The notes under the pieces were generated by a model, which did no database searches, was not told the DNA's origin, and was given only the letters and a program-made list of their open reading frames with translations. Position numbers and translations under genes: made by a program. Shown here in pieces: positions 1 through 64,000 of a stretch of DNA of 64,000 bases (position 1 is its first letter; every line of letters begins with the position of its first letter). Origin of the DNA: Flavobacteriaceae bacterium (lineage in GTDB: Bacteria > Bacteroidota > Bacteroidia > Flavobacteriales > Flavobacteriaceae). Location: NCBI GenBank assembly GCA_947451475.1, contig CANFZC010000003.1:11169-75168 (forward strand). The letters are read 5' to 3'.

Positions 1-1
1 T

Positions 2-346
2 CCTGAAGGATGTAGTGGTAATTTTACCTATAAAACGAATATCCCAATTAAAGAAGCGCCACTTGAAGCTGCTTCGGCTGATGATACGGTTAATCTAGTG
101 AAAACGATAAATGGTTTTACTATTGTTCCAAATCCATCCAGCAGCAGCGTAGAGATATCCATGAAGGATGAACTCTTTAATAAAGTGAGTATAACAACAA
201 TTGATGGTAAAACGGTATTTGAAAAAGCAATCGATACTACTAATACTGCCAAAGTAGACGTCAGCAATTATGCAAACGGTATCTACATCATCAATGTGAC
301 CTCAGAGGATGGCCAACTCTTAACCGAGAAATTGATAAAGAATTAA
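2..346 (+). CDS. 3' end of a T9SS type A sorting-domain protein (begins before the window)
   Basis: Frame is open from position 2; ends FTIVPNPSSSSVEISM...VDVSNYANGIYIINVTSEDGQLLTEKLIKN, a typical T9SS CTD pattern. Confidence 0.85.
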   Translation, partial: PEGCSGNFTYKTNIPIKEAPLEAASADDTVNLVKTINGFTIVPNPSSSSVEISMKDELFNKVSITTIDGKTVFEKAIDTTNTAKVDVSNYANGIYIINVTSEDGQLLTEKLIKN

Positions 347-375
347 TTTTGTTTTAATAATTGTTTAATTACATG

Positions 376-403
376 AGCCTCTCCTAACCGAGAGGCTTTT
401 TTT
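376..403 (+). terminator. Rho-independent terminator
   Basis: Stem AGCCTCTC/GAGAGGCT followed by a T tract, 30 bp after the stop codon. Confidence 0.85.
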
Positions 404-430
404 ATGCCTTTTTAATTAGGTTGATTTCAG

Positions 431-438
431 TATATTTG
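431..438 (+). promoter_or_regulatory. Bacteroidota sigma70 -7 box
   Basis: TATATTTG matches TAnnTTTG; implies the real start is ATG 463, not TTG 421. Confidence 0.6.
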
Positions 439-462
439 TTGAAAATTCAGCAAAGATTTGTA

Positions 463-2085
463 ATGGTAGAAAGTATAGTGTTCAGTACAAAACAGCAACC
501 GTCTGTTCCCCTTTCAACAGCGCTACTTCATCATAAAATAAAGTTGGATACCCATCAATTCGCAGCTGCTGGCTTGAATTCTTTTGACCTAATCATTAGC
601 TTCAACTATCCCATAGTGGCTTTCAGAAATCACGATTATACATGGGTGCATTGCAATAGAGATCGCATTGCGGGACCTTTCACTCCAAAAATCATCAAAC
701 TTTCCAATGGTACTTTTGTACAGCCCAATGTAAATTTAGGGTTTTGGGAAGTGCAAAAGAAAAATCCTAAGGTACTTCTTTGGCGCTTCAATCCTCCTCA
801 TGCTAGTCCGCTTACGGTGTATTCTGGTAAACATAACGAAAGAGTAGTAGCAGAGGCCAATCCAATAGTGACTTTTTCAACTCCATTGGAACTGTTGTTT
901 ACTACAAAAACAAGCATCGAGTTCAGTAGGTCGCCCAAACCCTTTGCAGCCATAGCCTGTTTTACCGATCATTGTGATTTTGATACACTCGATAATCTAA
1001 AACAGCAAAGAGCTTTTTTTAAAACCAATAAGATAAAAGTAACCAAAGGCTTTTTTCTCAATCATTTTTCGAAAAGAGAAAACAATGCTTCCTTCGAATT
1101 AAACCAACAAGAATTAGAGCAGTGGTCACAAGACGGACACGAATTAGCCTATCATTCGCTTTCGCAGTCGTTAAAAAACAAACCCGATAGCTTTCAAGAT
1201 TTTTATAAGTTCACACCGCCTTCTCCAATGGTTCCTACATGGATTGATCACGGATTCCAACCCTACAATCTCTCTCTTTACCAAACACAAGGAATGGAGG
1301 ATGCCGTTTTTGCTACTACCTTGAACGAAAAAGGAATAACTACATTATGGAATTATATCGATTCCGGGACTTCCGCAGAAGGTGTTATAAACCAATTAAA
1401 CTCAGATGATTTTACCCTAGGCCGTTTCTATAACGGAATCAAAAACCTAGGTTTCAAAGCCAAGATGGGCATCCTTATTAAGAATTCCATAGTTCATTTC
1501 TATGCCGATGAACGATTAATTACTAAATATAAATCCTTGGCTACCCAATTCAAACAACTAATCTACGATAAGAAAATAGGAGTTTTGCCCCGATTTCTTG
1601 CAGATTTTGCAGGCATCAGTGCGCCTCTGCTAAAGATTCTTGTTCTTTGGAACCAACTCAAATCGAAGCCCTACAAACTGGCAAAATATACACCGCTCGT
1701 ATTCAAACATACGCTAAAAGGTATTGATTTTTATATTTTTCAAACCATTGAAATGATAGATTTCAAAAAGTCATTACACCCAAAGACTATTGATAAATTA
1801 ATTGAAGAAAAGGGAGTATTCATAGCGCATACCTATTTCTCAGTACCGCTTTCCTATCACACCGGTAGAATGTTTGATACAGTAGCAAGTATAGATATAA
1901 CAGTAAAGGATAATTTTAATTACCTAAGTGCTAAAGTGGACTTAGGCGAAATATGGAATCCAACCTTAAACGAATTAGTCCTTTTTTTAGCTAATTTTGA
2001 AAAAACGGTTTTAGATGTTGATGCCAATGGCAACACTGTTGTGGTTAATGCAGCTTCTATACCTTTTAGAATTCTAAACGAATGA
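463..2085 (+). CDS. Polysaccharide deacetylase-like (NodB/GH57-type fold) protein
   Basis: Motifs CFTDHCDFD, GHELAYHSLS, WIDHG and IAHTYF resemble the metal-binding motifs of NodB-like folds; overlaps the next gene by 4 bp. Confidence 0.5.
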   Translation: MVESIVFSTKQQPSVPLSTALLHHKIKLDTHQFAAAGLNSFDLIISFNYPIVAFRNHDYTWVHCNRDRIAGPFTPKIIKLSNGTFVQPNVNLGFWEVQKKNPKVLLWRFNPPHASPLTVYSGKHNERVVAEANPIVTFSTPLELLFTTKTSIEFSRSPKPFAAIACFTDHCDFDTLDNLKQQRAFFKTNKIKVTKGFFLNHFSKRENNASFELNQQELEQWSQDGHELAYHSLSQSLKNKPDSFQDFYKFTPPSPMVPTWIDHGFQPYNLSLYQTQGMEDAVFATTLNEKGITTLWNYIDSGTSAEGVINQLNSDDFTLGRFYNGIKNLGFKAKMGILIKNSIVHFYADERLITKYKSLATQFKQLIYDKKIGVLPRFLADFAGISAPLLKILVLWNQLKSKPYKLAKYTPLVFKHTLKGIDFYIFQTIEMIDFKKSLHPKTIDKLIEEKGVFIAHTYFSVPLSYHTGRMFDTVASIDITVKDNFNYLSAKVDLGEIWNPTLNELVLFLANFEKTVLDVDANGNTVVVNAASIPFRILNE

Positions 2086-3149
2086 AATTAGTAATCACCA
2101 AAGACCAAGCTTGGTTAGACAAATGGGATGCTTTCGTAAGCAACGAAAATACGGCAGGTCACTTGTTGTTGTCCGATTGGAATAAGTCTTTTAAGTCCTA
2201 CGGATTTGATTATGAAGCTTGTCTTTGTATCGATGAAGAAGACGTTGTTAGGGGCGGTTATGTGGCAGTTATAGCCAAAGCCACGGTGTTTAAATTTTAT
2301 ATAGTACCCTTAGGACCCATTATAAGTCCCGGATTTGAAACCCAATTAAATGATCTAATTGTAAAGGTGCAAGAACGTGCTAAAGTGCTAAAGTGCTGTT
2401 ATGGTCACATTTCTTTGCCTTATTCTACAAAAGAAAGTCCGCATACTTATACCGACTTAAATCAACTGCAGTCTCTAAAATCCGCACAAAACGGACACGT
2501 TTTTAAATATGTGTATTCGACCTACGGCATCAATTGGATTGACTTAAAAGGATACGATGAAGAGTCCAAAATAGCAACGCTTAAACCATCCGTAAGGCGC
2601 AACATCAGAAACTCTTATCGCAAAGATTTGGTATTTAAAATAGTAGCTACAGAAACTGAAATCGAAAGCGGTTATGCATTGTTTTCCGAAAATGCTATGG
2701 CCGCCAACTACAGCATCAGAGACTGGAGCGCTATGAAAGACACCTTACTGAACCTAAATAAAAAAGGCTATTTAAAAATGTTGGCTGCCTATAAAGGGGA
2801 CGAGCTAAAAGGCGCTATATTGCTCCTCAAAGGGGGCAATTATTATACCTATATTTTGGGTGGTTCCAAAAAAGAAGTACCTGATTTGCGTACCGGCGAT
2901 TTCCTGCAATGGGAAGCGATTAAATTATCGTTGCAAGAAGGATTAGACGGTTACAACATTTCATTAGGCGGCTCAAAAGGAGTAGTGGAATTCAAAAATA
3001 GTTTCAATACAGAACCGTTTTATTTTGAAGAGGGTCAATGGTATTGGATCATAAAGCCTAGTTTTTTTAAGGCCTATCTAGCCATTGAAAAACACCTAAA
3101 GAAACATAAGAAGACTATTGCTCAACTACTTGCTAAAGTGAAAAGATAA
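2082..3149 (+). CDS. FemAB/FemX-like (double GNAT fold) aminoacyl/peptidyl transferase
   Basis: N-terminal W..FV...GHLLLSDW, VRRNIRNSYRK, YILGGS and FLQWEAIK...YNISLGG..GVVEFKNSF match the FemABX pattern. Confidence 0.75.
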   Translation: MKLVITKDQAWLDKWDAFVSNENTAGHLLLSDWNKSFKSYGFDYEACLCIDEEDVVRGGYVAVIAKATVFKFYIVPLGPIISPGFETQLNDLIVKVQERAKVLKCCYGHISLPYSTKESPHTYTDLNQLQSLKSAQNGHVFKYVYSTYGINWIDLKGYDEESKIATLKPSVRRNIRNSYRKDLVFKIVATETEIESGYALFSENAMAANYSIRDWSAMKDTLLNLNKKGYLKMLAAYKGDELKGAILLLKGGNYYTYILGGSKKEVPDLRTGDFLQWEAIKLSLQEGLDGYNISLGGSKGVVEFKNSFNTEPFYFEEGQWYWIIKPSFFKAYLAIEKHLKKHKKTIAQLLAKVKR

Positions 3150-3622
3150 TGCTAAAAAAACTACTAAGACTCTGGAAGATAATCCCCATAGACGTCATCG
3201 TGTACAGCATGACCAAAGATACTATTGCCGATTTCAAAAATCTAGACTACCCTATTCAAGTAGCCCAAATAAGCCCAAATAAAAAACAGTTTTTCATTAC
3301 TGATGAAGGGCTCCTAGTACATCAAAGTTTTTTATTTAAAAAGTTATTTCTACTTAAGATTATTAATGAAGTAGGACCAACCATAGGGGATTGCAACACC
3401 CTCGAGGCCTATAAAGGAAAGTCTATTTACCCCTATGTGATTAACTACATCGCCAAAGAGGAACTGCTCCATAATAATCAAAAGGAAGTGTTTATTATAG
3501 TCAACTCCAATAATGAGAGCTCCATTCGAGGTATCGAAAAAGCAGGGTTTAAAACACATACCAAAATAAAAGCAAAACGATTCCTAGTTTTTCATTTTGG
3601 GGTCCACCGCAATTCAAACTAA
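3149..3622 (+). CDS. GNAT-like acetyltransferase
   Basis: CNTLEAYKGKSIY (acetyl-CoA loop variant) and NSNNESSIRGIEKAGF (GNAT motif B); translationally coupled. Confidence 0.65.
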   Translation: MLKKLLRLWKIIPIDVIVYSMTKDTIADFKNLDYPIQVAQISPNKKQFFITDEGLLVHQSFLFKKLFLLKIINEVGPTIGDCNTLEAYKGKSIYPYVINYIAKEELLHNNQKEVFIIVNSNNESSIRGIEKAGFKTHTKIKAKRFLVFHFGVHRNSN

Positions 3623-3651
3623 TTTTCTCAGTAATCAAAATACTTATAAAC

Positions 3652-3680
3652 AAAGCTTCTCTTAGTTGGGAAGCTTTTTT
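3652..3680 (+). terminator. Rho-independent terminator
   Basis: Stem AAAGCTTCTC/GGGAAGCTTT followed by T tract. Confidence 0.7.
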
Positions 3681-3687
3681 ATATTTG
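3680..3687 (+). promoter_or_regulatory. -7 promoter box
   Basis: TATATTTG 22 bp before ATG 3710. Confidence 0.6.
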
Positions 3688-3709
3688 TCCAAAAGCCTAA
3701 AGCTAGTTT

Positions 3710-4624
3710 ATGTTACCATTAAATGTAAAAAACGAAACGTCAAGACTAAGAGCTGTTGTGCTCGGTTCAGCAGTACATAACGGACCAACACCAACCGCAG
3801 AAGAAGCTTACGATCCAAAATCGCTAGAACATATCCTTGCAGGGACCTATCCTGTAGAAGCCGATATGGTAAACGAAATGGAAGCTTTCAACCAAGTATT
3901 TCAAAAATATGAGGTCAAAGTCTACCGTCCGGAGCTGATAGAAAACTACAACCAAATCTTTTCACGTGACATTGGTTTTGTAATTGATGATGTCTTTATA
4001 AAAGCCAACATCCTTCCCGATAGAGAAAGAGAACTCGACGCCATTCAATATGTAATCGACCAAATCAATCCTGCAAAAGTAGTACGACCACCCGAAGAAG
4101 TTCATATAGAAGGGGGTGACGTAATGCTCTGGAATGATTATATATTTATAGGAACCTATAAAGGCACCGATTATAAAGACTATATTACGGCGCGAACTAA
4201 CATGGAAGGGGTAAACTATATCAAACAATTGTTCCCAAATAAAATTGTAAAAGAGTTTGATCTCGTGAAGTCAAAATTAGAAGCCCGAGACAACGCTTTA
4301 CACCTAGATTGTTGCTTTCAACCCGTAAGTAAGAATAAAGGAATCATCTATAAAAGTGGTTTCCGTCAAGAATCTGATTATGTGTATTTAGTCAAACTGT
4401 TTGGTAAGGAGAATCTTTTCCATATCACGCGAGACGAAATGTATAACATGAATTCTAACGTATTTTCCATTGATGAAAATGTGGTGGTATCAGAAAGAAA
4501 CTTTACCCGCTTAAACAATTGGCTTCGCGATAACGGATTTGTCGTTGAAGAAATACCCTATGCAGAAATTGCCAAACAAGAAGGATTGTTGCGATGTTCA
4601 ACACTTCCATTAATTAGAGACTAA
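3710..4624 (+). CDS. Arginine deiminase / dimethylargininase family (amidinotransferase fold)
   Basis: QIFSRD, IEGGDV, LHLDC and C-terminal GLLRCSTLP catalytic motifs. Confidence 0.9.
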   Translation: MLPLNVKNETSRLRAVVLGSAVHNGPTPTAEEAYDPKSLEHILAGTYPVEADMVNEMEAFNQVFQKYEVKVYRPELIENYNQIFSRDIGFVIDDVFIKANILPDRERELDAIQYVIDQINPAKVVRPPEEVHIEGGDVMLWNDYIFIGTYKGTDYKDYITARTNMEGVNYIKQLFPNKIVKEFDLVKSKLEARDNALHLDCCFQPVSKNKGIIYKSGFRQESDYVYLVKLFGKENLFHITRDEMYNMNSNVFSIDENVVVSERNFTRLNNWLRDNGFVVEEIPYAEIAKQEGLLRCSTLPLIRD

Positions 4625-4625
4625 A

Positions 4626-5561
4626 ATGAAACAAACAACCAATTCCATCTTGATGATTCGCCCAGTGGCTTTTCGCATGAACGAACAAACTGCCGTAAAT
4701 AATTATTACCAAAAGGTTCTTGAAGGTCTATCACTCGAAACTGTAAATGCAAAAGCGCAAGCAGAATTTGATGCTTTTGTGGCCAAATTGCGTAAAGTAG
4801 GGGTAAACGTTACCGTAGTAGAAGATACACTAGAACCCAACACACCCGATAGTATTTTTCCAAACAATTGGATTTCATTTCATGAAAGTGGCGATGTAGT
4901 GTTATATCCCATGTTTGCAGAAAACCGTCGCGCCGAGAGAAGAGAAGATATACTCGATGTTTTGGAAGATGATGGTTTTGTCATCAATGAAATTATGGAC
5001 TATACTTTGGCCGAAGAAGATAATGTTTTCTTAGAAGGTACAGGAAGTTTATTGTTAGACAGAGAAAATGGTAAAGCCTATTGTGCCTTATCGCCAAGAG
5101 CCGATGAAGAATTAATGATCGAGTTTTGTGAGGATTTCGAATTTACACCTGTACTATTTGAAGCATTCCAAACCGTAAACGGCGAACGTAAATTAATTTA
5201 TCATACCAATGTAATGATGTGCTTGGGAGATACTTTCGCAGTGATTTGTGCCGATTGTATTGACGATAAAAAAGAACGCAAAATGGTATTAGACAGCCTT
5301 CGTGGAGATGATAAAGAAATTATATTAATTACAGAAGAGCAAGTAAATAACTTTGCCGGAAACATGCTCGAAGTAAAAGGTAAAAATGAAGAACGATTTC
5401 TAGTAATGAGTGAGTCAGCCTATAAGAGCTTGACCAAAAAGCAAATTACCCAACTCGAAGCACATGTTGAAATAATACATTCTAGTTTAGACACCATTGA
5501 AGCTTGTGGAGGCGGAAGCGCCCGCTGCATGATGGCAGAAATTTTCTTACCTAAAGAATAA
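4626..5561 (+). CDS. ctlX: Citrulline utilization hydrolase CtlX-like (amidinotransferase fold)
   Basis: TPDSIFPNNW, LEGTGS, YHTNVMM and GGGSARCMMAE motifs; paired with the ADI-like gene. Confidence 0.8.
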   Translation: MKQTTNSILMIRPVAFRMNEQTAVNNYYQKVLEGLSLETVNAKAQAEFDAFVAKLRKVGVNVTVVEDTLEPNTPDSIFPNNWISFHESGDVVLYPMFAENRRAERREDILDVLEDDGFVINEIMDYTLAEEDNVFLEGTGSLLLDRENGKAYCALSPRADEELMIEFCEDFEFTPVLFEAFQTVNGERKLIYHTNVMMCLGDTFAVICADCIDDKKERKMVLDSLRGDDKEIILITEEQVNNFAGNMLEVKGKNEERFLVMSESAYKSLTKKQITQLEAHVEIIHSSLDTIEACGGGSARCMMAEIFLPKE

Positions 5562-5582
5562 GTAATTTATAATCCTACTGCA

Positions 5583-5624
5583 CAACAAAAAACTCCAAAC
5601 CGCAAGGTTTGGAGTTTTTTGTTG
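5583..5624. terminator. Bidirectional terminator between convergent genes
   Basis: Perfect 19-bp stem CAACAAAAAACTCCAAACC / GGTTTGGAGTTTTTTGTTG with a GCAA tetraloop. Confidence 0.92.
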
Positions 5625-5640
5625 GAAGATTAAAATGTAA

Positions 5641-6264
5641 TTAGATCCCGCGAATAATAGCCAAAACAGAACTAATAATATACTGAATTCCAATTGAGAT
5701 TGTAAGGAATCCAATGATTCTAGAAACCGCTACTATTCCTGAAGCTCCAAGAAATTTAGCGATATAGTCTGCACTTCGTAAAATGATAAAAATAACGAAA
5801 CTAACAACCAGTATAGCTAAAGAAGAGATCAAAATGTCGTTTGTAGAATTGTGTTCTTGATAAAAAGCAATCAATAAAGAAATAGATCCCGGACCCGCAA
5901 GCATGGGCATAGCCAGCGGAGTTAAAGCAATTTCATTCCGACTTTGTATGTCTTCTTCTACTTTTTTGTTTATCCCCCTGTTTTTATTAAACTTCCCATT
6001 AAGTAAGGAAAACCCAGAACTAGCAATTATAATTCCACCCGCAATACGCAAAGCCGTTATAGTAATCCCAAAAAATGTCAATACATACTGTCCTATAAAA
6101 AACGAAATAATCAAGATGATAAATACATTTATGGCCGTCAGCATGGATACTTTTGAACGCTCTTTTTTAGTGTAATCCTGCGTTAATCCTACAAAAATAG
6201 GAACTGTCCCAATGGGGTTTAGGACTGAAAATAGGGCTGCAAAAAGAAAAATAAATAACTCCAT
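5641..6264 (-). CDS. MarC family inner membrane protein
   Basis: LNPIG, LRIAGG, PLAMPMLAGPG motifs; six hydrophobic segments. Confidence 0.92.
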   Translation of the reverse strand: MELFIFLFAALFSVLNPIGTVPIFVGLTQDYTKKERSKVSMLTAINVFIILIISFFIGQYVLTFFGITITALRIAGGIIIASSGFSLLNGKFNKNRGINKKVEEDIQSRNEIALTPLAMPMLAGPGSISLLIAFYQEHNSTNDILISSLAILVVSFVIFIILRSADYIAKFLGASGIVAVSRIIGFLTISIGIQYIISSVLAIIRGI

Positions 6265-6275
6265 AGTTTTTTCGG

Positions 6276-6283
6276 CAAAGATA
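6276..6283 (-). promoter_or_regulatory. -7 promoter box for the MarC gene
   Basis: Reverse complement is TATCTTTG, 11 bp before the start. Confidence 0.6.
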
Positions 6284-6350
6284 AATTCTCCATTTCTTTT
6301 TAACTATTAAATAGAAGTTAAATAAATCTTCTGAATTATAAAGTTACCAT

Positions 6351-6358
6351 TATCTTTG
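6351..6358 (+). promoter_or_regulatory. -7 promoter box for the CoA-binding gene
   Basis: TATCTTTG upstream of ATG 6369/6378. Confidence 0.6.
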
Positions 6359-6368
6359 ACCCATAGAA

Positions 6369-6743
6369 ATGAAATTCATGAAAAATAAAAAGACCTTAGT
6401 TCTTGGAGCTTCCACAAAACCGGAACGATATGCTTTTAAAGCAATCACAATGTTAGTAGAAAAAGGACATACAGTATTAGCAATCGGTCAGAATGCAGGA
6501 GAAGTGGCAGGCGTGAAAATATATACTAAAAATATTCCGCTCAAGAATATTGACACTGTGACTTTATACCTCAATCCAGTTCGCCAACGCGATTATTATA
6601 ATTACATCATCGAAACTAAACCTAAACGAGTAGTGTTTAATCCAGGCACCGAAAACCCTGAGTTTTATCAATTATTACAAGGTAACGGAATTAAAGTTGA
6701 GGTAGCTTGTACCTTAGTTTTATTAACAACCAATCAATATTAA
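6369..6743 (+). CDS. CoA-binding protein (YccU-like)
   Basis: LVLGASTKPERYAF, VVFNPGTENPE, ACTLVLL; start may be 6378. Confidence 0.9.
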   Translation: MKFMKNKKTLVLGASTKPERYAFKAITMLVEKGHTVLAIGQNAGEVAGVKIYTKNIPLKNIDTVTLYLNPVRQRDYYNYIIETKPKRVVFNPGTENPEFYQLLQGNGIKVEVACTLVLLTTNQY

Positions 6744-8236
6744 TAACGTGTATTTTCAGAGGCAGGCTTGCTAATTATTAATAATCCTAGAAAGGTTATT
6801 AATCCGTTTACAATAATTAATTCTTCGGCAAATTCATAGTTGCCAAAAAGCTCTTTTGAATAATAACTCAGCAAGAAAGTCAGTATTGGTGATAGGATAC
6901 AAACTATAGGGACCAGATATTCATTTACCGTTTTTGTTTTTGCAAATAAACCAAAAGCATACAGGCCTAAAAGCGGACCATAAGTCAATGCGGCTATTTT
7001 AAAAATAAGACTGACAACTGAAGCATCATTGAAGAAGTTTATTAAAAGAATGACAATAAACATTAGGAACGAAAATCCGATATGAACCAAGTGACGCGTT
7101 CTAACGATATTGGGTTTGTTTTGATTTTTACTTTTATCCATACCTAGAAAATCCACACAAAATGAGGTTGTCAGGGCAGTCAAAGCCGAATCTGTCGTTG
7201 CAAATGTTGCCGCAGTCAATCCCAATAAAAAGATTATTGCTGGAAATAGAGTCAGGTGATGGAAAGCAATCTCGGGAAACAATAAATCTGTTCTTGCTAC
7301 GCCATCTACCATTGGTACTGTAATTCCATTTTTTTCTGCATAGATGTAGAGCAAAGCACCAACACTTAAAAAGAAAATATTTATAATCACAAAAATTCCT
7401 GTAAACGTGTACATGTTTTTCTGTGCTTCTCCAATGTTCTTACAACTAAGGTTTTTTTGCATTAAATCCTGATCAAGTCCAACCATCGCAATGGTAACGA
7501 ACATTCCGCCCAAAATTTGTTTTGCAAAATGTGTGCTTTTAAGCCAATCATCAAAAAAGAAAACTTTGGAATAATTACTGTTTTTAACTGCTTCAAATGC
7601 CTCCCCAAACGAATAATCCAAACTGTCGCAAATAAAATAAATGGTGAGGAATACTGATGAAACTAAGAAGAATGTCTGCAAAGTATCAGTAATGATAATT
7701 GTTTTTAACCCACCCCGATAGGTATAGGCAAAAATCAAACCAAGGGAAATAAATACTGTTACATAGAAGGGAACCCCAAATGCATTAAATAGATAACGTT
7801 GTAACACTAAAACGACCAAATATAATCTCGCGGCAGAACCAATTGTTCGGCTAATCAGGAATATAAACGCCGCTGTTTTGTATGATACGTTTCCAAGTCG
7901 CTGTTCTATATACCCATAAATCGATGTCAAGTTCATGCGGTAGTATAACGGCAATAAAACTTTTGCAATCAGCAAAAATCCTAGCGCATTACCCAAAACA
8001 AACTGGAAGTATTTAAATTGAATATCGGGAGAGCCTACCTGACCTGGAACCGAAATAAAAGTAACTCCAGACAATGCCGTTCCAATCATTCCAAAAGCTA
8101 CCAAATACCATTTGGAATTTTTATTAGCTTTGAAAAAAGTATCATTATCACTGTTCTTTTTGCTGACCAAGTTAGAGATCAAAATAAGTAAACCAAAATA
8201 TAAAATGATGATGATTAGGATAGTACTAGGTGACAT
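6740..8236 (-). CDS. Sodium:solute symporter family protein
   Basis: SGVTFISVPG, YGYIEQRLG, GGLKTIIITD, DQDLMQK motifs; about 13 TM segments. Confidence 0.92.
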   Translation of the reverse strand: MSPSTILIIIILYFGLLILISNLVSKKNSDNDTFFKANKNSKWYLVAFGMIGTALSGVTFISVPGQVGSPDIQFKYFQFVLGNALGFLLIAKVLLPLYYRMNLTSIYGYIEQRLGNVSYKTAAFIFLISRTIGSAARLYLVVLVLQRYLFNAFGVPFYVTVFISLGLIFAYTYRGGLKTIIITDTLQTFFLVSSVFLTIYFICDSLDYSFGEAFEAVKNSNYSKVFFFDDWLKSTHFAKQILGGMFVTIAMVGLDQDLMQKNLSCKNIGEAQKNMYTFTGIFVIINIFFLSVGALLYIYAEKNGITVPMVDGVARTDLLFPEIAFHHLTLFPAIIFLLGLTAATFATTDSALTALTTSFCVDFLGMDKSKNQNKPNIVRTRHLVHIGFSFLMFIVILLINFFNDASVVSLIFKIAALTYGPLLGLYAFGLFAKTKTVNEYLVPIVCILSPILTFLLSYYSKELFGNYEFAEELIIVNGLITFLGLLIISKPASENTRY

Positions 8237-8310
8237 AATGTATATTTATTAAAAAGCCAAAATACATAAATTATTCTCATAAATTAAAATTATCTAATTT
8301 TCAAATTGCC

Positions 8311-8318
8311 TATTTTTG
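8311..8318 (+). promoter_or_regulatory. -7 promoter box for recR (near-leaderless)
   Basis: TATTTTTG 4 bp before ATG 8323. Confidence 0.55.
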
Positions 8319-8322
8319 TATC

Positions 8323-8943
8323 ATGGAATTTTCATCAAAATTACTAGAAAGAGCGGTTAATGAAATGGCTCAATTACCCGGGATTGGCAAAAGAACGGCA
8401 CTGCGATTAGTGTTGTATTTGCTAAAGCAACCGCCAGAACAAACACTTTATTTGTCGAATGCTTTGACTACTATGCGCGAGGATATTAAGTTTTGTGTGT
8501 CATGTCACAATATTTCTGATGTTGATCTCTGTGAAATTTGTAATAATTCCGCTAGAAATCATAAAATTATATGCATTGTTGAGGATGTTCGTGACGTAAT
8601 GGCAATTGAAAATACCAATCAGTTTAAAGGGATTTACCACGTGTTAGGCGGTAAGATTTCTCCAATTGATGGTGTCGGCCCAAGTCAACTAAATATTGCA
8701 TCATTAATAAGTAAAGTAAAACAAGAAACAATTGACGAACTTATTTTTGCTCTAAGTTCAACGATGGAGGGGGATACCACTAATTTTTTCATATTCAAAC
8801 AAATAAAAGATCTAAATATAAGAACGTCAACAATAGCACGCGGGATTGCTGTGGGGGATGAATTAGAATATGCTGATGAAGTGACTTTAGGACGTAGTAT
8901 TTTGAATCGAGTGCCCTTCGAAAATTCCCTGAAAAGCAGCTAA
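8323..8943 (+). CDS. recR: Recombination mediator RecR
   Basis: [11 protein letters not shown] HhH, C4 zinc finger CVSC...[27 protein letters not shown]. Confidence 0.98.
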
Positions 8944-8986
8944 AAAATAATACATCTTTACAGTTTTATATTTAGAATTGAAAAAC

Positions 8987-8994
8987 TATCTTTG
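8987..8994 (+). promoter_or_regulatory. -7 promoter box of the polysaccharide locus
   Basis: TATCTTTG overlaps the track's TTG 8992, so ATG 9019 is the likelier start. Confidence 0.6.
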
Positions 8995-9018
8995 TTTGCT
9001 AATTTTTTTTTAAGAATA

Positions 9019-9807
9019 ATGAATAATCCCAGATTGTATTTATTACTGTTGTTGAGTATTGTGATGACTTCTTGCGTGCCTACTAAAGATTTGATTTATC
9101 TTCAAAATAAAAACAATGCCTCAAATGCTGCTGTAGCGGCAACCACTGTAAAACCTTATCGTTTACAAACGAATGATATTTTGGCAATAACGATTAAAGC
9201 AATAGATCCTAAACTAGTTGAAATATTTACCAGCACCACTACTCAAGGTACTGGATTTCAGAATGAACAAGCCAGTTATTTTTCAGGGTATTCTGTAGAT
9301 GACCATGGGAATATAAGATTGCCAATTCTTGGCGATATCAACGTATTAGGTTTTACAATAGAAGAAGTTAGACAAAAAATAGAAAAGCAGCTTAACGATA
9401 AGTATTTCACAACAGAAGCAGGAATATTTGTTACTGTCAAATTATCAGGATTTAGATATACCATAAACGGTGAAGTTACTTTTACAGGAACAAAAGTTTT
9501 GTATCAAGATAGAGTAAACATCATGGAAGCTATCGCTAATGCAGGAGATATATCAGTTATCGGAGATAGAAAAGATGTAAAAGTAATAAGAAGATATTCT
9601 CAAGGAAGCGAAACATTCAGTATTGATTTAACTGATGCAAATGCCGCAAATTCACCTTGCTACTATTTACAGCCCAATGATTATATTTATGTAAAGCCTT
9701 TGAAACAAAAATCTTGGGGGACAGGAAAGACAGGGATAGAGTCTTTGACAACCATTGTGACTACATTGTCACTTGCAACAACTATCTACTTATTACTTAA
9801 AAACTAA
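9019..9807 (+). CDS. wza: Polysaccharide export outer-membrane lipoprotein Wza
   Basis: Lipobox VMTSC, YRLQTNDIL, VDDHGNIRLPILG, GEV, EAIANAGD, YYLQPNDYIYV. Confidence 0.93.
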   Translation: MNNPRLYLLLLLSIVMTSCVPTKDLIYLQNKNNASNAAVAATTVKPYRLQTNDILAITIKAIDPKLVEIFTSTTTQGTGFQNEQASYFSGYSVDDHGNIRLPILGDINVLGFTIEEVRQKIEKQLNDKYFTTEAGIFVTVKLSGFRYTINGEVTFTGTKVLYQDRVNIMEAIANAGDISVIGDRKDVKVIRRYSQGSETFSIDLTDANAANSPCYYLQPNDYIYVKPLKQKSWGTGKTGIESLTTIVTTLSLATTIYLLLKN

Positions 9808-9818
9808 CATTAATTTTC

Positions 9819-12287
9819 ATGCTCGAAATAAAAGATTTTACTTTTTTTGACAATAAAAACAGTTTTGATTTTAAAGGGTTTCTGATCAAAACTACCAGTT
9901 ATTGGAAATGGTTTTTGGTGGGATTAATCATTGCGTTTTCTATTGCACATCAAGTAAACGTGAGAAAACAAAAAATTTACGGCATTGAAACAACTATTGT
10001 TGTCAAAGAAGAAAACAATCCTTTTTTTACAGCCAATACAAGTTTGGTTTTCAATTGGGGAGGTACCTCCGATAAAGTTCAAATGATTTCGACTACTTTA
10101 AAGTCTCGGTCACATAACGAAATTGTCGTAGATAAATTAAATTTTTACATCGATTATTTTAAGCAAACAAAATATTTCTTGCAAGATGTATACGGACAAA
10201 TTCCTTTTAAAATAATTGTAAATAAGAAACAAAACCAGTTATACGAGCATTTTATTGGTGTAAAAATGCTTTCTGCAACTACTTATCAAATTAGAATTCC
10301 ATTTCAAAAAAATAATCAAAATGTAATTAATTATGATAGTAACAGAATTATACCAATCACAGTTCAGAATAATGAATTAATTAAAAATTTTAGAATTGGA
10401 GATGAAGTAAATCTGCCCTTCCTTCATTGGAGATTAGAAATCTCAGATTTTTCTAAAATGAAGTTGAATGAAGAAATTCTCGTTCGATTTAATTCTTTTG
10501 ATGAAACAGTTGGGAAATGCAAGGGTATTAAAATTGCATTTGATGAGAAAGCTGCATCGATTTTAAAATTAGGTATGGAAGGGACCAATAAAAACCGAAT
10601 GGTTGACTTCTTGAATACTACAGTTGATTGCCTTATTAAAAGACAATTGGAAAATAAAAATAAATTTGCAGAAAACACCATCAATTTCATTGATCAGACT
10701 CTTTTGAAGATGGAAAGTCAATTGAAGGATTCTGGAAATGATCTAAAAGATTTTAGCAAAAACAATAGTATTATTGATTTGGACGATAAAGGAGCCAGTA
10801 TCAAACAACAACTACTTGACTTAGATACCCGAAAGGATGAAGTCGAACGAAAAATAGCATATCTTAATTCGTTGAAAATGTATCTAAAGAATGCTAATGA
10901 CTATTCAAAATTACCAGCTCCAACTGTCGCAGGAATAGATGATCCAAATATTTTAGATAATGTTTCAAGACTTATAGGTTTGTCTATACAAAGGTCTGAA
11001 TTGTTGTATTCAGCCAAAGGGCCTATTTTTTATGATAGAGTAGATAACGAAATTGGTGCAGTAAAAAGAGTATTGTTAGAAAACTCAAATTCTCTAAAAA
11101 GTGTTTTGCAAATCGATTTAGAGAATGCAAATAGAAAACTAGCTGAGATTGATGCAGAAATTAAAAAGATGCCAGAAACAAATCAAGCCTACTTGAATAT
11201 ATCGAGGAAGTATGATTTAAGTAGTAGTCTTTACAGTACTTATTTGCAAAAAAGAAGTGAAGCTTCAATTGTTAAAGCGTCCAATCTTTCTGATATTCAA
11301 TTTATTGATTCCGCAAAAGATGTTGGAGGTGGATTACTAGGACCCAAAACTAGTGTGAATTATGTTTTGGCATTTTTTGCTGGAATTTTAATTCCATTGG
11401 TACTTGTTTTTCTCATATTTTTCATTAATAATACAATACAAAATATCTCCGATATTTCCACACTTACTCAATTACCACTTTTAGGAATAGTAGGAGTTAA
11501 ACATTCTGATTCTAATTTATCGGTATTAGAACGTCCAAAATCAGCACTGTCAGAATCTTTTCGGGCAATTCGATCATCATTACAGTTTATCTATAAAAAG
11601 CAAAGTATAGAAGGTTCAAAAACATTAATGTTAACATCCTCTATAAGTGGTGAAGGAAAGACATTTTGCTCAATTAATATTGCTACAGTTTTTGCCTTAA
11701 GTGAAAAGAGAACTATTATTTTAGGTCTTGATTTACGCAAGCCTAAAATATTTGATGATTTCAACATTAAAAATGATGTTGGGATTGTTAACTATTTAAT
11801 AGGTCAAAAGAAGTTAGACGATGTTATTCAAAAAACACACGTTCCTTATCTAGATGTAATTACTTCGGGGCCTATTCCTCCAAATCCTTCTGAGTTGATT
11901 TTAGGAGAAAGCATGAAGGAAATGATGTCTGAATTAAAGAAGAAATATGACTATATTGTCTTAGATACTCCTCCTGTAGGTCTAGTGTCTGATGCTCTAG
12001 AATTGGCTCAGTTTTGCGATGTGACTTTGTATGTTGTAAGACAAAATTTTACCAAAAAAGAAATGTTGACGCTCCTTAATAACAGAGCAAAAAGAGGAGA
12101 ATTAAATAATATAAGTATTGTCTTCAATGGTTATGAAAATAAAGCTAAATATGGCGTAGGTTATGGTTATGGTTATGGCTATGGTTATAGTTATGGCTAT
12201 GGCAATGGAAGCGGATATCATGAGGAAGATGAACCTACAGGCTTTTTTGCTAGATTATATTACAAAATATTTAAGCCTAAAAAGTAA
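9819..12287 (+). CDS. wzc: Wzc polysaccharide co-polymerase / BY-kinase
   Basis: Two TM segments, Walker A SSISGEGKT, DLRKP, Walker B IVLDTPP, C-terminal Tyr cluster. Confidence 0.95.
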   Translation: MLEIKDFTFFDNKNSFDFKGFLIKTTSYWKWFLVGLIIAFSIAHQVNVRKQKIYGIETTIVVKEENNPFFTANTSLVFNWGGTSDKVQMISTTLKSRSHNEIVVDKLNFYIDYFKQTKYFLQDVYGQIPFKIIVNKKQNQLYEHFIGVKMLSATTYQIRIPFQKNNQNVINYDSNRIIPITVQNNELIKNFRIGDEVNLPFLHWRLEISDFSKMKLNEEILVRFNSFDETVGKCKGIKIAFDEKAASILKLGMEGTNKNRMVDFLNTTVDCLIKRQLENKNKFAENTINFIDQTLLKMESQLKDSGNDLKDFSKNNSIIDLDDKGASIKQQLLDLDTRKDEVERKIAYLNSLKMYLKNANDYSKLPAPTVAGIDDPNILDNVSRLIGLSIQRSELLYSAKGPIFYDRVDNEIGAVKRVLLENSNSLKSVLQIDLENANRKLAEIDAEIKKMPETNQAYLNISRKYDLSSSLYSTYLQKRSEASIVKASNLSDIQFIDSAKDVGGGLLGPKTSVNYVLAFFAGILIPLVLVFLIFFINNTIQNISDISTLTQLPLLGIVGVKHSDSNLSVLERPKSALSESFRAIRSSLQFIYKKQSIEGSKTLMLTSSISGEGKTFCSINIATVFALSEKRTIILGLDLRKPKIFDDFNIKNDVGIVNYLIGQKKLDDVIQKTHVPYLDVITSGPIPPNPSELILGESMKEMMSELKKKYDYIVLDTPPVGLVSDALELAQFCDVTLYVVRQNFTKKEMLTLLNNRAKRGELNNISIVFNGYENKAKYGVGYGYGYGYGYSYGYGNGSGYHEEDEPTGFFARLYYKIFKPKK
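12159..12200 (+). repeat. Hexanucleotide microsatellite (GGTTAT-like x7) encoding the Wzc Tyr cluster
   Basis: ggttat ggttat ggttat ggctat ggttat agttat ggctat. Confidence 0.9.
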
Positions 12288-13267
12288 TGAAAGATAAAAA
12301 AATATCCATACTTATTACTGGAGGGGCTGGATTTATTGGTTCTAATCTTTGCGAATATTTTTTAGCAAAAAATTATAACGTTACTTGCTTGGATAATTTT
12401 TCTACAGGGCACAAGCATAATGTTGAGCCTTTTATGTCAAATCCAAATTTTGATTTAATTATTGGGGATATAAGAGATCCACATACATGCGCTACCGCTG
12501 CTAAAAATAAAGATTATGTCTTACACGAAGCCGCCTTAGGGTCTGTGCCGCGTTCAATAAATGATCCTCATACAACCAATGAGGTAAACATATCTGGTTT
12601 TTTAAATATGCTTATTGCATCAAGAGATGCCGGTGTAAAACGCTTTGTATATGCAGCGAGTTCTTCTACCTATGGTGATTCTGAAAGTCTACCTAAAATC
12701 GAAGATGTAATTGGAAAGCCTCTTTCTCCTTATGCCATCACGAAGTACGTTAATGAATTGTATGCAGAAATATTCGGTAAAACCTATGGTATGGAAACCA
12801 TAGGACTACGCTATTTTAATGTTTTTGGAAGAAGACAAGATCCAAACGGAGCATATGCAGCAGTGATTCCAAAATTTGTACAGAGTTTAATTAAATATGA
12901 AAGTCCGGTCATTAATGGCGACGGAAATTTTTCTAGGGATTTCACTTATATAGATAATGTTATCAAGATGAATGAGTTAGCTTTGTTTTCAGACAATGCT
13001 TTAGCCATAAATACTATTTTTAATACGGCATATGGAGACAGAATTACCTTAAATGAAATGGTTAATTGTCTTAAATTGTATCTTTCCGATTTTGACGCTA
13101 AAATAGCAGAAGTTCCTGTTATATATGGACCAAATAGACCTGGTGATATTCCACATTCTTTAGCTAGTATTGAAAAAGCACAAAACTTACTAAATTACAA
13201 ACCCGATTTTTCATTTCAACTAGGCTTGAGGGAAGCGGTTAAATGGTATTGGGATAACTTGAAATAA
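12287..13267 (+). CDS. UDP-GlcNAc(A) 4-epimerase, WbpP/TviC-like extended SDR
   Basis: TGGAGFIGS, HEAALGSVPRS, YAASSS, YAITK, RYFNVFGRRQDPNGAYAAVIP. Confidence 0.88.
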   Translation: MKDKKISILITGGAGFIGSNLCEYFLAKNYNVTCLDNFSTGHKHNVEPFMSNPNFDLIIGDIRDPHTCATAAKNKDYVLHEAALGSVPRSINDPHTTNEVNISGFLNMLIASRDAGVKRFVYAASSSTYGDSESLPKIEDVIGKPLSPYAITKYVNELYAEIFGKTYGMETIGLRYFNVFGRRQDPNGAYAAVIPKFVQSLIKYESPVINGDGNFSRDFTYIDNVIKMNELALFSDNALAINTIFNTAYGDRITLNEMVNCLKLYLSDFDAKIAEVPVIYGPNRPGDIPHSLASIEKAQNLLNYKPDFSFQLGLREAVKWYWDNLK

Positions 13268-13273
13268 AAAAAC

Positions 13274-14668
13274 ATGAAGATTACAAATATATGTTGTGTT
13301 GGAGCAGGATATGTTGGCGGACCAACAATGGCTGTTATTGCTGAAAAATGCCCTCATATAAAAGTTACAGTAGTAGATTTAAATGAAAATAGAATTGCCG
13401 CCTGGAATGATAGCAATATTAACAATATTCCTATTTATGAACCAGGTTTGTCAGAGATTGTTGCTAAGACAAGAAATATAAATTTGTTCTTTTCAACCGA
13501 GGTAGAAAAAGCAATTGACGAAGCAGAATTAATTTTCATCTCAGTAAATACCCCAACAAAGACATACGGTACTGGTAAAGGTATGGCAGCTGATCTGAAA
13601 TATATTGAACTTTGTGCTCGTCAAATAGCAAAAGTGGCAAAATCTGATAAGATCATTGTAGAAAAATCTACATTGCCTGTTAGAACTGCTGAAGCTCTAA
13701 AATCTATATTAGACAACGCTGGAAATGGTGTCCAATTTCAAATATTGTCTAATCCTGAGTTTCTAGCAGAAGGAACAGCGGTACCTGATTTATTAAATCC
13801 AGATAGAGTTCTAATTGGAGGAGAACATACAGTCGAAGGACAAAACGCTATAGATGCTTTGGTTGAAGTTTATGCTAATTGGGTACCCAAAGAGCGTATA
13901 TTAAAAACTAATGTTTGGTCTTCAGAATTATCAAAATTAACAGCTAACGCTTTTTTAGCGCAAAGAGTTTCTTCTATAAATGCCATTTCTGAATTATGTG
14001 AAAAAACAGAAGCAAATGTTGGTGAGGTTTCTAGAGCAATAGGTATGGATAGCAGAATTGGAGATAAATTTTTAAAGGCGTCAGTTGGTTTTGGGGGGTC
14101 TTGTTTCCAAAAGGACATCCTGAATTTAGTTTATATTTCAAAGGCATTTGGTTTAAATGAAGTGGCCGATTATTGGGAACAAGTAATCATAATGAATGAT
14201 CACCAAAAAAGACGTTTTTCTAGAAAAATCGTGCAAACATTATACAATACAGTTTCAGGTAAAAAAATCACTTTTTTAGGATGGTCCTTTAAGAAAGATA
14301 CTAATGATACTAGAGAATCAGCAGCTATTTATGTGGCCGACGATTTAATTAATGAACAGGCAAACATAGCCCTTTATGATCCAAAAGTTAATTACCAACA
14401 AGTAGTAACTGATTTGAATTATCTTGAAACAAGAAATGCTGAAGTTAATGAAAAACACATTGTAGCTTTTGACAATCCCTATGAGGCTTGTCAAAATGCT
14501 CATGCCATTGCTGTGTTAACGGAATGGGATGAATTCAATGATTACGATTGGGAAAAAATATACGATGGTATGCTTAAACCTGCATTTATATTCGATGGTA
14601 GAAATCTTTTAGATGCTGCTAAAATGAAATCAATAGGTTTTGTATATCAATCAATTGGAACAAAATAA
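13274..14668 (+). CDS. ugd: UDP-glucose 6-dehydrogenase
   Basis: [39 protein letters not shown]. Confidence 0.93.
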
Positions 14669-14709
14669 ACTAAATTTGAAATTTAAACTTTAGGATTTTA
14701 TAAATAAAC

Positions 14710-15987
14710 ATGGATTCAAAAATTGCAATAATTGGACTTGGATATGTAGGCTTACCGCTGGCAAGATTATTTGCTACAAAATATTCAGTAGTAGGTTTTG
14801 ATATTAATCAAAAAAGAATAAGCGAATTAAATTCTGGAAATGATGTTACCCTTGAAGTTGACGAAATAACGCTTAAAAATGTATTGGTGAATAATTCATC
14901 AGCAGCTATAGGCCTTTTCTGCACCCATAATTTAGAGGACATAAAAGATTGTAACTATTATATCGTTACAGTTCCAACTCCTGTAGATAAAAATAATCGT
15001 CCAGACTTAACACCGCTTTATAAATCAAGTGAAACAGTTGGAAAAGTTTTAAAAAAGGGAGATGTTGTTATTTATGAATCTACGGTATATCCTGGTGTGA
15101 CAGAAGAAGAATGTATTCCTGTTTTAGAAAAGGTAAGCGGTCTAAAGTTCAATGTAGATTTCTTTGCGGGATATTCTCCTGAGAGAATTAATCCAGGAGA
15201 CAAAGAGCATACAGTAGAAAAAATTCTAAAAGTAACTTCAGGCTCTACGCCAGAAATAGGCCTTAAGGTTAATGAGCTTTATAAATCAGTGATCATTGCA
15301 GGAACCCATTTAGCGCCAAGTATTAAAGTGGCAGAAGCTGCAAAAGTAATTGAAAATTCACAACGTGATATCAATATTGCTTTTGTTAATGAACTTGCAA
15401 AAATTTTTAATATATTAGAAATAGATACTCAAGCAGTACTAGAAGCAGCCGGAACTAAATGGAATTTCCTTCCTTTTAAACCGGGATTAGTAGGCGGACA
15501 TTGTATCGGAGTCGATCCTTATTATTTGGCACAAAAAGCGCAAGAAAGAGGATACCATCCTGAAATTATTTTAGCGGGAAGACGTTTAAATGACAGCATG
15601 GGAGAATATGTTGCTTCACAAGTAGTAAAGTTGATGATAAAAAAGGGGGTTACAATTAATGGAGCCCAATTGTTAATGCTAGGTTTTACTTTTAAAGAAA
15701 ATTGCCCCGACGTTAGAAATACCAAAATCGTAGATGTCGTATCAGCGTTAACAGATTACGGTATTCAGGTGACAATCTATGATCCTTGGGCAAAACCAGA
15801 AGAGGTATGGCACGAATACCAATTAAAAACTACAAATGAATTACCTACTATGACTTTTGATTCATTAGTGTTAGGGGTGGCCCATAAAGAGTTTCAAACT
15901 CTTGATCTTTCAAAGTTGAAAAATGATAACTGTGTCGTGTTTGATGTGAAAGGAGTTTTAAAAGACAAAGCAGACGGAAAATTATAG
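14710..15987 (+). CDS. UDP-N-acetylhexosamine 6-dehydrogenase (WbpO/TviB-like)
   Basis: GLGYVGLPLA, YESTVYPG, YSPERINPGD, GGHCIGVDPYYL, FKENCPDVRN. Confidence 0.9.
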   Translation: MDSKIAIIGLGYVGLPLARLFATKYSVVGFDINQKRISELNSGNDVTLEVDEITLKNVLVNNSSAAIGLFCTHNLEDIKDCNYYIVTVPTPVDKNNRPDLTPLYKSSETVGKVLKKGDVVIYESTVYPGVTEEECIPVLEKVSGLKFNVDFFAGYSPERINPGDKEHTVEKILKVTSGSTPEIGLKVNELYKSVIIAGTHLAPSIKVAEAAKVIENSQRDINIAFVNELAKIFNILEIDTQAVLEAAGTKWNFLPFKPGLVGGHCIGVDPYYLAQKAQERGYHPEIILAGRRLNDSMGEYVASQVVKLMIKKGVTINGAQLLMLGFTFKENCPDVRNTKIVDVVSALTDYGIQVTIYDPWAKPEEVWHEYQLKTTNELPTMTFDSLVLGVAHKEFQTLDLSKLKNDNCVVFDVKGVLKDKADGKL

Positions 15988-17037
15988 ATGAAAAAAATAG
16001 TTATCACAGGTGGTGCAGGTTTTATAGGGTCTCATGTCGTAAGACGTTTTATGACCAGATATCCATCATATCAAATTTTTAATCTCGATGCACTTACCTA
16101 TGCTGGAAATTTAGAAAATATTACAGATATTGAAAATTTGCCCAATTATACATTTCTTAAAGGTGATATAACTGATGCCGATTTTATTAATGATTTATTC
16201 CAAAAATATCAATTTGATGGCGTTATTCATTTAGCTGCCGAATCCCATGTAGACCGTTCAATTACTGATCCATTAGCTTTCGTAAAGACAAATGTAGTAG
16301 GAACGATGAATTTGCTAAACGCGTGCAAAACTATTTGGTCCAATAATTATGATGGAAAGCGTTTCTATCATATTTCAACAGATGAAGTATATGGTAGTTT
16401 AGGTGCTACAGGCTTGTTTACAGAAACAACCCCCTATGATCCTAATTCGCCTTACTCTGCATCTAAAGCAAGTTCAGATCACTTTGTAAGAGCCTATGGA
16501 GAAACCTATGGATTGCCTTATGTCATAACTAATTGCTCCAATAATTACGGACCCAATCATTTTCCAGAAAAACTAATCCCTCTATTTATTAATAATATTA
16601 TCAATAATAAACCTTTGCCAGTTTATGGTGATGGAAAATACACGCGTGATTGGCTTTTTGTAGAAGATCATGCCGTGGCAATTGATTTGGTTTTTCATGA
16701 AGGTAAAAATCATGAAACTTATAATATTGGAGGTTTTAATGAATGGCAAAATATTGAATTAGTCAAATTGCTGTGCCAACAAATGGATCTAAAAATTGGA
16801 CGTGCTTCTGGCGAATCTGAAAAGTTAATTACTTATGTCAAAGACCGTCCAGGACACGATTTACGGTATGCTATAGATGCTACAAAAATTAATAAAGAAT
16901 TAGGGTGGAAACCTTCAGTAACTTTTGAACAAGGTTTGGAACGAACTATCGATTGGTATTTAAATAATACAGAATGGTTAGACCGAGTTACCTCAGGTGA
17001 ATATCAAAAGTACTATGATAAGCAATATTCTAAATAG
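15988..17037 (+). CDS. rfbB: dTDP-glucose 4,6-dehydratase
   Basis: TGGAGFIGS, LTYAGNL, HLAAESHVDRSI, HISTDEVYG, YSASKA, DRPGHDLRY. Confidence 0.96.
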   Translation: MKKIVITGGAGFIGSHVVRRFMTRYPSYQIFNLDALTYAGNLENITDIENLPNYTFLKGDITDADFINDLFQKYQFDGVIHLAAESHVDRSITDPLAFVKTNVVGTMNLLNACKTIWSNNYDGKRFYHISTDEVYGSLGATGLFTETTPYDPNSPYSASKASSDHFVRAYGETYGLPYVITNCSNNYGPNHFPEKLIPLFINNIINNKPLPVYGDGKYTRDWLFVEDHAVAIDLVFHEGKNHETYNIGGFNEWQNIELVKLLCQQMDLKIGRASGESEKLITYVKDRPGHDLRYAIDATKINKELGWKPSVTFEQGLERTIDWYLNNTEWLDRVTSGEYQKYYDKQYSK

Positions 17038-17129
17038 GAATGCTATAAAGGTCAAGTTGTACCCTTAGCTTAATAAATAAAATTTTTAGCATTTAATGCT
17101 CAATAGATATCTTTAATAGAAGCTAAATC

Positions 17130-18374
17130 ATGCAGAAAAAAATACTTGTTTTAGGCGTTGGTCAGCATAACTTTTTATATTATTTATATTCAGCTTTAAA
17201 GGCTTATAATAATTCGTATACAGTTGTAGCGCCCTTTGTTCGAGAACTCGATAAAAGTGTGAAAAGCGATACTTCTATTTACAATAACGAATTAGCTTCT
17301 CAAAAAGTCAGTCTCCTTAATTATTTAAAAGCTTTTATATTTCTTCCGTTTGACGGATTCCTATATCAAACATTCTTCTTTATTCTTTTTATTGAAAGAA
17401 AATTCAAAAAAGCTATTCATTTTGTACTCAAGTATAGCCAAGCGAAAGCGTTCTTTCTCCAAAATGATAATTTTAAGTCGTTTGACATATTTCATTTTCA
17501 TTACTTACAATACAGTTACGTACGCGAACTTTTTTTAATACCAAAAGGGAAAAATATTGTATGCACTTTTTGGGGCTCTGATTTATTACGAACGGCAGAC
17601 ATTCTCAATTTATATATAATTAAAAAAGCACTAAATAGAGCAACGTCGATTACTTGTCAATCCCTTGAATTAAAAGAGATTATTTTATCTAAATATGGAA
17701 GACACCTCGAAAGTAAAATAAGCGTTGTGATGTTTCCCATTGACACGAAAACATACGAAGCAATTGATGTCTATAAAACAAAGCAAGTGTCGATAAATGA
17801 GTTTAAAGAAAAATATAACTATTCAAATGAAAAACTCAATGTGTTAATCGGACATAACGGTAGTATGTTCAATAACCATGAAAATATCATTAAGTCGCTA
17901 GGTCAGTTAGAGCAGAAAGAAAAAGTCCATTTAATCGTAAATCTCAATTATGGATTACCAGAATCTGATAAAGATTCCTATAAAGCTAAACTAACTCAGG
18001 CGCTAGAAGATACAGGGATGAGCTTTGTTGTTCTTGAAAATTTTTTTTCAGGTGATGAATTAGCTATTGCCAGGTTAGCTTCCGAAGTTTTTATCCACAT
18101 GCCTATTTCCGATGCGCTTAGTGGTACCATGCTAGAAATGCTCTATGCTTCTAATATTGTCATAACCGGTTCTTGGTTACCCTATAAAACGTTTGTAAAT
18201 GCAGGATTAAAGTATCATGAGGTGAGCGATTTTTCCAAACTTCCAACTGTTTTTGATAACATATTAAATCAGTATAATACTGAAAAAGATGTAGCACAGC
18301 AAAACCACAAGGCCATTCAAGAATCATTTTTTGGGGATCGTATTATTGCCAAATGGAATCAGATTTTAAATTAA
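17130..18374 (+). CDS. Glycosyltransferase, WecF (GT56)-like
   Basis: TFWGSDL and NVLIGHNGSMFNNH...VNLNYG...LENF resemble WecF ILVGNSGD..N.H...PMGYP; GT-B type C-terminus. Confidence 0.5.
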   Translation: MQKKILVLGVGQHNFLYYLYSALKAYNNSYTVVAPFVRELDKSVKSDTSIYNNELASQKVSLLNYLKAFIFLPFDGFLYQTFFFILFIERKFKKAIHFVLKYSQAKAFFLQNDNFKSFDIFHFHYLQYSYVRELFLIPKGKNIVCTFWGSDLLRTADILNLYIIKKALNRATSITCQSLELKEIILSKYGRHLESKISVVMFPIDTKTYEAIDVYKTKQVSINEFKEKYNYSNEKLNVLIGHNGSMFNNHENIIKSLGQLEQKEKVHLIVNLNYGLPESDKDSYKAKLTQALEDTGMSFVVLENFFSGDELAIARLASEVFIHMPISDALSGTMLEMLYASNIVITGSWLPYKTFVNAGLKYHEVSDFSKLPTVFDNILNQYNTEKDVAQQNHKAIQESFFGDRIIAKWNQILN

Positions 18375-18379
18375 CTAAA

Positions 18380-19822
18380 ATGGATTTAAAAAGCAAAGTT
18401 AAAAAGAGTTTGATGTGGACTTTTGGAGATCAAATCGTTACTCAGATAGTCTTTGTTCTTTTTGGTATTTTTCTAGCACGGATTTTATCGCCATCAGTTT
18501 TTGGCGTAGTAGGAATGGTCACAATGTTCACTAATTTCGCAGCTCTTTTTATCGATATGGGTTTTGGAGTAGCATTAATCCAAAAGAAAGAAGCTGATAA
18601 CGAACATTTTTCTTCAGTATTTTGGCTTAACTTAGGAATCGGTTGCTTTCTCTATGGGCTGTTTTTCTTCATGGCCCCCCTGTTCAGTATATTTTTTCAT
18701 CAACCCCAACTCACAATATTAGTCAGAGTAATCTGTTTGTCATTTATAATTAGCTCACTTACATCGGTCCAATCCAATTTATTAGTTCGCGAACTCAAAT
18801 TCAAGCAAAAAGTATTATTCAACTGGATTTCCGTTATTCTTGGGTATACAGTTGCTTTTTTGCTGGCTTTGAAAGGATTCGGAGTTTGGGCAGTGGTATG
18901 GATGACCATAGTGACCGCAAGCTCCAATTCGTTGCTCTATTGGATTTCTTCAGACTGGAGGCCTTCATTTCTATTCAATCGGAATAAAATAAAAGAATTA
19001 TCAAAATTCGGATTCAATGTTTTAGGGGATACCTCCGTTAATTATTGGTCTAGAAATTTTGATAACTTTATCATTGGTCGGATGTTAGGAAGTACCCAGC
19101 TAGGGTTATATACTAGAGCCTATTCGTTAATGTTGTTGCCTCTTAGAAATATTTCTTCTGTAATAACCAAAGTAATGTTTCCCGCTTTTTCCAAAAAGCA
19201 AGATGATGTAGCCAGTATTAAACGACATTATCTTCAAATCATCAAATACATTGCTTTAGTTACATTTCCTGCCATGATCGGACTTTCTTTGGTATCCAAA
19301 GAATTTGTATTGTTGTTTTTTGGTAAGAATTGGACAGGAATGATTCCAGTACTAGCCATATTAAGTTTAGTAGGAGCGGTCCAATCCATCTTTTCTTTAA
19401 ACGGAATGATTTATAATTCTTTGGGAAAAGCTCATATTGCTTTTAAAGTTTCAATATTAGTTAACGTTGTCTTGATAATAGCTTTTACTATTGGTGTTAA
19501 TTTTGGCATCGAAGGTATGGCATGGAGCTATTTAATCGCTAGTATCCTATTATTTTTTCCAATTTACAATACAGCAATAAAGCAACTAAATACGACCTTG
19601 TCAGAAGTTTTTTTTACCCTAAAAGGCAGTATAGGAGCAACCTTGACTATGGCACTGGTAATGATAGTTTTAAATAATTTTTTGAGTACCTCTTTATTAG
19701 TCGGCTTTGCAGTCAAAACTTTTGTTGGCACACTTATTTATTTTATCATTGTATATAATTTGGAAAAAGCACTAGTTAAAGGGTTACTTTTAAAAGTAAA
19801 AAAACTACTCAAAATACAATAA
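18380..19822 (+). CDS. wzx: Wzx flippase (MOP superfamily, WzxC-like)
   Basis: LARILSPSVFG, DMGFGVALIQKK, DNFIIGRMLG..LGLYTRAY, VMFPAFSKKQDD; 12-14 TM; ATG 18380 avoids overlap. Confidence 0.92.
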   Translation: MDLKSKVKKSLMWTFGDQIVTQIVFVLFGIFLARILSPSVFGVVGMVTMFTNFAALFIDMGFGVALIQKKEADNEHFSSVFWLNLGIGCFLYGLFFFMAPLFSIFFHQPQLTILVRVICLSFIISSLTSVQSNLLVRELKFKQKVLFNWISVILGYTVAFLLALKGFGVWAVVWMTIVTASSNSLLYWISSDWRPSFLFNRNKIKELSKFGFNVLGDTSVNYWSRNFDNFIIGRMLGSTQLGLYTRAYSLMLLPLRNISSVITKVMFPAFSKKQDDVASIKRHYLQIIKYIALVTFPAMIGLSLVSKEFVLLFFGKNWTGMIPVLAILSLVGAVQSIFSLNGMIYNSLGKAHIAFKVSILVNVVLIIAFTIGVNFGIEGMAWSYLIASILLFFPIYNTAIKQLNTTLSEVFFTLKGSIGATLTMALVMIVLNNFLSTSLLVGFAVKTFVGTLIYFIIVYNLEKALVKGLLLKVKKLLKIQ

Positions 19823-19845
19823 ATCAAGGATTTATATCCAACTTT

Positions 19846-20907
19846 ATGAAAATAGTCAGAATTACTACACTGCTTGATTTTGGAGGACAGGAAAGAAAAT
19901 ACATCTCTTTTACACAAAATCCTGCATGGTTAGTTAATGACTATATTTTTGCGGCGATTGGACATGGAGGGTATGCCGAAAAAAAAATAAAGGAACGTGG
20001 TTTTGAAGTGGTTATTTTTAATCAAAAACCCAATATTTCCAACCTAAAAAACATCTGGATGCTGTACAAATGGTTTAGAGAAATAAAACCAGATCTAGTG
20101 CATACAGCCGCAGCTGAGGCTAACTTTCATGCAACCATAGCAGCAAAGTTAGCAGGAGTAAAAGTTGTAGTAGCAGAAGAAATCGGATTCCCTACCCATT
20201 CCAGTAAAGCAAGAGTGGTGTTCAGGATGATTTATAATTGGTGCGATAAAGTGATTTGCGTGTCTAAAGCAGTTCATCAATTCTTAGTGGATATCAACGA
20301 AATTAAACCAGATAAAGGAGTGCTTGTGTATAATCCTGTTGGCGAACCCAAATCCATCGAGAGAAAGCTTTCCAATGCGTTTACTATAGTATGTGTCGGT
20401 CGTTTAGAGAAAGTAAAAAACCAGCAGTTATTGATTAAGGCATTTTCTAGATTAAAAGATAAAAGCATAAAGTTAATCTTAGTAGGTGATGGCAGAGAAA
20501 AGGAGAATCTTCAAAAATTGATCTCCGATTTAAATCTCATTAAAAGGGTAGAGGTTACGGGCTTTTCTCCTGAACCTGAAAAATATTTAGCCAAAGCCAA
20601 TCTTTTCGTGCTTCCATCCTTATCGGAAGGATTTGGTATTGCAGTCGTGGAAGCTATGCAACAAGGACTGCCTTGTCTATGTTCATCAATTGGCGGTATT
20701 CCCGAATTCATAGAAGAAAATAAAACAGGTTGGATGTTCAATCCCAATAAGGAAGAGGAGTTGTTTGAAAAACTAGAAGTAATAACAGCACTTCCGCAAA
20801 CTGAACTTAATACGATTGGAGCGAATGCGAAAGCCTATGTGTTACAAAATTTTTCCGAAAAAAAATACGTAACAGAGTTAGAAGACTTATACCAACAACT
20901 ACAATGA
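19846..20907 (+). CDS. Glycosyltransferase family 4
   Basis: VGRLEKVKNQ, VGDG, PSLSEGFGIAVVEAM (EX7E). Confidence 0.92.
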   Translation: MKIVRITTLLDFGGQERKYISFTQNPAWLVNDYIFAAIGHGGYAEKKIKERGFEVVIFNQKPNISNLKNIWMLYKWFREIKPDLVHTAAAEANFHATIAAKLAGVKVVVAEEIGFPTHSSKARVVFRMIYNWCDKVICVSKAVHQFLVDINEIKPDKGVLVYNPVGEPKSIERKLSNAFTIVCVGRLEKVKNQQLLIKAFSRLKDKSIKLILVGDGREKENLQKLISDLNLIKRVEVTGFSPEPEKYLAKANLFVLPSLSEGFGIAVVEAMQQGLPCLCSSIGGIPEFIEENKTGWMFNPNKEEELFEKLEVITALPQTELNTIGANAKAYVLQNFSEKKYVTELEDLYQQLQ

Positions 20908-22031
20908 TTAGAGTACTCAATATCATAGAAACCATAAGCTCTGGAGGCGTAGAAAGACGAAGATTGTCTATGGCAAAGCTGTTGGATAAAACAAAATTTG
21001 AATTAAAAATTATCTGTACCAATATCTACGGTGATTTTGCTGATGAAATTAGAAAGGAAGGGGTTGAAGTAATTGAAATCGGACCTTTGAAATCTTTTAT
21101 GGATACTAAGCAACATCAAAAGGTAATGAAAGTGATCGAAGAATATAAACCGCAGATTATTCACGGTGCCATTTTTGAAGGAGTAACTATGGCTTCCATA
21201 AACGGTTTTCTTAAACACGTTCCCATCATTATAGTAGAGGAAACTTCTGACCCACAAACGCGCTCATGGAAAGGGAATCTATTAATGAAATTACTAACCC
21301 TGCCTGCCAAAAAAGTAATAGGCGTTTCACCGGCCGCAACACACTATTTGACGCAAACCTTGAAGATTAATAAAGAGAAGGTGCAACTGATTACCAATGG
21401 AATCGCTTTACCAAGGATCGTAGGTGCAGAAGAAACAGCCTTGCTGAAAAACGAACTCAATATCGCACCACATGAAATCGTAATTGGTTCTGTCGGCAGA
21501 ATGACGGATGATAAAAACAAACGGTTTTCTGATTTAATAAAGGCGTTCGCTCAATTGATTAAGAATCATATTCCAGCAAAACTCGTCTTGGTTGGCGATG
21601 GAGTTGAAAAAGTAAAATACATACAGCAAGCCACAGCACTAAACATTCAAGAGCATATTGTTTTTGCAGGATATCAAAAAGATACTGCGTTGTACTATAG
21701 TATTTTTGATATTTTTACTTTGGTCTCGTCACACGAATCTTTCGGATTAGTATTAGCCGAAGCTATGTTTCATAAATTACCTATATTAGCAACCCGTGTG
21801 GGAGGCATGAAATACATTGTTGATGAGAATGAAACAGGCTTCTTAGTAGAAAAATACGAAGTAGAACAAATAGCAGCAAAACTAGAAATACTTTGCAATA
21901 ATAAAGAGTTGAGAACCCAATTTGGAGAAAAAGGATATCAAAAAGCAAAAGAAAATTACACAGAAGAACGTTATGTTAGTAATGTACAATCCCTTTATTT
22001 ACAACTTGCAGAACGCTATTTAGTACGATAA
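20904..22031 (+). CDS. Glycosyltransferase family 4
   Basis: GGVERR, VGRM..KNKR, SSHESFGLVLAEAM. Confidence 0.92.
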   Translation: MIRVLNIIETISSGGVERRRLSMAKLLDKTKFELKIICTNIYGDFADEIRKEGVEVIEIGPLKSFMDTKQHQKVMKVIEEYKPQIIHGAIFEGVTMASINGFLKHVPIIIVEETSDPQTRSWKGNLLMKLLTLPAKKVIGVSPAATHYLTQTLKINKEKVQLITNGIALPRIVGAEETALLKNELNIAPHEIVIGSVGRMTDDKNKRFSDLIKAFAQLIKNHIPAKLVLVGDGVEKVKYIQQATALNIQEHIVFAGYQKDTALYYSIFDIFTLVSSHESFGLVLAEAMFHKLPILATRVGGMKYIVDENETGFLVEKYEVEQIAAKLEILCNNKELRTQFGEKGYQKAKENYTEERYVSNVQSLYLQLAERYLVR

Positions 22032-22063
22032 CAAAACATTAAATATAGTAAACCACAACACAA

Positions 22064-22747
22064 ATGAAAAAAAAGATAGATTACATTCTTAGAAAATTCT
22101 TTCTACACAAAAACGAAGAACTTCCAGCATTTCTAATACAAAAGCTATACCACCAAGGTAGCTATTTACCCTATACTACTTCCTCATTAAAATTTCGTTT
22201 TTTAGCCTGCTTGGTAAATGATATTGTAGTCAACGGAAGAACGTCTGTGTTAGAATTCGGTTCAGGGATTTCGACGATTATAGTAGCTCGTTTGATAAAA
22301 ATGAACAATTTGAATTGTACCATAACTACCGTAGATGAAAGCGCCGAATGGCAAGAAATCATCAAAAAAATACTAAAAGAAGAGAACCTGTCAGACTATG
22401 TGAATTTTGTATGTGCACCTACGGTAAAAAGTACTGATTTAGAGCTGTCTTATGAATACAACGGAGAAGTCGTTTTTGCGGCAAATGGAGACAAGAAATT
22501 CGATTTAGTTTTGGTAGATGGTCCATCAGCTTGGCAAAAAACCAACATCATGAGTAGAGCATCCAACCTAAAATTCATGAAAAACAATATGGCAGACAAG
22601 TATACCATTTTTGTGGACAATTCAGATAGACCGGGTGAGACAGAATTAGCAAAACGCATTCAAGCCGAACTTAAAGTAAGACCTATTTATCTTGATCCAA
22701 CCTTTATGACCTTCTCTAAAGGGCAACATTTCAATTACGTTATCTAG
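22064..22747 (+). CDS. Class I SAM-dependent methyltransferase
   Basis: VLEFGSGIST motif I, FDLVLVDGP, IFVDNSDR. Confidence 0.8.
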   Translation: MKKKIDYILRKFFLHKNEELPAFLIQKLYHQGSYLPYTTSSLKFRFLACLVNDIVVNGRTSVLEFGSGISTIIVARLIKMNNLNCTITTVDESAEWQEIIKKILKEENLSDYVNFVCAPTVKSTDLELSYEYNGEVVFAANGDKKFDLVLVDGPSAWQKTNIMSRASNLKFMKNNMADKYTIFVDNSDRPGETELAKRIQAELKVRPIYLDPTFMTFSKGQHFNYVI

Positions 22748-22755
22748 TTTTTAGC

Positions 22756-23865
22756 ATGAGTGATAAAATATACCTTCCGGGATTAAACGGAATCAGGGCT
22801 ATTGCAGCTTTATCAGTTGCCTTCAGCCACATCAACAATAGGTTAGATTACTACAATTTACCCAAAAGTGAATTGCTGGATTTGGCTAATTTTGGAGTGA
22901 CTATATTTTTCACCTTAAGTGGGTTTTTAATTACCTACTTATTATTAAAAGAGATTGAAAAAACCGGTAGCATAGACGTCAAGAAATTCTATATGCGTCG
23001 AGTGCTTCGTATATGGCCGCTCTACTATCTTTACTTGTTTATTGTAATCTGTATCACCGGTATTGAAAACGTACAATGGCCCATACTGTTCTATTTATTT
23101 ATTTTACCCAACTTTAAGAACTCCTTCAATGGTGTGATTGCTACCATTGTGGGAAGCCGCACCTTAGTTTTTATGGTAGGCCATTATTGGTCCTTAGGCG
23201 TGGAAGAACAATTCTATGCATTTTGGCCGTGGATAGTGAAGAAATCAAAGTTGTTCTATAAATTCTTAATTTATTTTCCAATTGCCTATGTAGTGTTAAA
23301 AGTAGCGCTTAAGTTAGGCCATGCGCCTAATGGATTGCTTACATTTTTCCATTATACGCGATTTGGCTGTTTGACCATAGGGGCTTTAGGAGCCTATTTG
23401 TATTATAATAACAGCCCAAAAGTGCAATGGGTCATCAGTAAGGCATGGTTAGAAGTTTTGGCTTGGATTATGTTGCTAATTATTGGATTTAATAAATTTC
23501 ATTTAGCGTCGGTGATTGATCACGAAATCATATCAGTGGTAACACTAATTATTATCTTTAATCAAATCGGTAACCCAAAACGACTAATTTCCCTTGAAAA
23601 TAAACTGTTTGATTATTTGGGTAAAATTTCCTTCGGACTCTATGTCTACAATCCTTTAGTTATTTATGGAATGTCTTTTTTGGTCAATCAATTCGTAATC
23701 GAAAACCAAATTCTGAAGCAAGTGTTGATTTATACAGCGGTAGTGCCTGCTATAGTCCTAGTGGCACATATCTCCTATAATTATTACGAGAAACGCTTCT
23801 TGAAATTGAAGTTTAATTACACGACGGTGCATAGTGCTGCTAGTAAATCAGAATCGCAAAGCTAA
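22756..23865 (+). CDS. Acyltransferase-3 (OafA-like) O-acyltransferase
   Basis: LNGIRAIA, FFTLSGFLIT, FYMRRVLRIWPLYY, WSLGVEEQFY, ISFGLYV, YEKRF. Confidence 0.93.
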   Translation: MSDKIYLPGLNGIRAIAALSVAFSHINNRLDYYNLPKSELLDLANFGVTIFFTLSGFLITYLLLKEIEKTGSIDVKKFYMRRVLRIWPLYYLYLFIVICITGIENVQWPILFYLFILPNFKNSFNGVIATIVGSRTLVFMVGHYWSLGVEEQFYAFWPWIVKKSKLFYKFLIYFPIAYVVLKVALKLGHAPNGLLTFFHYTRFGCLTIGALGAYLYYNNSPKVQWVISKAWLEVLAWIMLLIIGFNKFHLASVIDHEIISVVTLIIIFNQIGNPKRLISLENKLFDYLGKISFGLYVYNPLVIYGMSFLVNQFVIENQILKQVLIYTAVVPAIVLVAHISYNYYEKRFLKLKFNYTTVHSAASKSESQS

Positions 23866-25070
23866 TGAAAAAGGTGCTTTTTATTACCTGGGATGGCCCT
23901 CAAACCAGTTATATGGAAGGCTTGTTTATGCCCATTTTAAGCGAAGTACAAAGTAAAGCGCCCTATGCCATTCACGTCATTCAATTTACATGGGGCACAC
24001 AGGAACGAATCGCAGTTACCCATAAAAAAGCAACAGAATTAAATATAAAATACACTGCCCATCCTATTTCTAGAAAACCAGTGGCTGTACTTGGAAGCTT
24101 AATGACCTTGTATAAAGGCGTCAAGTTTTTAAGGAGGTACATCAAGGAAAACAATATTGATATCGTTATGCCACGAAGCACTATGCCTGCCATAATGGTA
24201 AACCAACTAAAAGATAAAAAGTTCAAGCTTCTTTTTGACGCCGACGGATTACCACTAGAAGAACGCGTTGATTTTTCAGGCTTATCGCGCCAAAGTAAGC
24301 AATACCAATGGCTGAAAAAAGCAGAAACTAAAATACTACTCCAAGCCGATGGGGTAATCACACGCTCTCAAAAGGCCATCGACATCCATCTAAAAACAAT
24401 AAATAATCAACAGCCAAAAAAATTTACGGTGGTCTTAAATGGGAGGGATACTCGTTTTTTCAAACCAGAAGCAGCAATTAGAAAACAAGTGCGTGCAGAA
24501 CTAAATATTTCAGAGGAAGCGACGGTATTTGTATACTGCGGTTCTCTTGGGCCACAATATGGTTGGTCGGAAATGATTGAAATCTTTGAAAAATACCAGC
24601 AAAAATACACAACCGCTCGTTTCTTAATCCTTACCGGAAATACAGAATTCGCATTAAGTCGTATTCCGAGCAATTTAGCCAGTACTATTATCGTTAAAAA
24701 AGTTCCCTTTGAACAAGTGCCAAAATACCTTAACGTTGCTGATGTGGCATTTGCACTGCGCGAACCCAAATTCAGTATGCAAGGAGTAGCTCCAATCAAA
24801 TTAGGAGAATACCTTTTAATGGGTATACCTACAATCGCTTCCGCGGGAATCGGTGATTCCGAAGCCATTTTGAGTCAAGTGCCGAATGCTTTTCTATTTC
24901 ATCATGAGAACACTCAGGCCGCTAATGATGCCCTTCAATTCGTGGAAAATTTATCCCAAGTGAACCATCAAGGAATTAGAGCCTGTGGCTTGGACTTTTT
25001 CTCGATAGAAAAAAGTGCCGAAGCCTATATTCAATCTTTCAATAAATTATCTAATCTTTGCAATAACTAA
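23865..25070 (+). CDS. Glycosyltransferase family 4-like
   Basis: VYCGSLGPQY, PIKLGEYLLMGIP; GT-B layout. Confidence 0.8.
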   Translation: MKKVLFITWDGPQTSYMEGLFMPILSEVQSKAPYAIHVIQFTWGTQERIAVTHKKATELNIKYTAHPISRKPVAVLGSLMTLYKGVKFLRRYIKENNIDIVMPRSTMPAIMVNQLKDKKFKLLFDADGLPLEERVDFSGLSRQSKQYQWLKKAETKILLQADGVITRSQKAIDIHLKTINNQQPKKFTVVLNGRDTRFFKPEAAIRKQVRAELNISEEATVFVYCGSLGPQYGWSEMIEIFEKYQQKYTTARFLILTGNTEFALSRIPSNLASTIIVKKVPFEQVPKYLNVADVAFALREPKFSMQGVAPIKLGEYLLMGIPTIASAGIGDSEAILSQVPNAFLFHHENTQAANDALQFVENLSQVNHQGIRACGLDFFSIEKSAEAYIQSFNKLSNLCNN

Positions 25071-25099
25071 AGTTATGGTCTAAAAACCAGTAAAAAGTC

Positions 25100-26233
25100 A
25101 TGAAAAATAAGGTGTTAATAACAGGAGGTGCCGGATTCATAGGTTCCAATTTAGCGATAAAATTAATTAATTTAGGATATTCAGTAACAGTTTTGGATAA
25201 CCTCTCAGAACAAATTCATGGTGATCCTGAAACCTCCAGTTTATATCAATCCATAAAAGATAAAGTTACCTTTATTCAGGGAGATGTACGAGTGAAAGCA
25301 GATTGGTATAAAGCATTACACGATCAAAATATAGTAGTGCACTTGGCAGCCGAAACGGGTACCGGGCAATCCATGTACGAAGTACAAAAATATGTCGATG
25401 TCAATATAAATGGGACGGCTTTGTTTTTGGATTATTTAGTCAATGAAACACACGAAGTTCAAAAAGTCATCATTGCCTCCTCAAGAGCAATTTATGGTGA
25501 AGGGAAATACCGCTGCGCAACCCATGGGGATGTATATCCTACCGAAAGACTGGAAAGTGATTTGTTGCTAGCCGATTTTGAACCTAAATGTCCAACTTGC
25601 CAACAAACGGTGAGTATTCAAGCTACCGACGAAAATTCCAAAATACACCCGTCCTCCGTATATGGTATTACCAAGCAAAATCAAGAACAAATGGTTTTAA
25701 ATGTGTGTAAGTCTATAGGAGTGCCTGCAGTGGCCTATCGTTACCAAAATGTATATGGACCCGGTCAGTCATTAAAAAATCCTTACACAGGGATACTTTC
25801 TATTTTTTCTACCCAAATCCGAAACGGCAACAATATTAATATTTTTGAAGACGGAAAAGAAAGCCGTGACTTTGTCTATATAGATGATGTAGTAGAGGCC
25901 ACCGTACTCGGAATTCAAAAGGACGCTGCAAATTACGAAGTATTTAATGTAGGCTCAGGAGTAGCGACCACGGTAATGCAAGTGGCACAAACTTTAAAAG
26001 ACTTTTATAAGGCTTCTATCGAAATCAATATTTCAGGAAACTTTAGACTAGGGGATATTCGTCACAATTATGCCGATTTAAGCAAGATAAAAAGCAAACT
26101 CGGTTTTGAAGCGCAGTTTTCTTTTGAAAATGGAGTGAAACAATTTGTAAATTGGGTGGTAGACCAACAAGTAATGGAAGACAATTATTCCAAATCGATT
26201 GAAGAAATGAAGGCTAAAGGATTATTCAAATAA
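25100..26233 (+). CDS. NAD-dependent epimerase with Cys/His insert (WbiB-like)
   Basis: TGGAGFIGS, HLAAETGTGQSMY, YGEG.YRCATHG...CPTC insert, YGITK, YQNVYGPGQSLKNPYTG. Confidence 0.8.
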   Translation: MKNKVLITGGAGFIGSNLAIKLINLGYSVTVLDNLSEQIHGDPETSSLYQSIKDKVTFIQGDVRVKADWYKALHDQNIVVHLAAETGTGQSMYEVQKYVDVNINGTALFLDYLVNETHEVQKVIIASSRAIYGEGKYRCATHGDVYPTERLESDLLLADFEPKCPTCQQTVSIQATDENSKIHPSSVYGITKQNQEQMVLNVCKSIGVPAVAYRYQNVYGPGQSLKNPYTGILSIFSTQIRNGNNINIFEDGKESRDFVYIDDVVEATVLGIQKDAANYEVFNVGSGVATTVMQVAQTLKDFYKASIEINISGNFRLGDIRHNYADLSKIKSKLGFEAQFSFENGVKQFVNWVVDQQVMEDNYSKSIEEMKAKGLFK

Positions 26234-26234
26234 T

Positions 26235-27464
26235 ATGCGCTTCGTTTTCTTTTCTATGAACGACTTTAGTCATGAGGGTGGCGGTACCATCCGCATGCAA
26301 GGCATAATGAATGAATTGGCCAAAAAAAACCATCAGGTTGTTTTTATTTCCAATACCACAAAGTTCCATTTGTTTGAATCCAATATTCAGCAAGTTGCCC
26401 TAAACGTTCCTTTTTCAAGAAAACAAAAAAGAATATTCCAAGGTTTATTAGGAATCATACCTGTATTTTTAATTAAAATGCTTTACGCATCAGTATTCAA
26501 GAAAATTAACAACACCCTCAAAGGGGAGTTTGATAATGAAACAGTCTACTTTTGTGAATACCTAGATAACTCTATAGGACACTGTTTAAAGTCGTTTGGA
26601 ATGATCAAAGAGTATATAAACGATTTGCACGGAGTGGCAACCTTAGAGTTCAAGTTTCAGGCCCAACACGCCACTTCAGTAAAAGATAAAATAAAGTTCT
26701 ATACAAAATACAAAGTGTCAGATTGGTTGGATAGCAAAGTATGCAATGCTGCCCACGGTTTAATTTTTGCGAGTAAAGCCATGGAAGCCTATTTCATAGC
26801 GCAATACCCCAAGGTGAAAGATAAACACAATTATATACTACCCTATGTGCTAAGTTCAGGTGCAATAACTGATAAAGTAGATGCCGAATTAAAGCAGCAA
26901 TTAATCCAAAAATACAATCGTAGACCCGAAGAGAAAATCATTTTCTTCGCGGGCGCATTCAAAAAAACAGGAGGGGTGCCTGATTTGATTGCAGCCTTTA
27001 ATGGCATAGTGAATAACTATGATGCCCGACTTTTAATCGTTGGAGATGGGCCCACCATGAATGAGTGTCTAGCTATGGTCAAAGAAAATAAACTAGAAGA
27101 TAAAGTCATTTTCTTGGGACGGATTCCCTACCATCACTTAAGAACCTATCAAGATTTAGCGGATGTAATTGTTTGTCCCGATAAACAAAATGTCTACTCA
27201 GAACTCATCGTTCACGTGAAATACTTAGATTCACTGATGTCTGGTAGAGTAGTGATTAACGGTAGTTTTAAAAGCGTACAAGAAATCAATCCTAATGAAA
27301 TGCTTTCGGTAAATTTTAAACCTTCAGACGTCGCCTCCTTAACGCAAGCCACTATCTATTCTCTAGACCATTATGAAGAGCTTTTAGTGCGTTACAAGAG
27401 CAATGTTACTTATGTTTCTGAACATTTAACCTATGCCTCGCAAGTGGATGTTTTAGTAAAATGA
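26235..27464 (+). CDS. Glycosyltransferase family 4-like
   Basis: GGGTIR, DLHG, FAGAF..TGG, IVGDGP, GRIPY; atypical KYLDSL in place of the usual EX7E. Confidence 0.8.
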   Translation: MRFVFFSMNDFSHEGGGTIRMQGIMNELAKKNHQVVFISNTTKFHLFESNIQQVALNVPFSRKQKRIFQGLLGIIPVFLIKMLYASVFKKINNTLKGEFDNETVYFCEYLDNSIGHCLKSFGMIKEYINDLHGVATLEFKFQAQHATSVKDKIKFYTKYKVSDWLDSKVCNAAHGLIFASKAMEAYFIAQYPKVKDKHNYILPYVLSSGAITDKVDAELKQQLIQKYNRRPEEKIIFFAGAFKKTGGVPDLIAAFNGIVNNYDARLLIVGDGPTMNECLAMVKENKLEDKVIFLGRIPYHHLRTYQDLADVIVCPDKQNVYSELIVHVKYLDSLMSGRVVINGSFKSVQEINPNEMLSVNFKPSDVASLTQATIYSLDHYEELLVRYKSNVTYVSEHLTYASQVDVLVK

Positions 27465-27559
27465 ATTTAATTTTCACGTAAAATAATACCAGTTTAAGTA
27501 GCGTTCTTTTTTAATTAGCCACCATCTGCGATATTAAGGTGGGAATAAATAAAAAATGC

Positions 27560-27567
27560 TATTTTTG
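27560..27567 (+). promoter_or_regulatory. Internal -7 promoter box in the 149-bp gap
   Basis: TATTTTTG 46 bp before ATG 27614, in the largest gap of the locus. Confidence 0.5.
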
Positions 27568-27613
27568 TGGCAACAGTAAAGCTTCTTGAATTAGGAGGCT
27601 CGTAATGTAACGT

Positions 27614-28789
27614 ATGGATATAATAGTAGTTTTTTTAAGTGTAGCCTTGGGGTTCTTATTTATTCAGTCATTCAAGAATAAATTAGAAGCCAACCATTTA
27701 ACTACGTTAAGGAAATTGTTTTTATACCATATCTTTTTCGGTTTATACAATTACTTTTATCTTGGAAGTGATCCCATTCGATACTGGGCCTTAGCCAAAA
27801 ACATCAGTTTTCAGGAATTTGTGTCCTATTGTACAGAAAAATCAGGAACCTATTTCATGTTAGCCATAGATTATTATCCTTCCCAAATCTTAGGCTTGTC
27901 CTATTTTACTGGGACTATGATGTATACGACTATAGGATTTATTGCCATTGCTTATTTTTATATAGTAGCCTTAGAACTAGTACCTTACAATTCTAAATTC
28001 AGAGGCTATGATCTTTTTCCCCTCTTGTTTTTCTTACCCAATTTGCATCTTTGGAGTTGCACAGCCGGTAAAGACACCATCTCTTTCTTTTGTGGAGCTA
28101 TTTTTTGTTATGGTGTTTTAAAACCCTACAGCAGGATCTTTTTCATAATAGCTGCAATTGCATTTTCTTATGCCGTTCGACCCCATGTCGCATTATTTTT
28201 AGTGATTGGCTACGGAATGGGATTTGCGCTGAGCTCTAAAGTAACTGTTTTCCAACGGGTTATATTTGCTATTGTTTTTATTGCAGCAGCCTTTGTCATA
28301 TTGCCTTCAGTAATGGAGTATGCCAAAATTGAAGAAACCTCTCTAGAATCGTTCAATGAGTTCTCAAGCGAGAAAGCAGGTTTATTAAGTAGGTCAACGG
28401 TAGGCTCTCGTATTGATATTTCTTCCTATCCATTACCCTTAAAGTTATTTACATTCCTTTACCGCCCTTTGTTTTTTGACATCAATGGGGTACCTGCATT
28501 AGCGGCTTCTATTGAAAATTTATTTTTATTAGTATTAACAATACGAGTTTTTAAAAATAAGCCTATTGAGACATTTAGAAAAGCTCCAGTAGCGATAAAG
28601 GGTATGATATTGTATTTAATAATAGGAACCTTTGCCTTTTCACAAACCTTAGGAAATTTGGGGATTATTATTAGAATGAGAAATATGTTTCTTCCTGGAT
28701 TATTAATTTTCTTCCTCTGGTCTTTTTCCTATGCGAAAGGAAAACGAATGAAAAATTCCAACAACACTAAACCTGTTCTTCCAACATGA
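27614..28789 (+). CDS. Wzy-like / GT-C polytopic membrane protein (copy 1)
   Basis: About 10 TM; PNLHLW..TAGKD, VRPH, FLYRPLFFD, N.G...RMR; paralogue of 31114..32190. Confidence 0.55.
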   Translation: MDIIVVFLSVALGFLFIQSFKNKLEANHLTTLRKLFLYHIFFGLYNYFYLGSDPIRYWALAKNISFQEFVSYCTEKSGTYFMLAIDYYPSQILGLSYFTGTMMYTTIGFIAIAYFYIVALELVPYNSKFRGYDLFPLLFFLPNLHLWSCTAGKDTISFFCGAIFCYGVLKPYSRIFFIIAAIAFSYAVRPHVALFLVIGYGMGFALSSKVTVFQRVIFAIVFIAAAFVILPSVMEYAKIEETSLESFNEFSSEKAGLLSRSTVGSRIDISSYPLPLKLFTFLYRPLFFDINGVPALAASIENLFLLVLTIRVFKNKPIETFRKAPVAIKGMILYLIIGTFAFSQTLGNLGIIIRMRNMFLPGLLIFFLWSFSYAKGKRMKNSNNTKPVLPT

Positions 28790-30198
28790 TATTCAATTCA
28801 GAAGCATTTGCAGTTTTTTTTCCTATAGTGTTTTTATTGTATTGGTTTGCCACCAATAAAAATCTCAATCTTCAAAACTTTTTATTGCTAGTTGCTAGTT
28901 ATGTTTTTTATGGCTGGTGGGATTGGCGCTTTTTATTCCTGCTTGTTTTTTCGACTTCTTTAGATTATTACACGGGCTTGAAAATGTTTAATGCCCAAAG
29001 CAAAAAAGGGAAAACCTTCTGGTTTTGGTTAAGTATAATAATAAATCTTGGGTTCTTAGGGGTTTTTAAATACTATAATTTCTTCGCTGCTTCCGTAACT
29101 GATTCCTTGAATGCGATAGGGTGGCATGTAAATCCAACAACGCTAGCAGTCATTCTACCAGTAGGCATCTCATTTTATACCTTCCACGGTTTGTCCTATG
29201 TAATTGATATTTACAAAGACCGAATCGAGCCCGAAACCAATGTGGTGACCTATTCCTTATTTGTAAGCTTCTTTCCCCTTCTGGTAGCTGGTCCAATAGA
29301 ACGAGCAACCCATTTATTGCCTCAAATAAAAAAGAAACGTTTCTTCGAAGACTCCATGTTTAGAGAAGGGATACTGCAAATCGCAGTAGGTTTTTTTAGA
29401 AAAATGGTCATCGCCGATAATTTAGCCGTGTATGTTGATAGCGTATATGGGAACGCTGCCATTCACAATTCAAGTTCCTTACTGATCGCTTCGGTCTTCT
29501 ATGCTTTTCAAATCTATTTTGATTTTTCGGGCTATTCCGATATTGCAATTGGAACGGCCAAACTATTTGGGTTCTCCCTCAAAGAGAATTTCAACCTACC
29601 TTATTTTTCTAAATCACTAACAGAGTTTTGGAGACGCTGGCACATGTCTCTTTCTTTTTGGTTAAGGGATTATTTATACATTTCATTAGGGGGAAACAGA
29701 AAAGGAATTAAGATTACCTACCGCAACTTGATGATCACCATGTTATTGGGCGGTTTATGGCACGGCGCCTCGTGGAATTTTGTGATTTGGGGCGGTATTC
29801 ACGGACTAGTATTAAGTATTGAAAAATTTACCTTCCAAAAATTAAAGATTACTGATTTTGGCTTTTTGGGCGGAATAGTAACCTTTGCAATTGTCGTGCT
29901 AGCCTGGGTGTTTTTTAGATCCCCAAATATTCACACCTCCCTCTACATAGTATCTAAATTCTTTACCCTAGATTATGGCACGCCTTTCATTGGCGATATA
30001 AATATTTTATCCAATACCTTAGCCATGTTGGTAATCGGAATCACCTTTGATACTTATTTATTCCGCTCCAATATTGTCATCGAAAAGTACGGGAGCCAAA
30101 TCAAAACGACAGGCTTAATTGCCTTAATATCACTTTTTGTAATGTGTGTGGTCTTATTCTTTTCAAATACTACTAATTTTATTTATTTCCAATTTTAA
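28786..30198 (+). CDS. MBOAT O-acyltransferase (AlgI/DltB/PatA-like)
   Basis: LPVGISFYTF, GPIERA, DFSGYSDIAIG, FWRRWHMSLS, GLWHGASWNF. Confidence 0.95.
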   Translation: MIFNSEAFAVFFPIVFLLYWFATNKNLNLQNFLLLVASYVFYGWWDWRFLFLLVFSTSLDYYTGLKMFNAQSKKGKTFWFWLSIIINLGFLGVFKYYNFFAASVTDSLNAIGWHVNPTTLAVILPVGISFYTFHGLSYVIDIYKDRIEPETNVVTYSLFVSFFPLLVAGPIERATHLLPQIKKKRFFEDSMFREGILQIAVGFFRKMVIADNLAVYVDSVYGNAAIHNSSSLLIASVFYAFQIYFDFSGYSDIAIGTAKLFGFSLKENFNLPYFSKSLTEFWRRWHMSLSFWLRDYLYISLGGNRKGIKITYRNLMITMLLGGLWHGASWNFVIWGGIHGLVLSIEKFTFQKLKITDFGFLGGIVTFAIVVLAWVFFRSPNIHTSLYIVSKFFTLDYGTPFIGDINILSNTLAMLVIGITFDTYLFRSNIVIEKYGSQIKTTGLIALISLFVMCVVLFFSNTTNFIYFQF

Positions 30199-31112
30199 TG
30201 AAGTCGCTTAAATTAGCCATAGGTATTATCCTCATCTTGTTTTTACTAGATAAAGTTGTTTTTTTCGGCTTACTTTCAGTAGAGAAATCGGTAATGTGTG
30301 GAGAAGGGGTCGGGAAACTAAATCAGTTTGAATTGGTAAAGGATACGACGCAATATATCGTTTTTGGAAATTCTAGAGCCAATCACCATATCAACCCTGA
30401 AGTATTCGGAAAATCAGCCTATAATATTGGGGTAGGAGGGAGAAAAATGGCGTTTAGTGCAACCTTAATTCAAACATTACCCAAGAAAAAGAAACAATAT
30501 GTGCTATTGCAAATAGACCCCCCTTACGTTTTTGATACCACCTATATTGGAAGTGATATAGACGCCCTCTATGTAAAATACCATCAAAATAAAGTCGTTA
30601 AAGCAAAGATTGACGAAATTCACCGCCAAAATCCATTTTCAGTCTTCTTTTGGTCGTTGGATTATAACGGCCTGGTTTTTTCCATTTTATCCAATAAGTT
30701 CAAACCTAAGTATGATTATAAAAAGTATAAAGGCTATGACCCTATCGAAAATACCAAAGCCGAAAAAGCGATGTTCATCAAGCGCCTAAAAGATTTGCCC
30801 TATAAAGAATGTAACACTACACCATCTGCATTGGAACGAATGTATTTAAAACAAATCAAAGAATTTTGTGCGCTGAATAATAAAGTGTTAATTCTTTTTA
30901 CTTCGCCAGTATATAAAGACAATTGTAAAAAGGATAATGAGGCAATGGAAAAATTGATGAAAGAATACAACCTAAAATACTACGATTTCACCGATTACTT
31001 TCAGCAAGATAATAACATCGATTACTGGAAAGACGAAAACCATTTGTCTAAAACAGGAGCCGATAAATTTTCATTGGTTTTAGCAAATGCCCTTAAGAAT
31101 GATTTGAAATAG
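30198..31112 (+). CDS. SGNH-hydrolase-like partner of the MBOAT
   Basis: N-terminal TM anchor, FGNSRA (catalytic Ser block), WKDENHL (DxxH). Confidence 0.75.
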   Translation: MKSLKLAIGIILILFLLDKVVFFGLLSVEKSVMCGEGVGKLNQFELVKDTTQYIVFGNSRANHHINPEVFGKSAYNIGVGGRKMAFSATLIQTLPKKKKQYVLLQIDPPYVFDTTYIGSDIDALYVKYHQNKVVKAKIDEIHRQNPFSVFFWSLDYNGLVFSILSNKFKPKYDYKKYKGYDPIENTKAEKAMFIKRLKDLPYKECNTTPSALERMYLKQIKEFCALNNKVLILFTSPVYKDNCKKDNEAMEKLMKEYNLKYYDFTDYFQQDNNIDYWKDENHLSKTGADKFSLVLANALKNDLK

Positions 31113-31113
31113 A

Positions 31114-32190
31114 ATGGGAAGCAAAAAAAATAAAATACTATTTATTCTTTTTCTCTACCATTTATTCATTACGGTATGCTCCTATCAATATGCCCTCAAT
31201 CACATGGGCGATTCTCATTTTTATTGGGGAGAAACCATAGATGTCCTTAAGCATTCATGGTTGGATTTTGCTCATTTTGGCAATGATACCTTGCTCTTTA
31301 TCAATTATCCATTGATTAAACTAGGAGTCCCTATTTTTATTGGTTTTCTGTTGTACAGCATCGTTGGTTTTTTCGGGATACTAAAAGCAATGCAATGGGC
31401 AGAACGGGTTACCCAAAACAAACTGCAATATAAGGGTGTTAATCTAATTTATTTGGTTTTCTTGCTTCCCAATCTTCATTTCTGGACCGCTACCCTCGGA
31501 AAAGAACCACTTGTGTTTTTTGGTCTTGCAGCCGTTTTCTATGCCTTGGCTTCAAATAAATATAAAACGGTTTCATTTGTGTTAGGAGCGTTCTTGCTGG
31601 TGCTTATTCGGCCTCATGTAGCTTTGATGCTCTTTATGACGGTAATCATTGTTTTCTTATTTCACAAGAAATGGAGTATTTCCCAAAAAGTAAAAATCGG
31701 TCTAGGCGCCCTAGCGTTTATGGCTTTATTATTTTATAGTACCCTTCAATTAGCCAAAATCTATTATTTCAATTGGAGTAGAATACAATATTATAACGAG
31801 TTTTCCATTCGGTCCTTTAAACATTCAGGTTCCTACGTTCCCATGCTGGATTATACTATACCACACAAACTAGAAGCATTTTTATTCCAACCCCTTTTTT
31901 TTGAAGCACATTCGCTCCTAAGTATGTTGGCCAGTTTTGAAAATGGTATCGTCCTCCTGATCCACCTACTAGCGCTATATATGATTAGCACAAGATTTTC
32001 CAAGATACAATGGCAAGATTGGATGAAAATAGCAGTACTATTTACCTTTATTGCAAGCCTGTTATATATTCAACGCTATGCTAATCTCGGGATTTTTATG
32101 CGAACCAAAATGCAATTCATTCCCTTTGAATTAATCGCTTTATTATATGTCATAAAACTAGGGCTAGCAAAATCTAATGCCACTAATTAA
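31114..32190 (+). CDS. Wzy-like / GT-C polytopic membrane protein (copy 2)
   Basis: PNLHFWTATLGKE, IRPH, FLFQPLFFE, ANLG...RTK; same motif order as copy 1. Confidence 0.55.
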   Translation: MGSKKNKILFILFLYHLFITVCSYQYALNHMGDSHFYWGETIDVLKHSWLDFAHFGNDTLLFINYPLIKLGVPIFIGFLLYSIVGFFGILKAMQWAERVTQNKLQYKGVNLIYLVFLLPNLHFWTATLGKEPLVFFGLAAVFYALASNKYKTVSFVLGAFLLVLIRPHVALMLFMTVIIVFLFHKKWSISQKVKIGLGALAFMALLFYSTLQLAKIYYFNWSRIQYYNEFSIRSFKHSGSYVPMLDYTIPHKLEAFLFQPLFFEAHSLLSMLASFENGIVLLIHLLALYMISTRFSKIQWQDWMKIAVLFTFIASLLYIQRYANLGIFMRTKMQFIPFELIALLYVIKLGLAKSNATN

Positions 32191-33342
32191 ATGGAAAAGC
32201 AAAAATTAATACGAATCACTACGGTTCCGCTATCATTAGATAAATTATTGTCCGGACAATTGCGCTTCATGAGTGCGCACTATGAAGTTATAGCCGTAGC
32301 TGCAGAAAAAGAATATCTGGAGAAAATTGGAGCAAAAGAAGAGGTTCGAACGTTTCATCTAGAGATGTCGCGTAAAATTACGCCAATAGCCGATTTGCTT
32401 GCCGTCATCCGTTTGTATTTCTTTTTAAGAAATGAAAAGCCCTTCATAGTACATTCGCATACGCCCAAAGCGGGTATTGTAGGGATGTTAGCAGCAAAAT
32501 GGGCGGGTGTTCCCCATAGACTTCATACCGTGGCAGGCTTGCCATTGCTAGAAGCAAAAGGGTTTAAAAGAAAACTGCTAGAGTTTGTCGAAAAAGTAAC
32601 CTATGCCTGTGCCACGAAAGTATACCCCAATTCAACGGGGTTGAAAAATATTATTATTGAAAATAAGTACTGCGCTCTAGCAAAGTTAAATGTAATTGCA
32701 CAAGGAAGTAGTAACGGAATTGACACTACTTTTTTTAATCCTGATTTGTTTTCGATAGAGCAAAACCTACTCTTAAAAGAAAAGTGCAGACTTACTGAGG
32801 AACACTTTGTTTTCATATTTGTAGGCAGGCTAGTGAAAGATAAAGGGATTAACGAAATGGTAGAAGCGTTCCAAACCGTTCATAAAACGCATAACCAGAC
32901 GAGGTTGTTACTAGTAGGAGACTATGAAGCAGATCTGGACCCGCTTTCTCCCAAAACATTGGAAGCCATTGAAAATAATGAAGCCATAGTCGCGGTCGGA
33001 TTCCAAAACGACGTCCGACCTTATTTTGCCATCGCCAATGCATTGATTTTTCCAAGTTACAGAGAAGGATTTCCTAACGTGGTGATGCAAGCTGGGGCTA
33101 TGAATTTGCCTTGCATAGTGTCTGATATCAATGGGTGTAACGAAATTATACAGGAAGACGTTAACGGAACCATAATTCCCGTTAAAAATACCGACGCGAT
33201 TGTAGATAAAATGCAATTACTTGTGAAGAATACGAACCACTATTCAGTACTTCAATCCAACGCACGAAAAATGATTCTATCGCGTTACGATCAAAAAGTG
33301 GTTTGGGAAGCCATACTGTATGAGTATCATTTATTAAAATAA
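32191..33342 (+). CDS. Glycosyltransferase family 4 (CapM-like)
   Basis: HSHTPKAG, GSSNGID, FVGRLVKDKG, PSYREGFPNVVMQA. Confidence 0.92.
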   Translation: MEKQKLIRITTVPLSLDKLLSGQLRFMSAHYEVIAVAAEKEYLEKIGAKEEVRTFHLEMSRKITPIADLLAVIRLYFFLRNEKPFIVHSHTPKAGIVGMLAAKWAGVPHRLHTVAGLPLLEAKGFKRKLLEFVEKVTYACATKVYPNSTGLKNIIIENKYCALAKLNVIAQGSSNGIDTTFFNPDLFSIEQNLLLKEKCRLTEEHFVFIFVGRLVKDKGINEMVEAFQTVHKTHNQTRLLLVGDYEADLDPLSPKTLEAIENNEAIVAVGFQNDVRPYFAIANALIFPSYREGFPNVVMQAGAMNLPCIVSDINGCNEIIQEDVNGTIIPVKNTDAIVDKMQLLVKNTNHYSVLQSNARKMILSRYDQKVVWEAILYEYHLLK

Positions 33343-33500
33343 AAAGCTAAAAGGATTCCCTTCATTAGCACCTTAAATTATTTTTTTTATCCTTTTTTAA
33401 GATTTACCTTAAATCAAATACGTTAAACATCGACTAACTGCATTTCAACTATACAAAAATGCTATTCAAACATATAAATCAGCATTTTATCTTAAAAAAA

Positions 33501-33532
33501 TTTGCTTAACAAAAAAGCAATCGCTTACTTTG
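33501..33532 (+). promoter_or_regulatory. Candidate -33/-7 promoter of the 2286-aa gene
   Basis: TTTG (33501) + 20 nt + TTACTTTG (one mismatch to TAnnTTTG). Confidence 0.4.
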
Positions 33533-33678
33533 CCTACATAATTAACATTTTTTTTACTACACTCTGTGTGTAGTTTTAATTTGTTTTTTTTAAAATGACT
33601 ATGCCACATTGGTAAGGGTCATTTTTGTATTGACCAAAATTAAATAGCTCACAAATCTATAATTATAAATTGCTAAGT

Positions 33679-36600
33679 ATGAAAAGATTATTACTCAATT
33701 CAAAAACATTTACTAACACGCTTAGTTTGTTTGAACCTAAAGAAAAAGCAAGTTTTTTTTCAAAGAAGATACTATTTTCTTTAATTTTTGCGTTTTATGC
33801 TATCGGTCTACAAGCTGCTACCATTACTAGTACCGCAACTGGAGGTGCATGGGCAACCGGTTCAACTTGGATTGGCGGTGTGGCGCCTGCAACAGGGGAT
33901 ACCGTTATTATTGCAACCACAGGAGCAGGTTCAGTTAATATTGCAGCCAATCTTACACAAACAGCAGCTGGCTCAGTAACGATTAATAATGGTGCAGTTT
34001 TAACGACAAATACAACAGGAGTTACCGTAACTTTTGGATCCTTAACGATAGCAAGTGGAGGAACTGTTACACTTAGAAGAACTACAACAATATTAGGTGC
34101 TACCAATATCACAGGTAGAATTAATTTTGGGTCTACAAGTGCTTCTGTCCGTACTATTACTTTTACGGGTGCTGTAACGCTTAATGCAGGAGCAGTTTGG
34201 GATGAAACCAATGGAGGTACCAGTACCGTGGCTAATACCTATGTTTTTAGTAATAATTTAACTAATAATGCTACTACTTTTACTCCGGTAACCGCTAGTC
34301 CTCATAATTTTAATGGTGCAGGTACTCTTTCTGGAACTACCACGACAGCTATGCCAAATGTAACCTTTACGGCAGCTTACACGAATAATGGAATTTTAAC
34401 TTCTTCAACTTTACTAACCGTAACTGGGGTTACCTTAACCAATAACGGTACCATTACTGCTACTGCGGCGCTGTCTGGTTCTGGTGGTGTGACACAAGGA
34501 ACTACAGGTATTTTAAATATAGCTGGAGCCTCGACGATTACAACACTAACTGCAACAGCAGCGGGTAATACGGTTAATTATACGGGTGCGGCACAAAACA
34601 TCCATACCGGTAATTATAGTAACTTAAATTTTTCCGGAAGTGGAGCCAAAACGTTGGCAACGGGTACGAATACCATCGGTGCACTTTCATTAAGTGGCAC
34701 AGCTACGACTACTACCGTTATTAATCTTACCATTACAAACAACCTTACCATCAATACCGGGACTACTTTTACCACAGGTACTGCTTTTACACTTACTGTA
34801 GGAGGCGCAACCAATGTGACGGGTTCATTAGTATTAGCAAGCACAGGGACTAAAACCTTTACGGGTGATGTGACATTAAATACCGGAGGGGTTTGGAATG
34901 AAACGGGAGTTGCCACTATTAATTATGGAGGTGCCTTGACCAATAATGCTACTACATTTACAGCCAATACAGGAGGACATAATTTTACAGGAGCGTCTAA
35001 AATAATCAGTGGAGGTACTACAACTTCTATACCGACAGCTACTTTTACAGGAGCCTACACAGTGAATAGTGTGTTTACTTCAGCTACGTTATTAACAATT
35101 ACAGGGGTAACGGTAACCAATAATTCAACCATGACCGCTGCGACTTCGTTAGCAGGTACTGGTACTTTAACACAAGGGGCAACAGCACTTTTGAACATAG
35201 GAGGAGCAATAAGTCTTACGACCCTTAATGCATCTGCAGCAGGAAATACGGTAAACTATACAGGAGCAACGCAAACAGCTCGTGTGACAACCTACAGCAA
35301 TCTTACTTTATCAGGGACTTTAGCAAAAACATTTGCTACTGCGCCAACAGTGAACGCGGTATTATCGATGGAAGGTACGGCTACTATTTCAATAGCGCCA
35401 ACCTACGGAACCAGCGCAACGTTACAATACAACACCGCTTCTGCAAGAACGGCTGGAGTAGAATGGATTACACCTTTTGTAGCAACAGGCGGAATTATCA
35501 TTAAAAATACAGGAGCCATAACGACACCTGGAGTAGTACAAATAGGTAATAATACAAACGTACCTTTAAATATTAATGCTGGGGCTACGTTAACCCCTGG
35601 CGCTAATTTGATTACCTTCCATGGTGACTTTATCAATGCAGGTACCCTAACTAGTGGTTCTGGAGGGGTAACAATCGGTGGAACGGTAACGCCGCAAGCT
35701 ATTGCAGGTTTTACCACTACAGGAACGGTAACCTTAGCCAAAACGGCGGGAACAGCAACATTAGGGGCTAACGTAAATGGAGGACCCCTTACCATTAATG
35801 GTGCAGGAGGTACATTAAATTTAGGAGTAGGATTTACCCATACTTTTACGGGTATTGTGACCTTAACCGCAGGAACATTAAATGGAGGTAGTAGTACCTT
35901 AAATGAAAATGCAGTAAGTGCCACAGCATGGACCGGTACTGGTAGTGCGTTTGTTCCTGCAACAAGTACCGTTAATTTTGGTGCCGCTGGGAATCAAACC
36001 ATAGCAGCCAATTCCTCTTTTTATAATCTTGCGTTATCCAATTCAGGAACAAAAACCTTCAGTAATGCAACCACGATAAACAATAACCTTGCTATGAGTG
36101 GTACAGCAGTGGCCAATTTAGGAACGGGCTTAACGCATACAGCAGTATCACTTTCTTTTAACGGAGCTGCTCAGGTAATTGGTACATGGGGATCTACAGG
36201 ATCAACAGCCTTAAATAAAAATGCTACTTGGTTCGGTACTACGGCAACAGGAACAATAAATATTAGTTGTGTATCACCATCCGCACCAACCAGTGGAGGA
36301 AATCAAACGATATGCGCAGGAGCAACAATTCCAGCGTTAACCGCTTCCGTTGGAATAGGTCAAGTGGTGGATTGGTACAATCAATCCAGCGGAGGAACGC
36401 TTTTAGCTTCAGGAACAACTTCTTATACTCCGTCAGGGGCAGGAACCTTTTTTGCTGAGACTCGTGTATCAGCAACAGGTTGTTTAAGCGCAACCAGAAC
36501 GGGAGTAACACTTACCGTTAATCCTTTGCCAACAGTCTTGTCATTGACCGGAAGTACTATATGTGCCAGCCCAGGAGGAAACGGGACTATTGCATCAACT

Positions 36601-39600
36601 ACGTCTGCTGTTGGGGTAAATTACCAATTATACAATTCAAGTAACGTAGCTGTTCAAACAGCAAAAGCAGGAACGGGTAGCGCCCTAACTTGGTCAACTT
36701 TGGCAGCAGGTACAGGCTACTATGTTATAGGAACGATAGCATCTACGGGTTGTCCTTCTACAAGTGCTACTGTTAATGTGGCGACCAATGCCAATCCAAC
36801 GGCACTAGTGTTAACAGGAAGTACCATTTGTACAACTCCTGGAGGAGATGGAACGATTACGTCTTCAACTTCACAAACCGGAGTGGATTATCAATTATAC
36901 AATTCAAGTAATGTAGCGGTACAAGCTACTCAGCCGGGTACAGGAAGTACTTTAACTTGGGATACTTTAACTGCGGGTACAGGATATTATGTAAAAGGGG
37001 TTAACGCAACTACAGGTTGTATTTCTAGCAATAGTAATGCAGTAAATGTGGCTAACTATACTAATCCAATTGCTTTAGTAGTAACTGGAAGTACCATCTG
37101 TGCTAGTCCAGGCGGCAACGGTACCATCACTTCAACGACTTCGGTGGTGGGTGTAGATTATCAATTAAATGATAACTTAGGTAACGATGTTGGAGCTGCG
37201 ATTCCTGGAACAGGTGCTGCGTTAATTTTTACTGGACTTGCTGCAGGAACCGGTTACTATGTAGACGGAACAAATACAACGACAGGTTGTATCAGCGTTG
37301 CAAGTAATGCAGTTGATATTTTAACAAATGCTAATCCATCAAATAAAACGATTACCGTTTCTTTAGCTAGCGTTTGTTCGGGTACCGGAGCCAATGTGAT
37401 CGTAGCAGGTTCATTAGCATCAGAGACCTATCAGCTAAGAAATAATACAGGGAATATAAATATCGGTAGCCCAGTAACAGGAAATGGAGCCTCATTAAAT
37501 TTACCTACGGGTAACTTATCAACCGCTACTACGTTCAATGTTCTTGTGACAACAACAGCAACGGGTTGTACTTCAGTAATGACTACGACACCTACTATTA
37601 CAATAACACCAAACAATACAGCAGGTGCTGCTTCGTCTACACCAACATTATGTATCAATACAGCTTTAACGGCTATTACACATACGACTACAGGTGCTAC
37701 GGGAATTGGAACAGCTACTGGCTTACCAGCAGGAGTAACTGCTGCATGGGCTTCAAATACGATTACCATTTCGGGTACACCAACAGTGGCAGGAACATTC
37801 AACTATAGTATTCCATTAACTGGTGGCTGTGGTACAGTAAATGCTACAGGAACAATTATTGTTACACCAAATAATACAGCAGGTACTGCTTCATCTTCAC
37901 CAACATTGTGTATCAATACAGCTTTAACAGCTATTACTCATACGACTACAGGTGCTACGGGAATTGGAACAGCTACTGGTTTACCAGCAGGAGTAACTGC
38001 TGCATGGGCTAGTAACACGATTACTATTTCGGGTACGCCAACAGTAGCAGGAACGTTTACTTATACTATTCCGCTAACAGGTGGATGTGGAACAGTAAAT
38101 GCTACTGGAACGATTATCGTTGATCCTGCATCAGTAGGAGGTAGTGTGGCAGCAGCGCAAACCATATGTTATGGTACAGAACCAGCCGATATCACAGTAA
38201 CAGGCTATACAGGTTCGGTTATAAAATGGCAAAGCGCTAGTGATGCTGCATTTACAACGCCAATAGACATACTGTTTACTTCAGATACGCTTGACGGACT
38301 AACCATTGGCGCGTTAACTGCGGATACTTATTTCAGAGCAGTGGTACAAAGCGGTACTTGCGCTTCAGCCAATTCTGTTGCCGTTTTAATTACAGTAGAC
38401 GCGCTCTCTGTAGGGGGTACTGTTTCTGCTGACCAAACCATTTGTTCAGGAACACAACCGGCCGCTGTAACAGTGTCGGGTCATACGGGTTCTGTAATTA
38501 AGTGGGAAACGTCTATAGACGCTGCTTTTACATCACCAACAGATATTTTTGTAACAACTACAACGCTACCAGGTACTACTATTGGAACCTTAACACAAGA
38601 TACCTACATTAGAGCAGTAGTTCAAAATGGTTCATGTGGTACCGCAGAATCTTCAGCAGTATTAATTACCGTAAACGATCCTTCAGTTGGAGGTTCGATT
38701 GGTGGTTCTACTGCCGTATGTGCTGGATCAACAAGCGGATTATTAACATTATCAGGTTATACAGGTTCAATTCTACGTTGGGAATACGCAGTGGCTCCAT
38801 TTACAACTTGGACTAACATTGTAAATACAACCAATACGTATACCTCTGGAACTTTAACGCAAACTACGCAGTTTAGAGCAGTGGTGCAAAATGGTTCATG
38901 TGCTTCAACAACTTCGGCAGTAGCAACCATTACGATTGGTTCTACGACTTGGTCAATTACTTCTTGGAGCAATGGAACTCCCGATGCTACCAAAGCAGCT
39001 ATTATATCCGATTCATTTATTTCAACAGGTAGTTTTAATGCTTGTTCACTAACTGTAAATAACGGCGCTTCAGTGGTAATCTCTTCTGGGGATACCGTTA
39101 ATTTAAGTGGGCCAATTACAATTTTACCAGGTTGTTTTGTGGTGTTCAATAATAATGCTAACTTAATTCAAAGCGGTACAACCAATGCCAATACGGGTAA
39201 TTTAGTCATTAAACGTAACAGTTCAGCATTGAAAAGACAAGATTATACCATTTGGTCTACGCCGGTTTCCAATCAACAATTGGCAGCCTTTTCACCACAA
39301 ACATTAACCAATCGTTTCTATACCTATAATACAAATACCAATTTATATGATCAGGTGGCTACGCCTTCAGCAACGATTTTTAATACCGCACAAGGTTATT
39401 TAATTAGAATGCCAAACAACCATCCTACAACGGCTACGATTTGGACCGGTCAGTTTGTTGGGGTACCTAATAATGGTAATTATAGCTATACCTTAGTAAA
39501 TGGTGGCGCAGGACAGCGTTTCAACCTAGTGGGTAATCCTTATCCATCACCAATAGATGCAACCGCGTTCATCGGAGATACGAATAATAATTCAACCATT

Positions 39601-40530
39601 ACCGGTACTTTATATTTCTGGAGAAAAACAAATAATGCGTTGAGCCCAACCTATTGTACATGGAACTTAGGAGGTTTTGTAAGTAACGGAGAAGCACAAG
39701 TGTTTAATCCAAATGATGTAATCCAAACAGGTCAAGGGTTCTTCGTGGAAGGTACAGGAAATGGTACTGTAAACTTTACTAATAGTATGCGTATTGACAA
39801 TCATGCCAATCAGTTTTTCAAATCGTCAAACGCCAACGCTACGGCTACAACTACTATTGAAAGAAATAGAATTTGGTTAAATGCTACCAATGATGCTGGA
39901 TTGTTCTCGCAAACCATGGTAGGATACATGACCAATGCGACACTAGGTGTTGATAGTACACTCGACGGAAAATACATCAACGATGGTGATATTGCGTTAA
40001 CGTCGTTAATTGATACTACGCCTTATGCAATTCAAGCTAGAGCCTTACCGTTCGATCCAACAGATATAGTACCAATGCAATTTAAAGCAGCTACTGCGGG
40101 TCAATACACTATTGCTATTGATCATGTAGATGGTTTGTTTACAGCCAATCAAGATGTTTATTTGAGAGACAACCTTACCGGAGCGATTACAAACCTAAAT
40201 ACCGCTAGTTATTCTTTCGCTACAGAAAGCGGAACGTTTGCTTCTCGTTTCGAAATTCTGTACCAAATGCCTCTTGGATATGTACATCCAGTATTCACTA
40301 GCAATCAAGTAATTGTATATAAAAACAATACTGATGAGATTGTAGTTAATGCAGGTAATGTGGAAATGAATACCGTAAAAGTATTTGATGTTAGAGGCCG
40401 ACTGCTAGAAGTTAAAAGTGCAATAAACGCTTCTCAAACAACGCTTAAAGGCGGCACAGCCAACGAAGTGCTTTTAGTACAAGTTACCGCTCAAGACGGA
40501 AGCACCGTAACCAAAAAAGTTATTCGATAA
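33679..40530 (+). CDS. Large T9SS-secreted adhesin-like protein (beta-helix-like head, Ig-like stalk, ChiA-type/type C CTD)
   Basis: Signal peptide ending IGLQA; Thr/Gly/Asn-rich head; Cys-containing Ig repeats; C-terminal DYTIWSTPV...NLVGNPYPS...[11 protein letters not shown]...VTKKVIR. ATG 33679 preferred over TTG 33670. Confidence 0.88.
34153..35340 (+). repeat. Diverged internal duplication (offset 696 bp) in the head region
   Basis: TFTG.VTLN.G.VW.ET...LTNNATTFT...[12 protein letters not shown]...YSNL..SG..AKT occurs twice. Confidence 0.8.
37606..38121 (+). repeat. Tandem 258-bp (86-aa) duplication
   Basis: Units 37606-37863 and 37864-38121; 82/86 aa identical by manual comparison. Confidence 0.95.
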
Positions 40531-40552
40531 GCAACCCGTATTCTTCCAATAG

Positions 40553-40590
40553 AAAAGCCCGAATAGAATCATCTATTCGGGCTTTTTTTT
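40553..40590. terminator. Rho-independent terminator
   Basis: 15-bp stem AAAAGCCCGAATAGA/TCTATTCGGGCTTTT plus T tract. Confidence 0.92.
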
Positions 40591-40861
40591 GCAACAGGAT
40601 TATCGATAGAAGCAATAAAAGTATAGCTAGGCCCATTTCATTTCGTAAAAGGGTTAAAGAAGCTAATAGTAAAAGAAATAGCATTCGCGCTGTAGTAAGC
40701 GGGATACTGCAAATTCTTATAAAGGCTCATTTTCTTACTGTGTAGCTTTTAAGCAACACTAAAATTCACCTACAATTCTTCAGTATTCTTACAAATAATT
40801 CTTAGCATTTATAATCGCTTTTCCCTACTGAATACGCTGGTTTCTCCAGTGTTGTAGGGTA

Positions 40862-40956
40862 CTTGTCTCATAGTTACTCCATAGTTACTTCATGGTTACT
40901 CCATAGTTACTCCATAGATACCGCAGGGATAAGCTTGGGATAAGCGCAGGGTAAGG
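40862..40956. repeat. Intergenic 11-bp-period tandem array
   Basis: GTTACTCCATA, GTTACTTCATG, GTTACTCCATA, GTTACTCCATA, GATACCGCAGG, GATAAGCTTGG, GATAAGCGCAGG from 40873. Confidence 0.85.
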
Positions 40957-41207
40957 ATGTGGAACCCTTGTAAACACTAGGATGCAGTAAAGTAATCTTT
41001 GTGGTCTAGTAGTAGTAATCTTCAATGAGCCTCTTTTTTTCTTACAATTTAAGGGTAGAACGTGCGATGTTATAAACCAAGTCTGATCTAAGTTGCAATG
41101 CTGCCAAAGTCAACTTGTACCTTCCTTCTGTAAGGCGCACTATAGAAAACACTATGACGAATGGAAAGTTGTACTGGCCGAGCCGCTTGGACTTAGTACA
41201 ATAACAC

Positions 41208-41240
41208 AAAAAAAAGGAGCAGTTTTTACTACTGCTCCTT
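41208..41240 (-). terminator. Terminator of the minus-strand operon
   Basis: Stem AAGGAGCAGT/ACTGCTCCTT with an A8 run on the left (U tract on minus). Confidence 0.8.
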
Positions 41241-41357
41241 GTGCTTTTAATTGGGCGGACCTCTATAGAGTATTTCTCTATGTAAATCCTATAGAATAGA
41301 GAACCACGCTATTTAATACCCAAATAAAAGAGTAGTAAAGTCACGTGAATAAGTAAA

Positions 41358-43166
41358 TTACTCGATCACTAATTTTTTAGTAATATGGTTAGCGGTCTTA
41401 ACGAGATAGATTCCAGCAGCTAAACCTGCGGTGTCAATGGTAGTTGCTCCGTTCTTAGTCAAAACTAAATGGCCTACCATATCATAAACCGTAAGGTCTT
41501 GTGCGCTGCTTAACGTTACAATCCCCTTGTTAGATGGGTTTGGATAAAGAGTAAAATCGTTAGCTACCGCAAAACTCGGAGTACCCAATGAGGTTACACT
41601 AACCGTCACATCATCCAAAGCCAATTGCGCTCGTGCTCCAGTACCACTGATATAATAATAGACCCAACGCACTTCTACCAAAGCTTGTCCATTGCATTCA
41701 AAAGGTAAAAAGCAAGTCTTAACTTCTGACGTAGCGTCTTCTCCACTCAAATACTCGACTGTTTCTGGAAATTCTAACCAACCAACATTACCATTGCCTC
41801 CGCCGTTACCTACTCGATATTGCATTCTTAGGCCATAGGCTCTTAGGTTTTTTAAAATAGTTCTACCGGTCCAATTTACGGTGATAACTGACGCACTGGT
41901 TACAGCGGTAGTGTTAAATGCCATGACAATGGCACCCGCTCTCCCATTGGTAACCGTCGTACCGGTCGCTTGCGTAGGGTCAGTCCCATCACATACACCA
42001 GTAAACTGCGAATTCCCGGTGTTGATAAAAGAAACACCGTTATCTCCTTCGCCATTAAATCGTGATCTAGTCGTTAAATTATACAAACAAGTCCAATCTT
42101 CGATAAATAAAGTATTCAAATCAGGATCAGCGGTCGCATGCGTCCAAAAGACCATATTGGCAGGATAAGTACCAGCCACACTGGCACCGTCCCAAGCAGA
42201 GAAAACACTAGTGTCTGAACCTTCAAATAGGTCCAATGGCAAAGGGTCAGTTACGATAGAAACCGAAGTGTCGCCAGTAAGGGCAACGTTTTGGGTAGTG
42301 GCTTCAAAAGAAGTTACGGTCAAAGTGCCAGCAGTACTGCCGGCAACGCTACTGTTTAAACGAACGTAGATAGGGGTTGACAATAACGTACCAAAAGTTG
42401 GTATTAAATTCAACGAAGTAGTAAATCCACTTCCAGAAGCTAAGGAAATTTCATAATTAACGGGAGCAGTAACCGTTACATCACTTGTTAAATTACTTCC
42501 AATTATATTAAAATACTGGCTTTGCGAAGGCACTCCCAATACTTGTGAAAATGCCAAGCTGCTTTGACTCACCGCTAGTTGCGGGGTGCTAACTTGCTGA
42601 ATGGCAACATCATCAATGACCATTTTAGCGGCAGTGGAGGTTCCTGCAGCGCCACGTGTGATCAAGAAACGGACTAATACACTCGCCTGATTATTAGCTT
42701 CAATAGGTAACGCATAAGTGTAAGTCGTAAATGCTGTTTGATTAGCATTAGGCAAAGAAGCTACTGGAACACTTCCTAACCAAGTGATTCCTCCATCAAT
42801 AGAAGTACTCATGGTTAAAACCGCATCACGGGTCCCAGCGCCATTCAACATGGATTTAGCCAAAAAGCTAACGGCAACCGATTGATAAGAGGTTAAGTTT
42901 AAGCTAACTTGAATATCGCCATTAAACGAGCTGGTGGGTATAATACTCATGGCCGCTGGTGCAGAATTAAAATCTACTTCATCTCTAAAGATTCGAGACG
43001 AAGGGGGAGCAACTACATTTCCCGTCCAATTCGGAATAAAAGTAGACGGAGTTCCCTCTACAAATACAGCATCAAAACTTTCAGCAGCAGGTAAACTACT
43101 AATTTGCCCAAAAGCAGTCCCCGAAGCACATACGAAGGAAATTATAAAAAGTACTTTTTTCATCAT
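41358..43166 (-). CDS. T9SS type A sorting-domain protein with two beta-sandwich domains
   Basis: Signal peptide ending AFG; C-terminal FTLYPNPSNKG...YDMVG...GIYLVK...TKKLVIE. Confidence 0.88.
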   Translation of the reverse strand: MMKKVLFIISFVCASGTAFGQISSLPAAESFDAVFVEGTPSTFIPNWTGNVVAPPSSRIFRDEVDFNSAPAAMSIIPTSSFNGDIQVSLNLTSYQSVAVSFLAKSMLNGAGTRDAVLTMSTSIDGGITWLGSVPVASLPNANQTAFTTYTYALPIEANNQASVLVRFLITRGAAGTSTAAKMVIDDVAIQQVSTPQLAVSQSSLAFSQVLGVPSQSQYFNIIGSNLTSDVTVTAPVNYEISLASGSGFTTSLNLIPTFGTLLSTPIYVRLNSSVAGSTAGTLTVTSFEATTQNVALTGDTSVSIVTDPLPLDLFEGSDTSVFSAWDGASVAGTYPANMVFWTHATADPDLNTLFIEDWTCLYNLTTRSRFNGEGDNGVSFINTGNSQFTGVCDGTDPTQATGTTVTNGRAGAIVMAFNTTAVTSASVITVNWTGRTILKNLRAYGLRMQYRVGNGGGNGNVGWLEFPETVEYLSGEDATSEVKTCFLPFECNGQALVEVRWVYYYISGTGARAQLALDDVTVSVTSLGTPSFAVANDFTLYPNPSNKGIVTLSSAQDLTVYDMVGHLVLTKNGATTIDTAGLAAGIYLVKTANHITKKLVIE

Positions 43167-43200
43167 TGTAATTAAATTTAGGTATTAAACGTTTTTAAGA

Positions 43201-44370
43201 TTATAAAGAGAATTGCATTCCTAAACGATATTGATCTTTCCAATTAAACGGATCAATGCTTTCATCTTTAAATATTTTAAAATATTGGAATTTAATCATA
43301 GCATTATATCCTTTAAGCTTATAGCCGATTGCCGGTGAAAAGCGTTGCGATTTACCCTTAACTAAATCATTCAAATCAACTTCTTCGTAACGGGCCGATA
43401 GTATCGTGCCCCAATCTTTAATGTAATAATTTAATTGTGTAAGATATCCTCCCGCTAAGATATAACCTTTTGTTTGGGAATTAGTAAAATTTTGAAATAA
43501 AGGGTCATTGGTGTTTTGTGGTTCCATTTTTAATTGGTGTATTTCAAATTGCCCCGAAAACCCCATATATTGAAAAGCAGCATCAAAACCATACACATAG
43601 CGTTTGCCATCAATTACTTTTAAACCATAAGAACTAGAAGCACCAGCTGGAAAAGCAGCTCCAGTAGGTAGTGATTTATCAGTATAGCGTCCAGCAATTC
43701 CAATAGAAAACATCGGAATAGGAGTATGACGATCATCAACTTCTCTGTATCTAAATCTACTTGGGTACGAAATATCAAAGCGCCCTACATACTCCAAGGC
43801 ACCACTAGGGTCATTGTCACCATTTAATGAATATTCACCCAGACCACTATAAGCTCCCAAGTATACATTGGCTCTTTGCTTCCAAAAGTTTTTAATAAAA
43901 GTTACTCCAATATCGCGTACAGAAAAGATAGACCCTCTGGTTATTTCAGCACTTTGCCAATAAGCAGTATTCTCAAAAGGGACCATTGTACTTCTAGAAT
44001 AGTGCAGTTTGCCATAGCCCATTTCGATGTCGCAAAATTTAAATCCTTTATAAGTAACATTTGCGGCCAATAATCCTGGGTTTTCTGGATCAATAACGGT
44101 ATTGATATTATTGGCTGCTATATCGGCAAAGTCTACCTTAAGCGTGTATTCAAAATCATTTCCCACGCGTCCGTCTATCCCCAATTGGGCATCACGAAGT
44201 TTAAAACGATTCTTCGATTGATCGGTTTCTCCTGCGTTTAAAGTACGTGAATTATAAAAGGTAGAAAAACTTGTGGATAGCTCCATAGTATTCTTTCCCG
44301 AACTAATAGTAAACTGTGCAAAAGAAGTGGAGACCGCTATTAAAAGTATAAAAGATAAAAATGATTTCAT
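43201..44370 (-). CDS. Outer-membrane porin, OprO/OprP (phosphate-selective porin)-like
   Basis: Signal peptide from ATG 44370; FKLRDAQL, RDIGV, G..NG-like segment, ARYE, terminal aromatic-type strand YRLGMQFSL. Confidence 0.65.
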   Translation of the reverse strand: MKSFLSFILLIAVSTSFAQFTISSGKNTMELSTSFSTFYNSRTLNAGETDQSKNRFKLRDAQLGIDGRVGNDFEYTLKVDFADIAANNINTVIDPENPGLLAANVTYKGFKFCDIEMGYGKLHYSRSTMVPFENTAYWQSAEITRGSIFSVRDIGVTFIKNFWKQRANVYLGAYSGLGEYSLNGDNDPSGALEYVGRFDISYPSRFRYREVDDRHTPIPMFSIGIAGRYTDKSLPTGAAFPAGASSSYGLKVIDGKRYVYGFDAAFQYMGFSGQFEIHQLKMEPQNTNDPLFQNFTNSQTKGYILAGGYLTQLNYYIKDWGTILSARYEEVDLNDLVKGKSQRFSPAIGYKLKGYNAMIKFQYFKIFKDESIDPFNWKDQYRLGMQFSL

Positions 44371-44371
44371 T

Positions 44372-45106
44372 TTATTTTGTTTCAGGATGGTTAAAATAAT
44401 ACAAACGTTGCATGTCATCACAAGTAATGAGTAAGTTCCCGTCTTTGTCAAAAGCCAATCCTTCCGGATTTATAACGGGCAACGACCATTTTTGAATTAC
44501 GTCATAAGTGTCTGGATTTACCTTGATAAGCATCATGTCTTCATCACTCAACAAATACAAGTCATTTTTGTAAAAGCGAGCAGAGGAAATGTCTCTAGCA
44601 ATACCGCTAATATCGGTTTGCTTCACCACATTAAAACTTAAATCCAATTCGATAACTAAAATCGGACTGCTCTCCGTAACTAAAACATAATTGTTTTTAA
44701 TAGGATTAAAAGTAAAGGACTCATAGCCTTTATTCTTGGGTCCGTCATAACGAACCGTGGTGGTTTTTGTAACCTTAAAAGTCTTCTTGTCGTATTGATA
44801 GATTGTTCGGCCCGACTCATCCACAGCATAAACATTGTTAGAATCAACATAAACCGCTTCAAAATCAGTGTCTTTTTCCTCCTTTTTGCGAATAACTTTT
44901 CCCTCTAAATCTGTTTCAAATAGGATGCCTTGATCGCTAACTATATAGCAACTATTGCTTGCGGCATCATAACAGATGTCAGAGGGTTCTGGAACAGCAA
45001 TAGATACATGCTTGGTTGGTTTTAGCTTTATCGCTTTTTGTGCCTGTACAGACAAACTCACTAAACACAAACCAGTTACTAAAACGGTTGTTGCTTTTTG
45101 TATCAT
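44372..45106 (-). CDS. SdiA-regulated / YjiK-like beta-propeller protein
   Basis: Repeated blades EPSDICY, DFEAVYV, GYESFTF, DISSARF, NPEGLAF; signal peptide ending VQA. Confidence 0.8.
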   Translation of the reverse strand: MIQKATTVLVTGLCLVSLSVQAQKAIKLKPTKHVSIAVPEPSDICYDAASNSCYIVSDQGILFETDLEGKVIRKKEEKDTDFEAVYVDSNNVYAVDESGRTIYQYDKKTFKVTKTTTVRYDGPKNKGYESFTFNPIKNNYVLVTESSPILVIELDLSFNVVKQTDISGIARDISSARFYKNDLYLLSDEDMMLIKVNPDTYDVIQKWSLPVINPEGLAFDKDGNLLITCDDMQRLYYFNHPETK

Positions 45107-46569
45107 AAAATGTTTCCTTGAAAAGTTATATTGTCAAAACGGTTATTCCCTGAAGTCCCTGAGGCATTGGTACCACCAAAATCTATTTTGATTTTAAAAT
45201 TAGGATTGTTCACTACACTGGAAATAGTTGAAAAATCCAACGTAATAATATCATAACTAGGGTCTATGTTAGGAGAAAATGTTGTGGTAGTTAAGCCTGT
45301 AGTAATGTAATTAGTCCCGTCGATAGTGTAGGAGTAATTTTGAATGGTGGCACCAGATGAAGTGCGGTCGGTAGCAAACTGTACAATAATATTCTTGTAA
45401 CCTAAAGTAGAAGCCGAAATAATCAAACTGCGGGTATCACTCGGATTTCGGACGCGCAAACCCAGTCCATCGAGGTCGCCATTTTGGCTGTTTAACGTAG
45501 TGCCCGGACTCACTTGGTCTAAGTAGCCAGCGCCACTGCCCGGATAAGTAATGGTGTTAGTAGTAGTTGAAAGTAAAGAAACATCCGCAGGAATACTAGT
45601 TAACGTTCCAGTAGGAAGTGTGTTGAAATTCCAATAATGGATCAAATATAAGGTGTTATCTACAACAGCACTTACCGCTATGGATACAACAAAGGTAGTG
45701 CTTCCTGAACTATTAGTGGCCGTTACTGTATAGTTGGTTGCCAAACTCAATTGTGTAGGTGTGCCACTAATGACCCCCGTTGTCGTATTCAATTGCAGTC
45801 CCGCTGGTAATGCCGGACTAATGCTATAGGATGTGACAGTTCCAGTAACACTAGGACTTAAAGGCACTATTGCCTGATTAATTGTGAAATTATTAGTAGC
45901 TAAATAACCTAAGTTGGCAGGTGGGGCATCCATTCCTACTACGGTTACATTGTCAAAACGATTGTTTCCGGTAGCTCCCGAAGCGGTATCGCCAGAAAAA
46001 TCTATCTTAAGTTTAAAGTTAGGGTTGTTATTCACCGTTTCGATGGCTCTAAAGTCTAAACTAACAACAGCATTTAATGGATCAATATCCCCATTATGAG
46101 TAGTAATATTTAATCCTTCAGTCGTATAATTTATGCCGTCAATTGAATACGAGTAGTTTTGTTGTGCCGCTCCCGAAGAGGATTTGGCGGTAGCAAACTG
46201 TACTACTATTTTTTGATAACCTACCGTAGGAATCGTAAATAATAAAGATCGAGTATCACTAGGGTTTCGTGCTCTTAAACCGTCTCCAGCCAAATCACCG
46301 TTTTGTGCATTGCTGTCATAGCCCGGTGAAAATGCATCTAGATAGCCAGCGCCTGTGCCTTCGTAAGTAATTGTTGGAGAAGCACTAGGTAATAAAGTAA
46401 AATCGGCCACCACGGCGTCAAGCGTTCCTGTTGCTAACGAATTGAAATTCCAATAGTGAATCAACTTACTAGTGCCGTCTATTACGATGTCATTACTAGG
46501 GATTACTCGGTCTTCGGTACATGAAAGGAATAGGAGTAGAGAAAAGATAAATAAGTACCTTATTTTCAT
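45103..46569 (-). CDS. Lipoprotein with two duplicated beta-sandwich domains around a He_PIG-type Ig domain
   Basis: Lipobox LFLSC; LIHYWNFN...RNPSDTRSL...NNRFDN twice; central PALPAGLQLNTTTGVISGTPT. Confidence 0.85.
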   Translation of the reverse strand: MKIRYLFIFSLLLFLSCTEDRVIPSNDIVIDGTSKLIHYWNFNSLATGTLDAVVADFTLLPSASPTITYEGTGAGYLDAFSPGYDSNAQNGDLAGDGLRARNPSDTRSLLFTIPTVGYQKIVVQFATAKSSSGAAQQNYSYSIDGINYTTEGLNITTHNGDIDPLNAVVSLDFRAIETVNNNPNFKLKIDFSGDTASGATGNNRFDNVTVVGMDAPPANLGYLATNNFTINQAIVPLSPSVTGTVTSYSISPALPAGLQLNTTTGVISGTPTQLSLATNYTVTATNSSGSTTFVVSIAVSAVVDNTLYLIHYWNFNTLPTGTLTSIPADVSLLSTTTNTITYPGSGAGYLDQVSPGTTLNSQNGDLDGLGLRVRNPSDTRSLIISASTLGYKNIIVQFATDRTSSGATIQNYSYTIDGTNYITTGLTTTTFSPNIDPSYDIITLDFSTISSVVNNPNFKIKIDFGGTNASGTSGNNRFDNITFQGNIL

Positions 46570-46585
46570 GGGATTAATTTTTCCA

Positions 46586-46593
46586 CAAACTTA
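46586..46593 (-). promoter_or_regulatory. -7 promoter box of the minus-strand operon
   Basis: Reverse complement TAAGTTTG, 16 bp before ATG 46569. Confidence 0.6.
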
Positions 46594-46613
46594 GAGAAGG
46601 TTTTAGGATAAGA

Positions 46614-46632
46614 TGTTAATTTAAAATTAACA
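46614..46632. promoter_or_regulatory. 19-bp palindrome, candidate operator
   Basis: TGTTAATTT-A-AAATTAACA, lying over the expected -33 zone of the minus-strand promoter. Confidence 0.4.
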
Positions 46633-46874
46633 CTATGTAAAGTAAAGGATACTTGTAAGTTGTTGCAAAATAAAATATTTTGAGTGTAAGTGATTGTAAA
46701 TGAGTACGGATAGTTGTTTTTGGAAACGGGTGCAATTGAAGTTAATGGTGCTTAAAGTAGGTGGTTTTAAGTATGTTTACAATAACATAATATTATATTG
46801 ATTCCGTTCATCGAACATTAGTTTAGTTTTGCAGAGTATTTCAATTGAAAATATTAAAAATCAAAATATTGTAA

Positions 46875-46882
46875 TAAATTTG
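46875..46882 (+). promoter_or_regulatory. -7 promoter box
   Basis: TAAATTTG; implies start at ATG 46907 rather than TTG 46829. Confidence 0.6.
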
Positions 46883-46906
46883 CACAATATAAATATAAAG
46901 AACCCT

Positions 46907-49900
46907 ATGAAAAATAAAGTCGTACCATCGTTTAGTAAGCTGGTTTTTATTTTTTCTCTTTTTTTAGTTAGTACTTTTGGTAACGCTCAAACCATATTCA
47001 CTTCTTGGACTTTTGATCCAGTGCAAGGGACTTTCACAAATCCAACACCCAATTTTGGTTCAGGTACAGCTGCAGTAGTCAACTCAGGAACTCCTTTAAC
47101 CGCAACAGGTTTTTCGTCAACTACAGGCTGTGGTTCGGCGAACTCAGGCCTAGGATGGCAACATCAACCCTTTAATCCGGGTTTAACAAATGAAGTTAAT
47201 GGAGTGCAATTCAATTCAGGCACAGTAGGCTACACCAACATCATATTTTCATGGGACCAACGATTCTCGGGGACTGCTCCCAATACCGTCCGTCTTCAAT
47301 ATACCACCAATGGTTCAACTTGGACCAATTTCACCATGACTGGGACTAACACAACGATTTGTGCAGGTTCCATAAATGGCAATGGATGTTATGAGACCAA
47401 TGCTGGGAATTCTTATAGAAGAGTCATAGTGAACTTTTCTTCCATTGCAGCGGCCAATAACAATCCAAGCTTTGGTATTCGATTATTAGCTTCTTATTAT
47501 CAAGCCACAGGGCAGTATAGACAAAGTTCTACGCCAGCATCCATCGCCTCAACTACCGGAGCTTGGCGTTTTGATAACGTAAACTTTCTAGGAACGCCCA
47601 ATACTACCGGAGCAATATTGTCCGGTTCCACAACGATTTGTCCAGCGACGTCAACCAACATTACCGCGACAATTATAGGTGGTACAGCTCCTTACACTGT
47701 GGTGTATACAGATGGTACGACCAACTATACCGTAAATAACTATACTTCAGGGGCTACTATTTCAGTGTTGCCTACAACGACAATAACCACCTATTCGTTG
47801 GTGTCAGTTGCAGATAGCTCAAGTGCGGGTATTAGCCCAACGTCAGGTTCTGCCATTGTGACCCAAGATGCTGGTATTTCGCCAACTTTCATTGTTTCGG
47901 CACCTGCAACCTCTTGTCCAGGGACTAGTATAACCTACACCACCCAAGCTGGAATGGATCCCTATACTTGGACGTTCTATAATGGAGCAGCTCCAGCCGT
48001 TTTAGGAACGGATTACACCATCACCACAAACCCATTGACACCAGAAACCGTTGTCGTTCAATGGCTACTCGCTTCGGGTACAGCAACGTTCACTGCAGGA
48101 GTGACCTATAGCTCTTGTTCGGGAAGTACGGCCACTTCAGCAACAGTAGTTTCCTTGCCGACAGTCACCTTTACCACCCAGCCAGGAGCAACCGGCTGTG
48201 CAAATACCGATACTACCTATACCACCCAAGCCGGTCAATCCAATTATGTATGGACTTTCTCGGGAACGCTAGGTACTGATTATACCATTACATCAGGAGG
48301 GAATTCCTCAAGTAATACAGCTGTAGTAAAATGGTTAACCACCACAGGAACAAAAACCGTATCGGTTAATTATACCAACGCAACGGGATGTACTGCTGCA
48401 TCAGCAACGACTTCAACCGCATCAACCGTTTTTGCTGTACCTGCTCCAACATTTACGGCAACGCCTGCAGCCAACGTTTGCGCAGGTTCTAATGTAATTT
48501 ATACGACCCAACCTAGTAGATTTAATTATGTATGGACGTTTCCGGGCACCGCCGGAGTGGATTATAATATAGTCTCTGGTGGAAATGCAACTAGTAACAC
48601 CGTTACTTTAAATTGGATCACAAGTGGTAGTAAAACAGTAACCGTTAATTACAGTAACCAAACAACACCAAATTGCGGAGCAGTAAGCCCTGCAGCATTT
48701 ACAAACAATGTGAATGTCGTTCCAGTAATTACTTCGCAACCTAGTACAGCTGCACAAACAACTTGTTTAGGTACGCCTTTTGCGCCTATTTCAGTTACAG
48801 CTTCAGGTGTAAATCTTACCTATCAGTGGTGGGGAAATACAGCGCAAACGCTACTCCTTGGATTGCCAACGGGGGGAGCTCCTACAGGAGTTGCAACGAC
48901 TACATTTACAGCGCCTTCTGCAACGGCAGGAGTTAAATACTATTATGTAATTGTATCTAGTTCGGGCTGTTCAAGTGCAAAAAGTGCCGCATACACGGGA
49001 GCCTATACTGTTAATCCAACTTCTGTTGGAGGAACCATTGCTGGTAGTACTACCGTTTGTTCAGGTACCAATAGTACTACGTTAACCTTAAGCGGACATA
49101 CAGGAACCATCACCAAATGGCAAAGTGCCAGTGATGCCGCATTTACAACACCAGTGGACATTGCCAATACAGTAACTACACTTACGGTAACCAATCTTAC
49201 CGCAACGACCTATTATAGAGCGGTACTCACAAGCGGGGTTTGTCCCGCTGCAAATAGTGCTTCAGCAACCATTACGGTAAGCCCAGTTTCTGTGGGTGGA
49301 ACGATAGCAGGTGGCGGCACTATATGTTCGAATACAACAACTACACTGACACTAAGTGGCTATACAGGAACGATTACCAAATGGCAAAGCGCCAGTGATG
49401 CTGCCTTTACAACGCCAGTAGATATTGTAAATACTACGCCAACATTGGCGGTGACCAACTTAACCACAACAACCTATTACAGAGCCGTAGTGCAAAGTAG
49501 CCCTTGTTCGTTAGCTTATTCGACTTCAGCGCAATTGCTCTATAAAGCAACCACTTGGAATGGAACAATATGGAGTAACGGCGTTCCCGATAGTACTACC
49601 AAAGCTATTTTTGGGGCTATCTATAACTCGGCAGGCAGTGGTGCAGGTGATTTACAAGCCTGTTCGCTAGAAGTTTTAACCAATGCTATAGTAACCGTTC
49701 GCTCAGGGGATACGTTTACCATCCAAAACGAAATAAAAATTCCGTCTTCCATGCTGCCAACGGCCTTGATTTTTGAAGATTCAGCCAATCTAATACAAGT
49801 GAATAACGTTGTCAATACAGATTACATCTATTACAGAAGAAATACTACGCCAATTAAACAGTATGACTATACGTATTGGTCATCGCCAGTGGTTAGCGAG

Positions 49901-51172
49901 GTCTTATCGACCTTTTCTCCTAATACGACGCAAGTGTTTAAATGGGATACCAGCATTTACAATTGGTCGTTTGTAAGTACAGCGTCTACGATGAATGTGG
50001 GTACAGGATACATAGTGAGAGCGCCCGATGCAGCACCTTTCAATCCAACAACAGCTAATATCTTCAATGGTGAGTTTTTCGGAATCCCAAATAATGGTAC
50101 CCTTACAACTCCTATCGTGGTAACAGGGGCCAATAACTTGAACTTAATTGGAAATCCGTATCCTTCCGCCTTGGATGCTGATAGTTTTATAACCTATAAC
50201 CAACCAGCAAATGGCGGTGTTTTAGCAGGGACCATGTATTTTTGGACGCATAATACACCTATTACGGCCAATAATTATACCAGCAATGATTATGCAAGCT
50301 ACAACTTAACCGGTGGAGTAGGGACTATGGCTCCTAGTAATCCTTGTGCAGGTTGTAATAGTGCCATGCCCAATGGTAAAGTTGCCGCCGGACAAGCCTT
50401 CTTCATTCCAGCGCAAAGTAGCGGAGTAGCCACCTACACCAATACCATGCGTTCTGCCGTGAACAATCAGTTTTTTAAATCAAACACTGCCGTAACTTCT
50501 ATTGAGAAAAACAGATTTTGGTTGGATATTTCAAATACGGACGGTTTGTATAAACAAGTATTAATAGGATATGTTGAAGGTGCTACCAATGAAATTGATC
50601 CTGCCTTTGATGGTAAATCAATAGATGTAGGAAACCCAATCATGATCTATTCTATAGAAGGAGATTCAAAATTAGCCATACAAGGTAGAGGTTTGCCATT
50701 CAATCAAAATGACATAATTGCAATAGGGTATAAGTCTACCGTTGCCAGTGCATTCGAATTCAAACTATCTAACTTTGACGGACTTTTTACCAATCAAGAC
50801 ATTATCATTGAAGATACACTTCAAAATGTTTTCTTTAATTTAAGAGAGGGTGACTATAGTTTTACAACAGAAATAGGAACTTTTGATACCCGATTTAAAT
50901 TACATTTTATAGATACATCAACATTACATACAGCTACTATAAATGCTGCTTCTTTTGTAGTCTATACTGTAAACAATCAAACAACGATCAATGCAGGGAC
51001 AATCAATATGAAACAAGTGGCTTTATTTGATATTCAAGGCAGGTTGCTGCAAAATCATGAGGTTAAAGATGTTCCAGAATATAAGTTTGTAGCCCCACCA
51101 CAAAATCAAGTAATCCTACTTAAGATTACGACTAGTGATGACAAAATAGTCTTTAAAAAGATAGTAATTTAA
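46907..51172 (+). CDS. Large T9SS-secreted adhesin-like protein (beta-sandwich head, PKD/Ig repeats, ChiA-type/type C CTD)
   Basis: Signal peptide ending GNA; three PKD-like repeats (YTTQ...Y.WTF); C-terminal module homologous to that of 33679..40530. Confidence 0.88.
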   Translation: MKNKVVPSFSKLVFIFSLFLVSTFGNAQTIFTSWTFDPVQGTFTNPTPNFGSGTAAVVNSGTPLTATGFSSTTGCGSANSGLGWQHQPFNPGLTNEVNGVQFNSGTVGYTNIIFSWDQRFSGTAPNTVRLQYTTNGSTWTNFTMTGTNTTICAGSINGNGCYETNAGNSYRRVIVNFSSIAAANNNPSFGIRLLASYYQATGQYRQSSTPASIASTTGAWRFDNVNFLGTPNTTGAILSGSTTICPATSTNITATIIGGTAPYTVVYTDGTTNYTVNNYTSGATISVLPTTTITTYSLVSVADSSSAGISPTSGSAIVTQDAGISPTFIVSAPATSCPGTSITYTTQAGMDPYTWTFYNGAAPAVLGTDYTITTNPLTPETVVVQWLLASGTATFTAGVTYSSCSGSTATSATVVSLPTVTFTTQPGATGCANTDTTYTTQAGQSNYVWTFSGTLGTDYTITSGGNSSSNTAVVKWLTTTGTKTVSVNYTNATGCTAASATTSTASTVFAVPAPTFTATPAANVCAGSNVIYTTQPSRFNYVWTFPGTAGVDYNIVSGGNATSNTVTLNWITSGSKTVTVNYSNQTTPNCGAVSPAAFTNNVNVVPVITSQPSTAAQTTCLGTPFAPISVTASGVNLTYQWWGNTAQTLLLGLPTGGAPTGVATTTFTAPSATAGVKYYYVIVSSSGCSSAKSAAYTGAYTVNPTSVGGTIAGSTTVCSGTNSTTLTLSGHTGTITKWQSASDAAFTTPVDIANTVTTLTVTNLTATTYYRAVLTSGVCPAANSASATITVSPVSVGGTIAGGGTICSNTTTTLTLSGYTGTITKWQSASDAAFTTPVDIVNTTPTLAVTNLTTTTYYRAVVQSSPCSLAYSTSAQLLYKATTWNGTIWSNGVPDSTTKAIFGAIYNSAGSGAGDLQACSLEVLTNAIVTVRSGDTFTIQNEIKIPSSMLPTALIFEDSANLIQVNNVVNTDYIYYRRNTTPIKQYDYTYWSSPVVSEVLSTFSPNTTQVFKWDTSIYNWSFVSTASTMNVGTGYIVRAPDAAPFNPTTANIFNGEFFGIPNNGTLTTPIVVTGANNLNLIGNPYPSALDADSFITYNQPANGGVLAGTMYFWTHNTPITANNYTSNDYASYNLTGGVGTMAPSNPCAGCNSAMPNGKVAAGQAFFIPAQSSGVATYTNTMRSAVNNQFFKSNTAVTSIEKNRFWLDISNTDGLYKQVLIGYVEGATNEIDPAFDGKSIDVGNPIMIYSIEGDSKLAIQGRGLPFNQNDIIAIGYKSTVASAFEFKLSNFDGLFTNQDIIIEDTLQNVFFNLREGDYSFTTEIGTFDTRFKLHFIDTSTLHTATINAASFVVYTVNNQTTINAGTINMKQVALFDIQGRLLQNHEVKDVPEYKFVAPPQNQVILLKITTSDDKIVFKKIVI

Positions 51173-51209
51173 AATAAACCTATTTTTTTAACATTGTTAA
51201 AATACCAGT

Positions 51210-51245
51210 AAACTTCCTACAGTAAAATCTATAGGAAGTTTTTTT
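51210..51245 (+). terminator. Rho-independent terminator
   Basis: Stem AAACTTCCTA/TAGGAAGTTT plus T tract. Confidence 0.8.
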
Positions 51246-51402
51246 ATTTTCAACGGTATTACTAAAAATACCGATAAAATACATCATTTTTCGATAAAAT
51301 ACCTGTTAACAATTTGATAACAAACTAATTATAAGTTATCCCTAAAAAAGTGATTATTAGGTAGTAATTTAGAACCCTAAAACAATTTAAAATTAAGTAT
51401 TA

Positions 51403-54400
51403 ATGAAATCAATTTTACAAGCATTGTTTAGTAAATGGTACCGCAGCTCAAGCAATTCGAGTGCGACTATTTCTAAAAACAGTTTGAATTCAGATTCAAG
51501 TTTGTTTGAAAAAAGAGGTAATACGGCCTTCGTAACGGCCTTTATTTCGACTTTACTGTTTTCGGTTTTTGGATTCATCCAAAAATCATGCAGTTCAATT
51601 TTTGGCCTTAAAGCATTAAGCCAAAGACAGTATTTTAAAGTAAATGCATTGGGTGTTTTGACTTTAATTCTATTCTTTGGAGTTAATCAATCAGTAACTG
51701 CTCAGATTTCATATGCAACTTCTGGTTCAAGTTATACTCAAAATTTTGACAACTTGCTTACGCCAACAGTTCCAGCTAATAACACTGCAATTGCAAGTGT
51801 TTTGCCTACAGGTTGGAGTTTCGTAGAAGCAGGAACTAATGCAAATGCAACTTTTAGAGTTGATAACGGTTCTTCTGGGACTGGAGATACTTTTTTTGAT
51901 GGTGCTACAAGCTCTAATGAAAGATCTTTAGGGGCGTACGCCTCTGGTAGTTTGACTTCTCAATTTGGTGCTTCTTTTACAAATAACACAGGAGCTACAT
52001 TAACGCAATTTACCCTTTCATATACTGGAGAACAGTGGAAAGATGGTGGTAGTGCTACTGCGATATTAAACAAACTTACTTTTGCTTATGCAGTTAATCC
52101 AACTTCTTTGACTGTAGGAACCTATACAAATGTTACTAGTCTTGATTTTACAGCGTTAGTTAATAATACTACTGCAGATGCTACTACCGATGGGAATGCA
52201 TCTAATAGAAGAACTGCTATAACATTTACCGTGACAGGTATTTCTTGGCCTGCGGGTCAAACATTGTACATAAGATGGACAGACGTAAATGATGCTGGAA
52301 ATGATGATAACTTAGCAGTTGATGATTTGACTTTTTCAGCGTTAGGTGCTGCTACACCAACTATAACAGGTGCTGCAACAGCAACAGCATTTACAGCTAC
52401 TTATGGAACGGCTTCTTCAGCACAAACATTCTCAGTTTCTGGAACTAATTTAACCGCTGATATCACGGCAACCGCACCACTTAATTTTGAAGTGTCATCC
52501 GACGGCGTTACCTATGGTGCAACAGCAACATTCACGCAATCAGGTGGGACTGCTTCAGGCTCTTTAAGTGTTCGTATTAAAGCTGCTGCTGCCGTGACGG
52601 GTAGTTATAATAGTGTAAATATACCGTTAACTTCTACAGGAGCTACTGCAGTAAACATCACAACGGCTGCTTCAGGAAATAGCGTTTCCCCTGTAGGGTT
52701 AACCATTTCTGGGGTTTCTGGGGTAAACAAAACATATAACGGAACTAATGCTGCCACGTTAACAGGTACAGCTTCTTATGTTGGTTTGGTAAACAGCGAA
52801 TCTTTTGCCGTTACAGGTACGCCTGCCGCCACTTTTGCTTCGGTAAATGTTGGAACAGGAATTAGCATAACGATTTCAGGTTATACAGCACCTTCAACAA
52901 ATTATACCGTAACGCAACCAAGTACTTCAGCTGATATTACAGCAAAAGGCTTAACGATTACCGGTATTTCGGCCAACAATAAAGTATACGATGGAACAAC
53001 TGCCGCTACTTTGGCAGGTACTGCTGCCCTTTCAGGGGTTGTGGGTGCAGATGTTGTGACGCTAGGAGGTACTCCAGTAGCTACTTTCGCTTCTTCAGCC
53101 GCTGGGACAGGTATTGCTGTAAACGTTACAGGATATACGATTTCAGGAACAGCTGCAGGAAATTATTCCTTAACACAGCCTACACTATCGGCCGACATCA
53201 CTTTAACTCCTACACCAGTAATTACCAGTGCTCTTACAGCTTCAGGGACCTATGGTGTAGCTAGTACCGCTTATACAATTACAGCTTCCAATGCACCAGA
53301 CACGTATAATGCTACAGGTTTACCTGCCGGATTATCAATCACTGATGGTGTAATTAGTGGGACGCCAACAGTAACAGGTACATTTAATGTAACCATTTCG
53401 GCTACTAATGCCGGAGGTACAGGAACGGCTACTTTAGTTTACACGATTGCTGCAAAAGCATTGACCGTATCAGGAGCTAGTGTTTCTTCAAAAACCTACG
53501 ACGGTACTACAACTGCTACTATAATCGGAGCAAGCTTAAATGGTATAGTTTTAGGAGATACCATTACGGTTAGTGGTAACGGAACGTTTGCTTCTGCCAA
53601 TGTTGGAACTGCTATTTCAGTGACTCCTGCTTTGTCTATTTCAGGAACTAATGCAACTAATTATGCGCTAACGCAACCTTCCTTGACGGGAGATATTACA
53701 GCTAAAGCCTTAACGGTAACGGCTAATAATGTTTCAAAAGCTCCAGCCCAAGTGTTAACAGGTGGCGCAGGTTCATTAGCTTTTTCAACCAATGGATTGG
53801 TTAGTTCTGAAACTATTGGAAGTGTAACCATTACCTATGGAGCTGCTGCGGGAGCAACGGGTACGGGTAATACTATCGGAGTTTATGCTAATGAAGTTAC
53901 ACCTTCAGCAGCAGCAGGAGGAACATTCTTGGCTTCAAATTATACCATAACCTATACATCAGGTTCAATTAGTGTAGCCGGATTTGGCAACGGTAACTTA
54001 GTAGTAAATAGATTAGGAGATGGGACTACTTCATTAGGAAGTATTGCAGCCCCAATTAGTCTTTTAGAAGTAACTACAACGGGTACGGTAGTAAACACCT
54101 TAAGTACTGGTGTATTTACAGGAACAAATTTATTGACCGATACTGCTACAGGTACCTCAAATGGTAACTTAAGCTCAAATGGTCAATACTTAGCAGTTCC
54201 TGGATATAATGCCGCAGTGGGAACAACAGGTGTGGCTACTTCCAACACTAAGGCAACTAATGTATTTGGTTTAGGCTATACCGTGGCAACTAGAGTTAAT
54301 TTCCCTGCAACAGTATACCCAAGTAATAATTATAGAAGTGTAGTACCTACAAGTACTTCAACATTCTATACAGCGGGTACCCCAGGAGGTATCTGGTATT

Positions 54401-57400
54401 ATGATGGAACCAACTTTGTAAATGTATGTGCTACAGTCTCAAATACAAGAATAGTTAAGATTTATAATGGAAATTTATATTTCACTACAGCTACTGGAGC
54501 GGGTATTTATCAAGTAGGAACAGGTTTACCTACCACAGCGGGTCAAACGGCTTCTTTAGTGTTCAACACAGTTACAGCAAGTCCATACGGTTTTGCAATC
54601 AGTCCTGATGGCAATACTGCCTACGTGGCCGATGATTCTACAGTAAATGCTAATATAGGTGGCGGTATTCAAAAATGGTCTAAAGCAACAGGTACTTGGG
54701 TACGTCAATATACCTTAGGTACTATTGCTAGAAGTATTACAGTTGACTTCTCAAGCACTAACCCAATAATCTATGCTACTACAGCTGAAACAGCTAATAA
54801 TAAAATAATTAAAGTTGTTGATAACGGCACAGCATTATCGTCTACCGATGTTACTTCTGCAGGAGCTAATTATATTTTCCGCGGAGTGGATTTTGCTCCA
54901 GCAGCACCAAGTCCAAAAATTACAGCTACTGGAACTGTAGCAGCTTGTAATACAACCTACGGAACGGCATCTTCAATTACGTCATTCAACGTGGCTGGAA
55001 GCAATATGTTGGGAGCAATTACAATTACTCCTCCAGCGGGTTTCGAAGTGTCAACTACCAGTGATTTCTCCGCTAATATTGGAACAAATGCATCTCCAAT
55101 TACTGTAGGATCTTCTGAAACTATTGCTTCAACGCCAATTTACGTTAGAATTCCAGGTACAACAGCTGTGGGAACTTATACTGGAACTATTGTATTAAGC
55201 AGTTCATTTGCCAATAATGTGGCGGTAGCAACAGTTTCAAGTGTCGTTAGCACAAAAGCATTGACTATTACCGGAGTATCTGGAGTATCCAGAGCATATG
55301 ACGGTACTACTGAAGCTTCTTTGACTGGAACAGCTACTTATGTTGGTTTAGTAAATGGTGATTCATTTAGTGTAGCGGGATCCCCTGCGGCAACCTTTGC
55401 AGATAAAAATATCGGTACAGCAAAAGCAATTACCGTTATAGGATACACTGCTCCTTCATCAAATTATACGGTAGCACAACCAACCGGTATAGCGGCTGAT
55501 ATCACAGCAAAAGACCTAACGGTTTCAAATGTTACCGCGAATAATAAATCGTATGATGGTACAGTAAATGCTACCTTATCAGCATCATTAGAAGGAGTTA
55601 TTGCTCCCGACAATGTGACGCTAGTAGCTACAGGAGAATTTGAATTTAATTTTCAAACCCTATTCTTCGGAACACCGGGGAACATCGTGAATCTTGCGTT
55701 CTCCATAACGGGTAATGCTGGAGATGTGGCCAACTACAATCTAGTTCAACCTACTGTTAGCGGTTTAACAGCCGATATTTACCCAAAAGAATTAACGGTT
55801 ACTGGAGCTACAGCTATTGATAAAGTATATGACGGTACTACTGATGCAGTAGTGACGGGTACTTTAAATGGCGTAGTGGATGGCGAAACAGTTTTCTTAG
55901 TGAGCTCGGGTACTTTTGCTTCGGCTGAAATAGGTACTAATATCGCAGTGACACCTACATGGGCGATAGATGGTGATACATTCAACTATACACTTATCGA
56001 ACCAACAGTATCTTTAACGGCTAATATTACTAGTCCAAGCGCACCTTCAATTACAAGTGCGACTACAGCTACAGCTACTTACGGAGATACAACAACGTCA
56101 TATGTAATAACTGCTACAGGTGATGCAACCTCTTATAATGCGACTGGCTTGCCTCCTGGGTTAAGTGTAAATACATCTACTGGTGAAATTACAGGTTCTC
56201 CTTCAGCAACTGGAGTATATGCAGTGGCTCTAAGTGCTACCAATTCAGGTGGTACAGGTTTTGCTACTTTAACGTATACGATTAATACCATCAATGTAAC
56301 AATTCCAAACGCGTTAGCGAATAATAAACAATACGATGGAACTACTACAGCTGCCATCACAGGTACTTTAACAGGTGCGATTGCTGGTGACGATGTGTCG
56401 TTCAATGGGGCAGGTACTTTTGATAGCGCTGCTATTGGAAGCAACATATTTGTTACGTCCAATATAATCTTAACAGGTACGAAAGCGGCCAACTATACCT
56501 TAACGCAACCAAGTGGATTAACGGCTAATATTACTCAAAAAGTATTGACTGTTTCGGCATCAGTTTCTAACAAAGTATACGACGGTACTACAACAGCTAC
56601 AGTTAATGTGGATGCTACGAACGGTATTGTAGGTTCTGAAATTGTAAATGTTTCCGCTACAGGAACTTTTGATACAGCCAATGTAGGGAACGGTAAAAAT
56701 GTAACGGTGGCCTATAGCTTAAATGGAGCTAATGTTGGAAACTACAGTATTGTTTCTCCAGTGACTTTAACAGGTAACATTACACCAAAACCATTAACAT
56801 ATACAGCAACAGCTGATAATAAAGTGTTTGATGGCAATACCAATGCTACCGTAACCGTAAGTGCTATTACTGGAGTGGTAGCTCCAGATGTAGTAACGAT
56901 TACAGGTACAGGTACTTTTGCTTCTTCTGCCATTGCAAATGGTATCGTAGTAAGTAATATTGCCTTGACATTAGGTGGTGCTCAAGCAGCTAATTATGCT
57001 ATAGCACAGCCAACAGGTACCTTAACCGCCAATATTACAGTGGCTCCTACAGTATTAACTGCTGGAGATATTGCGGTAATTGGTTATAATACAAGCGGAA
57101 CACCTGATAGTTTTTCTATAGTTGTGTTAAAAGATTTGACATCAGGAACACAGTTCTTTGTTAATGATAATGAATTAGCTTCAACTACTGCCACTTCATT
57201 TACGGATTTAGGCGAAATGGAAGCATCTTTCACAGTAAAATCAGGACAAACTATTCCTGCAGGAACTGTGATTGTATTACCATGGGGAGCTGCTGCTGTT
57301 TCAACGGCAACATATGATTGGAGTTCAACTTCAGGGGCTGGTTTTGGAGCAAGTAATGATGAAATATTCATCTATACAGCACCGTCAATTACGGCTACGA

Positions 57401-60400
57401 CTCCAACATTATTCTTATACTTTGCTAAACTAGGTACGAGTCCAAGTGCTATACCAGCAAGTTTAGAAACTTCAACGACGGGCACAGGTACAACGGCTAT
57501 TAGCCCTACAGCAGCAGCGTTACGTTATAACACTACAACAAATATTTATAATTCTTGTAAGCAAATACTATTAAACGAAATAGGTAAAACAGCTACTACC
57601 AATTGGACTACAACGGGTTCTGCTGCTGTAGTAGCTACAGATTGGACATTTACAGTATTACCTACTTGTCCTACTCCGTCAATTACTACTAATGTTGCTA
57701 CGTTAGATGCCCTTACTACAGAGTACGGTTCTGCTTCATCAACTACTAGTTTTACAGTTACAGGAACGTATTTAACATCAGATGTGGCCCTTACAGCTCC
57801 TGCAGGATTTGAAATCTCAACAAATGCAACGTCAGGTTTTGCAAATTCATTGGCCTTGACTCAAATATCAGGAAGTGTAAATAGTACAATCTTCGTTAGA
57901 TTAACGTCATTAACAACAGTACTTTTATCTCCTTACAGTGGAAATATTACCATAACAAATACAGGAGCAACTACAGTAAATGTGGCAGCATCCGGAACAG
58001 TTACGCCAAAAGCAGTGACCATTACTGGCCTATTAGTGAATAACAAAGTACAAAGTATTGGAAACTTTACCGCTACACTTACGGGAACTCCAGTATTAAA
58101 CGGGGTGTTAAGTGCTGATTCATCCACTGTTGCACTTGACAGTTCAGCGGTTACTGCGGTATTCGCACAAGATACTGCGGGAACTAGTATTCCAGTAACA
58201 GTTTCTGGATATGCCTTAACAGGTGCTGCTGCAGGAAACTATGCGTTAGTACAACCTAGCTTAACAGGAACGATTACTTCGGTAGCATCTCCAGTAATTA
58301 CAAGTGCTTTAACGTTTAGTGCTGTTTACCGTACACAAGCTGCCGCTTATACCATTACAGCAACTTCTGATGAAGCCTATCCTGTTACGGGTTATAATGC
58401 AACGGGTTTACCAGCTGGTTTAACTGTTAATACAACTACCGGAGTTATTTCAGGTACACCAACGGCTGCACCCGGTAACTATAATGTAACGATCTCGGCA
58501 ACCAACATTGGAGGTGATACAAATGCATTATTAGTGTATACAATAACTAAGAAAGAAATTACGGTTACCGCTACTGCTTCAAGCAAAGTGTACAATGCTA
58601 CTACGGCAGCTACTATTACGGTTGGAACTATAACGGGTGTTGTAGGTACTGATATAGTAACAGTAACAGGTGGTGGTACTTTCGATACTAAAAATGTAGG
58701 TACTGCCAAATCAGTTACCGCGGCCTTAGTATTAGGAGGCGCACAAGCTGGTAATTATAGCTTAACGCAACCAACAGGTTTAACAGCAGATGTTACAGCG
58801 TTTACAGTAACTTTATCGGGTGCTGCGGCACAAAGTAAAGTATTCGACGGAAATACAAATGCAGTAATTACAGCTACATTGGTAGGAATAATTGCAGGAG
58901 ATGTGGTTACTTTCAACGGGACAGGTACTTTCGCTACTTCAGCGCTTGGTCAAGCAATCGCTGTGACTTCAACTGCTACATTAATTGGTACTGATGCTGG
59001 TAATTATACTTTTGTTCAGCCTACCACATTAACGGCTAATATTACAGATACTATTATTTACTTAAATACATTTACTGGGATTTCGGCATGTCCAACAAAT
59101 GGAAATGTGCCTACTATGGTGACCAACTCAACAGGTACACCTTTATCAAGAAATACCATAACATGTAACGCGACCGCTAACGTGCTTAATTCAACAACAT
59201 TAAATGCAACGGCTTCGGTTAGTAATAGTTCTTATATAGAGTTTTCAGCCTCAGCAACTGCAGGTAATAAATTAAGTGTAACGTCAGTATCTTTCTTTAG
59301 ACAAGCTAGTAACTCGGCTCCTAATAAGTTAGAAGTTCGTTACAGTACCGATGGATTTGTGACGTCTACTGCTTGGGGAGCTGCTCCAGTTACTCCAATC
59401 GCAGGTAATGTAATTACTTGGGATTTTTCAGATTTCACTACACCTACTGGTGGTACAGTAACCTTCCGTTTATATCCATACGGTACAACACGTGCAGATC
59501 TTACTGTTCCGGCGGCTGCCGCTTCTGGTACATTCAGATTAGATGATGTTACTATTTACGGTAAAGTGCTTACAGGACCAACAGCTGCGGCATTATCTCT
59601 CACAGGTAGTGATACCTTCTGTAGTGGTACTGCTACTACAGTTAAAGTTGATGTTACCGGAGGTACAGCTCCTTATACCGTGGCTTACTCTAACGGTTCT
59701 ACTACTAATTATGTAAGTGGTACTGATGCTACAGTAATTCCAACAGCATCTCCTTTTACTTTGCTTTCAGTAACAGATGCAAATGGTATTACTTTAACTA
59801 GTAATCTATCAGGTTCGATAAACTTTAACATCACACCAACTACTTCAAATACTACTACCGCTTCAGCATGTGATTCGTATACTTGGTCAGTAAATGGTCA
59901 AACGTATACTACAAGTGGAACATATACAGTAGTGAATGGATGTAATACTCAAATTTTAGCGTTAACCATTACACCAAGTACTTCAAATACTACCACAGCT
60001 TCAGCATGTGATACGTATACTTGGTCAGTAAATAACCAAGCGTATACAGCTTCAGGAATATATTCAGTAGTTAACGGATGTCATACAGAAGTATTGAACT
60101 TAACGATCACACCAAGTACAAGTACAACAACGACTACTTCATCATGTGGTGATTACTTATGGTCAGTAAACGGTCAAACGTATACCATCAGTGGAACATA
60201 TACTTATGTATCTGGATGTCACACCGAGATATTGAACTTAACTGTTGCAACCTGTTCATCGACATTGAACTTAAAAGTAGCTATTCAAGGATACTATGAC
60301 ACAGACGCTCACGCTATGCGTGCTGTTAAAGCAAACCAAGGAGTAGGTACTAGTACAACAGCTGTTGACGATATCACAGTTGAATTAAGAGATGTAACAG

Positions 60401-60849
60401 ATTATCATGTTGTGGCAAGTGTAACAGCAAGCTTACAAACGGACGGTACTGCAGTATGTACTTATGCTACCGCGCCAACTGGATCATTCTATGTATCCGT
60501 TGCTCACAGAAACAGTATTCAAGTAATGAGTGCTACCCCTGTGACTGTAGGTGCTACGCCAGCATCATTTGACTTTACTGCCGCTGCTGCAAGAGCGTTT
60601 GGCGATAACCAAGTGTTAGTTGACGGAGTGTACACTATGTACTCAGGAGACTTTAATCAAGATGGATTTGTTGATATTTTCGATTATCCTGCTTATGATG
60701 CAGCGAATCAAAGTGGAGGTGCTTATGACGGAACTTACGTTGTAACGGATCTTAACGGAGATGGATTTGTAGATATCTTTGATTACCCTATTTATGATGT
60801 AAATAACCAAGGAAACGTTCAGGCCGTATTGCCTTATAGTCTTCCATAA
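51403..60849 (+). CDS. Giant (3148 aa) secreted YDG/Ig-repeat protein with C-terminal dockerin-like domain
   Basis: About 11 K.YDG-type repeats, 3 He_PIG Ig units (ATGLP.GL...G.ISGTP), several head domains, 3 Cys repeats, and terminal GDFNQDGFVDIFD / TDLNGDGFVDIFD; no YPNP/T9SS CTD. Confidence 0.9.
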   Translation: MKSILQALFSKWYRSSSNSSATISKNSLNSDSSLFEKRGNTAFVTAFISTLLFSVFGFIQKSCSSIFGLKALSQRQYFKVNALGVLTLILFFGVNQSVTAQISYATSGSSYTQNFDNLLTPTVPANNTAIASVLPTGWSFVEAGTNANATFRVDNGSSGTGDTFFDGATSSNERSLGAYASGSLTSQFGASFTNNTGATLTQFTLSYTGEQWKDGGSATAILNKLTFAYAVNPTSLTVGTYTNVTSLDFTALVNNTTADATTDGNASNRRTAITFTVTGISWPAGQTLYIRWTDVNDAGNDDNLAVDDLTFSALGAATPTITGAATATAFTATYGTASSAQTFSVSGTNLTADITATAPLNFEVSSDGVTYGATATFTQSGGTASGSLSVRIKAAAAVTGSYNSVNIPLTSTGATAVNITTAASGNSVSPVGLTISGVSGVNKTYNGTNAATLTGTASYVGLVNSESFAVTGTPAATFASVNVGTGISITISGYTAPSTNYTVTQPSTSADITAKGLTITGISANNKVYDGTTAATLAGTAALSGVVGADVVTLGGTPVATFASSAAGTGIAVNVTGYTISGTAAGNYSLTQPTLSADITLTPTPVITSALTASGTYGVASTAYTITASNAPDTYNATGLPAGLSITDGVISGTPTVTGTFNVTISATNAGGTGTATLVYTIAAKALTVSGASVSSKTYDGTTTATIIGASLNGIVLGDTITVSGNGTFASANVGTAISVTPALSISGTNATNYALTQPSLTGDITAKALTVTANNVSKAPAQVLTGGAGSLAFSTNGLVSSETIGSVTITYGAAAGATGTGNTIGVYANEVTPSAAAGGTFLASNYTITYTSGSISVAGFGNGNLVVNRLGDGTTSLGSIAAPISLLEVTTTGTVVNTLSTGVFTGTNLLTDTATGTSNGNLSSNGQYLAVPGYNAAVGTTGVATSNTKATNVFGLGYTVATRVNFPATVYPSNNYRSVVPTSTSTFYTAGTPGGIWYYDGTNFVNVCATVSNTRIVKIYNGNLYFTTATGAGIYQVGTGLPTTAGQTASLVFNTVTASPYGFAISPDGNTAYVADDSTVNANIGGGIQKWSKATGTWVRQYTLGTIARSITVDFSSTNPIIYATTAETANNKIIKVVDNGTALSSTDVTSAGANYIFRGVDFAPAAPSPKITATGTVAACNTTYGTASSITSFNVAGSNMLGAITITPPAGFEVSTTSDFSANIGTNASPITVGSSETIASTPIYVRIPGTTAVGTYTGTIVLSSSFANNVAVATVSSVVSTKALTITGVSGVSRAYDGTTEASLTGTATYVGLVNGDSFSVAGSPAATFADKNIGTAKAITVIGYTAPSSNYTVAQPTGIAADITAKDLTVSNVTANNKSYDGTVNATLSASLEGVIAPDNVTLVATGEFEFNFQTLFFGTPGNIVNLAFSITGNAGDVANYNLVQPTVSGLTADIYPKELTVTGATAIDKVYDGTTDAVVTGTLNGVVDGETVFLVSSGTFASAEIGTNIAVTPTWAIDGDTFNYTLIEPTVSLTANITSPSAPSITSATTATATYGDTTTSYVITATGDATSYNATGLPPGLSVNTSTGEITGSPSATGVYAVALSATNSGGTGFATLTYTINTINVTIPNALANNKQYDGTTTAAITGTLTGAIAGDDVSFNGAGTFDSAAIGSNIFVTSNIILTGTKAANYTLTQPSGLTANITQKVLTVSASVSNKVYDGTTTATVNVDATNGIVGSEIVNVSATGTFDTANVGNGKNVTVAYSLNGANVGNYSIVSPVTLTGNITPKPLTYTATADNKVFDGNTNATVTVSAITGVVAPDVVTITGTGTFASSAIANGIVVSNIALTLGGAQAANYAIAQPTGTLTANITVAPTVLTAGDIAVIGYNTSGTPDSFSIVVLKDLTSGTQFFVNDNELASTTATSFTDLGEMEASFTVKSGQTIPAGTVIVLPWGAAAVSTATYDWSSTSGAGFGASNDEIFIYTAPSITATTPTLFLYFAKLGTSPSAIPASLETSTTGTGTTAISPTAAALRYNTTTNIYNSCKQILLNEIGKTATTNWTTTGSAAVVATDWTFTVLPTCPTPSITTNVATLDALTTEYGSASSTTSFTVTGTYLTSDVALTAPAGFEISTNATSGFANSLALTQISGSVNSTIFVRLTSLTTVLLSPYSGNITITNTGATTVNVAASGTVTPKAVTITGLLVNNKVQSIGNFTATLTGTPVLNGVLSADSSTVALDSSAVTAVFAQDTAGTSIPVTVSGYALTGAAAGNYALVQPSLTGTITSVASPVITSALTFSAVYRTQAAAYTITATSDEAYPVTGYNATGLPAGLTVNTTTGVISGTPTAAPGNYNVTISATNIGGDTNALLVYTITKKEITVTATASSKVYNATTAATITVGTITGVVGTDIVTVTGGGTFDTKNVGTAKSVTAALVLGGAQAGNYSLTQPTGLTADVTAFTVTLSGAAAQSKVFDGNTNAVITATLVGIIAGDVVTFNGTGTFATSALGQAIAVTSTATLIGTDAGNYTFVQPTTLTANITDTIIYLNTFTGISACPTNGNVPTMVTNSTGTPLSRNTITCNATANVLNSTTLNATASVSNSSYIEFSASATAGNKLSVTSVSFFRQASNSAPNKLEVRYSTDGFVTSTAWGAAPVTPIAGNVITWDFSDFTTPTGGTVTFRLYPYGTTRADLTVPAAAASGTFRLDDVTIYGKVLTGPTAAALSLTGSDTFCSGTATTVKVDVTGGTAPYTVAYSNGSTTNYVSGTDATVIPTASPFTLLSVTDANGITLTSNLSGSINFNITPTTSNTTTASACDSYTWSVNGQTYTTSGTYTVVNGCNTQILALTITPSTSNTTTASACDTYTWSVNNQAYTASGIYSVVNGCHTEVLNLTITPSTSTTTTTSSCGDYLWSVNGQTYTISGTYTYVSGCHTEILNLTVATCSSTLNLKVAIQGYYDTDAHAMRAVKANQGVGTSTTAVDDITVELRDVTDYHVVASVTASLQTDGTAVCTYATAPTGSFYVSVAHRNSIQVMSATPVTVGATPASFDFTAAAARAFGDNQVLVDGVYTMYSGDFNQDGFVDIFDYPAYDAANQSGGAYDGTYVVTDLNGDGFVDIFDYPIYDVNNQGNVQAVLPYSLP
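59833..60246 (+). repeat. Three tandem 138-bp (46-aa) Cys-pair repeats
   Basis: Units start at 59833, 59971, 60109: TP..S.TTT.S.C..Y.WSVN.Q.YT.SG.Y..V.GC.T..L.LT. Confidence 0.9.
60649..60783 (+). other. Two 12-residue Ca-binding loops (dockerin-like)
   Basis: DFNQDGFVDIFD (60649-60684) and DLNGDGFVDIFD (60748-60783), 33 codons apart, each followed by YP.YD..NQ. Confidence 0.8.
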
Positions 60850-60865
60850 TTAAGTTATAGAGAGT

Positions 60866-60895
60866 GTAAGCTGCCAGCTTTGGCTGGTAGCTTGC
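60866..60895 (+). other. Intergenic stem-loop with no U tract
   Basis: GTAAGCTGCCAGC-TTTG-GCTGGTAGCTTGC, 13-bp stem with two G-U pairs. Confidence 0.75.
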
Positions 60896-60919
60896 CTCAT
60901 CATAAATGATATAAATAAT

Positions 60920-63900
60920 ATGAAATCCACAATCACAAATAAATTAATTACTATGAGATCACAAAAATTCTCTTTAAAGATGCGATTACTGTTTACGGTT
61001 CTGTCTTTATTTACGATTAGTCTTTCGGGATTTGCACAGCAGTCATTTAGTCTATCAGTGACTAACTGTAGTGCCGCGGCTCAAGATTTATCGTTTGATG
61101 TTACGGTGACGAACTTGTTAACGACAGACTTGCGTTTTAACGCTGCTACGCTTCGTTTCCAATTTGGAGCCAACATCTTGCCTTCAACAGGAACAAACAC
61201 CGTTAGCTGGGGTTATGCTGGGGAGTCTGACTTTCCATCAAGTTTTCCAAATGTTTTTCCTGCTGCAGGAAATCCAACATTTAGTTATAACGCTGCTACC
61301 AGAACGTGTTCTGTTAATACAGCAACGGCTGCCTATAACAACTTGACTTGTACTGCTCCACTTATAGCTGGAGGAGAGACTAAGAAAATAGGCCGTTTTG
61401 TAATTCACAATTCACAACCTTTTGTTACCGACCAACAAGTAGGATTAACATGGGTTACTACTAGTGGATTAACGCTTTATTCAGCGTGTACTTCTACTAC
61501 AGTGGGTTACCAACTTACTACCAACCGTACTTTAAATCCTCCGTGTAACTTAAGTACGTTGCCTTCATGTACAAATACCTCAAGCTCTGCTTCAGCAACT
61601 GCTTGTGATAGCTATACATGGTCAGCAAATGGTACTACTTACACAACAAGTGGTGTTTATACTTATGTAACAACACTAGCAGGTGGATGTACAGATACTA
61701 AAACGTTAAACTTGACTATTACACCAAGTTCAGTTCATTCAACTACCATTTCAGCTTGTGATAGCTATACATGGTCAAACAATGGTCAAACGTATAGTGC
61801 TTCAGGTACTTATAGTGGAACTACTACGAACTGTGTAACAGAGCAATTAGTATTGACTATTACTCCAAGTTCAAACCACACTACAAATGCTAGTGCTTGT
61901 GGAAGTTATACATGGTCTAATAATGGACAAACGTATACTACCTCTGGTGTTTATACCGGTACAACTACTAACTGTGTTACAGAGAAGTTGAACTTAACTA
62001 TTACACCAGCTACTTCTAATACGACTACAGCTTCAGCATGTGGTACTTACCACTGGGGTGTTAATGATGCAGATTATACAGCATCAGGAACGTATACTTC
62101 CGTTCGTAACTGTCATACAGAAATATTAGAATTGACTATTACACCAAGTACTACTAACACTACAGAAGCTAATGCTTGTGGAAGTTATACATGGTCAAAC
62201 AATGGTCAAACGTATACTACTTCAGGTATCTATACAGGAACAACTACCAACTGTGTAACAGAATTGTTAGACTTGACAGTAACTCCTAATACTACCAACA
62301 CTACTACCGCTACAGCTTGTGGCAGTTATACATGGTCAGTAAACAACAGTACGTATACTGCAAGTGGAACGTATTCAGTAGTTTCAGGATGTCATACAGA
62401 AGTGTTAGATTTAACGATCAACCCTGCAACAATTACTACACAACCAGCAGCAAACTTTATCTGTTCTACAGTAGGTTCTACTTCGTCATTCTCAGTTGAG
62501 ACTAACGTTTTATCACCATCATACACTTGGCAGTATAGAGTAGTTACTGCAGCTAATCCTAACCCAGTTTGGAACACTATTACAAGTGCTCAGGCAGCGG
62601 TTTATTCAGGATACGCTACAGCTACGTTACACGTAACAAAAGCTACTACTACTTTACCTGCTACAGGTACTCAGTATAGAGTTTTAGTGTCAGGAGCTTG
62701 TGGTGATGTTGCATCAAATTCAGCATCATTAATGATTATCTCTACAGTTAAAGCAGGAACAATTACTTCGCCAACAGCTACGGTATGTTTAGGAAGTGAT
62801 ATTACTTTAACATTAGGAGGTTATGCTGCTACATCATTCCAATGGCAGTCCTCACCAATTTCGACTACTGCAGCACCAGGAGTGTTTACAGATATCCCAG
62901 GCGCAACAGGTACTTCTTATACTATTGTAGGAGCTACTTCGACTATGGATAAATCTTACCGCGTAGTTGTTACCAATTCATGTAACAATACTACCGCTAC
63001 TTCATTAGTTAAAACACTTAAAGTTGATCCAACATCGGTTGCCGGAAACATTGTTTCAGGAGGTGGTGTTGTTTGTTTAGGAAGTGGAAGTACTTTAAAA
63101 GTAGCCGGTCATGTTGGAACAGTACAATGGGAGTATTCAACCGATGGAGGAGTTACTTATGTTAATGCTCCAGCAGCATCAGCAGGTCAAACTGTACCAT
63201 TTGGAACTACTTCAGTAAATAGTAAATCAGCTACTTATATCATTACTGGAATTTCAACTGAATTGTATTTCAGAGCTAAACTTACTAGTGGAACCTGTTC
63301 ATCAGCTTATACCGCTCCTGCACATTATACTTTAGGCACACAAGCTGAAGTAGGTACCGTAACTGCTGCTAGTACATTATTATGTCCTGCTTCAGGAACT
63401 ACTTTGACTTTGTCAAGTGCAGTAGGAATTGTAACATGGCAGAAAGCTACTAATATTACTGCTCCAGTTTGGACATCAACTACTAACCATACTATGTCAT
63501 TAGCGACAGGCAACTTAACAGCTTCTGCTGCTTATAGAGCCTTGGTTACTATTGGTACTTGTTCAACGGTATCAAGTAATATAGTAGTAGTAGCAGTTGT
63601 TGCTAAACCAGTAGTTAAAACATTAACTACCAATACTACTACACCAGCAGGTGCAGCAGCCGCTACAGCAATTTGTACGAACAGTACCGTTGCTAAGATC
63701 TTAACTGCAGGTGTTGGAACAACCGGTGGTACTATTCAATGGCAATGGTCAACGACTTCAGCTACAGCTGGATTTGTTGATATCGCAGGAGAAACAGGTA
63801 CTAGTTATACTATTACTAACCCATCAGTTGGAGCAAACTACTACAGAATTGTAGTAACTAACTCCTGTGGTGTAAGTGTAACAGGAACAGCAAAAGCGGT

Positions 63901-64000
63901 TTACTACAAAGATTGTGGACCTGCTAAATTTGCGCCAGTTGCTGTTGCTTCACCATTTAGTGTAGTGGCTTATCCAAACCCATATAGTGAAAACTTCAAC
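60920..64000 (+). CDS. T9SS type A protein with cohesin-like N-terminal domain (runs off the window; missing from the ORF track)
   Basis: Manual translation is open for 1027 codons from ATG 60920 (alternative 60953): signal peptide ending SGFA, beta-sandwich head, 6 Cys repeats, Ig-like repeats, ending FSVVAYPNPYSENFN. Confidence 0.88.
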   Translation, partial: MKSTITNKLITMRSQKFSLKMRLLFTVLSLFTISLSGFAQQSFSLSVTNCSAAAQDLSFDVTVTNLLTTDLRFNAATLRFQFGANILPSTGTNTVSWGYAGESDFPSSFPNVFPAAGNPTFSYNAATRTCSVNTATAAYNNLTCTAPLIAGGETKKIGRFVIHNSQPFVTDQQVGLTWVTTSGLTLYSACTSTTVGYQLTTNRTLNPPCNLSTLPSCTNTSSSASATACDSYTWSANGTTYTTSGVYTYVTTLAGGCTDTKTLNLTITPSSVHSTTISACDSYTWSNNGQTYSASGTYSGTTTNCVTEQLVLTITPSSNHTTNASACGSYTWSNNGQTYTTSGVYTGTTTNCVTEKLNLTITPATSNTTTASACGTYHWGVNDADYTASGTYTSVRNCHTEILELTITPSTTNTTEANACGSYTWSNNGQTYTTSGIYTGTTTNCVTELLDLTVTPNTTNTTTATACGSYTWSVNNSTYTASGTYSVVSGCHTEVLDLTINPATITTQPAANFICSTVGSTSSFSVETNVLSPSYTWQYRVVTAANPNPVWNTITSAQAAVYSGYATATLHVTKATTTLPATGTQYRVLVSGACGDVASNSASLMIISTVKAGTITSPTATVCLGSDITLTLGGYAATSFQWQSSPISTTAAPGVFTDIPGATGTSYTIVGATSTMDKSYRVVVTNSCNNTTATSLVKTLKVDPTSVAGNIVSGGGVVCLGSGSTLKVAGHVGTVQWEYSTDGGVTYVNAPAASAGQTVPFGTTSVNSKSATYIITGISTELYFRAKLTSGTCSSAYTAPAHYTLGTQAEVGTVTAASTLLCPASGTTLTLSSAVGIVTWQKATNITAPVWTSTTNHTMSLATGNLTASAAYRALVTIGTCSTVSSNIVVVAVVAKPVVKTLTTNTTTPAGAAAATAICTNSTVAKILTAGVGTTGGTIQWQWSTTSATAGFVDIAGETGTSYTITNPSVGANYYRIVVTNSCGVSVTGTAKAVYYKDCGPAKFAPVAVASPFSVVAYPNPYSENFN
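61571..62419 (+). repeat. Six tandem 46-47-aa Cys-pair repeats (first unit longer)
   Basis: AC.(S/T)Y.W..N...Y..SG.Y.....C.T..L.LT repeated six times. Confidence 0.9.

Follow-up and report, generated by a model that had tools for sequence, protein, structure and literature searches.

A giant Flavobacteriaceae protein ends in a predicted X-module-dockerin unit and may dock onto a T9SS-targeted neighbour

The DNA analysed here is a stretch of 64,000 nucleotides from a lake bacterium of the Flavobacteriaceae (the window), in which a gene for a giant protein is followed, 70 nt downstream, by a gene that appears to encode its receptor. The C-terminal 197 aa of the giant are predicted to be an XDoc, that is, an X-module and a dockerin forming a single unit, and the downstream product is predicted to combine a cohesin-like domain with a C-terminal domain (CTD) of T9SS type A. 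We propose, with a probability of about 0.6, that the giant docks onto this T9SS-targeted partner. At present, a T9SS substrate is identified by its CTD in cis, and predictions of the Bacteroidota secretome therefore miss proteins that lack one; the module pair described here suggests a way for such signal-less proteins to arrive at the cell surface in Bacteroidota. The features of the two genes are listed in Table 1.

Table 1. Features of the giant carrier gene and the adjoining partner gene, in window coordinates.
Feature	Position	Strand	Evidence
Giant carrier protein, 3148 aa	51403..60849	+	ORF list, translation
Signal-peptide-like hydrophobic segment, giant residues 80-100, VNALGVLTLILFFGVNQSVTA followed by Q	51640..51702	+	Hydropathy scan, DNA read
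X-module-like beta-sandwich (LNLKVAIQGYY...FGDNQ), residues 2-128 of the 197-aa unit	60259..60639	+	AlphaFold2 strands, Foldseek
Dockerin-like module	60646..60816	+	Pfam Dockerin_1, family profile against solved dockerins, model helices, repeat symmetry
First Ca loop DFNQDGFVDIFD, then helix IFDYPAYDAANQ	60649-60684	+	
Second Ca loop DLNGDGFVDIFD, then helix IFDYPIYDVNNQ	60748-60783	+	
Short C-terminal tail ending in Pro, then stop codon	60817..60849	+	Sequence, family loci
Spacer, 70 nt, imperfect hairpin without T-run	60850..60919	+	Sequence, scan, metatranscriptome contigs
Partner gene, running past the window end, >1026 aa visible	60920..64000	+	Sequence, translation, relatives
Cohesin-like N-terminal domain, partner residues 42-209	61043..61546	+	AlphaFold2, Foldseek
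Last visible partner residues FSVVAYPNPYSENFN, opening motif of T9SS type A CTD	63953..63997	+	Motif common to complete relatives

The giant carrier is composed of a Sec-type N-terminus, 12 stretches of YDG domain (Pfam E 1e-131), other repeats and the C-terminal XDoc unit. Its putative signal segment, located by a heuristic hydropathy scan, ends in VTA before Q, and the true start codon is uncertain because a further hydrophobic stretch lies upstream, at residues 42-59. At E <= 1, the T9SS CTD models TIGR04183 (type A), TIGR04131 (type B) and NF033708 (type C) match neither the full-length giant nor its C-terminal 299 aa, and no lipobox was found in a scan of the N-terminus. The initial annotation, made from the DNA letters alone, was therefore right that the giant has neither a T9SS CTD nor a lipobox. 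Of the other large secreted proteins, to which it also assigned a terminal T9SS CTD, a single one exceeds the threshold, the product of the 602-aa minus-strand ORF 41358-43166 (Por_Secre_tail, 39.5 bits); for ORFs 33670-40530 and 46829-51172 the type C model scores 35.6 and 21.1 bits, respectively, against a cut-off of 40.

Positions 60256-60849 are the C-terminus of the giant ORF, and their translation agrees exactly with the one quoted earlier. The tail contains two near-identical Ca-loop/helix repeats, GDFNQDGFVDIFDYPAYDAANQ and TDLNGDGFVDIFDYPIYDVNNQ, whose loops begin at D132 and, 33 residues further on, at D165 (numbering of the 197-aa segment), and both of which obey the canonical dockerin Ca loop DxNxDGxVDxxD. 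Dockerins are defined by two tandem segments of ~22 residues, in each of which a helix comes after a 12-residue Ca loop of the DxNxDGxVNxxD type; the tail has this arrangement, with the AlphaFold2 helices at residues 141-152 and 177-185 of the unit, one after each loop. The segment belongs to a family of at least 88 database proteins, and the family profile aligns with solved dockerins across both repeats (E 1.4e-6 to 5e-4). Pfam Dockerin_1 (PF00404) scores 16.0-17.1 bits on the giant's own tail (E 0.0065-0.014), below its cut-off of 22.9, and is found at E <= 0.01 in 63 of 86 family members, the best at 5.7e-9. By family membership, profile matches and Pfam matches, the dockerin-like repeats of the giant are not a chance resemblance. 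The 13 residues after each Ca loop show 61% identity between the two repeats of one protein, compared with 28% between proteins; at the level of sequence, repeat symmetry is a property of the whole family, and the pattern is the one expected for dual-binding dockerins. The proposal of a dockerin-like tail with internal symmetry is thus upheld by the HMM scan, the predicted structure and the repeat statistics, and the last 200 aa neither score as a CTD variant nor are predicted to adopt a non-dockerin fold. Weak Pfam matches in the tail also pointed to an FG-GAP/integrin-type repeat, which we rejected since the profile-to-PDB alignment covers both dockerin repeats and the predicted fold is that of an XDoc; weak EF-hand-type Pfam matches are present as well.

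The AlphaFold2 model of the 197-aa tail (pLDDT 95, pTM 0.91) extends the assignment to the beta-rich part that precedes the repeats. When this model was searched with Foldseek, the 10 best PDB matches were all type II XDoc units aligned over ~190 columns, including 4wi0_B, 4u3s_B, 3kcp_A, 5k39_B, 5g5d_B, 2b59_B and 5m0y_B, with E-values from 2.5e-6 to 8e-5. For isolated XDoc chains, the TM-score normalised by target was 0.58-0.67, and Foldseek identities were 10-18%. The two best-ranked matches, 4u3s and 4wi0, are annotated as carrying mutations in the interface of a single type II cohesin-XDoc complex, and these entries were reportedly made to demonstrate dual binding in a type II pair. An XDoc is characterised by an Ig-like X-module that lies directly N-terminal of the dockerin and packs with it as one unit, which is what the predicted model shows. 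The earlier view of a bare type I dockerin next to an unrelated beta domain did not hold, as the tail is modelled as one rigid X-module-plus-dockerin unit with type II XDocs as its best matches. For the X-module, no sequence homology to solved structures, clostridial X-modules included, was detected, and the family profile aligns over the dockerin part only (positions 177-246). The possibility that the tail is a T9SS CTD variant was rejected, with no NCBIfam match and no CTD among the 50 best Foldseek matches; within the XDoc family, the CTD models match 2 of 86 members weakly, at E 0.009, and none of the others.

The XDoc is a conserved unit, with at least 326 copies detected in Bacteroidota genomes, several per genome, on proteins that include peptidases, lyases and adhesins. 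No exact copy of the giant was found in public assemblies; the closest relative, 86-88% identical in the tail, comes from a Flavobacteriaceae MAG. In all 99 locus proteins, the XDoc is at the extreme C-terminus, with 0-5 residues between the end of the unit and the stop. The carriers are typical secreted cargo (M12B, M4 and M14 peptidases, pectate lyase and adhesin-like repeats), and Sec-signal-like N-termini are present in 70 of the 78 complete ones. Lipoprotein anchoring of the carriers was rejected: loose lipobox-like strings occur in only 4 of these 78, and none in the giant.

The partner consists of a signal peptide, the cohesin-like N-terminal domain (ND), Cys-containing and Ig-like repeats and the beginning of a putative T9SS type A CTD, of which the first 11 residues (...AYPNPYSENFN) are seen before the window ends. 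The same opening motif occurs in complete relatives, such as those of loci L016, L033 and L075 (...AYPNPYSENFNLSL...RVIKR), and TIGR04183 matches all 19 complete partner relatives, with a best E-value of 4e-15. Solved cohesins have a nine-strand jelly-roll fold, against which the ND was compared; its AlphaFold2 model is of moderate confidence (pLDDT 75, pTM 0.75). Its top Foldseek matches are the type II cohesins 3fnk_B, 4wi0_A, 4u3s_A, 2bm3 and 5k39_A (E 9e-5 to 6e-4); across its type II cohesin matches, E-values range from 9e-5 to 2e-3 with a TM-score of only about 0.49, and CBM2/CBM3 jelly-rolls follow close behind at E about 1e-3. The matched chains 4wi0_A, 4u3s_A, 5k39_A and 5g5d_A are the partner chains of crystal complexes matched by the XDoc. 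Pfam Cohesin (PF00963) gave no match to the partner ND and one among 29 relatives, at E 0.048; the partner ND found no match by sequence in Pfam or among PDB sequences, and a first homologue search with it returned one match. The cohesin-like assignment of the ND came from structure prediction only, sequence-based routes having failed.

In 160 of 167 ND proteins, the domain begins no further than 70 residues from the N-terminus. A T9SS CTD ends all 19 complete locus partners, and 71 + 19 of the 167 proteins overall. Many ND proteins are only ~300 aa long and contain a signal peptide, the ND and the CTD, and nothing more, while 10 end in another XDoc and carry up to four ND copies, in the manner of scaffoldins.

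The two modules are frequently encoded side by side. An ND gene lies directly downstream of the XDoc gene, on the same strand and mostly 8-60 nt away, in 25 of 94 cases, and in 15 of 34 for large XDoc genes; the ~70% of XDoc genes that have no adjacent ND gene must have their receptors elsewhere or share them. Among cultured strains, the pair is carried by Flavobacterium buctense JCM 30750 (L023), F. silvisoli RD-2-33 (L004) and F. cheonhonense JCM 17064 (L005). Conversely, in 14 of 19 metagenome loci found by the ND alone, using as query one ND subfamily other than that of the window partner, an XDoc ends 20-190 nt upstream. An upstream XDoc is also present in all three loci (L100-L102) obtained from two ND-first protein look-ups, L100 and L101 sharing one ND protein. 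In the window, no terminator-like site was detected in a scan of the 70-nt spacer, and RNA-derived lake metatranscriptome contigs run from XDoc through the spacer into the ND, although these show presence only and may contain DNA.

Dockerin helix types and ND subfamilies map one-to-one, and dockerin-helix identity correlates with ND identity (r = 0.77), which is partly expected because neighbouring genes are inherited together. With the X-module of the same gene controlled for, the partial Mantel correlation is 0.70 (p = 2e-4), a control that lessens the confounding by shared inheritance and does not remove it. Loci L023 and L033 have cargo that is 73% identical, and in L023 and L025 the XDoc and ND are 81-84% identical with cargo identity of only 40%. 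As read from such sequence comparisons, XDoc and ND swap together, as a cassette, between different cargo proteins.

How the giant crosses the outer membrane had been posed as an open problem with the downstream gene overlooked; this gene, with its cohesin-like domain and putative T9SS type A CTD, offers a concrete, testable route. Sec would bring giant and partner into the periplasm, and the Ca-loaded dockerin of the giant would bind the cohesin-like domain of the partner, giving the head-to-tail order giant, XDoc, cohesin-like domain, partner, CTD. In the version that we favour, docking would take place in the periplasm, and the pair would cross the outer membrane jointly, with the CTD acting in trans. 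The partner CTD would supply T9SS targeting and cell-surface attachment, and the CTD-less giant would therefore come to lie outside the cell, at the outermost end of a stalk anchored through the T9SS. The parts of this scheme differ in strength. That XDoc and ND bind each other is probable from the evidence above; piggyback export, as opposed to separate export followed by docking, is a tentative suggestion. More tentative still is the general reading that the T9SS exports CTD-less proteins through a dedicated cohesin-dockerin pair, by coupling them head-to-tail in the periplasm to a CTD-bearing partner. On such a general reading, the partner would often be an adaptor of ~300 aa (cohesin-like domain and CTD), and chains of carrier, adaptor and anchor might be threaded out and shown on the surface together. 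A complex of a 3148-aa and a >1000-aa protein is a demanding T9SS substrate, and we found no precedent in the literature for T9SS co-export of a non-covalent complex.

The giant might instead be exported alone, by an unrecognised signal, and bind its surface-anchored partner outside; the XDoc might itself be a T9SS C-terminal signal of a new class, or the giant might take a different route. This agrees with cohesin and dockerin meeting outside the cell in clostridia, with the ~70% of carrier genes that have no adjoining ND gene, and with the strictly C-terminal position of the XDoc, its many copies per genome and its diverse cargo, all of which resemble a sorting domain. Its first part is also an Ig-like beta-sandwich, as in T9SS CTDs, but the sandwich is not terminal, being followed by ~65 aa of dockerin, and neither the CTD models nor the 50 best Foldseek matches relate the unit to a CTD. 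The ~300-aa proteins made of signal peptide, ND and CTD fit at least equally well as CTD adaptors, and the sequences suggest no other outer-membrane route. We regard export of the giant on its own as unlikely.

It is improbable that the two modules do not pair at all, in which case the tail would be a Ca-binding structural or glycan-binding module, the ND a carbohydrate-binding jelly-roll and the two genes neighbours through a common adhesion process. The resemblance of the ND model to CBM2/CBM3, its failure to match Pfam Cohesin and the weak FG-GAP and EF-hand-type matches of the tail are compatible with this view. Nevertheless, the two models independently find as best matches, each for its own module, the two chains of the same cohesin-XDoc crystal complexes, the dockerin helix types track the ND subfamily beyond what the X-module predicts, XDoc and ND are exchanged jointly between cargo proteins, and the domain grammar parallels the enzyme, adaptor and anchor scheme of cellulosomes. 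We give very little credence to the giant having no dedicated route, remaining periplasmic or being released by lysis or in vesicles. No signal for outer-membrane targeting is recognisable in it, yet its architecture of YDG and adhesin-type repeats, the degradative enzymes for extracellular polymers among related carriers and its tight coupling to a T9SS cargo gene all speak against this. Docking onto the T9SS-targeted partner is the reading that we prefer.

Across the abundant freshwater Flavobacteriia and Chitinophagia, the module pair singles out hundreds of proteins, namely peptidases, lyases and giant adhesin-like proteins, all of which would be candidate surface proteins with targeting that depends on a neighbouring gene. 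Cohesin and dockerin components have been stated to be absent from Bacteroidota (PMC5831590). Should the predicted binding be true, cohesin-dockerin assembly would reach Gram-negative Bacteroidota and would offer several pair types that are orthogonal by nature; no fewer than four were seen here. Piggyback export, if true, would revise the view of T9SS substrate selection and translocon capacity and provide a simple handle for the surface display of foreign proteins, and the general in-trans reading would amount to a new mode of T9SS substrate recruitment and a cellulosome-style assembly native to Gram-negative Bacteroidota.

The best structural matches for both modules are the clostridial type II cohesin-XDoc pairs, namely the Clostridium thermocellum CipA XDoc with the SdbA, OlpB or ScaC cohesins, and the A. 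cellulolyticus ScaA XDoc with ScaB Coh3; binding in two orientations has reportedly been shown for the A. cellulolyticus pair. Shared features are a C-terminal X-module and two-repeat Ca dockerin forming a single rigid unit, symmetric repeats, a predicted jelly-roll receptor domain on a cell-anchored protein, and a grammar of enzyme, adaptor and anchor that includes several cohesin-like domains and an XDoc in one protein. In contrast to the clostridial pairs, the Bacteroidota host is Gram-negative and the ligand must cross an outer membrane, the anchor has a T9SS CTD rather than SLH repeats, and the receptor is invisible to Pfam Cohesin and nearly always directly follows the signal peptide. 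Receptor and ligand are, moreover, very often encoded by adjacent genes, and most of the cargo consists of peptidases and giant adhesin-like proteins, not cellulases.

In the published literature, we found no description of such a T9SS cohesin-dockerin system, the only related item being an inference for Cloacimonadota (PMC8542988). This genome-based proposal of a like architecture is the closest published idea: a cellulosome-like complex is predicted for 'Ca. Stygibacter' from genomes only, with signal-peptide enzymes bearing C-terminal dockerins and a cohesin scaffoldin with a T9SS-type CTD for surface attachment. It differs in phylum and in having Pfam-recognisable cohesins in a single 3,755-aa scaffoldin, and its passages on the complex mention no X-module, adjacent carrier-receptor pairs or co-variation and do not explain the passage of the dockerin proteins across the outer membrane (PMC8542988).

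Canonical T9SS cargo, with a CTD of type A, B or C, belongs to the same phylum and is of the same kinds; the partner would be ordinary type A cargo, and other CTD proteins are also encoded within the window. Unlike such cargo, the giant and its 99 locus relatives have no CTD in cis and, if the model is right, would obtain one in trans through a non-covalent partner. A comparable logic is found in the Tat hitchhiker mechanism, with a periplasmic enzyme complex, and in peroxisomal piggyback import, both covered by a review (PMC9251779), in which a signal-less folded protein is carried by a signal-bearing partner and the translocon takes folded substrates. The T9SS differs from these as another machine in another membrane, and the proposal made here comes from predicted modules; the adaptor pair would, furthermore, be dedicated and modular, and reused on dozens of cargo proteins.

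The segment at 60256-60849 is the C-terminal end of a 3148-aa ORF, the giant, and its translation agrees exactly with the sequence quoted in the initial annotation. Pfam detected 12 YDG-domain stretches in this protein, and over its last 299 aa only weak matches to FG-GAP (E 1.8e-4) and Dockerin_1 (E 0.014, below the cut-off). The NCBIfam models for the T9SS C-terminal sorting domain (CTD) of type A (TIGR04183), type B (TIGR04131) and type C (NF033708) all left the giant unmatched at E <= 1, which bears out the earlier claim that it lacks a T9SS signal. That the other large secreted proteins end in a CTD held for the ORF at 41358-43166, with its clear type A tail, and was only sub-threshold for those at 33670-40530 and 46829-51172, which reached 35.6 and 21.1 bits with the type C (ChiA-like) model, under its cut-off of 40; both may contain a divergent type C signal. 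Given these type C and type A tail matches, the organism uses a T9SS, and the giant stands out among its neighbours.

The repeats DFNQDGFVDIFDYPAYDAANQ and DLNGDGFVDIFDYPIYDVNNQ, spaced 33 residues apart, each conform to the canonical dockerin Ca loop. The family profile aligned with solved dockerins over both repeats (E 1.4e-6 to 5e-4), and Pfam Dockerin_1 matched 63 of 86 family members. The last 197 aa were modelled confidently by AlphaFold2 (pLDDT 95, pTM 0.91) as a beta-sandwich (residues 2-128) followed by two helices, each directly after a Ca loop. The ten best PDB matches of this model were all type II X-module-dockerin units from C. thermocellum and A. cellulolyticus scaffoldins, aligned over ~190 columns (E 2.5e-6 to 8e-5). 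Profile and model thus agree with the dockerin-like tail proposed initially; since all ten matches are such units, the beta-rich domain described as preceding it is, on the model, the X-module of an X-module-dockerin unit (XDoc). The internal symmetry of the repeats proved to be family-wide: the 13-residue stretches following the two loops share 61% identity within a protein versus 28% between proteins, and in 136 of 154 proteins the protein's own second repeat resembles the first more closely than >95% of foreign second repeats do.

With the last 197 aa as query, 88 proteins (38-88% identity) spanning the whole segment were retrieved; the beta-rich part thus stays linked to the two repeats. 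Scanning one genome per species yielded at least 326 relatives, with several XDoc copies per genome; the best 80 of them all belong to Bacteroidota (Flavobacterium, other Flavobacteriaceae, Crocinitomicaceae, Ferruginibacter and Chitinophagaceae). The complete unit stops 0-5 residues short of the C-terminus in 99 proteins, those of the loci together with the window's. The length of these carriers varies between about 100 and more than 3500 aa; among 78 complete N-termini, 70 resemble Sec signal peptides, and there are practically no lipoboxes. The carriers are M12B, M4 and M14 peptidases, a pectate lyase, and sortilin/BNR, LRR and giant repeat proteins, which are the kinds of protein that normally bear a T9SS CTD.

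In minimal carriers of ~259 aa (P0037, P0050, P0062; loci L048, L050, L054 and L055, in Ferruginibacter and relatives), a conserved 45-aa motif (QVIASAGG...LTQGFQQP) is all that accompanies the signal peptide and XDoc. At least 12 XDoc genes together with T9SS-type tails, as in Chitinophagaceae, occur in assembly CAZSUF01 (L015, L020, L029, L031, L043, L055, L058, L064, L070, L078), a MAG that goes under the name 'uncultured Bifidobacterium sp.'; this taxon label looks wrong.

When the neighbours of all 99 carrier genes were clustered into families, one family was strongly enriched, located immediately downstream and on the same strand as the carrier. Its members comprise a signal peptide, a ~170-aa domain, a variable middle region and a type A CTD, with TIGR04183 matched by 19 of 19 complete partner proteins. 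The window's own partner gene starts 70 nt past the giant's stop and is cut by the window end at ...AYPNPYSENFN, the opening residues of a type A CTD; from these 11 residues and its relatives, we infer that it bears one. By sequence, the ~170-aa domain matched nothing in Pfam or the PDB. Its AlphaFold2 model in the window's partner (residues 42-209) is of moderate confidence (pLDDT 75, pTM 0.75), and the list of its PDB matches is headed by type II cohesins (3fnk_B, 4wi0_A, 4u3s_A, 2bm3, 5k39_A and 5g5d_A), several of them the partner chains in complexes matched by the XDoc model. The resemblance of this single moderate-confidence model, from the window's subfamily, is modest (TM ~0.49), with CBM jelly-rolls close behind, so that the fold call is not conclusive alone.

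Of the 94 carrier genes for which sufficient sequence lay downstream, 25 are directly followed by a cohesin-like gene, as are 15 of 34 large carriers, with gaps of mostly 8-60 nt. In the reverse test, which started from the cohesin-like domain alone and used one subfamily other than the window's as query, XDoc ended 20-190 nt upstream in 14 of 19 metagenome loci. Look-ups of two further cohesin-like proteins led to three loci (L100-L102, the same protein being present at L100 and L101), each with an XDoc gene ending 20-26 nt upstream; that of L100 encodes a 1422-aa M14 peptidase. Moreover, each type of dockerin helix goes with a cohesin-like subfamily of its own: DYSIWETxANN is partnered by the CxGNQ type, DFPxLxNxSDN by YTMSM, DFPxxFxDNDN by HFTVSLANV and FDYPxYDxxNQ by the window's NC type. 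Helix and cohesin-like identity matrices correlate with r = 0.77, and with r = 0.70 (p = 2e-4) once the X-module of the same gene is regressed out. Cargo identity is 73% between L023 and L033, which are orthologous carriers; between L023 and L025, XDoc and the partner's cohesin-like domain are 81-84% identical and the cargo only 40%, a pattern that, judged by sequence, is one of cassette exchange.

Of 167 cohesin-like proteins, drawn from a 1.84-billion-protein library and earlier searches, 160 have the domain starting at or before residue 70. A T9SS CTD ends 90 of the 167 (86 type A, 3 type C and 1 type B) and another XDoc ends 10, some of which have 2-4 cohesin-like copies; the remainder are fragments. 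Loci L097-L099 contain a daisy chain, in which an XDoc gene is followed by a gene for a cohesin-like domain plus XDoc (~780 aa) and then by another cohesin-like gene, and scaffoldin-like proteins (L008:3959-10570 and L088:557-5890) combine 2-3 cohesin-like domains with a C-terminal XDoc. The scheme of enzyme, adaptor and anchor is that of the cellulosome, with a T9SS CTD here replacing the SLH repeats.

Type II cohesin-XDoc pairs serve in the cell anchoring of scaffoldins, and type A CTDs route proteins, in the folded state, through the T9SS and are swapped for a surface anchor. Based on the anatomy of both proteins, the giant's XDoc would bind the partner's N-terminal cohesin-like domain, giving a head-to-tail non-covalent chain with its sole CTD at the far C-terminal end; we put the probability that XDoc and the cohesin-like domain bind each other at about 0.8. 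How such a chain would reach the surface is a more tentative matter. Assembly in the periplasm and joint export, with the CTD acting in trans, is the version we favour, as a possibility somewhat short of even odds. It is favoured over separate export of carrier and partner followed by docking outside the cell because the carriers have no other recognisable outer-membrane route, because many partners are bare adaptors of ~300 aa (cohesin-like domain plus CTD) and because the strict end-to-end placement of the modules gives a linear substrate; these reasons are not decisive. T9SS substrates can be folded and very large (PMC9251779). Since no partner gene adjoins about 70% of the carrier genes, there must be receptors that are shared or distant.

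Among characterised systems, the clostridial type II cohesin-XDoc pairs come closest. Among published ideas, the nearest is a proposal for Cloacimonadota of genome-inferred dockerin enzymes and a cohesin scaffoldin with a T9SS-type CTD (PMC8542988). Bacteroidota have been said in one paper to lack cohesins and dockerins (PMC5831590), and a few rumen dockerins have been reported for them in another (PMC6487960). Our literature search returned nothing on XDoc in Bacteroidota, on the cryptic cohesin-like domain, on the organization of the gene pair or on trans-acting CTDs. There is a real but unproven chance that this is a new way to recruit T9SS substrates.

The window's sequence is present in lake-water metagenomes, and contigs in four lake metatranscriptomes cover XDoc, the spacer and the cohesin-like domain, with single contigs crossing the junction in three (X3 record 18, X7 record 27 and X17 record 11). 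A scan found no terminator-like site in the spacer. These data fit co-transcription of the two genes, bearing in mind that metatranscriptome contigs can include DNA. The X3 and X7 contigs have a different spacer, of 68 instead of 81 nt, between coding sequences 95-99% identical to the window's; between strains, the spacer is more variable than its two flanking genes.

Features of the window (coordinates in nt)
Feature	Position	Strand	Remarks
Polysaccharide-synthesis-type genes	9819-33342	same strand	chain-length regulator/tyrosine-kinase-like, GT4 glycosyltransferase, MBOAT acyltransferase
Giant secreted protein	33670-40530		
ORF with type A tail	41358-43166	minus	
Phosphate-selective-porin-like ORF	43201-44451	minus	
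SdiA-regulated/phytase-like beta-propeller ORF	44372-45106	minus	
Giant secreted protein	46829-51172		
The giant	51403-60849	plus	3148 aa
N-terminal region of the giant	51403-51702	plus	hydrophobic segments at residues 42-59 and 80-95
Cys-containing repeats, giant	59850-60255	plus	x3, just before XDoc
XDoc	60256-60849	plus	last 197 aa
Spacer	60836-60918 (stretch that varies between strains)		81 nt
Partner gene	60920 to beyond 64000	plus	
Cys-containing repeats, partner	61560-62400	plus	x6, just after the cohesin-like domain

A Cys-containing repeat of ~37 aa (CDSYTWSVNGQTYTxSGTY...C.T..L.LTITP) lies on both sides of the proposed junction and is common to many related partners. At the other end of the giant, ~80 residues precede the likely cleavage site VTA|Q, and the related giants L023, L033, L075 and L080 also have 25-40 extra residues ahead of the hydrophobic core; either a mis-called start codon or an extended signal region would account for this. 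The two other giant secreted proteins are similar to each other over a C-terminal region of ~450 aa, which closes with the tail that scored below the type C cut-off. The porin-like and beta-propeller ORFs overlap by 80 nt as called, and the upstream TTG start of the former may be mis-called. The giant surface proteins form a block that is immediately preceded, on its upstream side, by the long run of polysaccharide-synthesis-type genes.
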